Assembly: GCA_032250835.1 (NCBI GenBank)
Contig: JAVVEA010000001.1
Location: forward strand, 1 to 64,000
Length of the DNA: 64,000 nt
From: a bacterium
GTDB taxonomy: Bacteria; SAR324; XYD2-FULL-50-16
Direction of reading: 5' to 3'
Shown here: positions 1 to 64,000 of the stretch, in pieces
Layout: each line of letters starts with the position of its first letter
How positions within the stretch are numbered: the stretch's first letter is position 1
Notes under the pieces: generated by a model
Database searches by the model: none
What the model was told of the DNA's origin: nothing
The model's input: only the letters and a program-made list of their open reading frames with translations
Position numbers and translations under genes: made by a program

Positions 1-472
1 CGGTGTAAATCTCGTCAATCCGGTTCATCATCTGCAAGTCCGTTTCAGCCATGGGAGTGGGCTGGTAATACAGATTCGAGCGATTCAATCCGATGATTTC
101 ACATTGCCTTGCCAGGGGGATGGCGGGTTTTGCCTGCTTAAACTCAACAAGGTCTTTCTTAGTCGAGGAGTCCAAGCTCTTTAGCTTTCCCACGGCCCAA
201 TCCCGCTCAATCGTGGTTTTACCCAGTTTCTTAGCCAAAGCGTCGTTCTCTCGCTTCAACTCTTCGTTCTCTTCCTTGATCCCTTTGGTCGCCTTGCCGA
301 CATCGAAGGCCAATGATGCGTTCTCTAAGAACTTCTTCTTCCATTGGTTCAGACTGTTGGGCGTGATCTCGTACTTGCTGGACAACTGCGCCACCGTTCG
401 ATCACCGGCCAGCAGTTCCAGGACCACCTTGGTTTTGAATTCCGGGCTAAAACTTCGCTTCTTCTTACTCAT
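1..472 (-). CDS. IS3-family transposase, N-terminal part (OrfA HTH running in frame into OrfB)
   Basis: Manual translation from ATG at 472 (AGGAG RBS at 479-483): MSKKKRSFSPEFKTKVVLELLAGDRTVAQLSSKYEITPNSLNQWKKKFLEN...ERDWAVGKLKSL...PLARQCEIIGLNRSNLYYQP...RIDEIYT. Not in the ORF track because it runs off the window edge. Confidence 0.9.
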   Translation of the reverse strand, partial: MSKKKRSFSPEFKTKVVLELLAGDRTVAQLSSKYEITPNSLNQWKKKFLENASLAFDVGKATKGIKEENEELKRENDALAKKLGKTTIERDWAVGKLKSLDSSTKKDLVEFKQAKPAIPLARQCEIIGLNRSNLYYQPTPMAETDLQMMNRIDEIYT

Positions 473-557
473 CACTTTCTCCTAAATCGAGGTTCGTTAC
501 CGCAATTCAGAAATAACGCCTAATTCAAATTTTGTCTGAACTTTTCGGTCCACTATA
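1..557 (-). mobile_element. IS3-family insertion sequence, left end (continues beyond window start)
   Basis: Minus-strand transposase ORF. A candidate terminal inverted repeat TATAGTGGACCGAAAAGTTCAGACA (minus strand, ~557-533) resembles IS3/IS150-type ends. Host coding sequence resumes immediately at 558. Confidence 0.85.
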
Positions 558-601
558 CGCTGGCCCAGCCAGAGGATTTTGAACACCAACTTTATGAAGA
601 C

Positions 602-2407
602 TTGTTTTTTTATGGCTTATTTTATGGCGCAGCGGCCTTGATGGCGATTTATCATTTTCTGATCTATTTCACCTTAAAGGAGAAATCGTTACTGCTGTAT
701 TCAGGAATGGTCACCAGTATGCTCTTCGGTGCCTTTTTTCGCGATGGCCACCATAACTATTTTCTCACCCCCGAGCAGAGTAGCTTCCAGCTCTCGATAC
801 AAGGGACTGCCATGGTTGCCCTTTGGCTCTTTATGCTCTTGCAGTATTTTCAATCGCTCACTAACCCCACCAGCCAATTTCCCGCCTTGCGCTGGCCGCT
901 ACGTATCTGGGGTTATCTTATTTTGGTGATTGCGGTTGGGTTTGCAACTTACCCGGTCACCTTCGGGTATGCGATCAATCTGGCGATTGTTTTAACTTTC
1001 TTGGCAATCCTTCCGATCAACCTTTGGCAATTCAAAGGCGGCAATAAAATGGCGGGATGGTTTGGCATTACCCTATTGTTTAACCTAGGGGCCGTAATGC
1101 TCGATATGCTCCGTACTCAAGGAGTAATAACTTCCAATACCTTGACCCGGTTCGGTCCCTTTGCCTTGATCTTCTTAGAGTTTATTATTCTCGCTTGGGT
1201 GATGAGCCGCCGCTTCAACCGCCGGCTGGTCGCTTTGGTGGAAAGGAAGACCGAAGAACTGAGGGAAAAAAATGAAATCCTGGAAGTACGTTCGGCTGCC
1301 CTGAATGAATATGCCACCAAGCTGCGTTCCGCATTGCAGTTTAAAGACAAAACCATCTCAATCATAGCCCACGACTTGCGTGGGCCAATCGGCAGCATTT
1401 TGGTGATCTTCCGGATGGTTAAAGAGGGCAAACTGACCTTGGAATCCCAGTTGATCGACCAAATTTTCTCGAATCTCAGCAACCTCCGCCACTTGCTCGA
1501 AAACCTGCTTCAGTGGGCGTTGAACCAACAAGATCACCTAAAGGTCCAAGCGGAAGTATTTGATCTCCTTGAGCCGGTTGAGGAAGTGCTCGAACTCTTC
1601 AGGCCAACGGCGCAACAAAAACAGATTGAACTCATCGCCGAAGTGCCTAGAGGATTTCAAGTCAATGCCGACCGAACCATGATCATGACGGTGCTACGGA
1701 ACCTGATCAACAATGCCTTGAAATTCACTAAGCTTGGGGGGCAGATTGTTTTGCGTGCCCAAGAAGCGGGCCCTTTCGTTAGGTTCGAAATCCGCGATAC
1801 CGGGGTGGGCATTGCAGCACAGAGGGTGCCCAATTTGTTTGAAGCAAACCACAGCGTCATCAGCAATGGCACCCAAGGCGAAAGGGGCAACGGGTTAGGG
1901 CTTTTGCTGGTCCGTGAATTTATCGAGGCTAACGGCGGTCAAGTAGGTGTAGAAAGCCAGGAAGGAGTGGGCAGTTCCTTTTGGTTTACGCTACCAAGAT
2001 CCAGCCAAAAAGATTCTCCTACCCCGAGGCTCAAGAACCTGCCGCCGAATTTGCGGGATTTTTTGGTGGTCGAGGACAATCCCTTGCACCAAGCGACAAC
2101 CAAATCAGTGCTCAGTCATTTAGGGGCCTGTTGTGAACTAGCCCCTGACGGAGAAGAGGCCCTGGAAAGAGCGCAAAGGCGAAATTATTCCGCTATTTTG
2201 GTGGATATCGACCTACCGGGCATAAACGGAGTCGAGGTGGCCCGAGCGATCCGGCAGATGGACAGGCAAACGCATATTTTGGCAGTTACGGGCTATTCAC
2301 AACTTGAGGTGGAAAAAAAGTTCGGCACCGCGCCCTTTGCTGCCTACCTCAAAAAGCCCCTAGAACGCGAAGAACTACTCGCAAAACTAGCCCAGCTGAC
2401 ATCCTAA
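602..2407 (+). CDS. 7TM-DISM hybrid sensor histidine kinase (7TM, HisKA, HATPase, receiver); probably 5'-truncated by the IS
   Basis: LFYG...YHFLIY...LLYS 7TM-DISM signature, AHDLRGP H-box, NLINNALKF N-box, DTGVG, GNGLGL, and a C-terminal REC (VVEDN...VDIDLP...KP). The frame stays open back to the IS boundary (~560). Confidence 0.85.
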   Translation: MFFYGLFYGAAALMAIYHFLIYFTLKEKSLLLYSGMVTSMLFGAFFRDGHHNYFLTPEQSSFQLSIQGTAMVALWLFMLLQYFQSLTNPTSQFPALRWPLRIWGYLILVIAVGFATYPVTFGYAINLAIVLTFLAILPINLWQFKGGNKMAGWFGITLLFNLGAVMLDMLRTQGVITSNTLTRFGPFALIFLEFIILAWVMSRRFNRRLVALVERKTEELREKNEILEVRSAALNEYATKLRSALQFKDKTISIIAHDLRGPIGSILVIFRMVKEGKLTLESQLIDQIFSNLSNLRHLLENLLQWALNQQDHLKVQAEVFDLLEPVEEVLELFRPTAQQKQIELIAEVPRGFQVNADRTMIMTVLRNLINNALKFTKLGGQIVLRAQEAGPFVRFEIRDTGVGIAAQRVPNLFEANHSVISNGTQGERGNGLGLLLVREFIEANGGQVGVESQEGVGSSFWFTLPRSSQKDSPTPRLKNLPPNLRDFLVVEDNPLHQATTKSVLSHLGACCELAPDGEEALERAQRRNYSAILVDIDLPGINGVEVARAIRQMDRQTHILAVTGYSQLEVEKKFGTAPFAAYLKKPLEREELLAKLAQLTS

Positions 2408-2508
2408 GACCCGCTTAAAATGGCTCTAAAACTTCAACCAGCGTTGACCCTAGGCGAGATCTCGGGCGACAGCGGCGCTAGCGCCAAAGGGTTTAAGCTC
2501 CCGGCCAG

Positions 2509-3723
2509 TTAATGCAAGATGTTGTAGCCCGGTTCTAAGGTGAAGTGGACTTCGGCCGCATCTAGGCGGCCTTTTAGGTCTGACTCCAAGAGTTTTTGTA
2601 GCTTCGGGTAGGTATCTTCCTCGATCTGAGGATCTACCGAAAACTCAAAGAATATGCGGCAGCCCGCTTCGTCATCGCGGAATTGCAGGTCGTGGAACTC
2701 TAACAACTCCTGGTGGGTCTTAACCAAGCCCCGAAGCTCACCGGCAACCTTCTGGTAACGGGCGTCTTTGAAGTCAACAGGGTCCACATGAACCGTACAG
2801 GCCCCACCAAAACGGACTTGTAAGTTGTGCTGGATTTGGGCGGCAATGTCGTGCATCTCCATGGCTGTCAAGCTGCCCAATATCTCTACATGTAAGCTGA
2901 TGAAATGCTCTTGGCCGTATTTGTGTACGTAGATGTCGTGGGCGTTGTAGACCTTTTCATCGGTTAAGGCTAGGTCCACGATTTCGCGTAGTGTTTGGGT
3001 GCTTACATTTTCGCCCAAAAGCGGCGAGATGCTGTCCTTGGCGATTTCGATCCCGCTCCAGATCACCATGGCGCTGACCAACAGCCCCACCACCGGGTCC
3101 AGCCAGGGGTAACCCATCTGGTTGCCCAGCATGCCGAACAAGACGGCCATAGTGGTCAAAGAATCCATTCGGTGGTGCCAAGCGTCCGCGTCTAGAGCTC
3201 TAGACTCGATCAGCTTTCCTAAGCCCTTCGAGAAGGCAAATAGCCATTCCTTAAAGAGGATCGTCGCCGCGACCAAGGCGTAGGTCACCCAGCTGGCGTT
3301 CAGCGTTTGGAATTCCCCGTGGTAGATGGCCATCCCCGCGTCGCGCAGTAATTCGAAACCGGCGACAATCAACATGATCGACATAATCAACCCGGCGATC
3401 AACTCCGCGTTGGCATGGCCAAAGGGGTGCTCCTTGTCTCGGGGCTTGCTGGCCATATAAAAGCCAAAGATCACAATCGCCGAGGTGACCATGTCGCTGC
3501 CTGAGTGGAATCCGTCGGCGATCAAGGCCCGCGAGCCTAGCCAGATACCCAAGCTCACCTTAACGCCCGTTAAGACTAAATTGACTGCACATGAAACCCA
3601 GCCGCCCAGATAGCCATACCTAGCCCGAACCCGTTCGCTTTTAAGGTTATAAGGGTCTTTGACAAACCAGCGGACCAATAGGCCCGTTAAGCCACCGGGT
3701 AAGTGGGGAGTCACAGCGCTCAT
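2509..3723 (-). CDS. Cation diffusion facilitator (FieF/CzcD-like) metal transporter
   Basis: ADGFHSGSD, HPFGH and ADAWHHRMD motifs; TM region plus C-terminal dimerisation domain(s). Confidence 0.9.
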   Translation of the reverse strand: MSAVTPHLPGGLTGLLVRWFVKDPYNLKSERVRARYGYLGGWVSCAVNLVLTGVKVSLGIWLGSRALIADGFHSGSDMVTSAIVIFGFYMASKPRDKEHPFGHANAELIAGLIMSIMLIVAGFELLRDAGMAIYHGEFQTLNASWVTYALVAATILFKEWLFAFSKGLGKLIESRALDADAWHHRMDSLTTMAVLFGMLGNQMGYPWLDPVVGLLVSAMVIWSGIEIAKDSISPLLGENVSTQTLREIVDLALTDEKVYNAHDIYVHKYGQEHFISLHVEILGSLTAMEMHDIAAQIQHNLQVRFGGACTVHVDPVDFKDARYQKVAGELRGLVKTHQELLEFHDLQFRDDEAGCRIFFEFSVDPQIEEDTYPKLQKLLESDLKGRLDAAEVHFTLEPGYNILH

Positions 3724-3727
3724 AGGT

Positions 3728-4672
3728 TCAATCCATTTTTTCGTAAAGCCGGACCCCTTGCTGCGCTTCTTCGGGCGGACGGGTCTTAAAGCGGCGGTTG
3801 AACCAGAAGTAGTGGTCCGGATGTAGCCGGATCTTTTCTTCTAGCTGGTCAAAATAAAGCTGAGCAATGCGGGCGGTATCGGCGACGGTATCGCCAGTCA
3901 GTTCATAGTCCAACCGCCGGATATGGCCCTTGTGCTTGGCCGGGCCTTCGCGGGTGATCCAGATGTAAAAAAGGGGGCATTTGGCTTTGACCACAAAGCG
4001 CCCCAGGCCGGGGCCAGCGGCGGCCTTGAGGCCGAAAAAATCGACGAAAAGAAACTGGTGGGGAACGTTCAGGTCACCCAAAAGCCCTAAGACCCCTTGG
4101 TCCTTGATGATTTGCAGCATCTCGCGGTTGGAGCGGGGGCTTTTGCTGATGGCTTTCATGCCAAAGCGGGTGCGGATTTGGTTGATCCGGTGGTCTACCA
4201 GTTCGTTGGTCTGCTTGCCTGCGTAGGCCGCCACCGGATAGACCAGATGGCTGATCCCCGCCGAAAGTAGTTCCCAGTGGCCAAAGTGGGCCCCGGCGAT
4301 CACTACGCCTTGGCCCTCGTCGATACCGGCCTGCAAAGCTTCGACCCCTTCAAGCTCGATCAGTTGGTCCAGCAATTCAGGCGGCCAACTGGCCAGTTTG
4401 AGGAATTCAAAGATATGGCTGGTCATGTTGCGATAACAAGCCAAGGACAGGGCTTCTAGCTCTTCGGCGTTCATTTGGTCGCCAAAGGCCAATTCCAGGT
4501 TGCGGTCCACCACCTTGCGGCGCAATCCTCGCCGCCAGAGCCATCCACCCAGGGCGCGCCCACAGGCGGCGGCCCGTTCGGGGCTGAGTAGCTCAACCCA
4601 GGCGGTCAGTAGGTTCAGTATGATCCACTCCAGGTGGTGGCGCAAGCTGGGGGGTTGAGGAGGGGTGTCCAT
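3728..4672 (-). CDS. lpxL: Lipid A late acyltransferase (LpxL/HtrB family)
   Basis: AHFGHWE (HX4E) motif, VDFFG, and C-terminal HPDHYFWFNRRFKTRP. Confidence 0.85.
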   Translation of the reverse strand: MDTPPQPPSLRHHLEWIILNLLTAWVELLSPERAAACGRALGGWLWRRGLRRKVVDRNLELAFGDQMNAEELEALSLACYRNMTSHIFEFLKLASWPPELLDQLIELEGVEALQAGIDEGQGVVIAGAHFGHWELLSAGISHLVYPVAAYAGKQTNELVDHRINQIRTRFGMKAISKSPRSNREMLQIIKDQGVLGLLGDLNVPHQFLFVDFFGLKAAAGPGLGRFVVKAKCPLFYIWITREGPAKHKGHIRRLDYELTGDTVADTARIAQLYFDQLEEKIRLHPDHYFWFNRRFKTRPPEEAQQGVRLYEKMD

Positions 4673-4673
4673 G

Positions 4674-5636
4674 TTATAGCCCGGCGCGCACCATGTCCTG
4701 CATGGTGATCATCCCCACGGCCGCTCCGGCGTCCACCACCGGTAGGACCATAATGGGCTGGGGGTTGTTTTTCATGGTCTGGTAACATTCAATAGCCAGC
4801 TTGCCCGGCTCGGTGACCATCGGCGAGTGGTTCATGATTTCTTGAGCCGTGAGCTGGCGCAGGTCCGCCTGCTCTTCAAAGGCGCGGCGTAGGTCAAAGC
4901 CGGTGATCAGCCCTTTAAGCTGGCCTTGTGCATCGACCACCGTCACCGCATTGACGCCACCTTCTCCAATGGCTTTGAGAAGCTCAGAGAAGCTGGCCGT
5001 CTGTAGGACGGCAGGGTTTTCTTCACCTTGGCGCATCAAGTCCTTAACCTGATAGAGCAGACGTTTACCCAGTCTGCCGGCGGGATGGTAAAGCGCAAAA
5101 TCTTCGGAGGCAAAACCCCGCTTTTTCATCAACGCCACCGCTAGGGCGTCGCCTAAGACCAAGGCGGCGGTGGTGGAGCAGGTCGGCGCTAGGTTGAGGG
5201 CACAGGCCTCTTTCTCAACGGGGGTGAACAACACCAAATCGGCGTGTTTGGCCATCGTTGATTGGGCGTTGGCGGTCACCGCAATGATCTGGCAGCCCAT
5301 CTTTTTTAAAGAGGGCAACATGGCGATCATCTCATCAGACTCGCCGGACTTGCCAAAGAGCAGTAAGACATCACCGGGTTCGACGATCCCCAAATCGCCA
5401 TGCAGCGATTCGGAGGGATGCAGGAAAACGGCGGGGGTGCCGGTACTCGAAAAGGTGGCGGCGATCTTGGTGGCAATATGGCCAGACTTGCCCATGCCGC
5501 TTAAAACCACCTTGCGGGGCGCGGCAAAGATCATCTCCACCGCCGCCTCCCAGGTCGGTCCCACCGATTCTAAAAGAGCCTGGAGCGTAGCAATCTCCAG
5601 GCGGATCACCTCTTTGATCTCTTCGAGTACGGCCAT
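4674..5636 (-). CDS. kdsD: Arabinose-5-phosphate isomerase (KdsD/GutQ), SIS + CBS domains
   Basis: GMGKSGHI, STGTPAVFLHP, HGDLG, APTCST and FALYHPAGRLG motifs. Confidence 0.93.
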   Translation of the reverse strand: MAVLEEIKEVIRLEIATLQALLESVGPTWEAAVEMIFAAPRKVVLSGMGKSGHIATKIAATFSSTGTPAVFLHPSESLHGDLGIVEPGDVLLLFGKSGESDEMIAMLPSLKKMGCQIIAVTANAQSTMAKHADLVLFTPVEKEACALNLAPTCSTTAALVLGDALAVALMKKRGFASEDFALYHPAGRLGKRLLYQVKDLMRQGEENPAVLQTASFSELLKAIGEGGVNAVTVVDAQGQLKGLITGFDLRRAFEEQADLRQLTAQEIMNHSPMVTEPGKLAIECYQTMKNNPQPIMVLPVVDAGAAVGMITMQDMVRAGL

Positions 5637-5641
5637 GGAAC

Positions 5642-6289
5642 TTACTTGGAAAACTTCTTGGCGTCTTCTACAAAAGCGGCAATGCCCGCATCGGTCAGCG
5701 GGTGCTTTTGTAGCTGCTTAAGCAACTTAGCCGGAGCGGTCAAGATGTCAACGCCCATCATGGCCAATTCGCTCATATGCGCCGGGGTGCGGATCGAAGC
5801 GGCAATGATCTTGGTGTTTAGGTCTGGGTTGGCTTCTAAGATGGTCTTGATCTGGCTGAGCAGTTGCAAGCCATCGGCCCCGATGTCATCTAAGCGTCCC
5901 AAGAAGGGGCAGATGTAAGTGGCTCCGGCTTTGGCGGCCAAGATAGCCTGACCGGCCGAGAAGATCAGGGTGATGTTGGTGTTGATGCCCTTTTCGCTCA
6001 AGGTTTTGGCGGCCTTGAGGCCCGCTTCGAGCATCGGGATCTTGACCACAATGTTGTGCGAAATCTTGGCTAGCTCTTGGCCTTCGGCGACGATGCCTTC
6101 ATAGTCTAAGGATAAGACTTCAGCATGGACCGGTCCCGAGACGATCTTGCAAATTTCGGCCAAAATGCCGGTGAAACTGCCGCCTTCTTTGGCGATCAGG
6201 GTGGGGTTGGTGGTTACGCCATCGCAAAGACCCAGCTCTGCGGCAGCACGAATTTCGTCAAGATTGGCCGAATCTACGTAGATATCCAT
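5642..6289 (-). CDS. tal: Transaldolase (short TalC/FSA family)
   Basis: GVTTNPTL, VVKIP, AAKAGA. The PFLGR (Phe) and HAEV (Glu) residues favour transaldolase over fructose-6-phosphate aldolase. Confidence 0.88.
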   Translation of the reverse strand: MDIYVDSANLDEIRAAAELGLCDGVTTNPTLIAKEGGSFTGILAEICKIVSGPVHAEVLSLDYEGIVAEGQELAKISHNIVVKIPMLEAGLKAAKTLSEKGINTNITLIFSAGQAILAAKAGATYICPFLGRLDDIGADGLQLLSQIKTILEANPDLNTKIIAASIRTPAHMSELAMMGVDILTAPAKLLKQLQKHPLTDAGIAAFVEDAKKFSK

Positions 6290-6299
6290 GTTAAGGCTC

Positions 6300-7655
6300 C
6301 TATGTTTGGTTTTTGGCTTTGCGCCCGCGCCAGGGTATCCCTAGCAGCATGTACGCGGTGGCCATTAAAAGGACGGTCCAATAAAGGACTTGGTCGTTGC
6401 GGGTTTGGAAGCCGATCAAGATTGCGAGCAGCATAGCCGTCAACAGTATAGCCTTGATCACTTTGGGGATTGCCGGGAGGATCACCCGGCCAAAATGAAT
6501 GTAGGGGATGCGGGTGATCATTAAAATAGAACTGAGCAAGATCAACCCCATCCGGAACCAATCGGGTGCCGCCAAGAGCGCCGCGTTGCCCGCGATTAGG
6601 GCCCCCGCCGGACTTGGTAGACCCGCAAAGACGGCGACCCCGCCGGTTTCGCCTTGGGCTCGTTTGTCTCGGATAAAACGCCAGAGCCGGTAGAGGGTAG
6701 TGCCTAGGTGTAGCAGGGCCAAGAACAAACCAAAGGGACTTGCCGAAAACTGATACCAGATCAGCAAAGCGATGGTCCCGCCAAAGCTGGTGCCGTCGGC
6801 GACATCGTCAAACAATTCGCCGCGGGGCGTGCTGCCCCATTTGTCGGCGGCGCGTCCGTCAAAGAGGTCTAAAAACTGGCCCACGAAGACGGCCGCCAAA
6901 CCCATGCCGGGCATGTTGTAGGCCAAGATCAAGACCATACCCGCGAGGCCGCAAGCTAGGTTGAGCATGCTCAAGATGTTGGCGTACCAGTAGTTTGGGA
7001 TCACCTTGAAAAACATGCTGCAAAATGCCAGGAAGGTTGCCCCGTAAAGGGTCAAGGCCGGGATGTTGATGCGCCAGGGGGCGTGCTCGGGGAAGTAAAC
7101 GACCTGAGTCGTCAAGAGCACGATAGTGATCACCGCCAAGAACGTCTTGGCTTTGCCAAAAAGGTTCGCCGCGCGGTTTTGGATAAAATAGCGCGAAAAC
7201 TGACCCAGTAAGTCAAAGGCCAAAAACAACAGGATCACCCAAAAGGGGATGTAGCCCAGATAGGAGAAATAAAAGAGCGGCGGGAAGAGCAGCAACTTGT
7301 CTGAAAGCGGGTCGATGCTTTCACCTGACTTGGTGTGCAGGTCAAAATACCGGGCGATGGTCCCGTCGGTGATGTCGGTGATGATCCAAAAGGCAAAGAA
7401 ATAGGTGCCTAGGTGGTGCCAAAACCAAACCGAAGGCCCGACCCAATAGCCCGCGTGAAAGATCACCACCGAGGCCACCCCCATGGGGTAGCGGCACCGG
7501 GAGATAAAGTTGGGGTGTAGCCAGCGCTGGGAGCGGACCCATTGTTTGCCCCAGGGGGCCCGGATCAGGTATCTCAGGCTCGCCCGCTCGGCGCAGAACA
7601 TCAAGAAGGTGGGCAACACCGTCCAGAGTAAAAACTGAGTCAATCCATCAAGCAT
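6300..7655 (-). CDS. Double CDP-alcohol phosphatidyltransferase (PgsA-like + PssA-like fusion)
   Basis: Two CDP-AP motifs: DITDGTIAR...GESIDPLSDK and DLFDGRAAD...GELFDDVAD; also GKAKT (PgsA-like) and FAGLPSPAGA (PssA-like). Confidence 0.8.
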   Translation of the reverse strand: MLDGLTQFLLWTVLPTFLMFCAERASLRYLIRAPWGKQWVRSQRWLHPNFISRCRYPMGVASVVIFHAGYWVGPSVWFWHHLGTYFFAFWIITDITDGTIARYFDLHTKSGESIDPLSDKLLLFPPLFYFSYLGYIPFWVILLFLAFDLLGQFSRYFIQNRAANLFGKAKTFLAVITIVLLTTQVVYFPEHAPWRINIPALTLYGATFLAFCSMFFKVIPNYWYANILSMLNLACGLAGMVLILAYNMPGMGLAAVFVGQFLDLFDGRAADKWGSTPRGELFDDVADGTSFGGTIALLIWYQFSASPFGLFLALLHLGTTLYRLWRFIRDKRAQGETGGVAVFAGLPSPAGALIAGNAALLAAPDWFRMGLILLSSILMITRIPYIHFGRVILPAIPKVIKAILLTAMLLAILIGFQTRNDQVLYWTVLLMATAYMLLGIPWRGRKAKNQT

Positions 7656-7806
7656 AGAGCCTTGGGGGCAAAACCGATTCTGGTCTTAAAGCCACTATGC
7701 ATAGCAGGACTGTAAAAAAAAGGAAAGCCGGGGCCTGCCCTCTTCACAAACCGCCCTGCCTTATGGCAGATTGGGGGCTCCAAAAGAATTAACATCTCAG
7801 GTCTAC

Positions 7807-8535
7807 ATGAAGTCATTTCGCAATTTTGTCTGGACCCTGGCGGTAGTCGGGCTTTTTATGGGCTGTGCGGCGACCCCCTCGGTATCGGTGGAAGAAAAGT
7901 ACGAGCAGGCGGTGGAGCTGATGGACAAGGGGCAATATTCCCAGGTCACCCCCGTTTTACTGGAAGTGATCGACCAAAACCCCGGCACCCGCTACTCCAC
8001 CTATGCCCACCTGAAGTTGGGCGATGCCTGGATGGCCATTGGTGAAAACGAAGAGAACTACAACGCCGCCGAAATCCAATACCGCATTTTTCTTAAACAT
8101 AGTCCGGGCTCGCACCTAGTGCCTTATGTGATGAGTCGCTTGATTGAGCTGAACTATCGGCGGAACATTTCCTTGCTTTTTAATGAGACCTACGCCTATG
8201 CCCGCGACCCTGGCCACTTCCGCTCGATTGTAGAAGAGTACAAGCGTTTCTTCCTGCTCTACCCAGACAGCTTTTATCTAGAAGAGGCCAGGGAGTATTT
8301 GGCACTGGCCGAACGGGCCTTGGCCAAACATGAGGTCTTGATTGGTGACTGGTACTTTAAACACCGGCACTACCATTCGGCTATTGCTAGGTATCAATAC
8401 ACCCTAAAAACCTACACCAACTTCGAAGAGCGCAAAGAAGTCTTAGAGAAGTTGATTCGAGCCTATCAAAAAAACCAGCAGCCCAACCGGGCCGCCGAGA
8501 TGGAACAGGTCTATCTGACAAGATTTGGCGGGTAA
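7807..8535 (+). CDS. bamD: Outer-membrane protein assembly lipoprotein BamD
   Basis: Lipobox FMGC, TPR repeats, and LAKHEVLIGDWYFK...SAIARY signature; start placed at ATG 7807. Confidence 0.85.
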   Translation: MKSFRNFVWTLAVVGLFMGCAATPSVSVEEKYEQAVELMDKGQYSQVTPVLLEVIDQNPGTRYSTYAHLKLGDAWMAIGENEENYNAAEIQYRIFLKHSPGSHLVPYVMSRLIELNYRRNISLLFNETYAYARDPGHFRSIVEEYKRFFLLYPDSFYLEEAREYLALAERALAKHEVLIGDWYFKHRHYHSAIARYQYTLKTYTNFEERKEVLEKLIRAYQKNQQPNRAAEMEQVYLTRFGG

Positions 8536-8541
8536 TCGCTG

Positions 8542-9768
8542 ATGGTTAATCTTCTGCTGCGTGCTTTGCTGCTGGGTCTTTTGGTGCTCTCTGCTCCGGG
8601 CTGCGCTATGCTTTCTAACGCCGAGACGCCCGCCGCTGCTCCGGCAAAAGAGGATTTAGACCGGTTAAACGAACTGGCGGAGCAAAATAAAAAATTATTG
8701 GAGCAGAACCGCGAGCTAGCCAATGAGCTAGAAGAAATCCGCAAGCTGCGCCAGACGGACCTAAAGGAATCTGAGCGGCGTTTGGAGGCGATGGAGCAAA
8801 CGATCCGCATGGTGGAACAAAACCTTCAAGAAGGTTCCACCCCACCCAAGCAACCATCCGCCCCGGCACCCGTAGCCCCGGCCACTCAATCCCCGACCGC
8901 TCTCCCGAATAATGGCTCTGGCAGCCTGAGCAGCATCCCCACAGAGGGCTTGGCCGCACCCTCCTTAGCTAAACCCTCAAAGGGACTGGCTCCGCCGAAG
9001 ATGGAGCCCCTGCCCGCTAAAGATAAAATACCCGAGCCGGACAACAAGGTCTTTGTGGTGCCTAGTATGGCCGACCAGCAAGCCAAGGCGCAGGCCCAGG
9101 CTAAAGAAGCGCCTAAAGGACCGGAGGTGTTGCCGATGCCAAGTGCCGAGCCCCAGCCTGAAGAGTTGCCCACCCCCGCGGGCTCTGCGGCCATTGTCGA
9201 TGCGCCACTCAAACCCAAGGGGCCTAAAGTTCAAGCCAGTCTGGCCGACCAGCTCACAGGCCCGAAAGATGCTGGGGTAGAGAGCCTTAGCGTGCAGGAC
9301 AATGAAATTTGGGAAGACCCAGATTTAAATGTGCCTGTTTCTCCGATTGGATTGCAGGTCTTTCCGGCGGCTAAACGGGCCTATAATGAGGCCTTTAAGG
9401 CTTATACCCGCAAGGACTACAACGCCGCCGCCGAGCAGTTTGACTTCTTTTTGTCTCGTTATCCTAACGACATCGACGCCGACAATGCCCAGTTTTGGCG
9501 GGGCATGGCCTTTTACGATATGGGTAGATTAGACGAGGCCGAAGAAGAGTTCCGCAAGGTCTTAAAAAACTACGAGCACGGCGAAACGCGCCGGGGCTTT
9601 AAAACCCCCGATGCGGTGTTGATGCTCGCCAAGATATACCTACGCAGACAAAAGCCGATCCGGGCCCGGTATTATTTCCAGTGGATCACCGAAAAATTCC
9701 CCGAAAGCCGCTCTGCCGATAAAGCCCAACATGAACTGAACGCTATGGGCGGCCTAGGAGGCTCATGA
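8542..9768 (+). CDS. cpoB: CpoB/YbgF-like TPR lipoprotein with long Pro/Ala-rich linker
   Basis: Lipobox APGC, N-terminal coiled coil, and C-terminal TPR (YNEAF...FLSRYP...ADNAQFWRG...KTPDA). Confidence 0.7.
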   Translation: MVNLLLRALLLGLLVLSAPGCAMLSNAETPAAAPAKEDLDRLNELAEQNKKLLEQNRELANELEEIRKLRQTDLKESERRLEAMEQTIRMVEQNLQEGSTPPKQPSAPAPVAPATQSPTALPNNGSGSLSSIPTEGLAAPSLAKPSKGLAPPKMEPLPAKDKIPEPDNKVFVVPSMADQQAKAQAQAKEAPKGPEVLPMPSAEPQPEELPTPAGSAAIVDAPLKPKGPKVQASLADQLTGPKDAGVESLSVQDNEIWEDPDLNVPVSPIGLQVFPAAKRAYNEAFKAYTRKDYNAAAEQFDFFLSRYPNDIDADNAQFWRGMAFYDMGRLDEAEEEFRKVLKNYEHGETRRGFKTPDAVLMLAKIYLRRQKPIRARYYFQWITEKFPESRSADKAQHELNAMGGLGGS

Positions 9769-10889
9769 TTGACGAAGCCGGTAAACTCTGGTTGGGCCTG
9801 TGGTTGGTGCCCGGTGTGGGGCCGCGCAAGATCGCGACATTGATGGAACATATTGGCGGGATCGAGCAAATCTATCGGGCCGGTACGGCGGCGCTCTGTG
9901 CCGCCGGGCTCAATGACCTACAGGCTCGAGCCGTCCAGCAGGCGCCGGAGTCCCAAGAATTGGCCGACGAAGTGGCCCGGATCGAAGAAAAGGGCCTGAA
10001 TCTGGTTCATATTGAGCAAGCCGAATATCCCCAACTGCTGCGCCATCTTTCGGACGCCCCGCCGGTGCTTTACCTTAAAGGGAACCATGATTTCAATCAG
10101 GGCTTGCACCTGGGCTTTGTGGGCAGCCGCAAGGCGAGCCACCAAGGAAAGGACTATACCGCCAAGTTGATCGCCCGGCTGGCCCAATTGGTGCCGGACC
10201 TAACGGTGGTCAGTGGCTTGGCTTTGGGGATCGACGCGGCCGCCCACCGGGCGGCTTTGGATCATGGCCTAAAGACCCTAGGCGTCTTGGGCCACGGCCT
10301 CGGCTGGCTCTATCCACCCCAAAACCGTGAGCTCGCCGAAGAGATGTGCCAGCAAGGGGCCCTGGTGACCGAATTTCCGGTCTCTACCCGCTCGCAAGCC
10401 GCTCACTTCCCTTTGCGCAACCGCATCGTGGCGGGTATCTGCCGGGGGATTTTGGTGGTCGAGGCAGGGGAGCGCTCCGGTGCCAGCATCACCGCCAATC
10501 TGGCCTTGGAACAGGGGCGCGACGTTTGGGCCCTGCCGGGGCCGCCGGACAGTCCCTTTTGCCGGGGGAGTAACCGGATGATCCAACAGGGGCGGGCCCG
10601 CTTGGTGATGGATGCCGAAGACATGCTGGAAGAAATCTTGCCCCAAGTGGCCGCCGAGGCCGCAGCCAAATCGCCTCGGGCCGCTGTGGCGCCTTCGGCG
10701 GACCCCAGCCTGGAGCCTGATGAAGCCGCTTTATTGGAGGTGCTGAGCGCCGGGCCCTTGCAGCAAGACCAATTGGCCTCAAAACTCGACCTAAATACCC
10801 CTAAACTCCTGGGGTTGCTTACGGCGATGGAGATGAAAGGGCTGGTGGCGGTGCGTACCGGTGGGTTGGTTGAGGCCGCTCTTCGCTAG
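9765..10889 (+). CDS. dprA: DNA processing protein DprA
   Basis: VGSR, VSGLALGIDAAAH, FPLRNRIVAG, VVEAGERSG motifs and a C-terminal winged helix. Confidence 0.95.
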   Translation: MIDEAGKLWLGLWLVPGVGPRKIATLMEHIGGIEQIYRAGTAALCAAGLNDLQARAVQQAPESQELADEVARIEEKGLNLVHIEQAEYPQLLRHLSDAPPVLYLKGNHDFNQGLHLGFVGSRKASHQGKDYTAKLIARLAQLVPDLTVVSGLALGIDAAAHRAALDHGLKTLGVLGHGLGWLYPPQNRELAEEMCQQGALVTEFPVSTRSQAAHFPLRNRIVAGICRGILVVEAGERSGASITANLALEQGRDVWALPGPPDSPFCRGSNRMIQQGRARLVMDAEDMLEEILPQVAAEAAAKSPRAAVAPSADPSLEPDEAALLEVLSAGPLQQDQLASKLDLNTPKLLGLLTAMEMKGLVAVRTGGLVEAALR

Positions 10890-10955
10890 AAGTCGCTAGC
10901 CGAATCCCACCGGGCCTGATAGACCAAAAGAAAGCTTTTCCACAGTATCTACCCC

Positions 10956-12305
10956 ATGAACAGTCACTTTGAACTAGACCTTTCGAAGATCGAGGATCTG
11001 CTCGAAGACGAGAAGATCGACCGCGTCCAAGAGCTGCTTTATGGGCGGCATCCTGGTGACATTGCCTATCTGGCGAACCACCTCTCGCCAGTCTACCGGC
11101 ATATGCTGTTGCCCTTAATCAAGGGCATGCCTGAGTTGGCCGAGATTGTCTACCGGTTGGATGCGGAGTTGGTCAAAGAACTGATCGGGGCCATGCAAGC
11201 GCCCCAGGTAGGACGGCTGTTTAACGATTTAGACAGCGACGACGCGGTCCGCGTCTTGAGCCACCTGCCCGATGAATTGACCGAATGGGTGCTGCTACAG
11301 ATGCCCAAGAAGGACAGCCAAGAGCTGGACCTCTTGATGCAGTACGAAGACGAGCAGGCAGGGCGCATTATGTCCACCAGCTACTTTAGCATCCATGAAG
11401 ACGCCACCGTTTTCGAAACCTTCGCCGCCCTGCGCCAGTCCGTCGAAGCCGAACTGATTTACAATATTTACGTAATCGACGACCGCCGCCATCTGGTCGG
11501 CGTCTTCAGCCTACGCGAACTCTTGACCCAGCCTAACCACCTACAGGTCAAAGAATTCATGAACGAGCAGGTGATCAGCGTTTTAGACGAAATGGACCGC
11601 GAAGAGGTGGCTAATAAGGTAGAGCGCTTTAGCTTAGCGGCGGTGCCCGTAGTTAACGACCACCGGCAATTGGTCGGCATCATCACTGTAGATGACGTGA
11701 TCCAGGTGATCCGCACGGAGACCACCGAAGACATCATGAAGCTTGCCGGTACCACCGACGCTGAATATAGCCTACCTTCGGCTTTCCGGGGTTTCTTGCG
11801 GCGTATGCCTTGGTTGTTGGTCTCTTTCTTCGGCGGGATGCTGACGATCCAAACCAATTTGTTTTTCGCCAGTAAGCTACCTCATATTGAACTCTTGGCC
11901 TTTGTGACCATCATCGCCGGTATGGGCGGGAACATTGCCAGCCAGTCTTCGACCATCGTGGTGCGCGGTTTGGCGACCGGAAAAATCCTGACCAGTGAGT
12001 TGTGGGAAGTTTTAACCCGCGAGACCCTGACGGGGCTTTTGCTGGGCCTTTTCTTCGGGTTGGCCCTGGGTGTTTTGGCGAGCTTTCAATTCTCCGAACT
12101 GGCGCTGATCGGCCTTAGCGTTTCGGTGGGGATGATCTTTTCTATGTTGGTTGCCGCTGTGGTGGGGGCTTTGATACCCATCTTGTTGGAGCGGCTGAAT
12201 ATTGACCCGGCGGTGGCGACGGGACCTTTCGTCACGACCACCATCGACAACCTAGGGCTATTGGGTTATTTTGCCAGTACCCTATTGATCCTCAATTATG
12301 CTTGA
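10956..12305 (+). CDS. mgtE: Magnesium transporter MgtE
   Basis: N domain, CBS pair, GMGGN and DPAVATGPFVTT motifs. Confidence 0.95.
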   Translation: MNSHFELDLSKIEDLLEDEKIDRVQELLYGRHPGDIAYLANHLSPVYRHMLLPLIKGMPELAEIVYRLDAELVKELIGAMQAPQVGRLFNDLDSDDAVRVLSHLPDELTEWVLLQMPKKDSQELDLLMQYEDEQAGRIMSTSYFSIHEDATVFETFAALRQSVEAELIYNIYVIDDRRHLVGVFSLRELLTQPNHLQVKEFMNEQVISVLDEMDREEVANKVERFSLAAVPVVNDHRQLVGIITVDDVIQVIRTETTEDIMKLAGTTDAEYSLPSAFRGFLRRMPWLLVSFFGGMLTIQTNLFFASKLPHIELLAFVTIIAGMGGNIASQSSTIVVRGLATGKILTSELWEVLTRETLTGLLLGLFFGLALGVLASFQFSELALIGLSVSVGMIFSMLVAAVVGALIPILLERLNIDPAVATGPFVTTTIDNLGLLGYFASTLLILNYA

Positions 12306-12311
12306 GCGGAC

Positions 12312-13901
12312 ATGAAAAAAATCCTGATAACCGGTAAACTCCACCAAGTTGCCTTCGACAACTTTGCCAAACACCCAGACCTACAGCTAGACTACAGGCC
12401 CGATATGGACCGCGCGGAATTGCTGTCTATCCTAGAGGCCTACGACTGCCATATCTCACGCAGCGAAACGGACGTAGACCGCGAATTCATTGACCACGCC
12501 AAGAACCTGAGCGTGATCGCCCGTGCCGCAGTGGGTATCGGTAACATTGACGTAGACTATGCCACCGAAAAGGGCATCTTGGTCTTCAACACCCCGGCGA
12601 AAAACACTAACTCTGCCGCTGAGTTAACCTTGATGTTGATGCTCGCCGCCATGCGCAACTTAATTAAAGCGCATAAGTCGATGGAAGCCAACAAATGGGA
12701 CCGCCATACCTTTACGGGTACCGAATTGTTAGGCAAGACCGTGGGCATTATCGGCTTGGGCAACGTAGGCCACCGGGTGGCGCGTTTCTGCAACGCCTTT
12801 GACTGCCAGGTCTTGGCTTATGACCCCTACGTCAGCCGCGAATACTGCGAAGGCCACAACACGACCCAGGTGGAATTGTCCGAGTTGATCCAAAAATCGG
12901 ACATCATCACCATCCACACGCCCAAAAACAAAGAGACCATCAACATGCTGGGAGATTCGGAAATCGCCCAGATGAAAGACGGCGTGATGTTGATCAACGC
13001 CGCCAGGGGCGGCCTCTTCAACGAAGACGCTATGTACCGGGGCCTAAAAAGCGGCAAGGTCGGCGCGGTGGGTTTAGACACTTGGGACGTGGAACCGGTG
13101 GTTCAGCATCCCTTAAAGGATTTTGAGCAGGTGGTGATGACCCCCCACATCGGGGCCAGCACGCATGAGGCCCAGTTCCGGATTGGAGACACGGTGAGCC
13201 GCGAAACCATTAAAGCCCTTAAAGGTGAGATCGTCAGCACCCCGGTCAACCTGCCGGAGATGCAGGCCTTCCATGGAGCCCAGGCTCCCGCTTACTCTAG
13301 CTTAGCTGCCAAGTTAGGTAGCTTCACCCGCCAGCACATGGGCCTTGGCTTTAACCCCAAACGGGTGGAGTTCTGCTATCGTGGCGACCTAGAGCCCGGT
13401 GATTGGACCCTGATTAAGCTCAGCTACCTCAAGGAATTATTGCAGGGCACCATGGAGACCACGGTCTCTTATGTCAACGTGCTGCAAATCGCTGAGGACC
13501 GGGGTTTAAAGATCGAAGAAAAAGCCGACAAGGCCTTCTCGGACTATGAATCAGCCATCCGCATCAACCTAATTGGTGAAGAAAAAAGCGTCAGTATCGG
13601 CGGTACCGTTTTCGGTGGACAGCGCCAACGCCTTTCTTACGTAAACGGCTTTGTCTTCGAAGTGGAACCCGCCGGGCGCATCTTGGTCTTGGAAAACAAA
13701 GACCAACCGGGCGTGATCGGCCATGTCGGTACCGTGCTGGCCAAGAACGGCATCAACATCCAACAGTTCGAACTGAGCCGCAACAAGAAGGGCGGCGAGG
13801 CCATGGCTTTGGTGTTGGTGGACGAACCGATCAGCGAGTCTACCTTATTAGAACTCAACCAACATGACGCCATCTTGCGTCTGAAGGTCATTGAGGTCTA
13901 G
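12312..13901 (+). CDS. serA: D-3-phosphoglycerate dehydrogenase
   Basis: GLGNVG NAD-binding, INAARGG, TPHIGAST, ASB and C-terminal ACT (DQPGVIG) domains. Confidence 0.95.
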   Translation: MKKILITGKLHQVAFDNFAKHPDLQLDYRPDMDRAELLSILEAYDCHISRSETDVDREFIDHAKNLSVIARAAVGIGNIDVDYATEKGILVFNTPAKNTNSAAELTLMLMLAAMRNLIKAHKSMEANKWDRHTFTGTELLGKTVGIIGLGNVGHRVARFCNAFDCQVLAYDPYVSREYCEGHNTTQVELSELIQKSDIITIHTPKNKETINMLGDSEIAQMKDGVMLINAARGGLFNEDAMYRGLKSGKVGAVGLDTWDVEPVVQHPLKDFEQVVMTPHIGASTHEAQFRIGDTVSRETIKALKGEIVSTPVNLPEMQAFHGAQAPAYSSLAAKLGSFTRQHMGLGFNPKRVEFCYRGDLEPGDWTLIKLSYLKELLQGTMETTVSYVNVLQIAEDRGLKIEEKADKAFSDYESAIRINLIGEEKSVSIGGTVFGGQRQRLSYVNGFVFEVEPAGRILVLENKDQPGVIGHVGTVLAKNGINIQQFELSRNKKGGEAMALVLVDEPISESTLLELNQHDAILRLKVIEV

Positions 13902-13910
13902 TTAAGTTCC

Positions 13911-13935
13911 AGGGCGCTGGCTTTGGCAGCGCCCT
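13911..13935 (+). terminator. Stem-loop after serA (probable terminator)
   Basis: AGGGCGCTG-N7-CAGCGCCCT 9-bp stem just after the stop codon; weak U-tract. Confidence 0.55.
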
Positions 13936-14112
13936 ATTCCCCGCCTGGTGTTTACTTCGCACCCCCAGATTAACAGGTTCCATCTGGACAGGTCATTTGG
14001 GGATATCTGTATTGGCGTTCAAAGACTTTGCTGTGCAGTCGGTATGGTGGATGTTTTGTCCGGTGGTAACAGGTTGCGCACCTAGGTCGTAATTTTATAA
14101 TATCTTAATTTA

Positions 14113-17100
14113 ATGAAGCATTACCTGTTATTTTGGTTTTCTTTGGGTTGGGCCTTTTTGATCTTACTGGGCCTGCACTTTAATGAAGATCGTATACGAT
14201 GGGAGCTATCTAAACAGAATTTGTCAGCCATTCAACCCTCGGTCAACCCGACCAAACCGGATCTTCACTTCCCGCTCTTCTCCAATCTACAAACTCAAGA
14301 CAACCAAGACCAAGGTGTCCATAGTCTGTCCTTTAGCGATCACCGCTGGATTGATGGAGTTGCCTTTTTAAAGCGTTCAGGAAAATCGTTTAATCTCCCT
14401 TGGCCTCATAAGGATACGGACAACCTTCAGTTGGGTGAATCGTTAGTTTTTTCTGTAGCACCTGATTTTGTAGGACAGGGTACTTTAAATATTCTTGAAG
14501 CCAGTTCAAAAAGTGGTTCTAAATTAGAGGTTTTTGCTGATTCTGGAGGGGCCACTTATTGGCTAAAAATACAGGGAACTACTTATTTTTTGCCCCTCCA
14601 GCCTTCTTTAGGTCGGGCTATGAACGTAGCCATCGTTCTCGATTACGCCAAAAGCCAACTTAGAATCTATCAAGATGCTCATTTAATGAGCACCGAGACG
14701 GTTTCAGTGGCTAAAAAAACCTATGATTCTATTCGATTGCCGCCAAATCAGGGTAATAGCCAAATCGCAATCGCAGATATAATGATTTTTGAGCGTGCCC
14801 TTAAGGGGCCGGAAGTGGAGTCCCTGGACGAATGGCAACGAAGTAAAAGTATCTCGTTTAACCGTTGGTTTCTGGTGGCCAAAGGGGTGTTAATCTTACT
14901 CTGGTTATATTTATTCATCAGCAGATTAGGTTTCAGTAGTTTTTGGCAGTGGGGTCAAGCCATAGGGTCTAAAAGAATTGCGATCGATTTGATGCTGTTG
15001 TCCGTCTTTCTTTCTACTTGGATTTGGCCAGTCCCCTGGGCCTTAGTTGTAAACAAATCAGAACCTGATTTACCCCAAACCCAGAAGGAAAGGTTGGTCT
15101 TTTTTTTGGGACTAACCAAACCCTGGCTTAAGGGGGATACAGCCCTGGAACAGGACTGGCCACAGCTAGAGAAACAACTGACTTACCAGGGTGGCGGCCT
15201 GAAATTGTCGGTTCCTAAAACTCTCGACGAAAACTTGGTCTTGCCTGTTCCCTCGAAACTAACCCGGCAAAGTCGAGGGGCTGAAACTTATGCTATGCTG
15301 CTCTGGGTCGAGAATAAGCCAATCGCCGAAGCATTTGCGGGAGTTTGGCGTATCATTGGCGAAGGAAAGCGGCGTCTAGGGGTATTTATAGATGCTAAAC
15401 AAACCAGTCCTCACATCAACGGGCCAAATGGCGGTTATAGTTTTAAGAGTGTTGTTGAACTGAATCCAGGTAGGACACAATCTTTGATTGTGGTGCATTC
15501 GGTGGAACAAGGATTTATTGATATCTACCTGGACGCCCGTTTATTTAAGCATGTTGAATTCGATAAGGGAGAAGCTCTTGGAAAAGCAACCCATCAGCTA
15601 ATCGGTCACGATCTGTCTAATCACCATGATGCTGAAATTGCTTTAAGCCAGTTAGCGGTGTGGGAAGGTACTTTTTCTGCTAAAGAAATACGTGCTTTAC
15701 ACCATGAACTGCTAGGCAATGAACAGAGCTTTTTACCCCTGTTGCGGTGGCTGTTGTTTGTCGTTGTTTTACTTCACCTAGGGAGCACTCCGCTGGTTAG
15801 AAGGAGTGCCGGAAAGCTTGCTAGCCTTTTGGTTAAGTATTCCTTTTTGAGCTTTAACTGGCTCTTGGAAAGCGCGGCTGGGCCAAAGGAGACAGAAGAA
15901 TCTAAGGTTCTGTCAATTCGATCATATGCTTGGCTTATTCCGATTAACTTGTTGATTGCATTGATTCTGTTCACTCAGATCAGCCCGATCCGACCCATCC
16001 CGGGCGACGAGGTGTATTTTTCTCAGCAAATTGAGACTGTCGCCAAATGCCTACAGCATGACTTTCCCTGTTTCCCAACAACGAACATAGCTTCAGAGTA
16101 CAGCAAGCCATTTTTTATCTGGGCTGCCTCTTTGGTGCACTATTTTATTGGCGTTAAATATCAACTAAATGCACTTGAATCATTGGTTTTATTTGGTTTT
16201 ATAAGCATGGCTTTGGGGGCGGCAGTCTTACAACGCCACCTGAACATATTCTGCAAGTCAGAACGTTGGGGTGTTTTAGCTGGACTAGTCCTCTATTGGA
16301 CGAGCATTTCCGTTTGGAGCGCTCAAATCTGGTGGGGATATAGTCATTTCATTGGACTCTTGGTCATACTTAGTATCGATTTTGCCCTACGTTGGTTGTT
16401 GAGTGAACAGAGAGCCCAACCAAAAAGTAGATCATTGGTCTATCGACGCTTTGGATACCTTGTTTCGCTAAGTAGTTTAGCCGTGTTAAGTTTTTATTCT
16501 CATTTATCTGCGGTCCCGTTTATTCTGGTTATATTCGGGTTGGTCGGTCTATTTATGTCGGCGAATAGTTGGCAGAAGTCGATTTCGGACTCGACATTTA
16601 AAGGCTTCGTTTTAGGAATGCGTGGGCTTTTGTGGGGCCCTGGGCTGCTCCTGATGACGGGTTTTGGGATCGCGGTTCTGGCTTGGGTCCTTCCTTCGGG
16701 TGAGGGCTATCTGCAAGCTTACCAAACTAATATGCTAAAAAATACTGACGCTACTATTTGGGGGCGAACCCATGTTCCTTTTTGGTTTTACCTGACCTTA
16801 CCGCTTTATTACCTCTGGACTGAATGGGCTACCATGCTGGTAGCGATTATTTCGGTTATTGGGTGGCTGGTCTGGAGGCCCTTGAAACCGAGAACAAGTT
16901 GGGTAGACCGTGGTCTACCTTTATTTTACGGCTCCTTTTTTCTGATTTCTTTGGTGGGCCTCTCTTTGGCTCCTTCGACTAAATTGCTTAGAAATGTCTA
17001 CCCTATACATTTTGGACTTTTATTCCTGACTGGCGCTGCGCTGATTAGCGTAGGGAGCTGGACCCGGTCAAAACAGCCCAAATTACAGCGGGCAACCCTA

Positions 17101-17637
17101 TCCCTTCTGGGCTTGCTTGTGTTAGCTGGGTGGGCTCATTTTTATGTGGCAATCCAGTGTAGTCTTGACATGCGATTGGGGTTGTATCGTTTTTTAGACG
17201 AAAAGTTCTATCATACCACCAGAGGAACCGATGCCCAGCTTTATACGGATGCGAGTGCCGTTTGGAAGAAGAACCTTCCTTCATGGAAGGATTACTTTTA
17301 CACAACGGTAGGTAAAGAGAGAACCGAAGCACTTGATAGTTACCAGGCCGTGAGAGGGGAGATTAAAAACGGCGACTATTTCCTTACGCAAATCCCGCAC
17401 CTGTTAAGCGAAGACGTGCATTGGCGTCTAGCAGGGATTAAGGAAATAGACGGTTGCCAGTATTCGGTGTCAGACTTTTTTGCACAAGAGTATACTTCTA
17501 TAATATTTCTAATGAGGCATTTTGCCCTTTGTCCGACTTTGGTGGAGTTACAGATGCTAGCTTATTGGACTCCTCCAGAAGCTGCTAAGTTATATCTGTA
17601 TTACTGGGATTCAGATGCGGTACAAATTGAACCATAA
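14113..17637 (+). CDS. Large polytopic membrane protein: two LamG/ConA-like domains plus a GT-C (ArnT/PMT-like) glycosyltransferase-like domain
   Basis: IADIMIFERALKGPEV and LSQLAVWEGTFSAKEIRALH resemble LamG C-terminal motifs; GDEVYF loop and SKPFFIW followed by many TM helices; AT-richer than its flanks. Confidence 0.55.
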   Translation: MKHYLLFWFSLGWAFLILLGLHFNEDRIRWELSKQNLSAIQPSVNPTKPDLHFPLFSNLQTQDNQDQGVHSLSFSDHRWIDGVAFLKRSGKSFNLPWPHKDTDNLQLGESLVFSVAPDFVGQGTLNILEASSKSGSKLEVFADSGGATYWLKIQGTTYFLPLQPSLGRAMNVAIVLDYAKSQLRIYQDAHLMSTETVSVAKKTYDSIRLPPNQGNSQIAIADIMIFERALKGPEVESLDEWQRSKSISFNRWFLVAKGVLILLWLYLFISRLGFSSFWQWGQAIGSKRIAIDLMLLSVFLSTWIWPVPWALVVNKSEPDLPQTQKERLVFFLGLTKPWLKGDTALEQDWPQLEKQLTYQGGGLKLSVPKTLDENLVLPVPSKLTRQSRGAETYAMLLWVENKPIAEAFAGVWRIIGEGKRRLGVFIDAKQTSPHINGPNGGYSFKSVVELNPGRTQSLIVVHSVEQGFIDIYLDARLFKHVEFDKGEALGKATHQLIGHDLSNHHDAEIALSQLAVWEGTFSAKEIRALHHELLGNEQSFLPLLRWLLFVVVLLHLGSTPLVRRSAGKLASLLVKYSFLSFNWLLESAAGPKETEESKVLSIRSYAWLIPINLLIALILFTQISPIRPIPGDEVYFSQQIETVAKCLQHDFPCFPTTNIASEYSKPFFIWAASLVHYFIGVKYQLNALESLVLFGFISMALGAAVLQRHLNIFCKSERWGVLAGLVLYWTSISVWSAQIWWGYSHFIGLLVILSIDFALRWLLSEQRAQPKSRSLVYRRFGYLVSLSSLAVLSFYSHLSAVPFILVIFGLVGLFMSANSWQKSISDSTFKGFVLGMRGLLWGPGLLLMTGFGIAVLAWVLPSGEGYLQAYQTNMLKNTDATIWGRTHVPFWFYLTLPLYYLWTEWATMLVAIISVIGWLVWRPLKPRTSWVDRGLPLFYGSFFLISLVGLSLAPSTKLLRNVYPIHFGLLFLTGAALISVGSWTRSKQPKLQRATLSLLGLLVLAGWAHFYVAIQCSLDMRLGLYRFLDEKFYHTTRGTDAQLYTDASAVWKKNLPSWKDYFYTTVGKERTEALDSYQAVRGEIKNGDYFLTQIPHLLSEDVHWRLAGIKEIDGCQYSVSDFFAQEYTSIIFLMRHFALCPTLVELQMLAYWTPPEAAKLYLYYWDSDAVQIEP

Positions 17638-17638
17638 T

Positions 17639-18292
17639 ATGAGCTGCCTAATCCCATACCAAGAAGATAAAAGAGGAAATCGAAAAGGATTAAAACTACT
17701 ATTGAGCCTATTTTGCCTCTGGCTGCTGGCCCCGGTCAGCGCCTGGGCTTTGGGGCCCTTCTATCTGACCGGGACCTTGGGGCATGAGGCAATCCAGGGG
17801 TATCCGGTGGCTGAAGGGAGTTTGTTTTTTGGGGGCTACGGTCTGCGCGGCACTAAGCTGCTGGGCCAAACCGCCTTTACCGACCGCCCCGGCGGCTCGG
17901 CTACGGAGCCCTCCCGTTTCCGCTTAGAAGGCGACCCCCAATTTTTTTCTGTACTCAAGGCCTTAGACCGGCGCGACTACCCGCCCAAACAGGGGCTTCC
18001 TTTTGATTTCATGACTGCCTACTTCGGGCTGGGTTATAGCAACAGCCCCCTGACTTTGACGCAACGTCAGTATGGAATTTCAGGGGGGCAGGTGGTGTTG
18101 AGCGAAAGTACAGAAGAGGTCTCTACCCAACAGTGGATGGGCCAATTCGGGTTTTTGGCCGGTCAGTCCGTGGCCGCCATAGACCTCAAGCTTTTTTATC
18201 TAATCGGCCAGAGCCGACCGGGGCACCTCTTGAACGAGGCCCAGCGTTATTACGCCTGGGGTATGCTGTTCTCGGTGGGCGTCGGTTTTTAA
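17639..18292 (+). CDS. Hypothetical exported protein, probable small outer-membrane beta-barrel
   Basis: Signal peptide ending AWA, amphipathic strands and C-terminal ...FSVGVGF; start uncertain (17615 or 17639). Confidence 0.55.
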   Translation: MSCLIPYQEDKRGNRKGLKLLLSLFCLWLLAPVSAWALGPFYLTGTLGHEAIQGYPVAEGSLFFGGYGLRGTKLLGQTAFTDRPGGSATEPSRFRLEGDPQFFSVLKALDRRDYPPKQGLPFDFMTAYFGLGYSNSPLTLTQRQYGISGGQVVLSESTEEVSTQQWMGQFGFLAGQSVAAIDLKLFYLIGQSRPGHLLNEAQRYYAWGMLFSVGVGF

Positions 18293-18354
18293 GTGGGCCG
18301 TCAAGCTGGTATAAAACTTGGATAGAAGCCCCTTGGCAAAGCTAGGAGGGTAGG

Positions 18355-20727
18355 ATGGTCTTAAAAAAATTCTTCCGGAAAGTGATCAAAAATCCGGTGG
18401 TCTCGACGGTATTGGGCTTTGTGCTCTTTATCCTGTTCGCGGCGACTTTGATGTTTCTGATCGAGTCTAACGCAGCAAACCACGGGTTTGACAGCTTCTT
18501 TCACAGTCTTTGGTTCTCGATCGTCACCATCACCACGGTGGGCTACGGAGACATCTCTCCGGTGAGTCCCTTGGGCCAGTTGCTGGCGATCTTCATCATC
18601 TTTGTGGGGATTGGTTATTCTGGCGTTTTGACCGGTAGCATCACCAGCTGGCTGGTGGAGCGCAACCGGCGCAAACTGATGGGCTTGGTGCCTTTAAAAA
18701 ACGTGGAAGGCAAGTTCTTAGTCTGTGGCTGGAAGTCCGATATGCAGGCGCTGCTAAAAGACATCCTCAAGCTTTGGGGTGGTGATTCCTCTCAGTTGAT
18801 CCTGCTCAATAAAGTGGCCTCGGCCGAGGTCCAAAGCCTGCGCAAAGATCCCCAGCTAGAACATTTCCTTTATTACTCTGGCGACGACACCAACTTAGAA
18901 GACCTGACCAAGGCCGGGGCGACCCAAATCCACCGGGTCTTGATCTTAGCAGACCAACAGCCCGACAAGAGCACCGAAGAGATCGACTTCCAAAGCATCT
19001 TAACCAGCCTCGCCTTGCACCGCCTCAACCCCACCGCTTATCAGGTTGTTGAACTGTTGTTGCCTAAGTTTCGCCAATACCTAAGCCGCGCCAAGGTAGA
19101 GGAAGTGCTGCTGAACCGGGCTTCGGGTCGGACGTTGTTGTGCAATATTGCCTTGATGAGCGGGATGTACAATGTCTTTAAAGCGTTATTTTCTCTTGAC
19201 GAAGGGGCGCTAGAAGTCCGCGATTTGGGCCCCGAGGTTTGGGGTAGCCGCTACGGCGAACTGCGCTCTGGGGTGCAAGACGCGGTGGTCATTGGGCTTT
19301 TAGAAAACCAAGGGAACCTGAACCAGCGCAAGGTTGACAAAATGAACGAGGTCCAACGGTCCGCTTCGATCAAAGACGCTATCGAAGGGCTCTTGGAGCT
19401 TAAGACCATGAAGAGCAACGAACCCCTATTCAACCCGCCGCCTGATTATGTAATCCGTGAAAATTCTGGGTTGATTTTGCTCAAGCGCCCGCCTGGCGAA
19501 TTAAACCTCCTGAACAGTCAAGGTCCCGGAGCCCAAGGGGACATAGACCACAGCCGCTTGATTGCTGCGACCCTGCATGAGTTGCTGGCCCAAACGGATA
19601 CTTGGGAAGACTATTTTAACCAGCTAGAACAGCAGGGCATGACCCTCTACCTCCAAGAAGGATTCGCTCGTGGCGTAAGCCATTTGGAACGCAATTATCG
19701 CTTTGAGAAATTAGACCTAAGCGCTCAATTTGCAGAATTATTGATCTTTTGGCATGACCGCGCCCGGGGTGAATGCCACTTGGGTTTAGAACCGCTGATT
19801 AGCGGTTGGAAAACGCCGCGTGAATTTGTTTCCCGCCATCCCCTAGAAATGCCTCGCTACCGGCCCGAGGGAACCCGAACTGGTCAGTTGATGGTATTGG
19901 GTTGGAAGAATGAAGTGATCGAGATGCTGCATTATCTGGTAGCCCATCAGTTTGAAGACTATGTGCGCTGGGAAGGGATTACGTTGGTAGCCGAGGTGGG
20001 TGAGGCCGAACGGGCCCAATTTGAGGAACACTTTGGGTCCCGCGAAGGGGTGCGCTTGGTGGTGGGCGACGTGGCCAACCGGGAGGTGTTGATTCAGGCC
20101 GGTATAGCCCAGACCAAAAAAATGATGGTTTTAGCTGAGACCGGTCGGGGCAAAAGCTTTGAAGAGATCGATGCCCAAACGGTCTTGGCCTGTATGCTCG
20201 CCGGGGACCTGAACCGTAAAACCTACATTGCCGCCGAATTGCTCAACCGCAAGTATCAAGAAACCCTTGAGGGGGCGAATGTTGAAGAGGTCTTTTTGTT
20301 TGATCAGTTCAGCAACATCATGCTGGCCAACGGTAGCCACGGCAAAGGCGTAAGCAACGTGATCCGCGACATGGTGGACCTAGGCAGCAAGGTCTTAGAA
20401 ATCCACCTGATCGATCCGCGTTTTATTGAAAGTTCCTTTTCCGAGTTAGTGCGCCACTACCAGCGCCCTGGAACTATGGTGGTCGGCTTGCTGGAAGAAG
20501 CAGGCAACCTCTATGCCCGCAAGTCCGAGCGGATCCACCAAGCCCAACGACAGCCGAAGATCCAAGCAAGCGTCGAAGAATTGATGCTGGTCAAACAAAT
20601 TAGCGCCAATAAGGTACTGCTCTCGCCGCCGATGGCACACCGCATCAAACCCCACAGCCGGATGATCTTGATCCAATCTTCTAAATTGGAGCTCTGGAAC
20701 CGGCAGGCGGACCAGGAGAGCGCTTGA
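18355..20727 (+). CDS. 2-TM potassium channel with tandem RCK (TrkA-N-like) domains
   Basis: TITTVGYGD selectivity filter; two homologous RCK halves (VCGW/VLGW, EEID, GLLE-x-x-GNL). Confidence 0.9.
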   Translation: MVLKKFFRKVIKNPVVSTVLGFVLFILFAATLMFLIESNAANHGFDSFFHSLWFSIVTITTVGYGDISPVSPLGQLLAIFIIFVGIGYSGVLTGSITSWLVERNRRKLMGLVPLKNVEGKFLVCGWKSDMQALLKDILKLWGGDSSQLILLNKVASAEVQSLRKDPQLEHFLYYSGDDTNLEDLTKAGATQIHRVLILADQQPDKSTEEIDFQSILTSLALHRLNPTAYQVVELLLPKFRQYLSRAKVEEVLLNRASGRTLLCNIALMSGMYNVFKALFSLDEGALEVRDLGPEVWGSRYGELRSGVQDAVVIGLLENQGNLNQRKVDKMNEVQRSASIKDAIEGLLELKTMKSNEPLFNPPPDYVIRENSGLILLKRPPGELNLLNSQGPGAQGDIDHSRLIAATLHELLAQTDTWEDYFNQLEQQGMTLYLQEGFARGVSHLERNYRFEKLDLSAQFAELLIFWHDRARGECHLGLEPLISGWKTPREFVSRHPLEMPRYRPEGTRTGQLMVLGWKNEVIEMLHYLVAHQFEDYVRWEGITLVAEVGEAERAQFEEHFGSREGVRLVVGDVANREVLIQAGIAQTKKMMVLAETGRGKSFEEIDAQTVLACMLAGDLNRKTYIAAELLNRKYQETLEGANVEEVFLFDQFSNIMLANGSHGKGVSNVIRDMVDLGSKVLEIHLIDPRFIESSFSELVRHYQRPGTMVVGLLEEAGNLYARKSERIHQAQRQPKIQASVEELMLVKQISANKVLLSPPMAHRIKPHSRMILIQSSKLELWNRQADQESA

Positions 20728-21485
20728 AGTCTATTAAAGATCGGGCCCTAGTCTTGCGGCTGGTGGCCTACCGTGAATCTGACCTGATCGTGCATTTTTT
20801 GGGTGAGTCTAGCGGCAAGTTCGGGGCCCTAGTCTTTGGGGCCAAAAAGTCCCAAGACGGCTTTAGCTACCAACCCGGTGACTTACTCGAGCTAGACTAC
20901 CGGACCCAAGAGGGTCGCGATTTGGTCCGCGTCGAGCAGGCCAGCCCTCTTTTGCTGATCCATCCTGACCGGTTCAGCTACCCCCGGTTTTTGATCCACA
21001 GCTATCTCTTAGAGCTTTCGGAAAAAGCTAGCGCAGAGGATCAGGCGGCCCCGGAGTTGTTTGCCCTGTTGTCTCAGATGTCGGCTTGGAGATGGCCGCC
21101 GGCCAAGGAAGTCCACTTTTTGCTTTGGGCCATAGAGCAGATGGCTTTAGGGCTAGGCTTTGGGGCCGATTGGGGGGCTTGTGGCTTATGTGGGCGCGAG
21201 AGCTATCGAGTGGAGGCCGATGAATTGAAGCTACGTAAGATGCGTTATCAGTTGCAAGCGAGCGGATTGGTTTGCGCCCAATGTAGCGGTCAAGAAGGAG
21301 CCTTCGGGGCCGCTGGGGTCAAAGCGCTTATATTGGCCCAACAGGACGATTTCCTCGATCTTTTGCCCAACATACCGTCTGAACTGCTCAACCGCCTTTG
21401 TTTGGCCTTGAACCGCCGTTTGCTGGACGCCCTGGAGCTACGCCCCAAGAGCTTGGTCCTCTTGGAGCGTCTCTTGCTCGTTTAG
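20724..21485 (+). CDS. recO: DNA repair protein RecO
   Basis: VLR..YRESDLIVHFL...GKF...GAKKS OB-fold, CGLC...CAQC zinc finger and C-terminal PKSL. Confidence 0.85.
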   Translation: MKSIKDRALVLRLVAYRESDLIVHFLGESSGKFGALVFGAKKSQDGFSYQPGDLLELDYRTQEGRDLVRVEQASPLLLIHPDRFSYPRFLIHSYLLELSEKASAEDQAAPELFALLSQMSAWRWPPAKEVHFLLWAIEQMALGLGFGADWGACGLCGRESYRVEADELKLRKMRYQLQASGLVCAQCSGQEGAFGAAGVKALILAQQDDFLDLLPNIPSELLNRLCLALNRRLLDALELRPKSLVLLERLLLV

Positions 21486-23222
21486 TTTATTCAGTAGCTG
21501 CTCATAATAGCCTTTCTGTGCCAAGAGCTCGTTATGGGTGCCCCGCTCGACGATCTCGCCTTGTTTCATCACCAAGATCATATCCGAAAACTCGATGGTC
21601 GAGAGCCGGTGGGCGATGGCGATCACCGTTTTTTCCTTAAAGAGCCGCTCGGTGGCCTTTTGGATGCGGTCTTCGGTGATCGAATCCACCGAACTGGTGG
21701 CTTCGTCGAGCAAGACCAATTCGCTCTGCTTGGCCATGGCGCGGGCGAAGGATACCAATTGGGCTTGCCCGGCCGAAAGGTTTTTGCCGTTGTCTAAGAT
21801 TTGGTAATCATAGCCTCCGGGCAATTCAGTTATGAAGGGGTGGGCGTGGACCGCCTGGGCGGCCGCTTCGACCGCTTCGGGCGGTATTTCTTGACCCAGA
21901 GCGATGTTAAAGGCCAGCGATTCGTTGAAGAGGTAGACGTCTTGCTGCATCAAGCTGGTCATTTGCAGCAGCGCCTTACGCGGGATGCTGCTAAGTTCCA
22001 CGCCGTTGAGGCGGATCGAACCTTCATAGCCAGCGTATGCCTTGAAGATCAGCCGCAGGATCGTTGATTTGCCCGAACCGGTAGCCCCGACTAGGGCCAA
22101 CCGTTGGCCATGGTGGAGCGCAAAGGAAATATTGCGCAGCACATATTCACTGGAAGGGGCGTAGCGGAAACTGACCTCTTCGAAGACCAAGCTTTCAAAC
22201 TGCCTTAGCTTCGTAACCAGCTGAGCGCTGGCTTCCTCTTCTTCTTCGGGGGTCTCTTCAAAGAGGTGCATTACGTGCTCCAAGGCGCTTAAGGCACGTT
22301 GGATCATGGCCAACTGTTGGGCAAATTCCCGGATGGGCACGAAGATCTTGCCCAGCGTGTTGATGAAGCCTACCAAGACGCCAATACTGACCAACCCGGC
22401 CAAAATCTGGCCTGAGCCATACCAAATCAGCCCCGCCATGGCGATCGAAGTGAGTCCTTCGATCAGCGAGTAGAGCATGGCGTCGTAAATGTTGCTGCGG
22501 TTTTGGGCCTTTAAAAAGCGGAAGTTTTTGTTATCAAAGCTTTCTAAGACCCGCTTTTCGGCAGCAAAGAGCTGAACGGTCTTGATCCCTGAGAGACATT
22601 CGGCTAGGTAGGCAGTGGCCTCGGCTAAAGACTCGCGGCTTTCGTTGTAACACTGGCGCAGTTTCTTGCGTAAAAAATTGGTCACCCAGTAGACCGGCAG
22701 CAAGAGGCCTAAGACCACGAGGCTGAGCTTCCAGGAGAGATAAAACAAGAAACCAAACAATACCGCCGTTTTGACGAGGTCGATGATCAGGTTCAATACC
22801 CCCGCCGCCAAAGACTCGCCGAGGGCTTCCATGTCGCTGGTCATGCGGCTCAAGACCTTCCCGACGGGATTTTTGTCGTAAAAACTTCGGGGTAGGCGCA
22901 GGCAATGGCTGAACAAATCGGCCCGCAGGTCCGCGATGGCCTTGAGCCCTGAGCGTTGCAGGCCATAGGTATAGAGCCCATCGGCCAGATAGCCCGCAAA
23001 GACCGACAGCCCCATGAACAGGATCATCAGCTTCAACCCGGCCAAGTCCTGGGTTGATAGGTATTCGTCGATGATCACCACAATCAAATAGGGCATGGCC
23101 ACCGTGGCGGCTACCGAGATCGGTACAGCCGCCAAAGAGAGACTGACCCAGCCCTTGTAGGGTTTAAGATAGCGGAAAAAGAAGCTCAGGCGGCCTAAAT
23201 CCGACAATTTGACGCTAGCCAT
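21438..23222 (-). CDS. ABC exporter subunit (TMD+NBD; MdlB/YheH-like)
   Basis: GATGSGKST Walker A, LSAGQAQ signature, LLDEATS and IAHRLST; start placed at ATG 23222. Confidence 0.9.
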   Translation of the reverse strand: MASVKLSDLGRLSFFFRYLKPYKGWVSLSLAAVPISVAATVAMPYLIVVIIDEYLSTQDLAGLKLMILFMGLSVFAGYLADGLYTYGLQRSGLKAIADLRADLFSHCLRLPRSFYDKNPVGKVLSRMTSDMEALGESLAAGVLNLIIDLVKTAVLFGFLFYLSWKLSLVVLGLLLPVYWVTNFLRKKLRQCYNESRESLAEATAYLAECLSGIKTVQLFAAEKRVLESFDNKNFRFLKAQNRSNIYDAMLYSLIEGLTSIAMAGLIWYGSGQILAGLVSIGVLVGFINTLGKIFVPIREFAQQLAMIQRALSALEHVMHLFEETPEEEEEASAQLVTKLRQFESLVFEEVSFRYAPSSEYVLRNISFALHHGQRLALVGATGSGKSTILRLIFKAYAGYEGSIRLNGVELSSIPRKALLQMTSLMQQDVYLFNESLAFNIALGQEIPPEAVEAAAQAVHAHPFITELPGGYDYQILDNGKNLSAGQAQLVSFARAMAKQSELVLLDEATSSVDSITEDRIQKATERLFKEKTVIAIAHRLSTIEFSDMILVMKQGEIVERGTHNELLAQKGYYEQLLNKLNEQETLQEDQALGA

Positions 23223-24975
23223 GGTCGCCTTGGTTTTGGAGTTCCCAGGTCTCAAAGTAGATGCCCGGTTCGGCCAATAAGTCCTCGTGGCGTCCCCGTT
23301 GGACAATCTTCCCCTGATCGAGCACCAAAATCTCGTCGGCCTGTTCTAAAGCCCGCACCCGGTGCGAAACGATCAATAGGCTCCGGGCCGACTCGCGCTT
23401 GAGGATTTGGCCCAGTAAGAACCGTTCGGTTTCATAGTCCACCGCCGAAAGCACGTTGTCTAAGATCAACAAGCCGCAGGGTTGGGCCATGGCCCGCGCC
23501 AAGCTGATGCGTTGCTTCTGGCCGCCCGAAAGCATGATCCCTCGTTCGCCGACTAAGGTTTCTAAGCCCTGGGGGAAGCGGGCGACCTCGTCGGATAGGG
23601 CGGCTTTGTCGATCAGTGTTAACAACTCTTCGGAGGTGGGGGGTTCTTGGCCACCGAAGAGGATGTTGTTGCGGACCGTTTCAGAGAACAAGAAGACATC
23701 CTGACTGACTGTGCGGATTTGTTCGCGTAGATCTTTGGGGTTCATTTCGGTGATGTCGCGCCCCCCGACAAAGATGGTTCCCGGCGGCGGCTGTAGGTAA
23801 CCGTTTAGGCAGTTGACCAGCGTAGACTTACCGGAGCCAATTTTGCCTAAGATCCCTAGCGTTCGGTGGGGTAGGACTTCAAAGGAGATATGTTCTAAAA
23901 CCGGATGCTCCCCATCGTCGTATTGGTAAGCTAATCCTTCAACCTTCAAGCCCTTTTCAAATAGGCTTTTACCTTCTTGGGCCGCAAGGCGGGGCAGGTG
24001 TTTCTTGGGCGTTTCTTGGGACAGAATGGTTTGGATCGACTCGACCCCCACCATGCTTTGCTGGAACAGCGTCGAAAGCCAGCCAAGGCCCATGATTGGC
24101 GTGGTCAACAAAGCGGCATAGGCGATGAACTCAGTCAGTTCGCCGATGCTGAAGCTACCTTCAATCACGTATACACCGCCCACCATCAGGATCAGCACCT
24201 TTAAGATGTGTTCCAAGTTGTTTAAGATGGGCATCAAAAAACTGCGGATGAAGCTAATGGATAGGGATTCGTTGAGCATCCTTTGGTTGATCTGGCGGAA
24301 GCTTTTGTTGCTCCATCCTTCCAAAGAAAAGCCCTTGAGTACATCCACACCGCTTAAGGACGAAACAATAAAGCCCGAAATTTCTTGCAGTTGGGCCTGA
24401 AGCAAGCGGCTGTGGGTGACGATGAAGCGCATCCCGAAGCGCACCAAGCCAAAAACCAACAACACCGGAACGACGCAGTATAACGTTAACTCAGGGCTCA
24501 GTTTCCACATCATATAAGGCGTCAGGCTCAAGGCACTGATGATGTTAAAAAACTGCATGGCCCCAAAGCCGCAGAGTAGACGCAAGCCGGTGATGTCGTT
24601 TTGTAACCGAGAGACGATGTTGCCGATCTGGTTTTTGTCGTAATAGTCCTTTTCCAGGTGGGTCAGCTGGTCGAAAAGCTGATTTTTCACTTCATATTCG
24701 ATGGTCCGTCCGGGATTGAAGAACATGACGCGCGACAGGGTCCGCACGACCACCACACCCCCGGCAAAGGCCAGGATCATCATCAAGGCCACACCCAACT
24801 CCGAGCGGCGCGAGCCAATCGCTTCGCTGCCCAAGCTCAATAGGTCAACGGCCTGCTGGAGATAGCTGGGAATAGAAACGGCCATCCAGTTGGTGGCGAA
24901 GATGAAACTGACCCCCGCAAAATAAGAAAATTTGTGGCGGCCCAGTTGGATCAGTAAAAAGCGCAGTTGGTTCAT
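23215..24975 (-). CDS. ABC exporter subunit (TMD+NBD; MdlA/YheI-like, degenerate site)
   Basis: GKIGSGKST, LSGGQKQR, and ILDNVLS (non-canonical Walker B) typical of heterodimeric exporters; start placed at ATG 24975. Confidence 0.9.
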   Translation of the reverse strand: MNQLRFLLIQLGRHKFSYFAGVSFIFATNWMAVSIPSYLQQAVDLLSLGSEAIGSRRSELGVALMMILAFAGGVVVVRTLSRVMFFNPGRTIEYEVKNQLFDQLTHLEKDYYDKNQIGNIVSRLQNDITGLRLLCGFGAMQFFNIISALSLTPYMMWKLSPELTLYCVVPVLLVFGLVRFGMRFIVTHSRLLQAQLQEISGFIVSSLSGVDVLKGFSLEGWSNKSFRQINQRMLNESLSISFIRSFLMPILNNLEHILKVLILMVGGVYVIEGSFSIGELTEFIAYAALLTTPIMGLGWLSTLFQQSMVGVESIQTILSQETPKKHLPRLAAQEGKSLFEKGLKVEGLAYQYDDGEHPVLEHISFEVLPHRTLGILGKIGSGKSTLVNCLNGYLQPPPGTIFVGGRDITEMNPKDLREQIRTVSQDVFLFSETVRNNILFGGQEPPTSEELLTLIDKAALSDEVARFPQGLETLVGERGIMLSGGQKQRISLARAMAQPCGLLILDNVLSAVDYETERFLLGQILKRESARSLLIVSHRVRALEQADEILVLDQGKIVQRGRHEDLLAEPGIYFETWELQNQGDHG

Positions 24976-25163
24976 CAGAGCGGTAGTAGGTTGGTAATAA
25001 GGCAAAGTACCACCACCGCCTTTTGAACACAATGGCTAGCGGGCCCTGTAGAGTAGATTGCTTTACCGAAAACCCGTTGAATTAGGCTCCCTCATGATAT
25101 ATTAAAGAGGCAAGGGCAGTTCCGAAGATGGGGCAGACCCAATCAATTAAATGAATCTTTATT

Positions 25164-26402
25164 ATGAAATCCACCTGGCGGCTGTTGGCCGGTCTCTTTA
25201 TTTTACCCCTCTTAGGCTGCGACTCCGCCAAGATGGACCAAGCCTTTAAGGCGCATTTTAATGGTAAAGAGGGGTTGCAGGTGCTTTCACGGCCCGAACA
25301 GATGCCGCCAGACATTCTGGCCTCCTTGCCCGACGAGTTCCAGCTGGCCAATCAGGCCGGGGTTTTGACCCTGGTGCTGGATGGGGCCGGACTGATCGAC
25401 CGCCCACAGATCAAGATTTTCGATTTTGCGGTCTATGCCCACAACCGGAGCTTCATCCAAAAGATCGGTGAACTGAAGGAACAAGGACTGACCGGCGTTG
25501 CCCCCGAGGGGTATCCGCATGTCTATGCCCTGCATCCCGAAGGACCCATCTCCAATTGGTTCGGCCCCGGCTTGAGCCAGCGTTGGAGTCAAGATGCCCA
25601 AACCTATCGCTCTTTGTGGAGCGAGGCGACTTGGCTGTTGACCCAAGTACCCAAATGGAGCGCCAGCAACCGATCGGCCACTTTGGCCTACCTGGACCAG
25701 CGATTGGCTGGGGCCGGAGTCCGGCACCGCAAGGGTGCGGCACCGGACCCGCTGATGCCCTGGTACCAAGGCTTTGAAGTCATAGATGGAAAGCCAGTTC
25801 AGAAGAAGACGAAGGAAGCCCTGATCGCCGCTGTGGACATTTTGACCCACCCAGAAAAACATTTTGAACGCACCAGAGCCCGCGACATCCGCAAGCTGGC
25901 GATCCGCCAATTGCCGCTCAGAGAAGGTGCGTTTAGTCTTTACCAACAGGTTTTAGAATTTCCCGACGAGGCAATGGACCTGCCTGCGGGGATGGGCGTT
26001 GCCGTCCAACTGGATTTTGAGGGGCAGCCCTATGATGTGCGCGCCTTGCAGCCCACCTCGACGCAGCTTTCAACCTATAAGGTAGTGGTGGAGGCCCTGG
26101 CTAAAGCGGGGCTGGTGCGGGCCGAAAACTTTGATCAGGTAGCAGGACGCGGCCGGTTTGCGTTGAGCGCCTATGCACCCTCAGTTGACGGGGAACCTAA
26201 CTTGGCCTATTTGGCCGAGCCGGTGGTTGCTGAAGAGTTGCGGGCCTTGGTGGAGTTGAATGGGCTGTTAAAAGAGCAAATCAGTTCGCTGCAACAGAGC
26301 CTTGCCTTTTTAGGTAGTCAGGAGCGCCTAGCCATCACTGCCCGCTTCGGCCAAGACGCCGAATTGTTGGGCAAACTCAACCAACTAGAGGCAAGCCCAT
26401 GA
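25164..26402 (+). CDS. Hypothetical lipoprotein
   Basis: Lipobox LLGC; 412-aa ORF with ATGA overlap into nnr. Confidence 0.7.
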   Translation: MKSTWRLLAGLFILPLLGCDSAKMDQAFKAHFNGKEGLQVLSRPEQMPPDILASLPDEFQLANQAGVLTLVLDGAGLIDRPQIKIFDFAVYAHNRSFIQKIGELKEQGLTGVAPEGYPHVYALHPEGPISNWFGPGLSQRWSQDAQTYRSLWSEATWLLTQVPKWSASNRSATLAYLDQRLAGAGVRHRKGAAPDPLMPWYQGFEVIDGKPVQKKTKEALIAAVDILTHPEKHFERTRARDIRKLAIRQLPLREGAFSLYQQVLEFPDEAMDLPAGMGVAVQLDFEGQPYDVRALQPTSTQLSTYKVVVEALAKAGLVRAENFDQVAGRGRFALSAYAPSVDGEPNLAYLAEPVVAEELRALVELNGLLKEQISSLQQSLAFLGSQERLAITARFGQDAELLGKLNQLEASP

Positions 26403-27871
26403 AACTGGTGGATTCCGCCCAAATGGCGCGGCTCGACCGCCGCACGATAGACGAACTGGGTATCCCGGCGCTGATTCTGATGGAAAACGCCGCCCGCGCG
26501 GTGGCGGAGTCCTGCCGCGATTGGCTCCAGCCGGAGACCACGGCTTATGTTTTTTGCGGCCCTGGAAACAACGGCGGCGACGGCTACGCCCTGGGGCGCA
26601 TCTTGGCCAACGCCGGAACCGAAGTGGTGGCCATCTCGGTGGGCCAGCCAAAAAGCGAGGAAGCCCAGCAGAACGCTGCTTGGTTGCGTCATTTTGCCCA
26701 GGTGATTCCTTTTGAGGATTTTCTGGTCACTTTATTGCGCCCCGCTCCACATGATCTGGTTTTTGACGCGCTTTTAGGCACCGGACAGGTAGACCCGCTA
26801 CGGGGGACCATTGCCGAGGCGGTGGACTGGATCAACCACACTGCCTGCCGCAAGGTGGCGCTAGACCTCCCTACGGGGATTCGTGCCGACAGCGGCGACG
26901 CGCTAGGGATGGCCTTACGGGCTGACCGAACCGTTACCTTTGGCTTAGAAAAGCTAGGCCATCACTTGGAGCCAGGGCGGAGCCATCGGGGGGAGTTGAT
27001 CTGCCGCCCGATCTCGATCCAAATCGAACCGGTCGAGGCCAGCGGGTTTTTGATTACCGCCGAAGCGGCCAAATCTTGGGCCTTACCGCGCCTACCGACC
27101 ACTTTTAAAAACCGAGAAGGGCACTTGGTGCTGGTCTGCGGGCGGCGGGGTATGCTGGGTGCGGCGGCTTTGGCCGCCCAAGGGGCTTTAAAGGCCGGAG
27201 CCGGGTTGGTGAGCTTGAGCCTTCCAGAAAGTGAATTGAGTGCCTTGGTGGCCGGTCTGCCCGAGGTGATGACCTACCCACGCGAGTCCACCGATGTAGA
27301 CTGGCTGAGCCATTTTTCAGCCCTAGGGCTGGGCTGTGGTTTGGGGCGTGACCCCGGCGATTGGGTGGCTTACCGCCGCTGGATCGAAGGGTTTGAAGGG
27401 CCGGTGGTTTTAGACGCCGACGCCTTTTATGGCCTGGGCAACCTAAAGGGGCTAAGGCCCGAACGGTTGGTTTTAACGCCCCATGCCGGAGAATTCGCCC
27501 AGTTGACCGGATTACCGAAGCCAACCAACAATTTAGAGCGGATCGAACAGGCCATTGCCTTCGCCAAAGAACAGGCGACGACGTTGCTGCTCAAAGGGGC
27601 ACCGAGCTTGGTGGTGTCACCGCTCGGGGAGCTTTGGGTCAATTCTACAGGGAATCCAGGCATGGCTACCGCCGGAAGTGGCGATGTGTTGACCGGAGTG
27701 ATCGGGGCGCTGTTGGGCCGGGGGATGGAGCCCTTTGATGCGGCTAGGCTGGGATGCTGGCTACATGGGGCCGCTGGCGACGACTATGCCGCCCAAAGCA
27801 GCGGTGAGTCGTTAACGGCCAGCGACCTCTGCCGCAGTTTGCCCCAGGCCTTTGCCCGATTGGGGCTTTAA
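26399..27871 (+). CDS. nnr: Bifunctional NAD(P)HX epimerase/dehydratase (YjeF/Nnr)
   Basis: LMENAA, CGPGNNGGDG, DALLGTG, TPHAGE and ATAGSGDVL motifs. Confidence 0.95.
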   Translation: MKLVDSAQMARLDRRTIDELGIPALILMENAARAVAESCRDWLQPETTAYVFCGPGNNGGDGYALGRILANAGTEVVAISVGQPKSEEAQQNAAWLRHFAQVIPFEDFLVTLLRPAPHDLVFDALLGTGQVDPLRGTIAEAVDWINHTACRKVALDLPTGIRADSGDALGMALRADRTVTFGLEKLGHHLEPGRSHRGELICRPISIQIEPVEASGFLITAEAAKSWALPRLPTTFKNREGHLVLVCGRRGMLGAAALAAQGALKAGAGLVSLSLPESELSALVAGLPEVMTYPRESTDVDWLSHFSALGLGCGLGRDPGDWVAYRRWIEGFEGPVVLDADAFYGLGNLKGLRPERLVLTPHAGEFAQLTGLPKPTNNLERIEQAIAFAKEQATTLLLKGAPSLVVSPLGELWVNSTGNPGMATAGSGDVLTGVIGALLGRGMEPFDAARLGCWLHGAAGDDYAAQSSGESLTASDLCRSLPQAFARLGL

Positions 27872-27934
27872 TCCCTAGGTGGGGGATCAAGCCAAAAGCA
27901 GGCGGGGCGATAAACCAGAACCGAAGGGGGCTGG

Positions 27935-28213
27935 TTAAACGGCCTCGGCCGAATCATCGTCGTTGCCGCCGCGGTGGCTGTGCTCTTTGGCGAAGCGTTT
28001 GATTTCTTCGGTCTTTTGGCGGATCAAGTCTTCTAGCTTATCCTTGTGGCTAAGCAACTCATCCAGCGAGACCCCCTGACCCAGTTTGGTTTTGGGTAGG
28101 CCTTTGAGCATGGCGATCAGTTCTTCCTGGTTCTTAGTGACCATGATCTGGGCAGCGTAACCGGCTGCCAGACCGGCGCTAAGACCAATAAAAAAGGTTT
28201 TAGCTCCCATCAC
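27935..28213 (-). CDS. Small membrane-anchored protein (YtxH-like N-terminus)
   Basis: FFIGLSAGLAAGYAA hydrophobic anchor followed by a charged helix. Confidence 0.6.
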   Translation of the reverse strand: MMGAKTFFIGLSAGLAAGYAAQIMVTKNQEELIAMLKGLPKTKLGQGVSLDELLSHKDKLEDLIRQKTEEIKRFAKEHSHRGGNDDDSAEAV

Positions 28214-28507
28214 TTGAGCATCTTCCCGTAAAGGAAGAATACGGCTAAGTAAGCGGCGCTAACACTAGCAAATACGGTCAGGATATAAGCTTCGTGAGAC
28301 ATGGAACACTCGCAATAAATAGGTTGTCGAGAATAGGTTTTAGAGCCATGTTACAAAAAGTTGACCACCTTTACAAGACTTGAAACAAAGGAACCTTTGA
28401 AAAAGGTGTCTTTTGGGGGCTTTTTTTGTTTTTCTAAATTGGGTAGGCTTCTTTTCGGGTTCTGGGTAAGCCCCAGAGACGAGCCAACCAACATACAGGA
28501 CGAGACT

Positions 28508-29062
28508 ATGGAATCTACCTTCGGCGATACGAAAAAAAAGATGGCAAAGGCCCTGGACCACATGATGATCGAGTTCGGCAAAGTCCGCACGGGCCGCGCT
28601 AACCCGAAGGTGTTAGACGGGGTCATGGTCGATTATTATGGTACGCCCACGCCGCTGTCTCAGGTGGGCAATATTTCGGTGCCCGACCCGCAGATGCTGG
28701 TCATCACCCCTTGGGAGAAGAGCTTACTGAGCGAAATCGCTAAATCCATCCTCAAGTCGGATTTAGGCATGACTCCCCAAAACGACGGCAACGTGATCCG
28801 TCTGCCGGTGCCCGCGCTCACCGAAGACCGGCGCAAGGAATTGGTCAAACAGGTCCGCAAAATCGCCGAAGAAGCCAAAGTGGGCATCCGGGGCGCACGC
28901 AAGGACGGCAACGACCAACTCAAGCGGATGGAAAAAGACAAAGAAATCGGCCAGGACGACCTCAAAACCGGCGAAGCCCGCATCCAAAAGCTAACCGATG
29001 AGACCGTCGCTAAGGCAGACGAGCTGTTGGCCAAGAAAGAAGAAGAGTTGATGGAGGTTTAA
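28508..29062 (+). CDS. frr: Ribosome recycling factor
   Basis: VRTGRANP, VDYYG.PTPL and PALTEDRRKELVK; true start ATG 28508 (the ORF-track extension is spurious). Confidence 0.97.
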   Translation: MESTFGDTKKKMAKALDHMMIEFGKVRTGRANPKVLDGVMVDYYGTPTPLSQVGNISVPDPQMLVITPWEKSLLSEIAKSILKSDLGMTPQNDGNVIRLPVPALTEDRRKELVKQVRKIAEEAKVGIRGARKDGNDQLKRMEKDKEIGQDDLKTGEARIQKLTDETVAKADELLAKKEEELMEV

Positions 29063-29070
29063 GCTACCCA

Positions 29071-29108
29071 AAGAAGAGGGTAGGTCCGCTGGCCTGAACC
29101 CTCTTCTT
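29071..29108 (+). terminator. Hairpin after frr
   Basis: AAGAAGAGGG...CCCTCTTCTT inverted repeat directly after the stop codon. Confidence 0.6.
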
Positions 29109-29387
29109 GACCTCCCTTTAAATCCCCTCTGATTCCGCTGTCTATTGGAACCTTCGAGGGCCTAAGGTTCGGTTCTCGAATCCTTCTTGTCCAGTTTTCC
29201 CTTACCAAGTCGGCCATAATGGCCTATCTTAAAAACAAAGAGTTATTTTGAGGTGCGATGCCTTCCAGGTAGATCCCTGAGTTAATAGCGTAAACCTCTT
29301 TGTTTGATATGCTGGCATCTTTTATGAAGCAGGGAGTCAGCGGGCGAAAGCCCCGTCAATACCCTAACCTGCCAATAGGAATGAGAG

Positions 29388-31751
29388 ATGAACAACTTTG
29401 ACGAAGTCCTGCTGGGCAGTATCGAACTGGCCCAAGCCGAAGCGATCAAGCGCAAAAACCCGGAACTGACCGAGTTCCACTTGCTTTGGGGGCTGATGTC
29501 TAACCCCCGCACGGTCAGTTCTAAGCGCCTGAAAGAAGAAAGGAAATTGATTCTTGGCCTGCTGGACCAATTACCCAAATTGGACAAAGCCCAAGAATTT
29601 GACCGGCTGCGCCCGAACAGCAAGCTCAGCGAATGGTTCACTTTGGCTGGGGCAGACGCCATTGCCGCCGGGCGCGACCGCACTGCCGAGGCGGATATAC
29701 TGCGCCACCTCAACAAGTTTTTTCCCCAGTTGCGTTTTGAGGTGCCCGAAGAAGAAGAGGCCTCAGAGGTCCCTGACTTTTTGGTGGACCTCAATGCCCT
29801 GGCCGATCAAGGCAAGCTCGATCCGGTTATTGGCCGGGCCACCGAGATCCGGCGGGTCCAGGAGATTTTATGCCGCCGCACCAAAAACAACCCGGTCTTG
29901 GTCGGTGCGCCCGGAGTGGGTAAAACCGCCATTGTCGAAGGTTTGGCTGGGTTGATCCAGTCGAGCCGGGTGCCCGACGTCATCCAAGGTAAGACCATCT
30001 ATTTGCTCAATATGGGCGCGCTGATGGCCGGGACCAAGTACCGCGGCGACTTTGAAGAACGGATCGAAGCGCTGTTGAAATTCCTTAAGGCCAAGGGACG
30101 CGACGCCATCATCTTTATCGACGAAATCCATCTCTTGATCGGTGCCGGTAAAACCGAAGGGGCCATGGACGCCGCCAACTTGCTCAAGCCCGCTTTGGCC
30201 CGTGGTGAGTTGAACTGCATCGGCGCGACCACCTTGGACGAATACCAAAAACACATCGAGTCTGACTCAGCCCTAGAGCGCCGTTTCCATCAGGTTCGGG
30301 TCCATGAACCCACCAAGGAGGACAGCATCCAGATTCTGATGGGCCTCAAAGAAAAGTTGGAAATCCATCATGGCATTGAGATCACCGAAGAGGCCATTGT
30401 CTCGGCGGTATACCTTTCGGACCAGTTCATTTCTGATCGATTCTTGCCCGACAAGGCCATCGACATCATCGATGAGGCCGCCGCAGGCTTGAAGCTTTCA
30501 GCAGACAGCATGCCGCCGGAATTAGAAGAGCTCAACGCCCTTATCGGCAGCAAGAAGATATTACTCGGCAGCCAACCGGGCCACAAACACCTCAAAGAAG
30601 AAATCGCCGAACTGGAAGTGCGGTTTAATGCAGAGAAAGGCACCTGGGAACAGAAGGTCTTGGCCTTGAAGAAAGTGGCCCAACTCAAGCAAGCCCACGA
30701 CCAGCTTCGCTTTCAGTTGGAAAAGGCCAAGCAAGAAGGCAATTTCGAGGAAGCGAGCCGCATCCAATATGCCGAACTACCCAAGTTGGAGCAGGAGTTG
30801 GCCGGGCATGAAGTGGACTGGAAGCTCACTAGGCGCAACGTCGGCGAAGTGATCGCCCGCGCCACGGGCGTGCCGGTGGACCGGGTCTTGCGCAGCCGTC
30901 AAGAGAACCTGTTGGGTTTAGGGGACTATCTAAACCAACGGGTCTTAGGCCAAAAAGAAGCGCTAGGAGAAATCGCCGACACGCTGATCGCGGCCCATGC
31001 GGGCCTAACGGACCAAAACCGGCCCTTGGGCAGTTTTTTGCTGATGGGTCCCTCGGGGGTCGGTAAGACCGAAACGGCCAAAGCGATTCAGGAATTTTTG
31101 TTCCAAAGCAACCGCCATTTGGTGCGCATCGACTTGAGCGAATACCGTGAATCCCATTCGGTGGCCAAACTGATCGGGGCCCCTCCGGGGTATGTGGGCT
31201 ATGATGAAGGGGGCGTTTTGACTGAAGCGGTCCGCAAAAACCCCTATTCGGTGTTGCTTTTCGACGAGATCGAAAAGGCCCATGGCGACTTTGCCGACAT
31301 CTTACTACAGGTTCTAGATGAAGGCCGCTTGACGGACACCCACGGGCGCACGGCGAACTTCAGGAACTGCATCATCTTCATCACCACCAACCTGAAGGAC
31401 CCCAAGGAGTGGTTTAAACCCGAGTTGATCGGGCGGCTAGACGCCATCTTAAATTACCATTTGTTGGGTCCTGAAACGGTGCATGCGTTGATTGATCGTG
31501 AACTAGAAGCGCTCAATGAGAAGCTAACGGACCGCAATCTAACGTTAACCCTTGAGCCTGCCTTAACGGAGCGGATTGCCGCGGTGGGCTTTGATGAGAC
31601 CTATGGGGCCCGGCCTCTGCGTAGCGCCTTTGGGCGGCTGGTAATCAAGCCCTTTTCCAAGGTTCTGCTGGCCCGTCCCGAACTCAGCGGCGATTTGGTG
31701 TTGAGTTTAGACGAAAACAATCTAGCCCAATTGACCCCCCAAGGAGCATGA
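29388..31751 (+). CDS. clpB: ClpB-type AAA+ disaggregase (compact)
   Basis: Two NBDs ([16 protein letters not shown]), a coiled-coil middle domain, GYVGY pore loop and no IGF loop. Confidence 0.85.
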
Positions 31752-33190
31752 AAGGAGATTTACGAGGAGAACAAATCCTATTGATCGACCCAGACAGCAG
31801 TTTCTTGCGTCACGCTAAGGGGATGCTGTCTGAATTGGGGGCCCAAGTGCATTTGGCCCATGGGCTCGAAGACGCGATTTCGGTCTTGACCATCGAGCGG
31901 GTTGAGGTGATTTTGTTTGATGCCTCCCTTCCCTTTTCGGGTGCGGAGTTGAAGGAAAACTACAAGGCCTACAACCCCCAAGCCCGCTGTTTTGCGCTTT
32001 ATAAAAGCCGCCCTAGCCAGATCGAACCGGGCCTGGACGGTTATTTATTGAAGCCGCTTAGTATCGGCGACTCTTTAGAAAAGCTCGCCCGACCTCAGGT
32101 GCAGCAAGACTTACCGGTCAGTCGTTTAGACCCCTTAACGGAACTGCTGCGGCCCCACATGATTTTCCGCAGTCCGGTGATGCGCCAACGCCTGCATATG
32201 CTCCCGCAGATTGCCGCCAGTGGGCATGGGGTGTTGATCACGGGCGAGACGGGCACGGGTAAGGAAGTGGTCGCCCGCGCCTTGCATCATCTGAGTTCTT
32301 TTAAGCAAGGGCCTTTTATCGCCGTCAATTGCGGGGCCATCCCCGAGACCTTGATCGAAGGCGAACTGTTCGGGCACGAGAAGGGGGCCTTTACCGGTGC
32401 TGGGAATACCCACAAAGGTAAATTTGAGCTCGCCGAAGGGGGCACGCTGTTCTTAGACGAAATCGGGGAAATGCCTTTGGTGCTTCAGGCGCGTTTACTG
32501 CGGGTTTTGGAAGAGCGCCAGTTGTACCGGGTCGGCGGAGAAAAGGCCATTGAGGTCAATGTGCGGGTCTTAGCGGCCACTCGGGTGGGCCTGCGTAAGG
32601 CCGTAGAGGACGGCCTCTTCCGTCAGGACCTCTATTACCGTCTCAATATTTTGCCGGTCCATTTGCCGCCCTTGCGCGAACGCCGCGAAGACATCCCCCT
32701 TTTGGCTTGGCATTTCTTAGAGCGGGCCTTCCATGAAGCGGGACGCAGCGCCCCCTTGCCCAGCCTTACCGACGCGGCCATCAACCTTTTATTAGACCAA
32801 CCCTGGCATGGCAATGTACGCGAATTGCGCAACCTGATGACCCGCTTGGCGGTCCTGTTGCCCCCCCAGATCGCCTATATCGAGCCTAAACATCTGCGCG
32901 CCTACTTTCCAGAGGCTATAGAGCAGCCTTCAGAATCTTTGGAGCCTAGCCCTAGCGGAACCCACCGTTTTAGTTCCGGGGTGATCGAATTGGACCAGAA
33001 GCCGCCTTCGCCCGGCTTGACGCAAAGCAATAAAGAGGGGATTTTTATACCCTACGGGTTGGAGATGGAAGAGGCCCAACGCCGAATTTTAGACATGACC
33101 CTCAACCGCACAGGCGGCAACAAAAGCGAAGCCGCGAGGATCTTGGGCATGAGCTTAAGGACCGTCCGCCGCCGCTATAACGAGTCTTGA
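31748..33190 (+). CDS. Sigma-54-dependent transcriptional activator (REC-AAA-HTH)
   Basis: [14 protein letters not shown] loop, [15 protein letters not shown] and a Fis-type HTH. Confidence 0.92.
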
Positions 33191-33193
33191 ACT

Positions 33194-34138
33194 ATGAAAA
33201 GCATCTTTATTGACGGGCATTCGGGCACTACCGGTTTGGAGCTGCAAGAGCGGCTCGCTGGACGGGAGGATTTAGAACTCCTACTGATTGATGCCGAACT
33301 CCGCAAGGATGCAACGGCCAAAAAGCAGCTCGCCGCCCAGGCCGATTTAGTCGTTCTCTGCTTGCCTGATGAGGCGGCCGTAGAAGCGGTAGAACTTTAT
33401 AAAGATTTGGGCTGCAAGATTTTAGACGCCAGCACCGCGCACCGGACCAACCCCGCCTGGGCTTACGGCTTGCCGGAGTTGTCACCCGAGCAGCGCGGGA
33501 AAATCAGCGGTGCCCCGTTGGTAGCTAATCCGGGCTGTTACCCCACCGGTTTTTTGCTGCTGGTCGCGCCCTTGGTTCGTGCCGGGCTGCTACCGGCCGA
33601 TTATCCGGTAGTGGTGCATGCTATGAGCGGTTATTCCGGCGGCGGGCGGCAGATGATCGAAGACTATGAACAAGAAATTGATTCTTCTTGGGCCGCCAGG
33701 ATCTACGGTTTGGACTTAAAACACAAACACAAACCCGAAATGTTCAGTCATTCGGGCCTGAGCCGAGCGCCGATTTTTGTGCCCCAGGTGGCTGACTTCC
33801 GCCAGGGAATGTTGGTGCAGGTGGCACTACACCGGGACCTACTAGGCCTCAAGAGCCCCGATGCGCTAGTCGAGATCGGCGCGATTTGGGAGCAAGCCTA
33901 CGGCCAGGAACGATTCATAGAGCCCCTTGAAGGCCCCAGTCTTTCGGCTTTAGATGGGAAGTTTTTAGCAGCCACAGCGCTCAACGGCACCAACCGAGTG
34001 GAGTTGATGCGCTTTGGGCAGGAGGATCAAATCTTGCTCTGCGCCCGCTTAGATAACCTAGGCAAAGGGGCCAGCGGCGCAGCGGTGCAAAACCTTAATT
34101 TGATGCTGGATCTGGAAGAATCGCTGGGCTTAGACTAG
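33194..34138 (+). CDS. argC: N-acetyl-gamma-glutamyl-phosphate reductase (short type 2)
   Basis: FIDGHSGTTG, ANPGCYPT, SGYSGGG and DNLGKGASGAAVQN motifs. Confidence 0.93.
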   Translation: MKSIFIDGHSGTTGLELQERLAGREDLELLLIDAELRKDATAKKQLAAQADLVVLCLPDEAAVEAVELYKDLGCKILDASTAHRTNPAWAYGLPELSPEQRGKISGAPLVANPGCYPTGFLLLVAPLVRAGLLPADYPVVVHAMSGYSGGGRQMIEDYEQEIDSSWAARIYGLDLKHKHKPEMFSHSGLSRAPIFVPQVADFRQGMLVQVALHRDLLGLKSPDALVEIGAIWEQAYGQERFIEPLEGPSLSALDGKFLAATALNGTNRVELMRFGQEDQILLCARLDNLGKGASGAAVQNLNLMLDLEESLGLD

Positions 34139-34425
34139 CCGTGTTTGGGGTGCTCACTGACCTGTAGGATCGCGTAGCGGACTACGTCATCAACATCCTG
34201 GGCGCTGACTTCGCGGTTTAAGATGATACTCCCGGCGTGGGCATAGGTCGCGGGCAAGCGCGATAAAGATAGGGCGTAGACATCTTCAATGCACATACTG
34301 CATTGGTCGAATGCCGGGTACTCGGGCATCAATTTTCTGATCGAGCCGACCACCAGAATCTCGCAGATATTTCGTACCTGCTCTAGCGAATGCCCGTTGA
34401 CTTCATACTTTTCTTTTTTGCTCAT
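34135..34425 (-). CDS. ComFB-family protein
   Basis: VRNICE...CSMCIEDVYALSLSRLPATY...V..HPKH pattern typical of ComFB; GGAGG RBS before ATG 34425. Confidence 0.75.
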   Translation of the reverse strand: MSKKEKYEVNGHSLEQVRNICEILVVGSIRKLMPEYPAFDQCSMCIEDVYALSLSRLPATYAHAGSIILNREVSAQDVDDVVRYAILQVSEHPKHG

Positions 34426-34485
34426 CAATCCTCCCTAGATGAACTCATTATAAGCTGCTTTGCTTCGCGCTGGCAATCAATTAGC

Positions 34486-37257
34486 CTAGATTCGACGGCC
34501 ATAGCGGGCCAATAGGTCTTGCAACCCAAAGGGGTCGATGGGTTTGGCGAGATAATCATCCATACCTGCGTCTAAATAGCGTTCACGGTCCCCTTTCATG
34601 GCGTTGGCGGTCATGGCCACGATCCAAGGCCTCACTTGACGGCCCACCAGATTGCGGGTGACCTCTAAACCATCCATCTCGGGCATTTGTATGTCTAGTA
34701 ATAACAAGTCGTACTGCTGGGCATCAATCATCTTTAAGGCTTGCAGGCCGTCGGTGGCCAGGTCCGCTGCAAAGCCCATCTTTTCTAATAGCTTGAGGAC
34801 CAAAGCTTGATTGAGCTCGTTATCTTCAGCAATCAAGATGCGCAAAGGGTGGCGTTGCCCTAAACCCGCATCCAGGGTCAACACATTCTCCAGTTTGCGG
34901 CTCGAAAGCATGCCTAGGGCGCGGTCCATGTTTAGGAATAGCGCCTCTAAGCGGACCGGCTTGTTGACCAGTAGCCCGCCCGGGCAAGCTTCTTCGATGG
35001 GGTCTCGATTTAAAAAACCCAGCTTGACCATGGGCAACTTCCGGGCTTTTAAAGCCACACAAAAGGCGTTAAGTTCTTGGTGATGTTGGTGGATTTCTTT
35101 GGGCAGGTTGATCAACAACAACCCGTTGTCTTTAAGATCCGCCAACTGCTTGATCGCTCCATCGAGGCTGAACATCTCCGGGTTTAAACCCTCCTGGCGA
35201 AGCAGGCTGGCCAAATGGGAACGGTGCACCGGGTCTGAGTCGAAGAGATAAATTGGCCGACCTTGGAGACTTGCCGAGGCTTTAGGTCGTTCTAGTTGCC
35301 TAGAGCTTAGAGTCGATTCGATGGTGAAATAGAAGGTCGAGCCTTGATTCGGCGAACTTTCAACCCAAATCTTTCCACCCATTAATTCAACCAACTGGCG
35401 GTTGATCGCCAAGCCCAAACCGGTGCCGCCATAGCGTCGGGTGGTGCTGGAATCTAGCTGCTTGAAGGGCTCGAAAAGGGATTCTTGGGTGGAGGGATCG
35501 ATTCCGATCCCTTGGTCTTTGATAGAAAATTGGAGGGTTAGTCTTTGGCCTTTGTGTCGTTCAAGTTTGACCCCAACGATCACCTCGCCTTCATCAGAAA
35601 ACTTGATCGCGTTGCCCACCAAGTTGATTAAGATTTGGCGAATCCTTACCGGGTCGCCCATGACCGTCTCAGGCACCTGGGGGTGGACGTGGTAAAGCAG
35701 TTCTAAACGCTTGGCCGCTGCCTTGGAAACACAGAGGCTAAAGGTTTCTTCAATCACTACTTTGAGGTTCAAGGGCGAGGATTCAAACTGAATCCGAGAG
35801 CTTTCGAGCCGCGTAAAATCTAAGATGTCATTGATCACCGTCAGAAGGTTTTCACCACATTGGCCGATGATATTAACAAATTCATTTTGTTCGGAACTTA
35901 ATTCCGTCTGACTCAGGAGGCTGGTCATCCCCAAAACACCGTTTAAGGGGGTGCGGATCTCGTGGCTCATGGTGGCCAGAAATCGGCTCTTCGCCATGAC
36001 CGCGCTTTCTGCGGCGCTCTTGGCCCTAGAAAGTTCGGCCAAAGTGGCTTTGCGCTCGGTGATGTCGCGCACCAAACAAGCCAATCGGCCCTGTTGGGGG
36101 ATAAAGGCAAATATTTCCAGGCTTTTGTTAATCCGACGGGCGTCGACCTCGAAGCGAGCGCTTTGGCCGGTCGTTGCTACCTCGATCAATTGCTCAAACC
36201 AATCGCGATTGCCTTGGGTGACCAGCGCACTGAGCGGCGTTTGGGCAAAGGCTTGGCCTGAGTAGCTGGTAATTTCGGTGACGGCCCGGTTGGCTTCGAC
36301 AAAGGCAAAGTCCGAAGGTAAGCCGGCCTCGTCGCAGACCACATCAAAGAGGATAAAGCCGTCTTCGGCGGCTTCGAACAGGGCGCGGTATTTTACCTCC
36401 TGCTCGGCCAATTCCAGTTCCGCTTGCTTAGAGGTGGTTACATCACGCACCACAACGGCCGCCTCTTTCACCCGGCCTTGCTCGTCTAGGTTGGGGTAAA
36501 AGATGCTATGAAACCAACGTTCGCCAACTTGGTCGGTCTCAGAATTAGTTTTTGCCTGGGCCACGAGGATTTCATATCGAGAGCGAAACACCTGTAATTG
36601 CTGGGGCTCTAAAAGATCCCAGAGATTTTGGTTTAACAGCTTATCTAAAGGGCGTTTGAAGTAGCTGGAAGCTGCTTGGTTGGCCTGTAAGATCGCCCCT
36701 TCGGGGTCGAGCAGCATGATCAGGGAAGTTGGGGCGTCCAGCAAGGTGCGGATGCGCTCTTGTTGCCGGTTGAGTTCCAGCTGGGTGTCGTAGAGTTCCT
36801 GGACATCTTTGGCGACCAACAGGAGGTGGGGTTCGCCTTGGAACTGGATCACCTTTCCTGAGATCAGCGCCGTCTTTTTTTGCCCATTGGCAAGATTAAA
36901 CTGTCTTAGCTGAACCTTCAATTCGCCCGTTTGAGCCAGTTCTCGGTAGGCTTGTTGTCGTTCCTCTTCAAAGCACCACAGGTTGATATCTCCGGCAGTT
37001 TTGCCGATCAACTGGTCACGCCGGTATCCGGTCAAGCTCAAGAAGCCTTCATTCACGTCCACCACTTGGTGGTTGTCTAGGCGGGTAATGGTAACGGAGA
37101 CGGGGTTTAGCTCGAAGGCGACGTGGTAGCGTTCCGCCTGCAAAGTAAGGGATTCAAGGCGTTCATCTTGGGCCTGGACCTGCCCTTGCAACTGGGCAAT
37201 TTGGGCTTCCAGTTCAAGAATGCGTTTTTGTGCCGCCTGTAAATCGCCGTTGGACAT
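34486..37257 (-). CDS. Cytoplasmic PAS hybrid histidine kinase (3 PAS, HisKA, HATPase, pseudo-REC, REC)
   Basis: SHEIRTPLNG, NLVGNAIKF, GGTGLGL and C-terminal LLDIQMP...AMTANA. Confidence 0.92.
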   Translation of the reverse strand: MSNGDLQAAQKRILELEAQIAQLQGQVQAQDERLESLTLQAERYHVAFELNPVSVTITRLDNHQVVDVNEGFLSLTGYRRDQLIGKTAGDINLWCFEEERQQAYRELAQTGELKVQLRQFNLANGQKKTALISGKVIQFQGEPHLLLVAKDVQELYDTQLELNRQQERIRTLLDAPTSLIMLLDPEGAILQANQAASSYFKRPLDKLLNQNLWDLLEPQQLQVFRSRYEILVAQAKTNSETDQVGERWFHSIFYPNLDEQGRVKEAAVVVRDVTTSKQAELELAEQEVKYRALFEAAEDGFILFDVVCDEAGLPSDFAFVEANRAVTEITSYSGQAFAQTPLSALVTQGNRDWFEQLIEVATTGQSARFEVDARRINKSLEIFAFIPQQGRLACLVRDITERKATLAELSRAKSAAESAVMAKSRFLATMSHEIRTPLNGVLGMTSLLSQTELSSEQNEFVNIIGQCGENLLTVINDILDFTRLESSRIQFESSPLNLKVVIEETFSLCVSKAAAKRLELLYHVHPQVPETVMGDPVRIRQILINLVGNAIKFSDEGEVIVGVKLERHKGQRLTLQFSIKDQGIGIDPSTQESLFEPFKQLDSSTTRRYGGTGLGLAINRQLVELMGGKIWVESSPNQGSTFYFTIESTLSSRQLERPKASASLQGRPIYLFDSDPVHRSHLASLLRQEGLNPEMFSLDGAIKQLADLKDNGLLLINLPKEIHQHHQELNAFCVALKARKLPMVKLGFLNRDPIEEACPGGLLVNKPVRLEALFLNMDRALGMLSSRKLENVLTLDAGLGQRHPLRILIAEDNELNQALVLKLLEKMGFAADLATDGLQALKMIDAQQYDLLLLDIQMPEMDGLEVTRNLVGRQVRPWIVAMTANAMKGDRERYLDAGMDDYLAKPIDPFGLQDLLARYGRRI

Positions 37258-37376
37258 GGATTGGATTCCTTTGACCCAGTTTAGATTCTAAAGGGTAGTT
37301 CTCTTAAAAACTTTGCGCTAGAATGATAATTCAAGGAACCGTTAAAATCCATCTAGATTGAAAAGGATGTTTTGTT

Positions 37377-37613
37377 ATGGCAAGAAATAGAAAGAGTCGA
37401 TTCCCCTGGATGAGTCTTATCCTGGCCCTGGCCCTTTTGGTGCTAGCTCTTAAATACATTCCGCCGGTAAACGATTGGGCCCGGGGCAATCTGCCTGAAG
37501 CTGTGTTGAGCCTCATAGGTGAGCGGCCTAAAAACTTCCTTGAGCGCGGAGCCGACGGCTTGGGCAAGGGCTTGGAAAAGGCTACCGATAAGGTCAAAGG
37601 CCTATTGGAATGA
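37377..37613 (+). CDS. Small single-TM hypothetical protein
   Basis: Basic N-terminus, one TM helix and an amphipathic tail; AAGGA RBS. Confidence 0.6.
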   Translation: MARNRKSRFPWMSLILALALLVLALKYIPPVNDWARGNLPEAVLSLIGERPKNFLERGADGLGKGLEKATDKVKGLLE

Positions 37614-37615
37614 CT

Positions 37616-37990
37616 TTAAAGAGCGGCTTTGAGCCGATCTAGCAGTTCTAATTCTTCGGTTTCGAGAATCTGGTCGGCTTGCATCACTTCGGTCATCAAT
37701 CCGACCAAAGCTTCGCGTTCAGCCCTTTCTAGCTGGGGTAGTACTTTCTCAAAAAAGCCATCGGCGTGGTCTCTGGTGAGGCCGTCGAGCGGAAGGGGCG
37801 CGAAGAATGCGACGACCTGCTGGTCGATGAGGCGGAAGAACTCGTTTTGGTCGCCCATCTCTGGGGTCCAATGGCTAGTCGTAAAATTTTGGATCACCGA
37901 GATTTCGTCATCGTCCATATAGCCGTCCACTGCCGCCATGATAAAGGCCGCGAAAACGATGTGGTGGAGAGACTCTTTGGTTAGTTTCAT
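37616..37990 (-). CDS. TerB-like protein
   Basis: MAAVDG..DDDE and VMQADQ.L...E..LL repeated TerB motifs. Confidence 0.75.
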   Translation of the reverse strand: MKLTKESLHHIVFAAFIMAAVDGYMDDDEISVIQNFTTSHWTPEMGDQNEFFRLIDQQVVAFFAPLPLDGLTRDHADGFFEKVLPQLERAEREALVGLMTEVMQADQILETEELELLDRLKAAL

Positions 37991-38101
37991 GATTCCCCAG
38001 AAAGGATTAAATCCTTTGTTACATTCCTATCCTTACTCCATCTACGCTAGAGTTTAAAGTAAAAACTGTCCCAGAGTCTTAAACAATTGGGCTAGCAGAA
38101 T

Positions 38102-38509
38102 TCACTCTAATCGGGGCCGGTGCCACCCTAGTAACCGGGGTAAGACTTCCACCGGCTGGGGCTGGTTCAGGCCAAAGTCGCCAAAAAATTGGGTTCCATT
38201 ATGTTCGAGCCGTAACCAACGAGGGAATTTTTTGCCCCAGTGCTTCACCGGTAAATCGAGCTTGCCCCCGGGCGTGGGGCCAGCTGAAATCAGGGGGCGG
38301 TAGACCAGCGCCAGATGATTCCCGATCCAATAAGGGGCCAAATCGATGGGGCCCTCTTCGCTGATCTGGAGTTCTTTGCGGACTAAGTCGTCGATCAGCA
38401 GGGTCATTTGTACAAACAGGGGTGAACTCCGGGCCGCAAGTTGGCGGTGGGCACGACGGCTTAATTGCAACCTGAGGGTCCGGCCGTGGCAGTTAAGTTG
38501 TTGGATCAT
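38102..38509 (-). CDS. Hypothetical protein
   Basis: Fills the gap between TerB and a terminator; LSRRA..QL..R..PL..., PRWL and GDFG motifs; start uncertain (38509 or 38521). Confidence 0.55.
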   Translation of the reverse strand: MIQQLNCHGRTLRLQLSRRAHRQLAARSSPLFVQMTLLIDDLVRKELQISEEGPIDLAPYWIGNHLALVYRPLISAGPTPGGKLDLPVKHWGKKFPRWLRLEHNGTQFFGDFGLNQPQPVEVLPRLLGWHRPRLE

Positions 38510-38598
38510 GAAGCGCTCCAAGTGGTTAAATCCTTGCCAAATAGCTTAGCAGAAAAAACTTGGTAGCGGAAAGGAAAATTGGCGGGGCCTTGGCGGGC

Positions 38599-38630
38599 AA
38601 AAAAAAGCCCGGCAGAACCGGGCTTTTTTT
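38599..38630. terminator. Intrinsic terminator (A-tract and T-tract on either side)
   Basis: AAAAAAAAGCCCGG-CAGAA-CCGGGCTTTTTTT directly after the stop of the 394-aa gene. Confidence 0.85.
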
Positions 38631-38652
38631 GAGGTTGCAGCTAGGCGGCAGC

Positions 38653-39837
38653 CTACTTTTTCTTAGAGGCTTTGATCTCCTCTAGCTCTTCTTCTTTTAC
38701 TTCAGCCTTTTTCTTAGGTGCCTTTTTAGACTCCGCCTCTTCTTTACTCGGCACCCGGGTTTTGGGCTCAGGGACCAAGGTCGGTTCTTCTTCCACTGCT
38801 TCCTTGGCGGCCTTCGGGGCGGCTTTGGGCTTGGATTCTGATTTGTTGAAGTTGATTGAGCCTTTGAACTCGCCTAGGTCGGGGTTGTTCATGTGGGTCA
38901 TCTCGGTGCTCTTGACCATCACCGCAGCGTAAAGGCTGCTGCTCACTTCGGTGGCCGCTTTTAGGCGTTCGTCTTGGACCTTATTTAAGGCGTCGTAAAG
39001 ACTGTCGCCCACTTGCTCGCCAATCGCTTTGCGCGGGTCTTTGGTGAACACGGTATTGAACTGGATGTTGTTCAAAATCTTCTTGCGGGTGTTTTCTTTT
39101 AGGCGGCTACGCTCCAATATAGAGCCCAATTCCTTAAAGACCAGCGATTCGTTGATCTCAAGGTATTGGCTGCCCGACTCGTCATAGGCCAGGAAGTTTT
39201 GGTTTAAGATCTGTTCTAGGTTGTAATAAACCAGATCGATGATCTCTTGGCCCGAATCGAGGGGCAGGAACATCTGGGCATGGTTGATGGTCTCGCCTTG
39301 TGCGTGGATGCGGTAACCAACATAGATATTCAAGCCCTTGGCTAGGGTCTCGTCTAGATAATTACGCCCAGGGGTAGGCACTTGATTCTCGGTGGATAAC
39401 ACCACTCCGTCCAATACCCTAGCGGCCATATCGGGCCGGGTTTGGCCTTGGGCAAAGTGCCGCTCCATTTCGCGCATCAAAAGGCTGTTGCCCTGACCGC
39501 TTAAGATGGTGTTGGCAATGCCGAAATGACTCGACTTGGGGTCCGCCGAGTAGTAGTAGCCCATAATGGACGTGTAAATAGACTTGGCGAAATTGCGGAT
39601 GATTTTGTTTTCATCCGAAAGGCAAGGGATCGACAAGACCACCCGCTCGGGGTTAGCCAAAGGTGTATCCAAAACCAATCGAATCGCCGGTTCGGCGAAA
39701 AGAAAGGGGCGGATGTTGGCTTCGATTTGATCGATAACTGCTTCTTCGTCGCTGAAGCGGATCTCGGCGGCTTCACTGCCAAGCATGTATTGGCGGCCAG
39801 TGCCGCAGGATTCGACGTGCCAGGCGCAATCACTCAT
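38653..39837 (-). CDS. Hypothetical protein with Lys/Glu-rich C-terminal tail
   Basis: 394-aa ORF with GAGGAG RBS and its own terminator; no recognisable family motif. Confidence 0.75.
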   Translation of the reverse strand: MSDCAWHVESCGTGRQYMLGSEAAEIRFSDEEAVIDQIEANIRPFLFAEPAIRLVLDTPLANPERVVLSIPCLSDENKIIRNFAKSIYTSIMGYYYSADPKSSHFGIANTILSGQGNSLLMREMERHFAQGQTRPDMAARVLDGVVLSTENQVPTPGRNYLDETLAKGLNIYVGYRIHAQGETINHAQMFLPLDSGQEIIDLVYYNLEQILNQNFLAYDESGSQYLEINESLVFKELGSILERSRLKENTRKKILNNIQFNTVFTKDPRKAIGEQVGDSLYDALNKVQDERLKAATEVSSSLYAAVMVKSTEMTHMNNPDLGEFKGSINFNKSESKPKAAPKAAKEAVEEEPTLVPEPKTRVPSKEEAESKKAPKKKAEVKEEELEEIKASKKK

Positions 39838-39968
39838 GAACGGCTCCTCAAGTGGATTAGGGGGGTTGGCACCCTAGGAGTTTTAAGGCAAATCTAATGG
39901 AATCTCGACGAATAAGTCAACGTTAATAAAAAAACCGGCGGACCCCGCCCCAAGCCTCCCCAAGCGCT

Positions 39969-41093
39969 ATGACCCAGTTGGATCCGGTAGATTTAACCAG
40001 ACATTTGATCAGCCTAAACAGCGTCAATCCCCCCGGTAACGAACGTCCTATCGCCTTGATGTTGGACGCTATCTTATCGCAATCTGGGTTTCAGACGAAA
40101 CTGGTGGATTACGAGCAAAACCGCTCCAGCTTGATTGCTTGGTGCGGAAGTGGCGACAAACCGGCTCTTTGCATGACCGGCCATATGGACGTGGTCCCCT
40201 TGGGTCAGGCCCCCTGGACGCAGGACCCCTTTGCCGGGACCATCGAAGGGGACCGACTCTTTGGGCGTGGGGCCTCGGATATGAAAGGTGGGGTGGCCGC
40301 CATGGTTACCTCGGCGATTGAGGCGAGGCACCGGTTCGCGGGTTTGGAGTTGGTCTTGGTGATCACCGCGGACGAAGAGGTGGGCTGTACGGGAGCAAAA
40401 GTTTTATTTGAAGGCGGACACCTAAACCAAAAGGTTGGCGCTATTTTGGTCTGTGAACCAACCAGCAACCTCCCTGATTTGGGCCATAAGGGCAGTCTTT
40501 GGCTCGAAGCGATACTGCGGGGCGTCACCGCCCACGGGAGTACGCCCCACTTAGGTGAGAACGCCGTTTATAAGGCCGCAGAAAAGGTCTTAGCAGTTCG
40601 GGACTTTCAGTTTGATCCGGTCGAACATCCGCTCTATGGTCGTCCGACCCACAATGTCGGCAACATCAAAGGCGGCTTGAACATCAACTCAGTCCCAGAC
40701 CGAGCCAGTTTCCATATAGACATCCGTACGGTGCCCTCAATGGACCATCAAGCGCTTACAAACCAGTTTAAACAATTGTTAGGCCCTGAGACGCAGTTGC
40801 GGGAGGTGATCAATGTTGAGCCCGTAGAAACGGACCCACAAGATCCCTGGATTCAGGATTGTTTGGCACTGCTTAAAGACCACCAGGGCCAAGAACCCCC
40901 GATCCGAGGCGGGGTCTACGTGACCGACGCATCGGTCTTGGCTAAGGCCTACGGCAAGCCCCCGGTTTTGGTTTTAGGCCCCGGAGATTTCGCCCAGGCC
41001 CATAAAACCGACGAATCCTGCTCAGTCTCTTTGATCCATGAGGCCCATCAGCTTTACCTAGAAATATTAAAACGTTGGTCCCAGCGGCCTTAG
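39969..41093 (+). CDS. M20 metallopeptidase (DapE/ArgE family)
   Basis: GHMDVVP, GRGASDMKGG, ADEE, CEPT and AHKTDE motifs. Confidence 0.9.
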   Translation: MTQLDPVDLTRHLISLNSVNPPGNERPIALMLDAILSQSGFQTKLVDYEQNRSSLIAWCGSGDKPALCMTGHMDVVPLGQAPWTQDPFAGTIEGDRLFGRGASDMKGGVAAMVTSAIEARHRFAGLELVLVITADEEVGCTGAKVLFEGGHLNQKVGAILVCEPTSNLPDLGHKGSLWLEAILRGVTAHGSTPHLGENAVYKAAEKVLAVRDFQFDPVEHPLYGRPTHNVGNIKGGLNINSVPDRASFHIDIRTVPSMDHQALTNQFKQLLGPETQLREVINVEPVETDPQDPWIQDCLALLKDHQGQEPPIRGGVYVTDASVLAKAYGKPPVLVLGPGDFAQAHKTDESCSVSLIHEAHQLYLEILKRWSQRP

Positions 41094-41326
41094 GGGGCGT
41101 ATATAAATAAATTCGTATAATCAGCTTACTGGACCTTAATCAAACAGTGTTTTATTAGGTTGAAGTTTTTTCTTGAGTAAATCCGATAACTTGGCTAAGA
41201 TTCCCGAACATTTTCTATTCGCCATCCGGGTACTCGCCGCATAGGGTTTGAACCCGGGGCCTACAGGCCGGACAGGCCGAATTTCCAGCGACCCACAATA
41301 CCCTAAAGAACCTCTAAGGTTGTGCT

Positions 41327-41770
41327 ATGGAACAGTTGAAAAAGATTCGCAATACGCCGGTTTCAGAATTGATGTCCAAAAACTGCCCCGTAATCGAAGG
41401 CAGTAAAATGGTCTCGGAAGCTTTGGCTTTGATGAAGACCCACGGCGTCACCGCTTTGGTAGTTAAACCCCGCAGTGAAGAAGACACCTTCGGCATTGTT
41501 ACCGAGGCGGATGTCTTAAAAAAGGTGGTGGACCCCGGTGAAGAAACCTACGCCGACCTCTGGAACACCCCGGTTTATCAGATCATGACCAAGCCCTGCA
41601 TCATGGTAAACCCCGGCATGCGCGTTAAATACGCTTTGCGCCTGATGGGCCGCCAGCGTATCCGCCGCCTATTGGTGGTGGACGGCAACAACCTACTTGG
41701 ACTGCTCGAAGAAGGCCATGTCCTCAGCGCTGTTCAAGAGCTTCCGGTTAACAAAGGCGTAGCCCTTTAA
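41327..41770 (+). CDS. CBS-domain protein
   Basis: Tandem CBS pair (VSELMS...GIVTEAD; PVYQIMTKP...RRLLVVD). Confidence 0.88.
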   Translation: MEQLKKIRNTPVSELMSKNCPVIEGSKMVSEALALMKTHGVTALVVKPRSEEDTFGIVTEADVLKKVVDPGEETYADLWNTPVYQIMTKPCIMVNPGMRVKYALRLMGRQRIRRLLVVDGNNLLGLLEEGHVLSAVQELPVNKGVAL

Positions 41771-41794
41771 TTTCGAACCTTTTAGGGACCCATC

Positions 41795-43495
41795 ATGCCT
41801 TACGATATTGTCATCGTTGGAGCCGGTGGCGGCGGAATGTACGCCGCCCTGGAAGCGATCCGCCGTAACCCGAAGTTGAACATTGCGATCATCTCGAAGG
41901 TTTACCCTACCCGCAGCCATACCTCGGCTGCCCAAGGCGGTGTGAACGCGGCTCTGGCGAACAAGCACAAAGACGACACCATCGACTTACACATCTTTGA
42001 CACCGTCAAGGGTAGCGACTACTTAGCCGATCAGGACTCCGCGACCTACCTCTGCGAACAGGCCCCGATCCTGATCCGCGAGCTTGAAAACCTGGGCGCG
42101 CCCTTTTCGCGTATGGACGACGGCACCATTGCCCAGCGCCCCTTTGGCGGCGCGAGCAAACACCGCTGCTGCTACTGCGCAGATAAAACCGGCCTGACGA
42201 TCTTACAGACGCTTTATGAGCAGTGCCTCCGGTACGGCATCAAGTTCTTCAACGAGTTTTTCTTGCTTTCTTTAGAGCAAGAAGATGGTCGTTGCAAAGG
42301 CGTGATTGCCTTGGAAATGAAGAACTCCAAGATCCATAAGTTCGACGCCAAGACGGTGATTTTCGCCACCGGCGGCTACGCCAAGATGTACTGGCATCGC
42401 AGTTCAAATGCCGCAGGCTTGACCGGTGACGGTGGCGCGGCCTGTTTGCGGGCGGGCATTCCGCTGAAAGATATGGAGTTTGTACAGTTCCACCCCACAG
42501 GCTTGCGTAAGTCGGGCTTGCTGGTCACCGAAGGTGCCCGTGGCGAAGGTGGTTATCTGCTCAACAAAGACGGCGAGCGCTTCATGAGCCGCTATGCCCC
42601 CGAAAAGATGGAATTGGGCCCCCGAGACTTGGTTTCTCGTAGTATTGAAACCGAAATCCGCGAAGGCCGCGGGTTTACCTCTACGGCTGGCGCATACATC
42701 AACCTAGACCTCACCCACCTGGGTGCCGACTTGATCAAAGAACGTTTGCCCCAGATCCGCGAGTTGTCCATCCAGTTTGAGGGTGTAGACCCGATCGTCG
42801 AGCCGATCCCGATCCGGCCCACGGCCCACTACTCTATGGGCGGCATCGACTGCAACACCGCATGCGAGACCGCCATCCAAGGCGTTTACGCTGTAGGCGA
42901 AGCCTCTTGTGTTTCGGTTCACGGGGCCAACCGCTTAGGCGGTAACTCGCTGCTGGAAATCTTAGTTTTTGGTAAGCGAGCGGGCCAAGAAGCGGCTGAT
43001 TTGGCAGCTAAGCTACCGACATCAGAGGTTCATAACTCTAAGTTGGAAGCTCAGGAGACACGGATCAAGAGTTTCTTCGGAAAAAGCCATGTAGAACGCT
43101 ACGATGTGATCCGTACCGAATTAGGCGACACCTTGGCCGATAACGTAGGCATCTACCGCTTTGAAGAGGCCATGAAAAAAGGCGTCGAAGAAGTGGCCAA
43201 CTTACGCGAACGCTTTAAGAAGGTTAAGGTCGCTGACCACTCCAAGGTCTTCAACACCAACCTGATGCAGGTCTTGGAATTAGGCAATATGCTCGATTTG
43301 GCCGCCTGTGTAGGGACCGGCGCTTTGGCCCGCGAGGAATCTCGCGGTTCCCATTCACGCACCGATTTCCCCACCAGGAACGACGAAAAATGGCATTGCC
43401 ATTCGATCTTCCAGATGGACGAAAAAGGTGATATTAGCCTGTCGACCAGAGAGGTCACCGGCGGCAAATACGAACTGCAGGAAAGGAAGTACTGA
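41795..43495 (+). CDS. sdhA: Succinate dehydrogenase/fumarate reductase flavoprotein
   Basis: [16 protein letters not shown] (covalent-FAD His), QFHPT, HYSMGG and [11 protein letters not shown]; no Tat signal. Confidence 0.93.
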
Positions 43496-44478
43496 TGGAG
43501 GATAAAAAAGAGATTACTTTTAACGTCCTCTGCTTCAACCCAGAAGTAGACGAAAAGCCTTATTTCAAGAGCTACGACATAGAATTGGAAAAGGGTATTA
43601 CCGTCTTACGGGCGTTAAACTACATCAAAGACCATGTAGACCAGAACCTGACCCACCGCTTCTTTTGCCAGGCCGGTATCTGCGGTTCCTGCGCGGTGCG
43701 CGTTAACGGCGTTTCGAAACTCGCTTGCACCACCCAGGTTTGGGATGAATTGGAAGTGAGCAAGTCCGCCGACACCATTGTGGTCGAGCCGCTAAACAAC
43801 TTCACGATCATGCGCGATCTGGTGGTTGATATCGAACCAATGGTCGAAAAACTGGTCAAATATAAGTCTTGGGTGGTTCCGGCCACCAAAGACGCTGATT
43901 TGGGCATCAAGGAATGTGACGTAAAGCCCGAGGAGTTTGAGCCCATCAACGCGGCGACTGACTGTATCCTTTGTGCTTCTTGTTACTCCGAATGCACCAT
44001 TACGGAAGGGTCAGAACAGCAATTCATCTCTCCTTTGGTGATGCTGCGGGCCTACCGCATGAACAAAGATACCCGCGACACCATCGGGGCCGAGCGCCTG
44101 AAGGTGTTGGTCGAAGACCATGGTATCTGGGACTGCACCCACTGCTACCGTTGTGTGGAGTCTTGCGTTAAAAATATCCCGATCATGGACGCCATCCAGG
44201 GCCTACGCGAGGAAACCTTCAAGCGCGGTATGACGAACAGCGAAGGTGCCAGGCACGCCAAGGTCTTCTTGGATGACACCATCAACCTGGGCCGCGCCAA
44301 CGAGGTTACCTTACCGCTGCGCACCTTGGGCCCGATCGGTTCACTAAGCCAGATTCCTTTCGCCATCAAGATGGGCCTTAAGGGACGGGTACCGCCGATT
44401 ATCCCGCACAAAATCGCCAGCCGCAAATCCGTTAAGCGTATGCTGACGGAAGTGATGAAAGACAGCAAACAGGACTAA
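43495..44478 (+). CDS. sdhB: SDH/FRD iron-sulfur subunit, type-E form
   Basis: CQAGICGSC...C [2Fe-2S] motif, then CILCASC and CTHCYRCVESC (4-Cys third cluster) plus a C-terminal extension. Confidence 0.9.
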   Translation: MEDKKEITFNVLCFNPEVDEKPYFKSYDIELEKGITVLRALNYIKDHVDQNLTHRFFCQAGICGSCAVRVNGVSKLACTTQVWDELEVSKSADTIVVEPLNNFTIMRDLVVDIEPMVEKLVKYKSWVVPATKDADLGIKECDVKPEEFEPINAATDCILCASCYSECTITEGSEQQFISPLVMLRAYRMNKDTRDTIGAERLKVLVEDHGIWDCTHCYRCVESCVKNIPIMDAIQGLREETFKRGMTNSEGARHAKVFLDDTINLGRANEVTLPLRTLGPIGSLSQIPFAIKMGLKGRVPPIIPHKIASRKSVKRMLTEVMKDSKQD

Positions 44479-44504
44479 GCCTTAGGCAACGTTAAGAGAA
44501 AAAC

Positions 44505-45365
44505 ATGAAATACGCTTATTACATCAGCTGTGTAAACGAGTCGATGACCAAGGAATTGGACAAGTCTTTGTTCCTTTGGAACCAAGAATTGGGCATCGAA
44601 TTGGTCAAACTAGCTGACGGAACCTGCTGCGGCGGAAGTAACACCGACTTTGTCCACCCCAACGTGAACTTGGTCAACAACGCCCGCAATATCGTCTTGG
44701 CCGAGCAGATGGGCCTAGACTTGGTAACCAGCTGCAATACCTGCCTCTTAGGGATTCTACATGTTAAGCACCAGCTAGACACGGAGCCCAAAAAGAAGGA
44801 AATGGTCAACCACTACCTTGCCAAAGAAGGCATGGAATACAAGGGCACCAGCGCCGTCAAACACCTCTTGTGGGTGCTCAATGAAGACTATGGCCTAGAT
44901 AAGATCAAAGCCAAGGTCAAGAAGCCCCTGACGGGAGTCAAGTTTGCCAGCTTCTACGGCTGCCATATCCTGCGCCCTAGTGAGTTGATGGGCAAACATG
45001 ACGATCCCTACGCCCCTCGGTCTTTAGATATGTTGATCGAGGCCCTCGGCGGCGAGACCGTCGAATATGAGAGCAACAACAAGTGCTGTGGGTTCCACAC
45101 GCTGTTGGTGGCTCCTGAAGAAAGCTTTAAGGTTGGCGGTAAAGCCGTGGCCGAAGCCGTTCAGGCCGATGCCGACTACATCGTTACCCCCTGCCCGTTA
45201 TGTCATATGTCCTTGGATAGCTACCAAGACAAAGGCATGGCTAGCCAAGGCAAAAGTGGCTCTATGCCGATCCTTCACCTATCCCAAGCGGTCGGTTTGG
45301 CCCTAGGTTATAGCGAAAAGGAACTGGGGATCGACAAACATGTGGTCACCGCCCGCATTGCCTAA
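44505..45365 (+). CDS. CCG-domain (HdrB-like) subunit SdhE of a type-E succinate:quinone oxidoreductase
   Basis: Two CCG motifs (TCCGG...SCNTC; KCCGF...PCPLC) and YGCH. Confidence 0.88.
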
Positions 45366-45392
45366 CTTTAGTTACTCCACGTAATCAGCATC

Positions 45393-45417
45393 AAACCCCA
45401 CGCAAGTGGGGTTTTTT
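45393..45417 (+). terminator. Intrinsic terminator of the sdh operon
   Basis: AAACCCCAC-GCAA-GTGGGGTTTTTT. Confidence 0.88.
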
Positions 45418-45495
45418 GTTTGGGCCCTTTGCTTTGGGAATGGGCTTTGCTAGTATAAGGGTTCAAGGATAGAATCTATTATTTCCGGGGGAGAT

Positions 45496-45780
45496 ATGAT
45501 CAAAACCACCCATAAGCTTTGGCTGGTCACATTGGGGCTGGTGTTTAGCGTTTTCTTGATTGGCGTACCGACTCAGAGCGCTTTGGCGCTGATTGGTGAA
45601 CGACCGCCAGCACCATCCGATAAATCGGTTCCTTACCGCAAAGCCTTTAAGTGTTACGGTAAATGGGTTAAAAGCAAGCGACAGGTTATGAGTCGCGATG
45701 GATACTCGGTTCCTCACGTAGGATATAAGTGTGTGGACGATCCTTCGATCCGCAAGAAGATGGTCGAATCCGGCCAGTAA
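45496..45780 (+). CDS. Small secreted basic protein with a Cys pair
   Basis: GGGGAG RBS, signal peptide ending ALA, two Cys, followed by a hairpin at ~45790-45816. Confidence 0.6.
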   Translation: MIKTTHKLWLVTLGLVFSVFLIGVPTQSALALIGERPPAPSDKSVPYRKAFKCYGKWVKSKRQVMSRDGYSVPHVGYKCVDDPSIRKKMVESGQ

Positions 45781-46093
45781 GGCACCGGTGGCAAAAGCGC
45801 ACTGGGCGCTTTTGCCCATCTCCACTTATCGGACTGAGCCTTTTTCTTCTATGCCTACGCGGGCCCCTAGGCCCGCGAACCCCTAGCTGCGTCTTCGGCC
45901 ATTTGGGGGTAACTTGACGGCGCCCGCTAGGCTGAACTTCCCTAAACTTTGCACCGCCCCGAACCGCATTGCCGGTATGGGGGTAAAAGTGTTCCTAGCT
46001 CTAGCGCCTAGTCAGGGGTAATTCTTGCCCTAAAGCTTCCGCCCCAGCCTTTTCTATGTCTGTCTCGGTCTTACCGGCCGGTTTGAGATAGGT

Positions 46094-47491
46094 TCAGTAT
46101 TCAAAACTATCGCCTGGGGCCGGATAACTGACGTTCATAAAGCCCTTAGAGCGGAAGGCGTCGATTAAGCTGTTGGCTTGTTCGGGCTCTCCATGGACTA
46201 AGAAGATTTGTTTGAGCTTTTCGGGCTTTGAATACTGTACATAGTCTAAAATATTCCGCCGATCTCCATGGGCACTAAAGTGGTCTAATTGTGCCACCTT
46301 AGCTTTAACCTCATATTCCTCGCCAAAGATCTTCACCTTCTTTTCGCCGTCCATGATTTTGCGGGCCAACGTATGTTGGGCTGAATAGCCAACAAACAAA
46401 ATCAGGTTGCGGGGGTTGGTGATGTTGTTTTTTAGGTGGTGCATGATCCTCCCGCCTTCGGCCATACCCGACGCACTGATGATGATCGCTGGATAGGGGA
46501 GCGAGTTGAGGGATTTGGACTGCTCTACGTCTTCTACATAAGTTAGGCTTTGAAATCCTAAGGGGTCGCGTTGTCCCTGTAAAAAGATGCGGTCAGTGGC
46601 CCGGTCCAGGTATTCTGGGTAGTGCCTAAAAACCTCGGTGGCCTTGATCGCCATGGGGCTATCCACGTAGATGGCAATGTCGTGGATGCGGTTTTGATCA
46701 AAAAGACGGTGCAGGTGGTAGACAATCTGCTGGGTCCGACCAACAGCAAAGGCGGGGATGATGATTTTTCCACCGGCGCTGGCCGTTTCGTTGATTAATT
46801 GGGCCAACATTTCCTCGGCATCTGCTTCATCGGGGTGCAGTCGGTTGCCGTAGGTTGTTTCGGTGATCAAAAAGTCTAAATCCCTGATGGGGTCTGGGTT
46901 GCGGATCAGCGCCATGTCTTCGCGGCCTAAATCACCGGTAAAGCCAAGGCGGAATTGGCGCCCCTCTTCATGAATATCCAACAAAATACCGGCAGAGCCT
47001 AAAATATGTCCGGCATCGCGGAAGGTCACGTTGACGCCGGGGCCTAACGGTAACTCCTCATTATATTCTATCTTTTCAAAGTGCTCTAAACAATTTTCAA
47101 CGTCTTTACTGTCGTAAATAGGGGTGACCGGGGGCTGGTGGCTCTTTTGGCGGATTTTATTTACAAACCGAACGTCCATTTCCTGGATAAAAGCCGAATC
47201 CTTTAACATGATCTTACAGAGATCAACGGTCGGTCCGGTGGCCAGAATTTTGCCCTTAAAGCCTTTTTTGACCAGGTTCGGGATGTTGCCACTGTGGTCG
47301 ATGTGGGCGTGGCTGAGCAGGAGCCAATCCACTTCGGCGGGATCAAAGGGGAAGTTCTGGTTTTTTTCGTACATGTCTGAACGGCGGCCCTGGAAGAGGC
47401 CGCATTCCAGTAGAATCTTCAATTCGCCCACGGTGATTAGGTGCATTGACCCTGTGACCGTTTGGGCTCCGCCGAAAAATTGGATTAACAT
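46094..47491 (-). CDS. MBL-fold beta-CASP ribonuclease
   Basis: GGAQTVTGS, SHAHIDH, AGHILGSA, PAFAVGR, FSAHGD and VHGE; start placed at ATG 47491. Confidence 0.92.
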   Translation of the reverse strand: MLIQFFGGAQTVTGSMHLITVGELKILLECGLFQGRRSDMYEKNQNFPFDPAEVDWLLLSHAHIDHSGNIPNLVKKGFKGKILATGPTVDLCKIMLKDSAFIQEMDVRFVNKIRQKSHQPPVTPIYDSKDVENCLEHFEKIEYNEELPLGPGVNVTFRDAGHILGSAGILLDIHEEGRQFRLGFTGDLGREDMALIRNPDPIRDLDFLITETTYGNRLHPDEADAEEMLAQLINETASAGGKIIIPAFAVGRTQQIVYHLHRLFDQNRIHDIAIYVDSPMAIKATEVFRHYPEYLDRATDRIFLQGQRDPLGFQSLTYVEDVEQSKSLNSLPYPAIIISASGMAEGGRIMHHLKNNITNPRNLILFVGYSAQHTLARKIMDGEKKVKIFGEEYEVKAKVAQLDHFSAHGDRRNILDYVQYSKPEKLKQIFLVHGEPEQANSLIDAFRSKGFMNVSYPAPGDSFEY

Positions 47492-47611
47492 GGATTCCCT
47501 CAAATAGGTTTGCAGCAGGTTAACGGACCTACTAACAAAATGCCAGTCCTTTGATCTTCGGCCTTTAGGGCCGAAAAATCTTTTCAATTAGGTACAGTTG
47601 GTTTATTCTGA

Positions 47612-47962
47612 ATGCACCGAATATTAAGGCATAAAATGCTCAAATGGTCAGGTTGGATTTTATTGTTCTGTTGTCTGGGTGCTAGTGCCCAAGCCCAAGA
47701 GGGCCGTAACCTCTATTTTGAGTCCGGTTGCGATAGCTGCCACGGGCCGATGGGTATGGCCCTGGGGACGCCTACTTTGGCGGGACGGGAAGTGGAAGAT
47801 TTGCTTTCTAAGAGCCTGATGATCCAACACAACCAAAACCCTACGGGCGCATCCCTAATGATGCGCGAAAACCCGGCGATGGCTAAACTAGACGCAGTTC
47901 AACTGAGGGAGATTGCAGTCTGGCTATCCCAATTAGACCCCAACAATCCAGCTGAGGAATGA
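47612..47962 (+). CDS. Monoheme class I cytochrome c (c553-like)
   Basis: Signal peptide, CDSCHG, P.LAG and a distal Met region. Confidence 0.82.
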   Translation: MHRILRHKMLKWSGWILLFCCLGASAQAQEGRNLYFESGCDSCHGPMGMALGTPTLAGREVEDLLSKSLMIQHNQNPTGASLMMRENPAMAKLDAVQLREIAVWLSQLDPNNPAEE

Positions 47963-47963
47963 C

Positions 47964-48890
47964 ATGAGGCTACTTACTCGATCGGACTTTGACGGCTTGG
48001 TGTGCGCTGCCCTGCTGTACGAAGCGGAAGTGATTACGGACATCAAATTTGTACACCCCAAAGACGTGCAAGATGGCAAGATTGAGGTTGGTCCAGATGA
48101 TGTGCTGGCGAACGTGCCCTATGCACCGGGCGTGGGCCTTTGGTTTGACCACCATGCTTCCGAAGACGACCGCCTCAACCTCAAAGACGGAATGAAGTAC
48201 GAAGGCCAATCGACCAAAGCGCCGTCTTGTGCCCGGGTGATTTTTGACTACTACGGCGGGGCCGAGAAATTTAAAGGGATGGTGGCTAACGGATTGATGG
48301 AAGCGGTGGACAAGTGTGACTCGGGCCAATTTGACCGCTCCGACATTTTAGACCCCAAGGGCTGGGTTTTGCTCTCCTTCATTATGGACCCTCGCACCGG
48401 TTTGGGCCGCTACAAAGACTACCGCATCTCCAATTATCAGTTGATGGAGAAACTAGCCCACAAATGCCGCCAGGAATCAGTAGAAGCCATTTTAGGCGAC
48501 GCCGATGTAAAGGAACGCATTGACCGCTATTTTGAGCAGGAAGCCGAATATGAAGGCATGCTCAAACAATACACCCAAACCGATAAAAACGTTTTGGTGA
48601 TCGACCTGCACGACTGCTCTGAAATCGTCACCGGCAACCGGTTTAAGGAATATGTGGTCTACCCGAACCAAAACATCAGCATCCGCATCATCTGGGGCTT
48701 CCAGAAGCAAAATATGGTGATGACCGTGGGCCATTCGGTATTTAACCGGACCAGCAAGACCGATGTGGGCAAGTTGATGTTAAAGTACGGCGGCGGCGGC
48801 CACCCCTATGTGGGCACTTGTCAAGTCCCCACTGAAGACTGGGAAAGGATCCGCGACGAGATCATCACCCAGCTGAAAGCCGACGGTTAG
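47964..48890 (+). CDS. DHH-family phosphoesterase (exopolyphosphatase-like/nanoRNase)
   Basis: TRSDFDG, FDHH and GGGGH motifs. Confidence 0.88.
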   Translation: MRLLTRSDFDGLVCAALLYEAEVITDIKFVHPKDVQDGKIEVGPDDVLANVPYAPGVGLWFDHHASEDDRLNLKDGMKYEGQSTKAPSCARVIFDYYGGAEKFKGMVANGLMEAVDKCDSGQFDRSDILDPKGWVLLSFIMDPRTGLGRYKDYRISNYQLMEKLAHKCRQESVEAILGDADVKERIDRYFEQEAEYEGMLKQYTQTDKNVLVIDLHDCSEIVTGNRFKEYVVYPNQNISIRIIWGFQKQNMVMTVGHSVFNRTSKTDVGKLMLKYGGGGHPYVGTCQVPTEDWERIRDEIITQLKADG

Positions 48891-48919
48891 TCGGTTAACC
48901 CTTCAATCCTCAGTATTCT

Positions 48920-49372
48920 ATGGAAACAACACCCAATGCCTCGCGCCGCGCCCTTTTGGGTGCTGGTGCTGCCGTCCTCGGGGTGGCCGCTTTGAGCGGG
49001 CCTCTGTCCGCTCAAATGGACCATTCCCAGCACGGCCCGAAAGGTGCCTATGCTCAATTGATTCAGGCAACCAATCACTGCCGGTTGACCGCTTTAGCTT
49101 GCGAAAAACACTGTATTTCGGCCCTTAAAACGGGCGATACGGAACTGGTAGATTGTTTAGCCAGCGTAACGGAGATGTTGCCGGTAATTGAGGCCACCAA
49201 TCGTTATGCAATCCTTGATGCCACCCGGCTGAAGGAGTTGGCCGCAGTTTGCGCCCAAGTCTGTGCCGACTGCGCCAAGACCTGCAAAAAGCATATCAAG
49301 GAGCATAAGGAGTGCAAAGACTGTTACGACTCCTGTCTAGAATGCGAAAAAGCCTGCAAAGCCGTCGCTTAG
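48920..49372 (+). CDS. Tat-exported four-helix-bundle copper storage protein (Csp1-like)
   Basis: SRRALLG Tat motif, MDHSQH, and 13 Cys in CxxxC/CxxC helical spacing. Confidence 0.88.
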   Translation: METTPNASRRALLGAGAAVLGVAALSGPLSAQMDHSQHGPKGAYAQLIQATNHCRLTALACEKHCISALKTGDTELVDCLASVTEMLPVIEATNRYAILDATRLKELAAVCAQVCADCAKTCKKHIKEHKECKDCYDSCLECEKACKAVA

Positions 49373-49398
49373 TCGGCTAGGCTTTTTGCGGGGGAATC

Positions 49399-49421
49399 AG
49401 GGGCCGAAAGGCCCCTTTTTT
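49399..49421 (+). terminator. Intrinsic terminator after csp
   Basis: AGGGGCC-GAAA-GGCCCCTTTTTT. Confidence 0.85.
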
Positions 49422-49878
49422 ATGGCCCTGGTAGGGCCCCGCCCCAGCGTTCGCCGTGGCAAAGGTAACAAGAGGGGCCCAGGTCTCCTTTTAGATCGAG
49501 GCCATGGCAGCCGGATAGGGCGCAGCTGGACTCTGGGCTATGCAGCCCTGCCGCGTGGAAATAGCCGCCGTACAGTAGATTATGCCCCGGTGCATAGCTG
49601 CGGTGGTCTTGATAATTATCGCTCCACTTGACTCCGTGGCAGCTATAACAAGAGGGCCCGTTACCGCCGGTTAAGTCGCTGCCATGGCAGCTCGAAGAAC
49701 TACAATAGCTATTGGGGTGTTTATAGTCTTCGCCGTGGTACACCCCGTCTTTATTTTTGCTGTGGTAGCTATCGTATCCCTGCCCGCTGTCTTCTTCGGT
49801 TTCCTTGGACTCATCCCCCGTAGGGTCTAAGTCAGACGCTTTGCAGCCTATAAGGCTCAAGGAGAGCAGCAGAACCAA
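49420..49878 (-). CDS. Tetraheme cytochrome c lipoprotein (2 CX4CH + 2 CXXCH); 5' end possibly frameshifted in a T9 run
   Basis: Lipobox LIGC; CSSSSCH, CYSCH, CALSGCH and CYLCH in two repeats homologous to the 55150-55878 protein. Confidence 0.8.
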   Translation of the reverse strand: MVLLLSLSLIGCKASDLDPTGDESKETEEDSGQGYDSYHSKNKDGVYHGEDYKHPNSYCSSSSCHGSDLTGGNGPSCYSCHGVKWSDNYQDHRSYAPGHNLLYGGYFHAAGLHSPESSCALSGCHGLDLKGDLGPSCYLCHGERWGGALPGP

Positions 49879-50017
49879 AAAAAAATTGGCTGATTCTTCA
49901 ATTTAACAAAAACTACAACGGGGTTTGCTTGGTGGATGGGCGTTGCCCTTAGACCCCAATAATCTAGCTAAACCTGCCCGCAAAGAAAAGGGAAAAAACC
50001 ACCGAAGCTTGTGAGTT

Positions 50018-50551
50018 CTATGCTTTAAGGGGCTTCTTCGAAAAGAGGGGCCAAAGAATCAAGAAGCTCGCTATCCCCACCCCCAATACGCTCATAGTCG
50101 CCGAAGGCGTGGCTAGCCAGGATAGGTTGGCCTTTGCTGCGCCAGTGCTGCCTAAAGAGGGAGCCAAACGCCCAGCGAGCATCCAACAGAGCGGATAAAA
50201 CAGGGCGCCAAAACCCAATAAAAAGGCCGTTAGGCTGCGGAGTTTTCGCTCAACCGGTACCAGCGCCAAGCCCAGAATCAAGACCAAGGCGGTGGTGCCC
50301 ATACCGGTGGCGTGGAAGTGGGCGCGTTTGATGTAGGTCCATGATTTGCCCAATATCTTGTCCATTTTGCTCTGGTCGCTATGGTAGACCTGTTCAAAGA
50401 CCGCCTGTGCATCGTCTCGGAGGCCTGCTTTGATGTCGTCTTCAAAGACTCCGAAGTAGATCCCAAGGCTAAAACCGTAGATCAGCGACAGCAAGGCCAG
50501 CATTGTACCAATGCGCATCTCACGTAAACCAGACAATAATACAGCCGACAT
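50018..50551 (-). CDS. Hypothetical 4-TM membrane protein with HxH motif
   Basis: AAGGAG RBS, four hydrophobic helices and RAHFHATGMG. Confidence 0.75.
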   Translation of the reverse strand: MSAVLLSGLREMRIGTMLALLSLIYGFSLGIYFGVFEDDIKAGLRDDAQAVFEQVYHSDQSKMDKILGKSWTYIKRAHFHATGMGTTALVLILGLALVPVERKLRSLTAFLLGFGALFYPLCWMLAGRLAPSLGSTGAAKANLSWLATPSATMSVLGVGIASFLILWPLFSKKPLKA

Positions 50552-50666
50552 ACGACTCCTTTAGGTGAGGTCGGTTAATCCAAGTGTCCTAATGCAACCT
50601 AGGGGCTTAAAGCTAGCTCCCCGTTAAATTAAGGTAAAATTTTTGAAATAGGGTAATGTATCGGGA

Positions 50667-51338
50667 TTAGACCTTGTATTCGAGCATGTACCCAACGCCA
50701 CGGATGGTGTGGATGTATTCTTTGGGGGTTAATTCCTCTAGTTTCTTGCGGATGGATTTGATGTGAACATCCACCACATTGGTCGTCGGGTCGAAATCAT
50801 AGCCCCAAACGTTTTCCAGGATTTGGGTCCGGCTAACGACACATTCTTGGTTGCGTACCAAGTACTCTAAGATCGCATACTCTTTGGGGCGTAAAACCAG
50901 TTCTTTACCGGAGACATAAACCCGGTGGCTCTGGGTGTTAACTTCCAAACCGCCTACCTCCAGCTTGATCATCTCGGTTTGTTTGCGGCGCAGCAGGGCC
51001 CGGACCCGGGCAAGAAACTCTTCGAAGCTAAAGGGCTTGGTCATGTAGTCATCAGCGCCCATGTCCAGGCCTTTGACCTTGTCCGCCACGGTGATTTTGG
51101 CGGTCAACATCAAGACCGGAGTTTGTAACCCCCCTTCACGCAGGGCTTTGCAGACTTTAAATCCTTCCATTTTGGGCAGCATCACATCCATCACGATCAC
51201 ATCGTACTGCCCCGTTAAGCCATGTTCTAAGCCTGCTTCGCCGTCGGTGACGAGGTCAACCGTGTAGCGCTCTTCTTCTAGGCCTTTTTTAATGAAGTTG
51301 GCCACGCCTTGTTCGTCTTCGATCAATAAAATCCTCAT
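50667..51338 (-). CDS. OmpR-family response regulator (heavy-metal CusR/CzcR-like)
   Basis: LLIEDE, VMDVMLP, GADDYMTKPF, VVDVHI and IRGVGY motifs. Confidence 0.93.
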   Translation of the reverse strand: MRILLIEDEQGVANFIKKGLEEERYTVDLVTDGEAGLEHGLTGQYDVIVMDVMLPKMEGFKVCKALREGGLQTPVLMLTAKITVADKVKGLDMGADDYMTKPFSFEEFLARVRALLRRKQTEMIKLEVGGLEVNTQSHRVYVSGKELVLRPKEYAILEYLVRNQECVVSRTQILENVWGYDFDPTTNVVDVHIKSIRKKLEELTPKEYIHTIRGVGYMLEYKV

Positions 51339-52027
51339 GGGGTCCTTAATTGCTTATTTTTGATCTCTGCGCAACCGAAGAAGCCCTGCTCCATCAACAC
51401 GGTGATGTTGTCCTCGGCGAGCAGTTTGGCCGCCGTTTGGGCAGAGATTTTATTGTCTTTGTTTTCTGTATAGGTTTCGCAGAAAAATACCTTAAACTTA
51501 ACCTCTAAATCATCTTTCACCTTCATCAATCCAGCCCGGTAGGGCTTAACGTCAAACTCGGACTGCTGGATGGTGAACTGGCCGGTGACTTTCACTACCG
51601 GGGGGATATATTGGAAGTGGGTGCTGATTTCTAAAGGGCGCTTGACGCCATGCATTTCTATTTCACCGACTACCTTCTTGGGTTGTTCGGCCGGCTTGAA
51701 GTGGTCTAAATCGACCACAATGGTCGGGTAGGTGGTGGCGTCCATGTAGCCGGGTTTGTTGAGCACGTCCTCTACCATGGGGAGGTCGAATTTTAGGTCC
51801 TTAAACCGGAGCGTCAACCGCCCGGTATACAAACCATGTTCCTCCAGCAGTTCCCCCTCTTGGCGGGTTGCTTCCCCTTTAAAGTCAAAAAAATTGGTTT
51901 TGCCCGCAACCTCGATATAGCCCTTTTGGAGAATCCGGTAGATCTCGTGCCCTTCCTCTTCTTCGGCGGCCCAGAGGGACCCCGCCATCAAGCATAGGCC
52001 AAAGATCAGGGTGGTCGTCGCTTTCAT
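51335..52027 (-). CDS. YceI-like periplasmic lipid/isoprenoid-binding protein
   Basis: Signal peptide from ATG 52027 (ATGA overlap), MDATTYPTI, G.I.MHGVKRP and F.I.QSEF.V motifs. Confidence 0.72.
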   Translation of the reverse strand: MKATTTLIFGLCLMAGSLWAAEEEEGHEIYRILQKGYIEVAGKTNFFDFKGEATRQEGELLEEHGLYTGRLTLRFKDLKFDLPMVEDVLNKPGYMDATTYPTIVVDLDHFKPAEQPKKVVGEIEMHGVKRPLEISTHFQYIPPVVKVTGQFTIQQSEFDVKPYRAGLMKVKDDLEVKFKVFFCETYTENKDNKISAQTAAKLLAEDNITVLMEQGFFGCAEIKNKQLRTP

Positions 52028-53484
52028 TTGGTCTCCGGAGCGGCAAAGTCGCCGAAGCGGTGGGTCCGTTTCAAGCGTTCCTTGCGTTCTTCGTCCGTCA
52101 GGGCCTCCTTGCGGGGGCCATACTTCTTCTCTCGGTAGTCCCAGAGGTCGCCAAAATGCTCGTTGTGGCATTCTACACAGGCCTCTCGGACCTTTTTATA
52201 GGTTACGCTCTGGTGCTCTTGCTTGTGACAGGTAGCGCAGTTGACGGTGCGGAACATAGGGTCCGGGCCGATGGGTTGCCCCTGTTTGTCAAGCCAAGCC
52301 CCCTCCATAGCGGACCGTACCGCGTAGTGACAGCCTTCGCAGCTGGCTTTTTCGCCCATCAGGTACTGTCCCTTGGGGTGGCAGTCTTTACACTTGACTT
52401 GGGAATGTAGCTGCTTGATAGGGAAGTCGGTCTTGTCGTGCTTAAACTCCTTTCCCCACTTTGCCGAGAGGTCATGACAGCGGCTACAGGTATCCGGAGC
52501 AAACTGCGCCTGATGCGGGTCTTTGTGGCAATCGGTGCACAGGGAAAAGCCCTTGCGCTTAAAGTCTTTATGGTCCCGGCTCGTATGGCACTTTTCGCAG
52601 TCCACCCGCTTGTGTACCCCCACCAATTTGAACCGCGTTTTTTGGTGGTCAAAGCCCTTAGCTTCTTTGGGGTCTAACATCTTAGACCAGTCTTCGGGGC
52701 TGTGGCAGCTAGCGCACTGCTCGCCGCTGCGTCCCTGGTGGGGGTCGGCGTGGCAGGTGCTACACTGCTGGCCCAGCTTTTCGAAGGGCGCAAAGTCCGG
52801 GTGCTTTTCGTCTTTGTGGTGGCAGGCTATACAGGTCAGCTTGCGGTGTTTGCCCCGCAGCTTAAAGTCCGATTGTTTTTCGTGGTCAAATTTGGTCAGG
52901 CTCCAGGCTTGGTCCGTATGGCAACTGCTGCATTGCTGGTCTTGAAACTGGGGTCCATGTTCCTTCCCGTGGCAAGACAAACAGTCTTCGGTTAAGCCTA
53001 AGAAGGTCTCCCCTTCGCGCTTGCGCTGGTCGATTTTCAGGCTGCGGACGGCTTCTGACTGGTATTTGGGCTGGTGGCATTCCTCGCACTTAAGGGGCTG
53101 GTGTTTGCCGGTGAGGTCGAGCTTGAGCTTGGAGTGATCCACCTGAGCGGGGTCAAAAAGCTTACCTTCGCGGCCCTTGTGGTCGGTATGGCAGCTTAGG
53201 CAGTCTTTGGATCGATTGGCTTCGAGTCCGTGCCAGCCAAGACGCTGGTCGATGCGGGATTTGATCTCCTGGTGGCATTCGAGGCACAAGAGGTCGCTCA
53301 CGCCCTTGTTGAGCGTATGGCATTGCATACAACCCAGCGTGGTCTCTAGGTAAAAATGGCTTTTAGAGAGGGGGCCGGGGCTGAGCATGTCGCCCAGCTT
53401 TTCCACCATGTTTTTATCCTGCGCCCAACCGGGCAGGGCCCAAAAAAGAAAGCCCAGCAGCAGCAGCCCACGTTTAATGGTCAT
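52024..53484 (-). CDS. 16-heme cytochrome c (periplasmic)
   Basis: Signal peptide from ATG 53484; SPGPLS.SH start; 16 CXXCH counted; repeated (F)DH...F.L.G.H triheme modules. Confidence 0.9.
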   Translation of the reverse strand: MTIKRGLLLLGFLFWALPGWAQDKNMVEKLGDMLSPGPLSKSHFYLETTLGCMQCHTLNKGVSDLLCLECHQEIKSRIDQRLGWHGLEANRSKDCLSCHTDHKGREGKLFDPAQVDHSKLKLDLTGKHQPLKCEECHQPKYQSEAVRSLKIDQRKREGETFLGLTEDCLSCHGKEHGPQFQDQQCSSCHTDQAWSLTKFDHEKQSDFKLRGKHRKLTCIACHHKDEKHPDFAPFEKLGQQCSTCHADPHQGRSGEQCASCHSPEDWSKMLDPKEAKGFDHQKTRFKLVGVHKRVDCEKCHTSRDHKDFKRKGFSLCTDCHKDPHQAQFAPDTCSRCHDLSAKWGKEFKHDKTDFPIKQLHSQVKCKDCHPKGQYLMGEKASCEGCHYAVRSAMEGAWLDKQGQPIGPDPMFRTVNCATCHKQEHQSVTYKKVREACVECHNEHFGDLWDYREKKYGPRKEALTDEERKERLKRTHRFGDFAAPETK

Positions 53485-54148
53485 GGCCCTCCTCGGACTC
53501 TCCAAGCTGCAAGCTGTGGTGTTCTTTGACATAAGAAATCGGCACCACTCCGTGGATGATCCCCATAAACCCCTTGCGGGTGCTGGGGTTGATGGTGGCC
53601 ATAAAGATATGTCCGCTCAGCAGGCCAATGGACCCCAAGGCGATTAGGGTATGGCTCCAACGCGGAAGCATGCCCTGCGGGAAGAGCCACAGCCAGATAC
53701 CGGTGGCCTGAAGGGTCAAGCTGATCCCCATCATCAAAAGGCTATTGATCTTTTGGCCCATGTTAAACTTACCGGCCGCTACATGCAGCTTTTTGGGCTG
53801 GGCTTTGATCCACTCGATGTCTCGTTTTTCTATGGTCAAGATTTGCCGCAAGTTATCTAAAATCGTGCGGGTGTTGCCAATAATACTCACCAAGGGCGGG
53901 GCAAGGATCAACAAAATGCCAAAGAGCTTGTGCAAGTCGCTGATAAACTCGCTGCGCTCTTGCAGGAAAAGACCCTGAACGGCTAAAGCCAAACCGCTGG
54001 CTAAGAGCACCAAGAAAGGCAGCCCATGGCCCCAATGCAGCAAGATTTCGGTTTTGGTGAACCGCAGAAAGGTCTTGCCCGGCTGCACGGGAGGCCGGAA
54101 CCCCTCGAGCTGATCTTCTAAGTGTTCGATTTGATCACCGATGGACAT
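53474..54148 (-). CDS. Cytochrome b, FdnI/formate dehydrogenase gamma-like
   Basis: RFT..E.LLHW, LHK.FG, GKFNMGQK, SH and GHIFMA; four TM helices with heme-ligating His. Confidence 0.88.
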   Translation of the reverse strand: MSIGDQIEHLEDQLEGFRPPVQPGKTFLRFTKTEILLHWGHGLPFLVLLASGLALAVQGLFLQERSEFISDLHKLFGILLILAPPLVSIIGNTRTILDNLRQILTIEKRDIEWIKAQPKKLHVAAGKFNMGQKINSLLMMGISLTLQATGIWLWLFPQGMLPRWSHTLIALGSIGLLSGHIFMATINPSTRKGFMGIIHGVVPISYVKEHHSLQLGESEEGHDH

Positions 54149-54150
54149 GG

Positions 54151-55140
54151 CTATATCCTGTTCTGCTGCAAGAAAATTTGTTGGCCTAAGCTGACACGGC
54201 TATCTCTGCGCACCAGTCGAACTTCAAAAAATTCGGCTCGACCCAACAAACTCCGCGAAAAGGTAAAAACCTGCTCATAAGTTTCGCCGGCTTTGATGAA
54301 GTCTTTGTTTTCAGCGTGAAAGACCCGTTGCTGCTCTTCGATCACCTGCCCAGAAGCCGACTTCAGGGAAACAATCAGGTCCACCGCCTTAAATCCAAAG
54401 ATCCCTGCCGGAACGCCGTGGGGGATACGGTGGGACAGGCGCAGCGAGATCGGCAGGCCCCTTTCGGTTTTAGGGAGGAGTTGGTGGGTCGCCGTGAACC
54501 AAGGGGCTTCGCCTGCTGGAGCTTGAGGGAGCGCGTCGAAGGTGTGTTTCTTGGTATCCATGCGCCAGTGAGCATATTGCATGATGCCCTTGACGATCAA
54601 CTTGCGGTAGGCCGCGGGCATGTGGCAATCCTGGCAGGTTTGAAGCTCTTTGCCCTGGGCTTCCAGGCGCTTTTCGGTGGCTTTCCATTGCTCGAAGTGG
54701 GCTTCGTGGCAAGTGCCGCAAAGCTTACTCTCCAAGAAATAGGGATCGCTCATCTTGACGTAGTGGGCGGGCAGAACAAAGTGTGGGCCGCCAATTTCGC
54801 CGTCAGGGGTCAGGTGGCAGGTCACACAATTGACCCCTTCCTTGGCGTGTTCTTGGCGCAGGGTGACTTTGTCGGTCCCATAGATTGGCATGGCCCGGTG
54901 GCAAGCCAAACATTTTTCAACCTGGTAGTCGTCCGTTTCCTTGCGGAAGGCCTCGGAAATCCAGGCCTTGGCGTGGCCGCTTTCCTTCCACTCTTCATAT
55001 TCGTTGAAGTGACACTCACCGCAACCTTCAGAAGAAAAACTATTGGGCGGAGCTTCCACTATCTCGCTGTGGAGGAAACAGCCACTTAAGCTAAAGGCAA
55101 CCAGCGAGATTAAGAGTGCCTTAAACAGCCTTTGGTTCAA
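54151..55140 (-). CDS. Pentaheme cytochrome c lipoprotein (c554-like domain)
   Basis: Lipobox LSGC; CGECH, CLACH, CVTCH, CGTCH and CQDCH; EW..SGHA and H.VP.G C-terminal domain. Confidence 0.85.
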   Translation of the reverse strand: MNQRLFKALLISLVAFSLSGCFLHSEIVEAPPNSFSSEGCGECHFNEYEEWKESGHAKAWISEAFRKETDDYQVEKCLACHRAMPIYGTDKVTLRQEHAKEGVNCVTCHLTPDGEIGGPHFVLPAHYVKMSDPYFLESKLCGTCHEAHFEQWKATEKRLEAQGKELQTCQDCHMPAAYRKLIVKGIMQYAHWRMDTKKHTFDALPQAPAGEAPWFTATHQLLPKTERGLPISLRLSHRIPHGVPAGIFGFKAVDLIVSLKSASGQVIEEQQRVFHAENKDFIKAGETYEQVFTFSRSLLGRAEFFEVRLVRRDSRVSLGQQIFLQQNRI

Positions 55141-55149
55141 CGTGGTCCC

Positions 55150-55878
55150 TTATTTAGCCGGGGCTAGGTTATCGTTGTCACCATCGGCCCACTCAGCACC
55201 GTGGCAGCGGTAGCAACTAGGGGCACCGGTGGTGGCATCGCCGGTGAGGCTGGCTCCGTGACAGGAAACACAATTGGTGTAGGGGTTATTCTTGCCTGAA
55301 CCGTGCATCACTCCGTCTTCGCTGTCATTGTGTGGGTAGCTGCTGTAAAGCCAACGAGCACCGTGGCATTCGTAACAGCTAGGCTCGGTTGTGCTGCCGC
55401 CTTTTAGGTCCGACCCATGGCATTCGGTGCAGCTGCTTTCGGGGGTATAAAGCCCGGTGGCGTGGTAATAGCTGCCTTTAAGCTCCGTATGGCTCTCTAA
55501 AGCGGTCCATTTGTCTCCGTGGCAGCTGTAACAGCTCGGTCGGCTGCGCTTGCCGGTCAGTGCGGTGCCGCCATGACATTCAGAGCAATTGTTCTTAGCG
55601 CTGAAGTAGCCGTGCTTGTGCATGACCCCGCTTTTGTTGATCTGGTGTTCCGACTTGTCCCACATCACGCCGTGGCAGTCATAACAGCCGGGAATCCAGC
55701 CGTTGCCTTTGAGGGTGATGCCGTGGCAGGCCGTACAGTCCTTAGCGCCTTGATAGAGCTTTTTGCCATGCTCTGCGCCGTCCAGGTCGATGTTGTGTGA
55801 GGTGATCCCTTCCTTACAGCCAGCCATAGCTAGCGCCAGGAAAAGAAACCCCACAATGGCTAAAATTGAAGTCCGCAT
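55150..55878 (-). CDS. Octaheme cytochrome c lipoprotein made of four di-heme repeats
   Basis: Lipobox MAGC from ATG 55878; CTACH, CYDCH, CSECH, CYSCH, CTECH, CYECH, CVSCH and CYRCH. Confidence 0.88.
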   Translation of the reverse strand: MRTSILAIVGFLFLALAMAGCKEGITSHNIDLDGAEHGKKLYQGAKDCTACHGITLKGNGWIPGCYDCHGVMWDKSEHQINKSGVMHKHGYFSAKNNCSECHGGTALTGKRSRPSCYSCHGDKWTALESHTELKGSYYHATGLYTPESSCTECHGSDLKGGSTTEPSCYECHGARWLYSSYPHNDSEDGVMHGSGKNNPYTNCVSCHGASLTGDATTGAPSCYRCHGAEWADGDNDNLAPAK

Positions 55879-56441
55879 ACTAAGCTGCCTCCGATCAGGC
55901 CCCCCCAAGAGTTTACAATGCCGTCACAGGTGACTAGGTCCCAAGACATACTTCCGCGCAACAGCAGCGCGCCATAGTGGATATCTTTAGCGGTATAAAA
56001 GGGGCTAGGGTCGCCCAACTGATTCCCGCCAGAAACCTGTAAGTCCTCAGTCATCTCCGCGAACCCGTAGCCGATACCCGGCCCAAAGCTAAAGCCGCCG
56101 ATGTCCTTTTCTAAAAAGTAGCTGAATTCGTAGGCGATCAGCTGGACCGTAACGGCCGCAGTCAACCCCCGGTCACTCAGGTTACCGGAGCCCGACAGGT
56201 TATGGTAGGTGAAGGAAGTTTCTTGGTTGTCAAAGCCAATAAGCCCCAGGTCGAGACCCTCGGTTTTGTAACTGGCAATCAGGTCTAGGCCGAACAGCGG
56301 CATGATCTGCGTGGTGACGCCCGTACCGGCTTGTAGCTTGATATCGCCAGCCTGGACCGGGCTTGACCAAGTTAACAAAAGGCAGGTGGCCAAGGTGGTC
56401 AGCCAAGCCGTAGGGCGCATCTTCAAGGAGTTTTTCTTCAT
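55860..56441 (-). CDS. Small outer-membrane beta-barrel protein
   Basis: Signal peptide ending VQA, amphipathic strands (FSFGPGIGYG) and C-terminal GLQF. Confidence 0.65.
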   Translation of the reverse strand: MKKNSLKMRPTAWLTTLATCLLLTWSSPVQAGDIKLQAGTGVTTQIMPLFGLDLIASYKTEGLDLGLIGFDNQETSFTYHNLSGSGNLSDRGLTAAVTVQLIAYEFSYFLEKDIGGFSFGPGIGYGFAEMTEDLQVSGGNQLGDPSPFYTAKDIHYGALLLRGSMSWDLVTCDGIVNSWGGLIGGSLVCGLQF

Positions 56442-56528
56442 TGGGGTCTACCGATCAAGCGTCACAGGGTCTTAGGAGTGGTTGGTTCCGTCAATGGTGC
56501 CGCAGGCGTACTGCACGTGACTGCGGGT

Positions 56529-56582
56529 ACTTTAGGCCCCTTAAATGAAGCGAAAGTGAACCGTAGATGAAATGCAGTTCAT
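56529..56582 (-). promoter_or_regulatory. OmpR-type operator repeats plus -10 box for the barrel/cytochrome operon
   Basis: Minus strand ATGAA-N6-TTCAT-N6-TTCAC-N6-TTCAT-N10-TAAAGT. Confidence 0.65.
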
Positions 56583-56617
56583 CTTAAGGCCAAGACTAAC
56601 ATAAACTGCCTATAGGA

Positions 56618-57871
56618 TCAAAGAGAATTGATCTGGGTAGCTTTACCTGATTGGGGTAGCAAGATTTCCGCAGTAAAAAGGCCCGTATCGTCGATGCCGA
56701 GGCGTAACTTGCCTCCATGCGAAAGGACAATATAATTCACAATATTTAAGCCTAATCCTTTGCCGGAAGCTTGGAATGCCTCGGTATTCGATCCCCTAAA
56801 GAAAGGGGTGAGCAATTCCTTGGGCTTCATACCCTGGGTGGCCTTGGATTGGTTGGTTAGGGTTAGGCGCACGAAAGCCTCCTTGCGCTCGGCCGCTAAG
56901 TGGATCGAACCGTTTTCCACGCTATATTTTATGGCATTATCCAACAGGTTCCCTAAGGCCCGAATCATTAAAGTGGGGTCACAAAACAATTCAATCTCTC
57001 CGCCGCCTGCGTCAATTAATTTCAAAGATTTTGCCTCGATGCGCGGGCGCAGTTCTTTGAGGAGGTCGGCCAGCATCTCATGTACCGGAACCCGCTCTTT
57101 CAGCAGGCTTAAGGACTGAAAATTAGCACTAGCCAACAGGTAAAGGTCCTGCAGTAAGGCGATCACCCGGTTGGTCTCTTTTAGCCCTAAGGCAATGAAT
57201 TCGCGGTATTCCTCGGGTTTACGTTCTTTGCGTAAGGAAACCTCCAAATTGCCTTTGATGGAAGTCAAGGGAGAGTGCAATTCGTGGGTTACGTTAGAAC
57301 TGAAGTTTTCTTGGAACCTAAAGGCTTCGGTAATGGGCCGCATGGCCAGGATCACCAGTAGTCGGCCTAAGATGAAGCTCAAGAGGACAATTCCGGGGCT
57401 AGAAAGCAAAACCAACCGCAAAAAGCGCTGTTCGTAATTCAGCAGTTGCGTGATCGGCTCGGCGATGCGGCCTAAGTAGGTTTTATCTAACCTAAAGTAG
57501 TGGATTAGGTAGCGTTTATCCCCAAAGTTAACGACCTCAAAGACTTGGTCGTCTTGATCGGCCTGGCGGAATAACCTTTGGTTGATTGGTAAGGTGAAAT
57601 AAACTGAATTGGAGGTTTGGCTGAGCAGCCGCCCATCATTGCTGAAAATCTGGAAAACTTCGTCTTCGTTGATCTGGGTGAACTCCTCAAAGTCATTGAG
57701 GCGGTAATGATCCACAAACTCTTCGCGGCCATCTTCTACGATGTCGGCCTTGAGGGTGTCTAAGATGGATTCGTGAAGATAAAAGTAGCTGATCGAAAGC
57801 ACCAACACGCTAAAGGAGATGATCCCCAGTGTGAACAACGCGGTTAGGCGATTTTTGGTCTCTTGGATCAT
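56618..57871 (-). CDS. Membrane sensor histidine kinase (2 TM)
   Basis: THELHSPL H-box, NLLDNAIKYS, FFRG and GKGLGL motifs. Confidence 0.9.
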   Translation of the reverse strand: MIQETKNRLTALFTLGIISFSVLVLSISYFYLHESILDTLKADIVEDGREEFVDHYRLNDFEEFTQINEDEVFQIFSNDGRLLSQTSNSVYFTLPINQRLFRQADQDDQVFEVVNFGDKRYLIHYFRLDKTYLGRIAEPITQLLNYEQRFLRLVLLSSPGIVLLSFILGRLLVILAMRPITEAFRFQENFSSNVTHELHSPLTSIKGNLEVSLRKERKPEEYREFIALGLKETNRVIALLQDLYLLASANFQSLSLLKERVPVHEMLADLLKELRPRIEAKSLKLIDAGGGEIELFCDPTLMIRALGNLLDNAIKYSVENGSIHLAAERKEAFVRLTLTNQSKATQGMKPKELLTPFFRGSNTEAFQASGKGLGLNIVNYIVLSHGGKLRLGIDDTGLFTAEILLPQSGKATQINSL

Positions 57872-57874
57872 GGG

Positions 57875-58462
57875 CTACTGGGGGATTCGGACATAGTCTT
57901 CAGAATAGACGCCGGCTGCGGCCCGTTGGTGGCAGGCCACACAGTTGGAAAGGCTCTTGATCGCCGGGCGAGCGATTACGGTGGCGCTGACCTCGTTGTG
58001 TTCGTGCCTAAAATAGGGCAATTCGGTGATGCGCATCGGTGCTTCCCCTTGGATCGACCGAACTAGCTTTTGGGCCCGGCCACTGCTTGAGGTTTCGGCC
58101 GCATTGCCCAGCAGATAGCCGCGCACCTGTGCCAGATTGGCGGCATCTAGAACGGCGTCGTCGCCGAAGTGGTCTTCTAAATGGGCCAATACCCGTTCCC
58201 AACTTTGGCTAGGTAGTAGTTCAGCCTGATAGGCAAAATGGCAAGCGCCACATTCGCTCAGGTAAACTTGGTTGGTGATGGGTTTGATGTGGCGTTCGCT
58301 GATCTCCTCTTTCTCGCGGTGTCCCTCATGGGGAGCTTCCTCAAAGAACATCTCCATAAACCCTTCGCGCTCGCCCCGCTCAATGGAATCTGCCCAAAGG
58401 GGGGCGGATAATGAAAGACAACCGAGAAAGGCCAAAAGAAACCAGAGGAGCGAACGATTCAT
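57875..58462 (-). CDS. Diheme cytochrome c (DHC)
   Basis: YLSECGACHFAY...LP..SW...L.DHFG, RITELPYF..EH and SNCVACH. Confidence 0.92.
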   Translation of the reverse strand: MNRSLLWFLLAFLGCLSLSAPLWADSIERGEREGFMEMFFEEAPHEGHREKEEISERHIKPITNQVYLSECGACHFAYQAELLPSQSWERVLAHLEDHFGDDAVLDAANLAQVRGYLLGNAAETSSSGRAQKLVRSIQGEAPMRITELPYFRHEHNEVSATVIARPAIKSLSNCVACHQRAAAGVYSEDYVRIPQ

Positions 58463-58475
58463 AAATCCTTAGAGG

Positions 58476-58916
58476 CTATAGGGAATAGATATACTCAAGA
58501 AAATCCCCTTGTTCAGTGGCGGTGCAGCTGCGCTCAAAGGTCCACTTGCAATTACGCCGGAACCATTTCTTGATTTTTTTTTCTTTAGTGAAGCGCTCGC
58601 GGTTCACAGCTGGCGACAGTGGGTCGATGGGCTTGCCGGTAACGGCATGTTTACTGGGCAACATGGGGTTGTCTTTGTGGCAAGTGGCGCAGGTACGCTT
58701 GTCGCCGTCTTCGCTATCGATATGTTCTTTAAAGTAGAGGGTTTTGCCGCGTTCAGCCGAAAAGGCGGTGAAGGCTGGGTCCTCTTGTTTCGCTTCTTTA
58801 GCTAATTCCTGCATAAAAGCGGTCACCGTCGGGTTTTTGGGGATCGCAGCCCAGACAGTTTGGGTTGAAAGTAGAGCGATAAGTCCAGCGGCAAGACCAG
58901 TAAACAACGTCTTCAT
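58476..58916 (-). CDS. Sphaeroides heme protein (SHP, DUF1924)
   Basis: CATCH, TGKPIDPLSPAVN.ERFT and KWFRRNC...R.CT..E.GDF. Confidence 0.9.
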   Translation of the reverse strand: MKTLFTGLAAGLIALLSTQTVWAAIPKNPTVTAFMQELAKEAKQEDPAFTAFSAERGKTLYFKEHIDSEDGDKRTCATCHKDNPMLPSKHAVTGKPIDPLSPAVNRERFTKEKKIKKWFRRNCKWTFERSCTATEQGDFLEYIYSL

Positions 58917-58978
58917 CGGGTTTTCCTACAAATTTTAGGTTGCTCTCTCCGCCGAAAAAGCCTTTATGCGAAGGCCTC

Positions 58979-59032
58979 AATGTAAACGGCAAAGATGAAG
59001 AATCAATTAAGCCTGAATGAACAAAATTTCAT
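58979..59032 (-). promoter_or_regulatory. OmpR-type operator repeats plus -10 box for shp-dhc-kinase
   Basis: Minus strand ATGAA-N6-TTCAT-N6-TTAAT-N6-TTCAT-N10-TACATT; same spacing as 56529-56582. Confidence 0.65.
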
Positions 59033-59079
59033 GTTCCTTCGGCTTTGGCAATGGATTCGAAAGAAAGAGGAGGCTGGAA

Positions 59080-59805
59080 TTATGGCTTGAGTTTGATGAT
59101 CAACTTATCAAATTCAAGGTTGGTTTGCTCGAGGATCGGCTCTAGGTGGCCGGTTAAATCTTTTATCAAAGCGCTCGAAGACTGCTCTGCGGCTCGCTCG
59201 ATACGCTGACCCAGGCGGCTCATGGCGGCGGCTCCGACGTTGCCGGTCATGCCGCGGAACTTATGGGCCCAATCGCGGAGTTCTATAAAGTCCTCTGCTT
59301 CAAGCATTTGTTTGATTTGCTGGATCATTATGGGGGCATCTTCGGTGAAGATGTTGATCAGAGACCTCACCAAATCTGGGTCCACTTCTTTTCTGGACTC
59401 AATTAAGCGGAGGTCTAATAGGTCGCCCGGAACCCACTGGTCCCGCTCGTTTAATTCAAGGTTTACGGCGCGGATACAGTCTTGAAAGGCCTCTAGGTCT
59501 AAGGGCTTGGGTAGATAACAAAACCAGCCCTGCTCGGGGGTGATCACCGGGCCGAGGCTGCTTCCAAGTCCGACCCAAAGGGTAGCTTGGGCCTGCAACT
59601 GCGCCATGGCAAACAACTCTTCATTGTCCGTCGAGAGTAGGACTAAGTCGAAGGGGTCGTTTTTTAAGCATTGGCTCATTTCTTCTAGACTGGTGGCTAT
59701 ACAGGCCTGTTGGCCGACGAATCGCAAGAACTGTTCTAACACGAGCCGGTCGGTGTTTCGGTCTTCGGTTGCCAAAATCTTTAACATAGGTATTTCATTT
59801 TTCAT
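59080..59805 (-). CDS. Pseudo-receiver + Hpt domain protein
   Basis: ILATED...FDLVLLS...KP receiver-like N-terminus; AHKFRGMTGNVGA Hpt motif. Confidence 0.8.
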   Translation of the reverse strand: MKNEIPMLKILATEDRNTDRLVLEQFLRFVGQQACIATSLEEMSQCLKNDPFDLVLLSTDNEELFAMAQLQAQATLWVGLGSSLGPVITPEQGWFCYLPKPLDLEAFQDCIRAVNLELNERDQWVPGDLLDLRLIESRKEVDPDLVRSLINIFTEDAPIMIQQIKQMLEAEDFIELRDWAHKFRGMTGNVGAAAMSRLGQRIERAAEQSSSALIKDLTGHLEPILEQTNLEFDKLIIKLKP

Positions 59806-59955
59806 TTCGGTGACCCCAATTGCCCGTTTCGTTAAATTTTACGGTATGCACCCCGATGAGTCGAGTAAAATCCCCTAATAATCCTTGGCCTAAAAACTAG
59901 GTCGTGGTAGCCTCGAGCTAGCCACAACCTTGTTAACTGAACGAAACAGGACCCT

Positions 59956-60555
59956 ATGAATTACTTTTTTGGCCGCCGCCTACTTAAAACCTTAGTGATC
60001 GCTTTGGCCCTAACTTGGACCGGTGCCACCGTACAAGCTGAGACCTTTACCGTTGACCCTGTCCATTCGACCATCGGGTTTCGGGTCCCGCACATGATGA
60101 TTTCAAAAGTCCGCGGTAATTTTAAGGAATTTACCGGCACCTTTGATTTTGACGAAAAAACCAAAAAACTGAGCCAAATCAAAGCAGAGGTTCAAACTGT
60201 TAGCTTGGATACGCAGAATGAAAAGCGAGACGGCCACCTGCGCAGTCCCGACTTTTTTGATAGCCAAAAGTTCCCGATGCTTCGCTTTGAAAGCACCAAG
60301 ATCACCCAAAAGGGTGATCGCTACGAAGTGACCGGCAATTTGACGATCAAAGACGTAACCAAGTCGGTGACGTTAAAAGGCGAACTCCTGGGCGTAGGTA
60401 AGGGCTTTAAAGGTAAAACCCTGGTGGGCTTTGAAGCTCAGGGCGAAATCAACCGAAAAGACTTTGGGATGACCTGGAACCGTATGATTGAAACCGGTGG
60501 CTTCGCCGTCGGCGACGAAGTCCAATTGGTCATCGAGATTGAAGCTAGTAACTAA
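59956..60555 (+). CDS. yceI: YceI-family periplasmic protein
   Basis: DPVHSTIGF, RDGHLRSPDFFD, GNLTIKDVTK and INRKDFG motifs. Confidence 0.92.
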   Translation: MNYFFGRRLLKTLVIALALTWTGATVQAETFTVDPVHSTIGFRVPHMMISKVRGNFKEFTGTFDFDEKTKKLSQIKAEVQTVSLDTQNEKRDGHLRSPDFFDSQKFPMLRFESTKITQKGDRYEVTGNLTIKDVTKSVTLKGELLGVGKGFKGKTLVGFEAQGEINRKDFGMTWNRMIETGGFAVGDEVQLVIEIEASN

Positions 60556-60577
60556 AGAAGGGCCTGCTGCGAACCCC

Positions 60578-61045
60578 TTAGGGGTTGTGGTACTTTTCGC
60601 CCTTTAAGATAGTCAGAGCCCGGTAGATTTGTTCTAGCAGAAAAAGACGGACCATTTGGTGGGTTAGGGTAAGCTTGGAAAGGCTCAAGGAGAGGTCGGC
60701 GCGTGCCTTTAAGGCATCGCCGGCTCCCCAAGCTCCACCGACGACCCAGTCAATTTTACCAAAACCCGCCAAGGCCTGCTTTTCCAAGTATGCGGCTAGC
60801 CCTTCGCTGCTGAAGCTTTGCCCCCTTTCGTCTAGCAAAATGCAGAGCGCTTGGGGGTCTAGTTTGTCCATGATGCGGCCCGCTTCTTCTGCCTTGGCTG
60901 CCTTAGGGTCGGTCTGGTTGGATTCTTTTAAGAAGACCAACTCGACCTTACTATAGTTCACCAAGCGCTTCAGGTAAATTTGGCAACCCTCAAGGAGGTA
61001 GGACTCCTTGGTCTTGCCCACCAAAAGCAGGCGCATTTGCCTCAT
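60578..61045 (-). CDS. rlmH: 23S rRNA pseudouridine-1915 N3-methyltransferase
   Basis: VGK, LDERG..FSS, GGAWG and THQMVRLFLLEQIYRA...YH. Confidence 0.95.
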   Translation of the reverse strand: MRQMRLLLVGKTKESYLLEGCQIYLKRLVNYSKVELVFLKESNQTDPKAAKAEEAGRIMDKLDPQALCILLDERGQSFSSEGLAAYLEKQALAGFGKIDWVVGGAWGAGDALKARADLSLSLSKLTLTHQMVRLFLLEQIYRALTILKGEKYHNP

Positions 61046-61383
61046 TGCACCCGGCGCGACTGAGCTCGCTTGTGCATTTCTTCAATATGGTAGACTTCAC
61101 GCAAGTCCTCTTCAAAAATGTGGAGGATCACGTCGTTGTAGTCCATTAAGATCCAGCCCCCATCGGTTTCGCCTTCGACCCCCAAAGGATAAATACCCTT
61201 TTCTTTGACGGCGAGGTGGACCTTATCATGGATACCCTTGGCATGGGCCGAGGAGGTGGCGCTGCAAAGCACGATGTAGTCGGACAAGGAGGATTCCCCA
61301 ACGAGGTCGATCTCGACGATGTCTAAGGCTTTGCTGTCTTCTAAGGTGCTGGTGATCAGCTTAAGTAAATCTTGGGCTTGCAT
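61042..61383 (-). CDS. rsfS: Ribosome silencing factor (Iojap)
   Basis: KALDI, DY.V.CS, EG...GWILMDY.DVILHIF and R..Y.IE. Confidence 0.95.
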   Translation of the reverse strand: MQAQDLLKLITSTLEDSKALDIVEIDLVGESSLSDYIVLCSATSSAHAKGIHDKVHLAVKEKGIYPLGVEGETDGGWILMDYNDVILHIFEEDLREVYHIEEMHKRAQSRRVQ

Positions 61384-61389
61384 AGTTTC

Positions 61390-61971
61390 CTAGTGGTGGC
61401 TTGACATCCAAAGCTTTAGAGCTTCTGGGTGTAGCCAGTTTTGTTCTACCAGATCGGTGAGGCTACCGCCGCGGATCTTGGTCGAAGAGACCGGCGGTAG
61501 GTCCAGATCCAACCATTGGACCCGGTCCCCGGCAAATTGGGTGGCCTGACTTAAGTCGGGCGGTGAGCTAAGATGACGCCTGAAAACTAGTAATCTGGCC
61601 ATCTTTAAAATTTCAAGGGCCTCAAACCATTGTGGAAAATGAGCGAAGGCGTCTTCTCCTAAGATCAAAAACAAGTGGTCGTCGGGGTAAGCCCGGCTAA
61701 AATGACGCAGACTATGGGCGGTGTAACTTACCTCAGTGCGGTTCATTTCATAAAGCTCAATCTGTGCGTTAGCTAAGTCGGCGAAGGTGGCCCGCAGCAT
61801 ACTTAAGCGAAGCTCAGAGTCTAAGGGCTCCTGATCTAGCTTAAAAGGGCTCTGGTAAGCCGGGACCACTAAAATACGATCCACCTGTCCCAGGGCCAAA
61901 ATTTGGCGGACAATTTGATAGTGGCCGAGGTGGACGGGGCTGAAGCTGCCTCCGAAAATGCCTAGATTCAT
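61390..61971 (-). CDS. nadD: Nicotinate-nucleotide adenylyltransferase
   Basis: GGSFSPVHLGH, SYT, LGED and VSSTKIR; nadD-rsfS-rlmH synteny. Confidence 0.93.
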   Translation of the reverse strand: MNLGIFGGSFSPVHLGHYQIVRQILALGQVDRILVVPAYQSPFKLDQEPLDSELRLSMLRATFADLANAQIELYEMNRTEVSYTAHSLRHFSRAYPDDHLFLILGEDAFAHFPQWFEALEILKMARLLVFRRHLSSPPDLSQATQFAGDRVQWLDLDLPPVSSTKIRGGSLTDLVEQNWLHPEALKLWMSSHH

Positions 61972-62122
61972 TCGGGCGGGGCGGGAGATTTGGTTCCCTT
62001 TTTGCTTTCCCTAAGGTCGAAAACCCTGCCGCGTCAAGTTCGGGGCAGGATTAGAACCACTTTAATAAGCCAATCACCGGGTAGGGGTGCACCGGGAATG
62101 GCGTCATATCAGTTAAGGCCTT

Positions 62123-63733
62123 ATGGCAATTTACCGTTTCTTGTCAACTGCAATGGCCGCTTGTAGCGTCGCCTTCGTCTTAACTGGCGATCTTTGGGCA
62201 CAGTCGCGAGCGATTGTTGAGCGCGGCGCTGGCAAGACCTCAGCCAACTTCCAGGTGATTGACCCCAAAGCCTTCCGCAGTGGCGGTGCTTTCAGCACGG
62301 ACCTCTATGTGGTTGGCGGTGGCTTTGCCGGATTGATCGGCTTGATGATTGTTTACGCGATCTACCGAAGCATCCGCAATAAACTGACGACCAAGCGTCT
62401 TAAGCGCTACAAGCAAAAAAAGATGCTCAGCAAGATGTCGGCGCTGAATATGTCCAGCGATTCGGCCGACGCCCTGACCGATATAGCCAAACGAACCGGT
62501 AACAAGGTAGATGAGCTTTTAGCCGACAACCGGCTCTATGAAAAGGCGCTCAACGAACTAAAGGCCCAAAATCCTGCGGATCCTCTTTTAGGATATGCTC
62601 AGACGATCCGCGAACAAGCCGACTTTGTTTTTAGCAATCCTAAGGTCAATTTCGTGGTCACCCAGATGCTCGAGGTGGGCCAAGAGGTCCGCGTGTTCGT
62701 CACCCACCAGGGCAAGGAACATAGCTTTGTAACCCGCTTGCTGCGGGTGACCAATAGTGAACTCTGGCTACGTCCGCCCAAAATCAAAGGGAAGGTGGTC
62801 AAATTGACCTCATTTAAGCGCTTTGAACTGCGAGTCTATCGACCTCAGGACGGCGAGTACCACATGTTTTGCGATTTGCGCCGCCAGATATCGAAACCCG
62901 TAGACGCCCTGATCATCGGCCATGCCTTACAGGTGATGCGGATGAACCACCGCAAACAAGAACGTATCGCCGTTGAGTTAGAACGCAAAATTGCTTATGT
63001 CCTGCCCAAACAAAACACCCAATTCTCTTTCGGCGAATTTGAGGCAGTGCAAAACACCGTGACTTTGGTGGACCTTTCTTCGGGCGGTGCTCGCTTGGTG
63101 ACCGAAGGGTTACCCGAGGGCGTGGACATCGGCACCGAAGTTTTGATGGTGATTCCCGAAACGGGTCTGCGCAAGAAGCTGCGTTCTCATATTGTACGCA
63201 TCGACAAGGAACCAGAGGGTAAGTTGATCTTTTTGCATCTGATGTTCTCTAATTTAAATGAGCGCGACCGTCACCAGATGGAAAAATTCATCCATAACGT
63301 CAATGCCGGGGCTCAAATAAAGAAGAAGCGCAAGGTGGCCATGCCGCCTCAAGTAAAAGCGATTTTGGGGGATAATTCCCCCACCGATGGCTTCACAGAG
63401 GCTGTGAACGGGGCCGATCAGAGCGGCCAAGACGACCAGCCGGTCGAACGGACAACGAAGCAGTCATCGAGCCAGGTCGCCGACATGAGCTTAGAGGACT
63501 CCGAGAAAAATGATGCAGATCCGTTGGACGAAAACTTAGACTTGGATGAAGTCTTGCATGAAGCAGCCAATAATCCCCAGCCCGGACGCTCGATAGAGGA
63601 GGTCGAAGACCCGGATCAAGCGCCCAAGGGCATGGGCGAAACTACCGATAAAGACGCCCCCATTGAGGACGATTTGGACCTTTCAGAAGATGATGGGATG
63701 CACTTCAACCCTGATAAAGACGATGAAATCTAA
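62123..63733 (+). CDS. Membrane-anchored PilZ-domain (YcgR-like) protein with acidic tail
   Basis: N-terminal signal/TM, PilZN-like domain, RKQER (RxxxR) and DLSSGG (DxSxxG), and a D/E-rich C-terminus. Confidence 0.8.
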   Translation: MAIYRFLSTAMAACSVAFVLTGDLWAQSRAIVERGAGKTSANFQVIDPKAFRSGGAFSTDLYVVGGGFAGLIGLMIVYAIYRSIRNKLTTKRLKRYKQKKMLSKMSALNMSSDSADALTDIAKRTGNKVDELLADNRLYEKALNELKAQNPADPLLGYAQTIREQADFVFSNPKVNFVVTQMLEVGQEVRVFVTHQGKEHSFVTRLLRVTNSELWLRPPKIKGKVVKLTSFKRFELRVYRPQDGEYHMFCDLRRQISKPVDALIIGHALQVMRMNHRKQERIAVELERKIAYVLPKQNTQFSFGEFEAVQNTVTLVDLSSGGARLVTEGLPEGVDIGTEVLMVIPETGLRKKLRSHIVRIDKEPEGKLIFLHLMFSNLNERDRHQMEKFIHNVNAGAQIKKKRKVAMPPQVKAILGDNSPTDGFTEAVNGADQSGQDDQPVERTTKQSSSQVADMSLEDSEKNDADPLDENLDLDEVLHEAANNPQPGRSIEEVEDPDQAPKGMGETTDKDAPIEDDLDLSEDDGMHFNPDKDDEI

Positions 63734-63740
63734 ACAGGCA

Positions 63741-64000
63741 ATGAAAGTACTGTGGGCCTCGTTGCTGGCCGCAATGATAGCAGCACCGGTAATGGCCCAA
63801 GTCCAAGCTTCCGGTCGTTTGTTACAGCAAAAAACCTATAATTTTGCCACCGAAACCGACCCGGCTGCGGGCGGGAAAGTAGGGCAGCAAGATACGGGTA
63901 ACTTTATTGAAGACAAGCTCTTTAAAATCGTGGCCGACACCTACGCCCGTCGCGATGAGCATGCTTTCTTGAAGCTTTATGAGTTTTTCTTAAAAAGCTT
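63741..64000 (+). CDS. Secreted protein, 5' fragment (runs off window)
   Basis: ATG 63741: MKVLWASLLAAMIAAPVMAQVQASG...; frame open to the window end. Confidence 0.65.
   Translation, partial: MKVLWASLLAAMIAAPVMAQVQASGRLLQQKTYNFATETDPAAGGKVGQQDTGNFIEDKLFKIVADTYARRDEHAFLKLYEFFLKS

Follow-up and report, generated by a model that had tools for sequence, protein, structure and literature searches.

The locus considered here raises the question of whether a dense set of multiheme cytochrome genes, accompanied by a gene for an outer-membrane (OM) β-barrel, builds a conduit across the cell envelope or serves electron transfer within the periplasm. It occupies positions 49420–58916 of the window, i.e., the whole 64-kb stretch of DNA that was analyzed, and comprises twelve ORFs, g1 to g12 (Table 1), all on the minus strand and in the order given in the initial annotation, which had seen in them a non-canonical trans-envelope system. 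With odds somewhat better than even (probability ≈ 0.55), the cluster represents two operons under common control, whose products make up an electron-transfer branch that is linked to quinones and faces the periplasm, not an OM conduit, a reading built on the observed gene content, motifs, family assignments, synteny, and an upstream motif common to both operons.

Table 1. Features of the multiheme cytochrome cluster and its flanks (scores in bits, with the model cut-off)
Feature	Coordinates	Strand	Description
Candidate operator 1	58995..59021	-	Three TTCAT-like pentamers phased 11 bp; 79 nt upstream of shp ATG
g1 shp	58476..58916	-	SHP (sphaeroides heme protein) homologue; PF09086 DUF1924, 119.6 (cut-off 22.5)
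g2 dhc	57875..58462	-	Soluble di-heme cytochrome c; PF09626 DHC, 137.4 (cut-off 22.2); 2 CxxCH
g3	56618..57871	-	Sensor histidine kinase; HisKA + HATPase_c; 2 TM segments; periplasmic domain ≈ 115 residues, no family match
Candidate operator 2	56545..56571	-	Same 11-bp-phased TTCAT triple; 104 nt upstream of g4 ATG
g4	55860..56441	-	Small OM β-barrel, 8-stranded type; signal peptide, C-terminal Phe; no Pfam/NCBIfam match
g5	55150..55878	-	8-heme lipoprotein, four di-heme repeats; lipobox MAGC then K
g6	54151..55140	-	Pentaheme lipoprotein, LSGC then F; helical heme cap + C-terminal Ig-like domain, PHxxP motif
g7	53474..54148	-	FdnI/HydC-type di-heme cytochrome b, 4 TM; PF01292, 47.7 (cut-off 30.1)
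g8	52024..53484	-	16-heme periplasmic cytochrome, c7/c3-type repeats; signal peptide; 16 CxxCH
g9	51335..52027	-	YceI-like periplasmic protein; PF04264, 47.9 (cut-off 23.7); ATGA overlap with g8
g10	50667..51338	-	OmpR-family response regulator; Response_reg + Trans_reg_C; ATGA overlap with g9
g11	50018..50551	-	4-TM protein, no named family; no Pfam match; 115-nt gap
g12	49420..49901	-	Half-size g5 paralogue, 4-heme; 2 CX4CH + 2 CxxCH; lipobox LIGC then K
Hairpin	49399..49416	.	G+C-rich; between convergent g12 and csp1

Canonical CxxCH motifs number 34, distributed over six of the twelve genes (1 + 2 + 8 + 5 + 16 + 2); the 36 c-heme motifs counted initially are reached only when the two CX4CH motifs of g12 (CSSSSCH and CALSGCH) are added, which is reasonable because the same repeat position holds CX4CH in two members of the family, P0066 and P0067. 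Nearly all six-frame CxxCH motifs of the window (34/37) fall in the cluster, all on the minus strand, and in 200 mononucleotide shuffles of the region 0.5 such motifs arose on average and never more than 3. The genes had been described as overlapping or tightly spaced, which is correct for g4 to g10 (–19, +9, +2, –11, –4, and –4 nt) and for shp, dhc, and the kinase gene (13 and 3 nt), but not for three wider gaps of 176 nt (kinase–g4), 115 nt (before g11), and 139 nt. The G+C content of 0.50–0.55 is the same as that of the surroundings, and the term "island" is therefore purely descriptive. The three lipoboxes, MAGC/K in g5, LSGC/F in g6, and LIGC/K in g12, are present as annotated, none with Asp at position +2. 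HMM scans, as had been asked for, were made with Pfam and NCBIfam profiles and yielded family assignments for SHP, DHC, kinase, cytochrome b, YceI, and regulator, and found no catalytic Mo/W, NiFe, flavin, or Fe-S subunit in the region, in line with the original claim. Overall, three modules are combined in the cluster as a mosaic: the parts of an SHP operon, a g6-g7-g8 core, and the lineage-restricted pair g4-g5. At its downstream end the hairpin is likely a bidirectional terminator, from a scan that overall was not above chance (17 terminator-like sites versus 13.5 expected).

The FdnI-type assignment of g7 is borne out by its Pfam match, by its only PDB match, FdnI (1kqf_C, E = 6.7e-4), and by four histidines (H38, H73, H166, H180) that are invariant in all four aligned cytochromes b; on TIGR01583 it reaches 56 bits, below the cut-off of 115.85. 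Judged by gene spacing, g7 is translationally coupled to both g8 and g6. The first 11 nt of g8, which could also start from an ATG at 53532, lie within g7, and the PDB search with g8 gave no relative up to E 0.1. The g7 protein would exchange electrons with the quinone pool, in the direction of quinol oxidation or of quinone reduction, and g8, perhaps in physical contact with it, may act as a periplasmic wire or reservoir. The g6 profile matches T. tepidum c552 (5ze8, E 1.6e-18) over both the heme cap and the Ig-like domain, followed by 6i5b (E 1.1e-11) and MccSep (9wt8/9wt9, ≈ 4e-9). By these sequence matches g6 appears to belong to the pentaheme family of T. tepidum c552 and MccSep/ExtKL, although it scores 46.6 bits on the ExtKL NCBIfam model against a cut-off of 250. 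[quoted passage not shown] It may represent the working end of the branch, acting on a small substrate in the periplasm as terminal oxidoreductase, or serving as a docking/relay module.

The genomic neighborhood of g6 was compared across 29 loci with a full-length homologue. The g6-g7-g8 core recurs in four other phylum-level lineages, namely in Geobacter, Deltaproteobacteria, Nitrospira, and Pirellulales MAG loci: three of these (L009, L044, L027) carry a PF01292 cytochrome b with a 13–19-heme homologue of g8, and the remaining one (L020) a DUF4405-type 5-TM protein with a 16-heme homologue. Other membrane partners comprise b6-type cytochrome b and/or subunit-IV genes upstream with a decaheme downstream (8/29, planctomycete or anammox), a DUF4079 4-TM protein (3/29), and a TM-anchored triheme (5/29). 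An inner-membrane redox anchor thus adjoins the g6 homologue in 20/29 loci, and in the other nine no membrane partner was seen within the stretch of DNA covered. At the Nitrospira locus (L027) the cytochrome b, 19-heme, and pentaheme genes also have two-component genes beside them, one for a kinase and one for a response regulator that shares 43% identity with g10. Homologues of shp, dhc, g4, g5, yceI, g11, and g12 occur in none of the 29 loci, and the full assembly is therefore seen only here. Within these loci, the synteny that the initial annotation asked to search for extends to the core, but not to the barrel and the di-heme-repeat lipoprotein. For the closest relatives, with g6 proteins 47–70% identical, co-occurrence rests on contig-length fingerprints and one adjacent locus-tag pair.

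The g4-g5 pair is lineage-restricted. The g4 family, with H155, C172, and C189 conserved, has only 18 representatives in 1.84 billion, and four of eight non-self homologues share a contig-length fingerprint with a g5-family match (6019, 146090, 2318, 186866). The g5 family has 40 matches, none of them characterized, and no significant PDB relative; the start of its gene overlaps the end of g4 by 19 nt, with an alternative TTG start at 55908. Both may form a lineage-specific extension bringing electrons to the inner face of the OM, and YceI (g9), which carries a C-terminal extension of ≈ 50 residues, could be a lineage-specific accessory. The presence of an OM barrel gene and of lipoproteins without an inner-membrane retention signal is compatible with an OM location and speaks against a purely periplasmic reading. 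The Atlas relatives of g11 come from Myxococcota, Nitrospinota, and Planctomycetota; the only leads to a family, Aq_1264_TM and NnrS, are weak. Given the gap preceding g11, its membership of the unit is uncertain. The called start of g12 is doubtful: the ORF begins at TTG 49878, and a better signal-peptide frame opens at TTG 49901, out of frame and separated from the ORF by a T9 run (49877–49885).

The conduit of the initial annotation would lead from quinol via cytochrome b and the 16-heme protein to surface-exposed OM lipoprotein cytochromes and serve extracellular electron transfer or metal redox chemistry, or would run in reverse. Such an arrangement would accommodate 36 heme motifs at a single locus, three lipoprotein cytochromes lacking Asp at +2, the overlap of the barrel and 8-heme lipoprotein genes, and the weak similarity of g6 to the ExtKL model and to the 6i5b chain, an uncharacterized protein that we take to be the surface reductase OcwA. 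MtrCAB and the Geobacter Pcc/Ext systems likewise combine several multiheme and lipoprotein cytochromes with an OM barrel. In this context one has to bear in mind that the +2 sorting rule is not established outside E. coli, and its validity in this lineage is an assumption. Moreover, the barrels of porin–cytochrome conduits have 20 or more strands, whereas the sole OM candidate here, with ≈ 160 mature residues, is of the 8-stranded type, its Atlas model resembling Opacity, OmpA_membrane, and Ail/Lom barrels (TM 0.6–0.79); we know of no 8-stranded barrel with a lumen able to hold a cytochrome. Among the window ORFs scanned there was no porin of MtrB/PioB type, no member of the MtrA/MtrC families, and no secretion gene, type II included; the NCBIfam scores for DmsE/MtrA (37.9 versus 192.2 bits), OmcA/MtrC (17.2 versus 209.3), GSU2203, and ExtKL all fell far below the cut-offs. 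These absences support a quinone-linked periplasmic branch, and not transfer across the OM. The solved relatives of g6 point the same way, MccSep being reported as periplasmic and c552 lacking the lipobox Cys in its aligned N-terminus, as do the inner-membrane anchors beside so many g6 homologues. In favor of a conduit, another cluster of pentaheme and porin genes, ptdABCDEFG, is called porin-cytochrome-like in a preprint (10.1101/2023.11.21.568154); beside a porin and a flavoprotein it encodes a ferric-reductase-like protein, not an FdnI-type cytochrome b. Of the proposed chain, the quinone-linked segment of cytochrome b, 16-heme, and pentaheme proteins stands, with its coupled genes and its recurrence in other phyla, and the trans-envelope extension is unlikely.

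The regulatory genes and the SHP module suggest two further readings. SHP (g1), a protein with a signal peptide and a single CxxCH as well as two cysteines spaced C-x7-C close to its C-terminus, could be the center of a small-ligand system. The purpose of such a system would be to reduce SHP, an oxygenase or NO dioxygenase working on O2 or NO, with the multiheme proteins as no more than an electron reservoir and the kinase responding to the same signal in the periplasm. Here shp and dhc come first, in an operon with the kinase gene, and a single cytochrome b is encoded at the locus. According to PMC2909971, published SHP operons join three to six genes for SHP, DHC, CytB, and a sensor kinase/response regulator, confirming the association stated initially; a path quinol → CytB → DHC → SHP is proposed there, and binding of O2 and NO as well as NO dioxygenase activity are reported (see also 10.64898/2026.01.22.701106). 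On the other hand, the core lacks shp and dhc in 4/4 loci having it, the cytochrome b gene sits embedded between g6 and g8, to which it is translationally coupled, at four genes' distance from shp/dhc, and 29 further hemes far exceed the need of a three-gene path; SHP as the center of the system is rather unlikely. A response to copper or other metal stress, with a CopRS/CusRS-like system inducing periplasmic cytochromes for metal redox beside a copper-storage protein, appears highly unlikely. The top NCBIfam matches of g10 (cztR_silR_copR, 247.9 bits) and g3 (cztS_silS_copS, 144 bits) are indeed heavy-metal subfamilies, and a Csp1-family copper storage gene follows 47 nt beyond g12 (106.7 bits versus a cut-off of 100), but neither two-component score attains its curated cut-off (279.2 and 292.55), only the cytoplasmic part of the kinase is matched, and csp1 is convergent, in a separate plus-strand operon without a TTCAT triple upstream. 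No gene for a copper oxidase, a P-type ATPase, or RND efflux occurs at the locus.

In the preferred reading of a quinone-linked periplasmic branch, SHP and DHC would probably share the one cytochrome b as their electron source, in line with the published scheme, and the kinase of operon 1 together with the OmpR-type regulator, the last gene of operon 2, would probably control both operons via the TTCAT triples. The pattern, defined post hoc from the two sites themselves, matches twice in the window, once upstream of each operon; in shuffled sequences it occurred 0 times at 0 mismatches and with a mean of 0.02 at 1 mismatch, and it gave no match across 80 loci. Candidate operator 1 overlaps the palindrome ATGAAATTTTGTTCAT (59017–59032), and candidate operator 2 lies behind the kinase gene, within the 176 nt that separate it from g4. 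A sigma-70 promoter scan was at chance (6 found versus 5.8 expected). Binding of g10 to these sites represents a putative link.

The cluster was compared with several known systems. E. coli yceJ-yceI is a pair of cytochrome b561 and YceI; a PF01292 cytochrome b and a YceI-domain protein share one operon here as well, with the 16-heme gene standing between the two and with YceI in 0/29 related loci. The Hmc complex of sulfate reducers likewise sets a 16-heme periplasmic cytochrome beside a membrane cytochrome b; g8, however, reaches only 29.6 bits on the HmcA model (cut-off 400), and an Fe-S subunit is missing here. Compared with c552 (5ze8, 435 residues), MccSep (9wt8, 450-residue chain), and PtdA, g6 shares five CxxCH motifs in a helical cap and an Ig-like domain with His-x-x-Pro, but is a shorter lipoprotein of 329 residues whose partner is an FdnI-type cytochrome b; relative to MccSep it has Ile247 at the U325 position, with neither Sec nor Cys, and no Cys between heme motifs 4 and 5, where we place C239. 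From the Proteobacteria SHP operon (Meyer et al. 2010, PMC2909971) the cluster retains SHP, DHC, a PF01292 cytochrome b, kinase, and OmpR-type regulator on one strand, so that the published electron path can apply; the cytochrome genes are close together there, whereas the cytochrome b here lies four genes off in a second operon, flanked by 29 extra c-heme motifs, a barrel, and YceI, kinase and regulator are split between the operons, and the SK1 motifs quoted there are absent from g3, as inspected by eye. It was correctly noted that the locus differs from MtrCAB/Pcc and has no CymA/NapC, yet a b-type anchor with multiheme c is already known from Geobacter CbcL and CbcBA (Cbc1-6). According to their description in a preprint (10.1101/2021.04.15.440034), their di-heme b-type membrane subunit and periplasmic multiheme c connect the quinone pool to the periplasm, the same design as g7/g8, and one of the four syntenic loci, L009, stems from a Geobacter MAG. 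Compared by description, CbcA holds 7 hemes and is anchored by a TM segment at its C-terminus, whereas g8 has 16 hemes and no anchor; a pentaheme lipoprotein partner does not figure in the CbcBA description, and sigma-54/BccR regulation there contrasts with an OmpR-type two-component system here. The SHP operon parts and the pairing of b-type anchor and multiheme c are thus known, and are joined here with a multiheme chain in one cluster.

The twelve minus-strand open reading frames of the cluster were found in the order described in the initial annotation: genes for SHP, DHC and a sensor kinase (g1 to g3, operon 1); for a barrel protein (g4), an 8-heme lipoprotein (g5), a pentaheme lipoprotein (g6), a cytochrome b (g7), a 16-heme cytochrome (g8), a YceI-domain protein (g9) and an OmpR-type regulator (g10), together operon 2; and for a 4-TM protein (g11) and a half-size paralogue of g5 (g12). 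Pfam and NCBIfam confirmed SHP, DHC, the HisKA/HATPase_c kinase, the PF01292 cytochrome b, the YceI domain and the OmpR-type regulator, and matched no family to g4, g11 and g12, with zero Pfam matches for g4 and g11 even at E 10. The canonical CxxCH motifs number 34 (1, 2, 8, 5, 16 and 2 per gene), all on the minus strand, out of 37 in the six frames of the 64-kb window; shuffled versions of the cluster region hold 0.5 on average. The 36 heme motifs claimed earlier thus stand as 34 CxxCH, the other two being reached only by counting the CX4CH pair of g12, which is defensible because the repeat position concerned also carries CX4CH in P0066 and P0067, two 6-heme relatives of g5. Taking the most plausible starts, genes g4 to g10 are spaced by -19, +9, +2, -11, -4 and -4 nt and shp, dhc and the kinase gene by 13 and 3 nt, and wider gaps of 176, 115 and 139 nt lie 5' of g4, g11 and g12, respectively. 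Since the G+C content (0.50-0.55) is that of the remainder of the window and housekeeping genes flank the locus, it is a chromosomal cluster and not a compositional island; horizontal acquisition was rejected on account of the unremarkable G+C. Rfam at gathering threshold gave zero matches between 47000 and 61000, and scans for terminators (17 against 13.5 expected) and promoters (6 against 5.8 expected) stayed at chance level. The nearest named homologues of g5 and g6 are found, at 65-68% identity, in a Candidatus Lambdaproteobacteria MAG, and also in SAR324 records.

Coordinates of the cluster, of neighbouring features in the window and of one compared locus
Feature	Position	Strand
Cluster g1 to g12	49420-58916	minus
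Alternative TTG start for g12	49901	minus
Stretch with run of nine T	49877-49901	
Triple TTCAT repeat, upstream copy	58995-59021	minus
Triple TTCAT repeat, second copy	56545-56571	minus
Palindrome	59017-59032	
Hpt-domain gene	59080-59805	minus
Second YceI gene	59956-60555	plus
Three-gene set with Csp1	47612-49372	plus
Succinate dehydrogenase/fumarate reductase set	41795-45365	plus
Low-G+C stretch	14001-18000	
Nitrospira MAG locus L027, gene set	3474-10972 (of that locus)	

Several observations concern single genes and the surroundings. The start of g12 is doubtful: the ORF as listed begins MVLLLSLSLIGC, without a charged n-region, and a TTG codon opens a good lipoprotein-signal-like frame (MKNQPIFF...) that is offset from it across a run of nine T. 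A homopolymer sequencing error or phase variation may explain the offset, as may decay of the gene. Convergent to the cluster is a tight set of three genes, which encode a class I cytochrome c with one heme, a protein of 308 aa that has a weak DHHA1 match only, and a Csp1-family copper storage protein with a Tat signal (TIGR04401, 106.7 bits, cut-off 100). Another quinone-linked enzyme is encoded 4 kb from the cluster, where the flavoprotein and Fe-S subunit of a succinate dehydrogenase/fumarate reductase are followed by a CCG-domain protein in a non-classical membrane-anchor arrangement. G+C reaches its window minimum (0.446-0.475) over a 1174-aa ORF, whose sole match is Laminin_G_3, and the next ORF, of 225 aa and of no family.

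Taken together, the evidence supports a probable quinone-linked periplasmic electron-transfer branch with g6-g7-g8 as its conserved core, joined to an SHP operon of the kind outlined in PMC2909971 and to the lineage-specific barrel/wire pair g4-g5.

The key to the cluster is the pentaheme lipoprotein g6. Its family counts 36 members in a word-index search, and a profile built from 21 of them and run against solved structures found c552, the pentaheme cytochrome of T. tepidum (PDB 5ze8; E 1.6e-18, in two stretches comprising the heme cap and the C-terminal PHxxP(T)G domain), a chain of 6i5b deposited as an uncharacterised protein, which we take to be OcwA (E 1.1e-11), and MccSep, that is ExtKL (9wt8/9wt9; E about 4e-9). 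To our knowledge, MccSep is the only member of this family with a known reaction. In the literature, c552, ExtKL, the cable-bacteria sPHC and PtdA form one pentaheme cytochrome family (PHC) with an Ig-like stem (PMC11976967; 10.1101/2023.11.21.568154; 10.1101/2025.11.18.688581), and its layout, an N-terminal cap with five CxxCH followed by an Ig-like domain at the C-terminus, appears by profile to fit g6. Among 48 aligned sequences, the five CxxCH, Arg95 and His56, His126, His199 and His241 are invariant (48/48 each), Met174 is kept in 47, and no Cys other than those of the lipobox and the heme motifs is conserved; four invariant His thus stand against five hemes. MccSep is described in 10.1101/2025.11.18.688581 as a polysulfide reductase, reported to be periplasmic, in which Cys239 ligates heme 2 and Sec325 is catalytic. 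HMMER aligns Sec325 with Ile247 of g6, and g6 reaches 46.6 bits on the NCBIfam model for ExtKL, whose cut-off is 250. By sequence g6 is therefore a PHC family member and not a MccSep-type enzyme; membership was rejected for want of Sec or Cys at position 325, of a conserved Cys like Cys239 and of a score above the ExtKL cut-off.

For g7, the earlier description as an FdnI-type cytochrome b was borne out. It matches PF01292 with 47.7 bits (cut-off 30.1), its sole PDB match is FdnI (1kqf_C, E 6.7e-4), and His 38, 73, 166 and 180 are invariant across g7 and its three PF01292 counterparts; the 14-residue gap between His166 and His180 presumably matches that of FdnI. The two proteins share a fold class, but g7 misses the FdnI equivalogs (TIGR01583, 56.2 bits against 115.85; NF007558, 29.1 against 339), and Pfam and NCBIfam found no gene for an FdnGH-type catalytic (Mo or Fe-S) subunit in the locus. 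As a consequence, g7 is to be regarded as an FdnI/HydC-type quinone-interacting cytochrome b in another context, and the formate-dehydrogenase accessory module, which the initial annotation had itself named as a competing match, falls away on the same grounds. No PDB relative of g8 was found by sequence search at E 0.1 or better.

A scan of species-representative genomes gave at least 80 loci, the best listed being 39% identical and the listed ones holding none of the close relatives of the window. The 29 of these 80 listed loci that encode a full-length g6 homologue served as the synteny sample.

Gene neighbourhoods of g6 homologues in the 29 loci
Partner genes	Loci	Number
PF01292 cytochrome b and 13-19-heme g8 homologue	L009 (Geobacter MAG), L044 (Deltaproteobacteria MAG), L027 (Nitrospira MAG)	3
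DUF4405-type 5-TM protein and 16-heme g8 homologue	L020 (Pirellulales MAG)	1
b6/petB-type cytochrome b and/or subunit-IV-like genes upstream, decaheme downstream	L002-L008, L036 (planctomycete/anammox)	8
DUF4079 4-TM protein beside g6 homologue	L015, L016, L021	3
TM-anchored triheme beside g6 homologue	L011, L012, L013, L017, L018	5
None recognised in the available DNA	L001, L010, L014, L019, L022-L026	9

An inner-membrane redox anchor adjoins the g6 homologue in 20 of the 29 loci listed. The synteny proposed for the assembly held for a trio of the g6-g7-g8 type in 4 of these loci; homologues of shp, dhc, g4, g5, yceI, g11 and g12 occur in 0/29. A pentaheme lipoprotein, an FdnI-type cytochrome b and a 13-19-heme cytochrome occur together as a trio here and, among the loci listed, in at least four other phylum-level lineages. 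Next to the cytochrome b gene of the Nitrospira locus lie genes for a kinase and for a response regulator that is 43% identical to g10. The gene set there runs from these through the PF01292 cytochrome b, a 516-aa NAD-binding/SCP2 protein, a small TM protein and a 19-heme cytochrome to the pentaheme lipoprotein. L022 also encodes an NAD_binding_4/SCP2 protein of this kind close to its g6 homologue. In the eight planctomycete/anammox loci, a cytochrome b-type gene set occupies the stretch around the match (about 1.5 kb on the upstream and 3.5 kb on the downstream side), the downstream decaheme is TM-anchored and may also carry a pentaheme or be fused as a 15-heme protein, and an alpha/beta-hydrolase-like gene then follows in 5 of the 8. 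This set looks like a Rieske/cytochrome b-type cluster; the anammox arrangement resembles those discussed in PMC12954380, a resemblance short of established equivalence.

Within the cluster, SHP (g1; DUF1924, class I c-type) scores 119.6 bits on PF09086 (cut-off 22.5), and the soluble di-heme DHC (g2; 2 CxxCH) 137.4 bits on PF09626 (cut-off 22.2). Both the kinase g3 and the OmpR-type regulator g10, the last genes of operons 1 and 2, respectively, lie within the cluster, as in the SHP operon of PMC2909971. That operon also has a membrane di-heme cytochrome b in close association with shp and dhc. Here the PF01292 cytochrome b gene lies four genes downstream of shp/dhc, in the next operon, coupled to g6 and g8. 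Direct repeats phased by 11 bp are typical of OmpR/PhoB-type binding sites, and the triple repeat TTCATn6TT[CA]A[CT]n6TTCAT found upstream of each operon is a candidate binding site for g10. These are the sole matches to a triple of TTCAT-like pentamers in 11-bp phase in the window even at one mismatch, against 0 in shuffles at no mismatch and a mean of 0.02 at one, for a pattern drawn up post hoc from its two sites; the 80 loci listed, the Nitrospira locus included, hold 0 matches. The looser two-repeat TTCAYn6TTCAY is uninformative (2 matches against 0.36 expected, with 6 of 100 shuffles reaching 2). The upstream copy overlaps the palindrome ATGAAATTTTGTTCAT. The gene directly 5' of shp encodes an Hpt-domain protein, the N-terminus of which is receiver-like but degenerate, and divergent from it is a second, canonical YceI gene (PF04264, 175 bits).

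Beside the periplasmic branch stand three other, less likely readings of the locus. One may place SHP, whose function is a long-open question, at the centre with an O2/NO function; the core g6-g7-g8 recurs in loci listed without shp or dhc. A copper response was prompted by the adjacent Csp1 gene. The two-component proteins are indeed nearest to heavy-metal subfamilies of NCBIfam, but both fall under the cut-offs: membership in CopRS/CusRS/CzcRS (TIGR01386, TIGR01387) was rejected for the regulator at 247.9 bits against 279.2 and for the kinase at 144.1 against 292.55, with the match confined to residues 180-390, and the sensor domain of g3 matched no family in Pfam or NCBIfam.

Extracellular electron transfer, the trans-envelope route favoured in the initial annotation, draws on the many hemes, the lipoboxes and the barrel gene, and these are insufficient to call it, a caution for automated screens. 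The absence of a large porin noted there was confirmed: no MtrB/PioB-type porin was matched by Pfam in the 51 window ORFs scanned, and the sole barrel is of 193 aa and 8-stranded-like. Neither an Mtr-type cytochrome nor a secretion gene was found in these ORFs by Pfam and NCBIfam; the DmsE/MtrA model TIGR03508 gives 37.9 bits for g8 and 26.5 for g6 against a cut-off of 192.2, and the OmcA/MtrC model TIGR03507 17.2 against 209.3. An MtrCAB/porin-cytochrome conduit was rejected for these reasons, and the trans-envelope reading is further weakened in that, of the solved relatives of g6, MccSep reportedly acts in the periplasm and c552 aligns without the lipobox Cys, and in that the g6 homologues of 20 of the 29 loci have an inner-membrane anchor nearby.

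The pair g4-g5 deserves separate consideration. The lipoprotein g5 consists of four copies of H-x8-10-H ... CxxCHG..L.G ... PSCYxCHG..W, each bearing a pair of heme motifs and a pair of conserved His, a repeat structure that may suit a bis-His wire; heme numbers in its family are 4, 6, 8 or 10. None of its 40 matches is characterised, and the PDB sequence search gave no significant solved relative (best E 0.049). The last di-heme repeat of P0066 and P0067 has CX4CH instead of CxxCH at its first heme, as do both repeats of g12, which makes CX4CH a recurrent natural variant of the g5-type repeat. A signal peptide and a C-terminal Phe are present in the barrel protein g4, in which H155, C172 and C189 are invariant. 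Its Atlas model (pLDDT 0.72) is similar, at TM 0.61-0.79, to clusters with PF02462, PF01389, PF06316 and PF13505; the predicted fold resembles 8-stranded barrels (OmpA_membrane/Opacity/Ail-Lom, OMP_b-brl), albeit without Pfam membership. An exhaustive profile search found 18 representatives of g4 among 1.84 billion. Putative shared contigs, recognised by equal length and named here by it, link g4 and g5 homologues for 4 of the 8 non-self g4 matches (6019, 146090, 2318, 186866), the other four lying on contigs of 1.2-11.8 kb, and g5 and g6 homologues for 4 of the 13 closest g6 matches (576929, 146090, 325794, 57484), with adjacent locus tags on contig 576929. Since contig 186866 has a putative g4-g5 pair and no g6 match, g4-g5 looks like a separate module.

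A bolder scheme, to which we give long odds, would have g4-g5 position a multiheme wire at the outer membrane, or pass it through, independently of a porin and, independently of this, g6 act as a new catalytic pentaheme enzyme. A di-heme-repeat lipoprotein, variable in length, could be anchored by the barrel or, alternatively, have its tether threaded through it, in the way reported for OmpA-type barrels and RcsF; the pair would give the quinone-linked core access to the cell surface. Invariant Arg95 and a fifth heme without an invariant His partner could point to catalysis by g6.

Each part of the locus is of a known kind. In the open literature searched (subscription papers and bioRxiv supplements apart), no description was found of the PHC/FdnI-type cytochrome b/large multiheme trio as a unit, nor of its fusion with the SHP operon or of the g4-g5 pair, related systems only. 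The fusion could help with the function of SHP, since SHP is here probably co-regulated with a large electron reservoir, and the trio would supply a genomic context for the pentaheme family. The Hmc complex was rejected, as the HmcA model NF045713 gives 29.6 bits for g8 and 25.7 for g5 against a cut-off of 400 and the locus holds no Fe-S protein. Electrons are known to pass from quinone to the periplasm through NrfH/CymA, CbcL/CbcBA, ImcH and ACIII, and the trio would add a further branch to these. With CbcL and CbcBA of Geobacter, for which 10.1101/2021.04.15.440034 describes a di-heme b-type subunit combined with a periplasmic multiheme cytochrome c, g7-g8 share the architecture alone, that is, four invariant His in g7 and a g7 gene overlapping g8.
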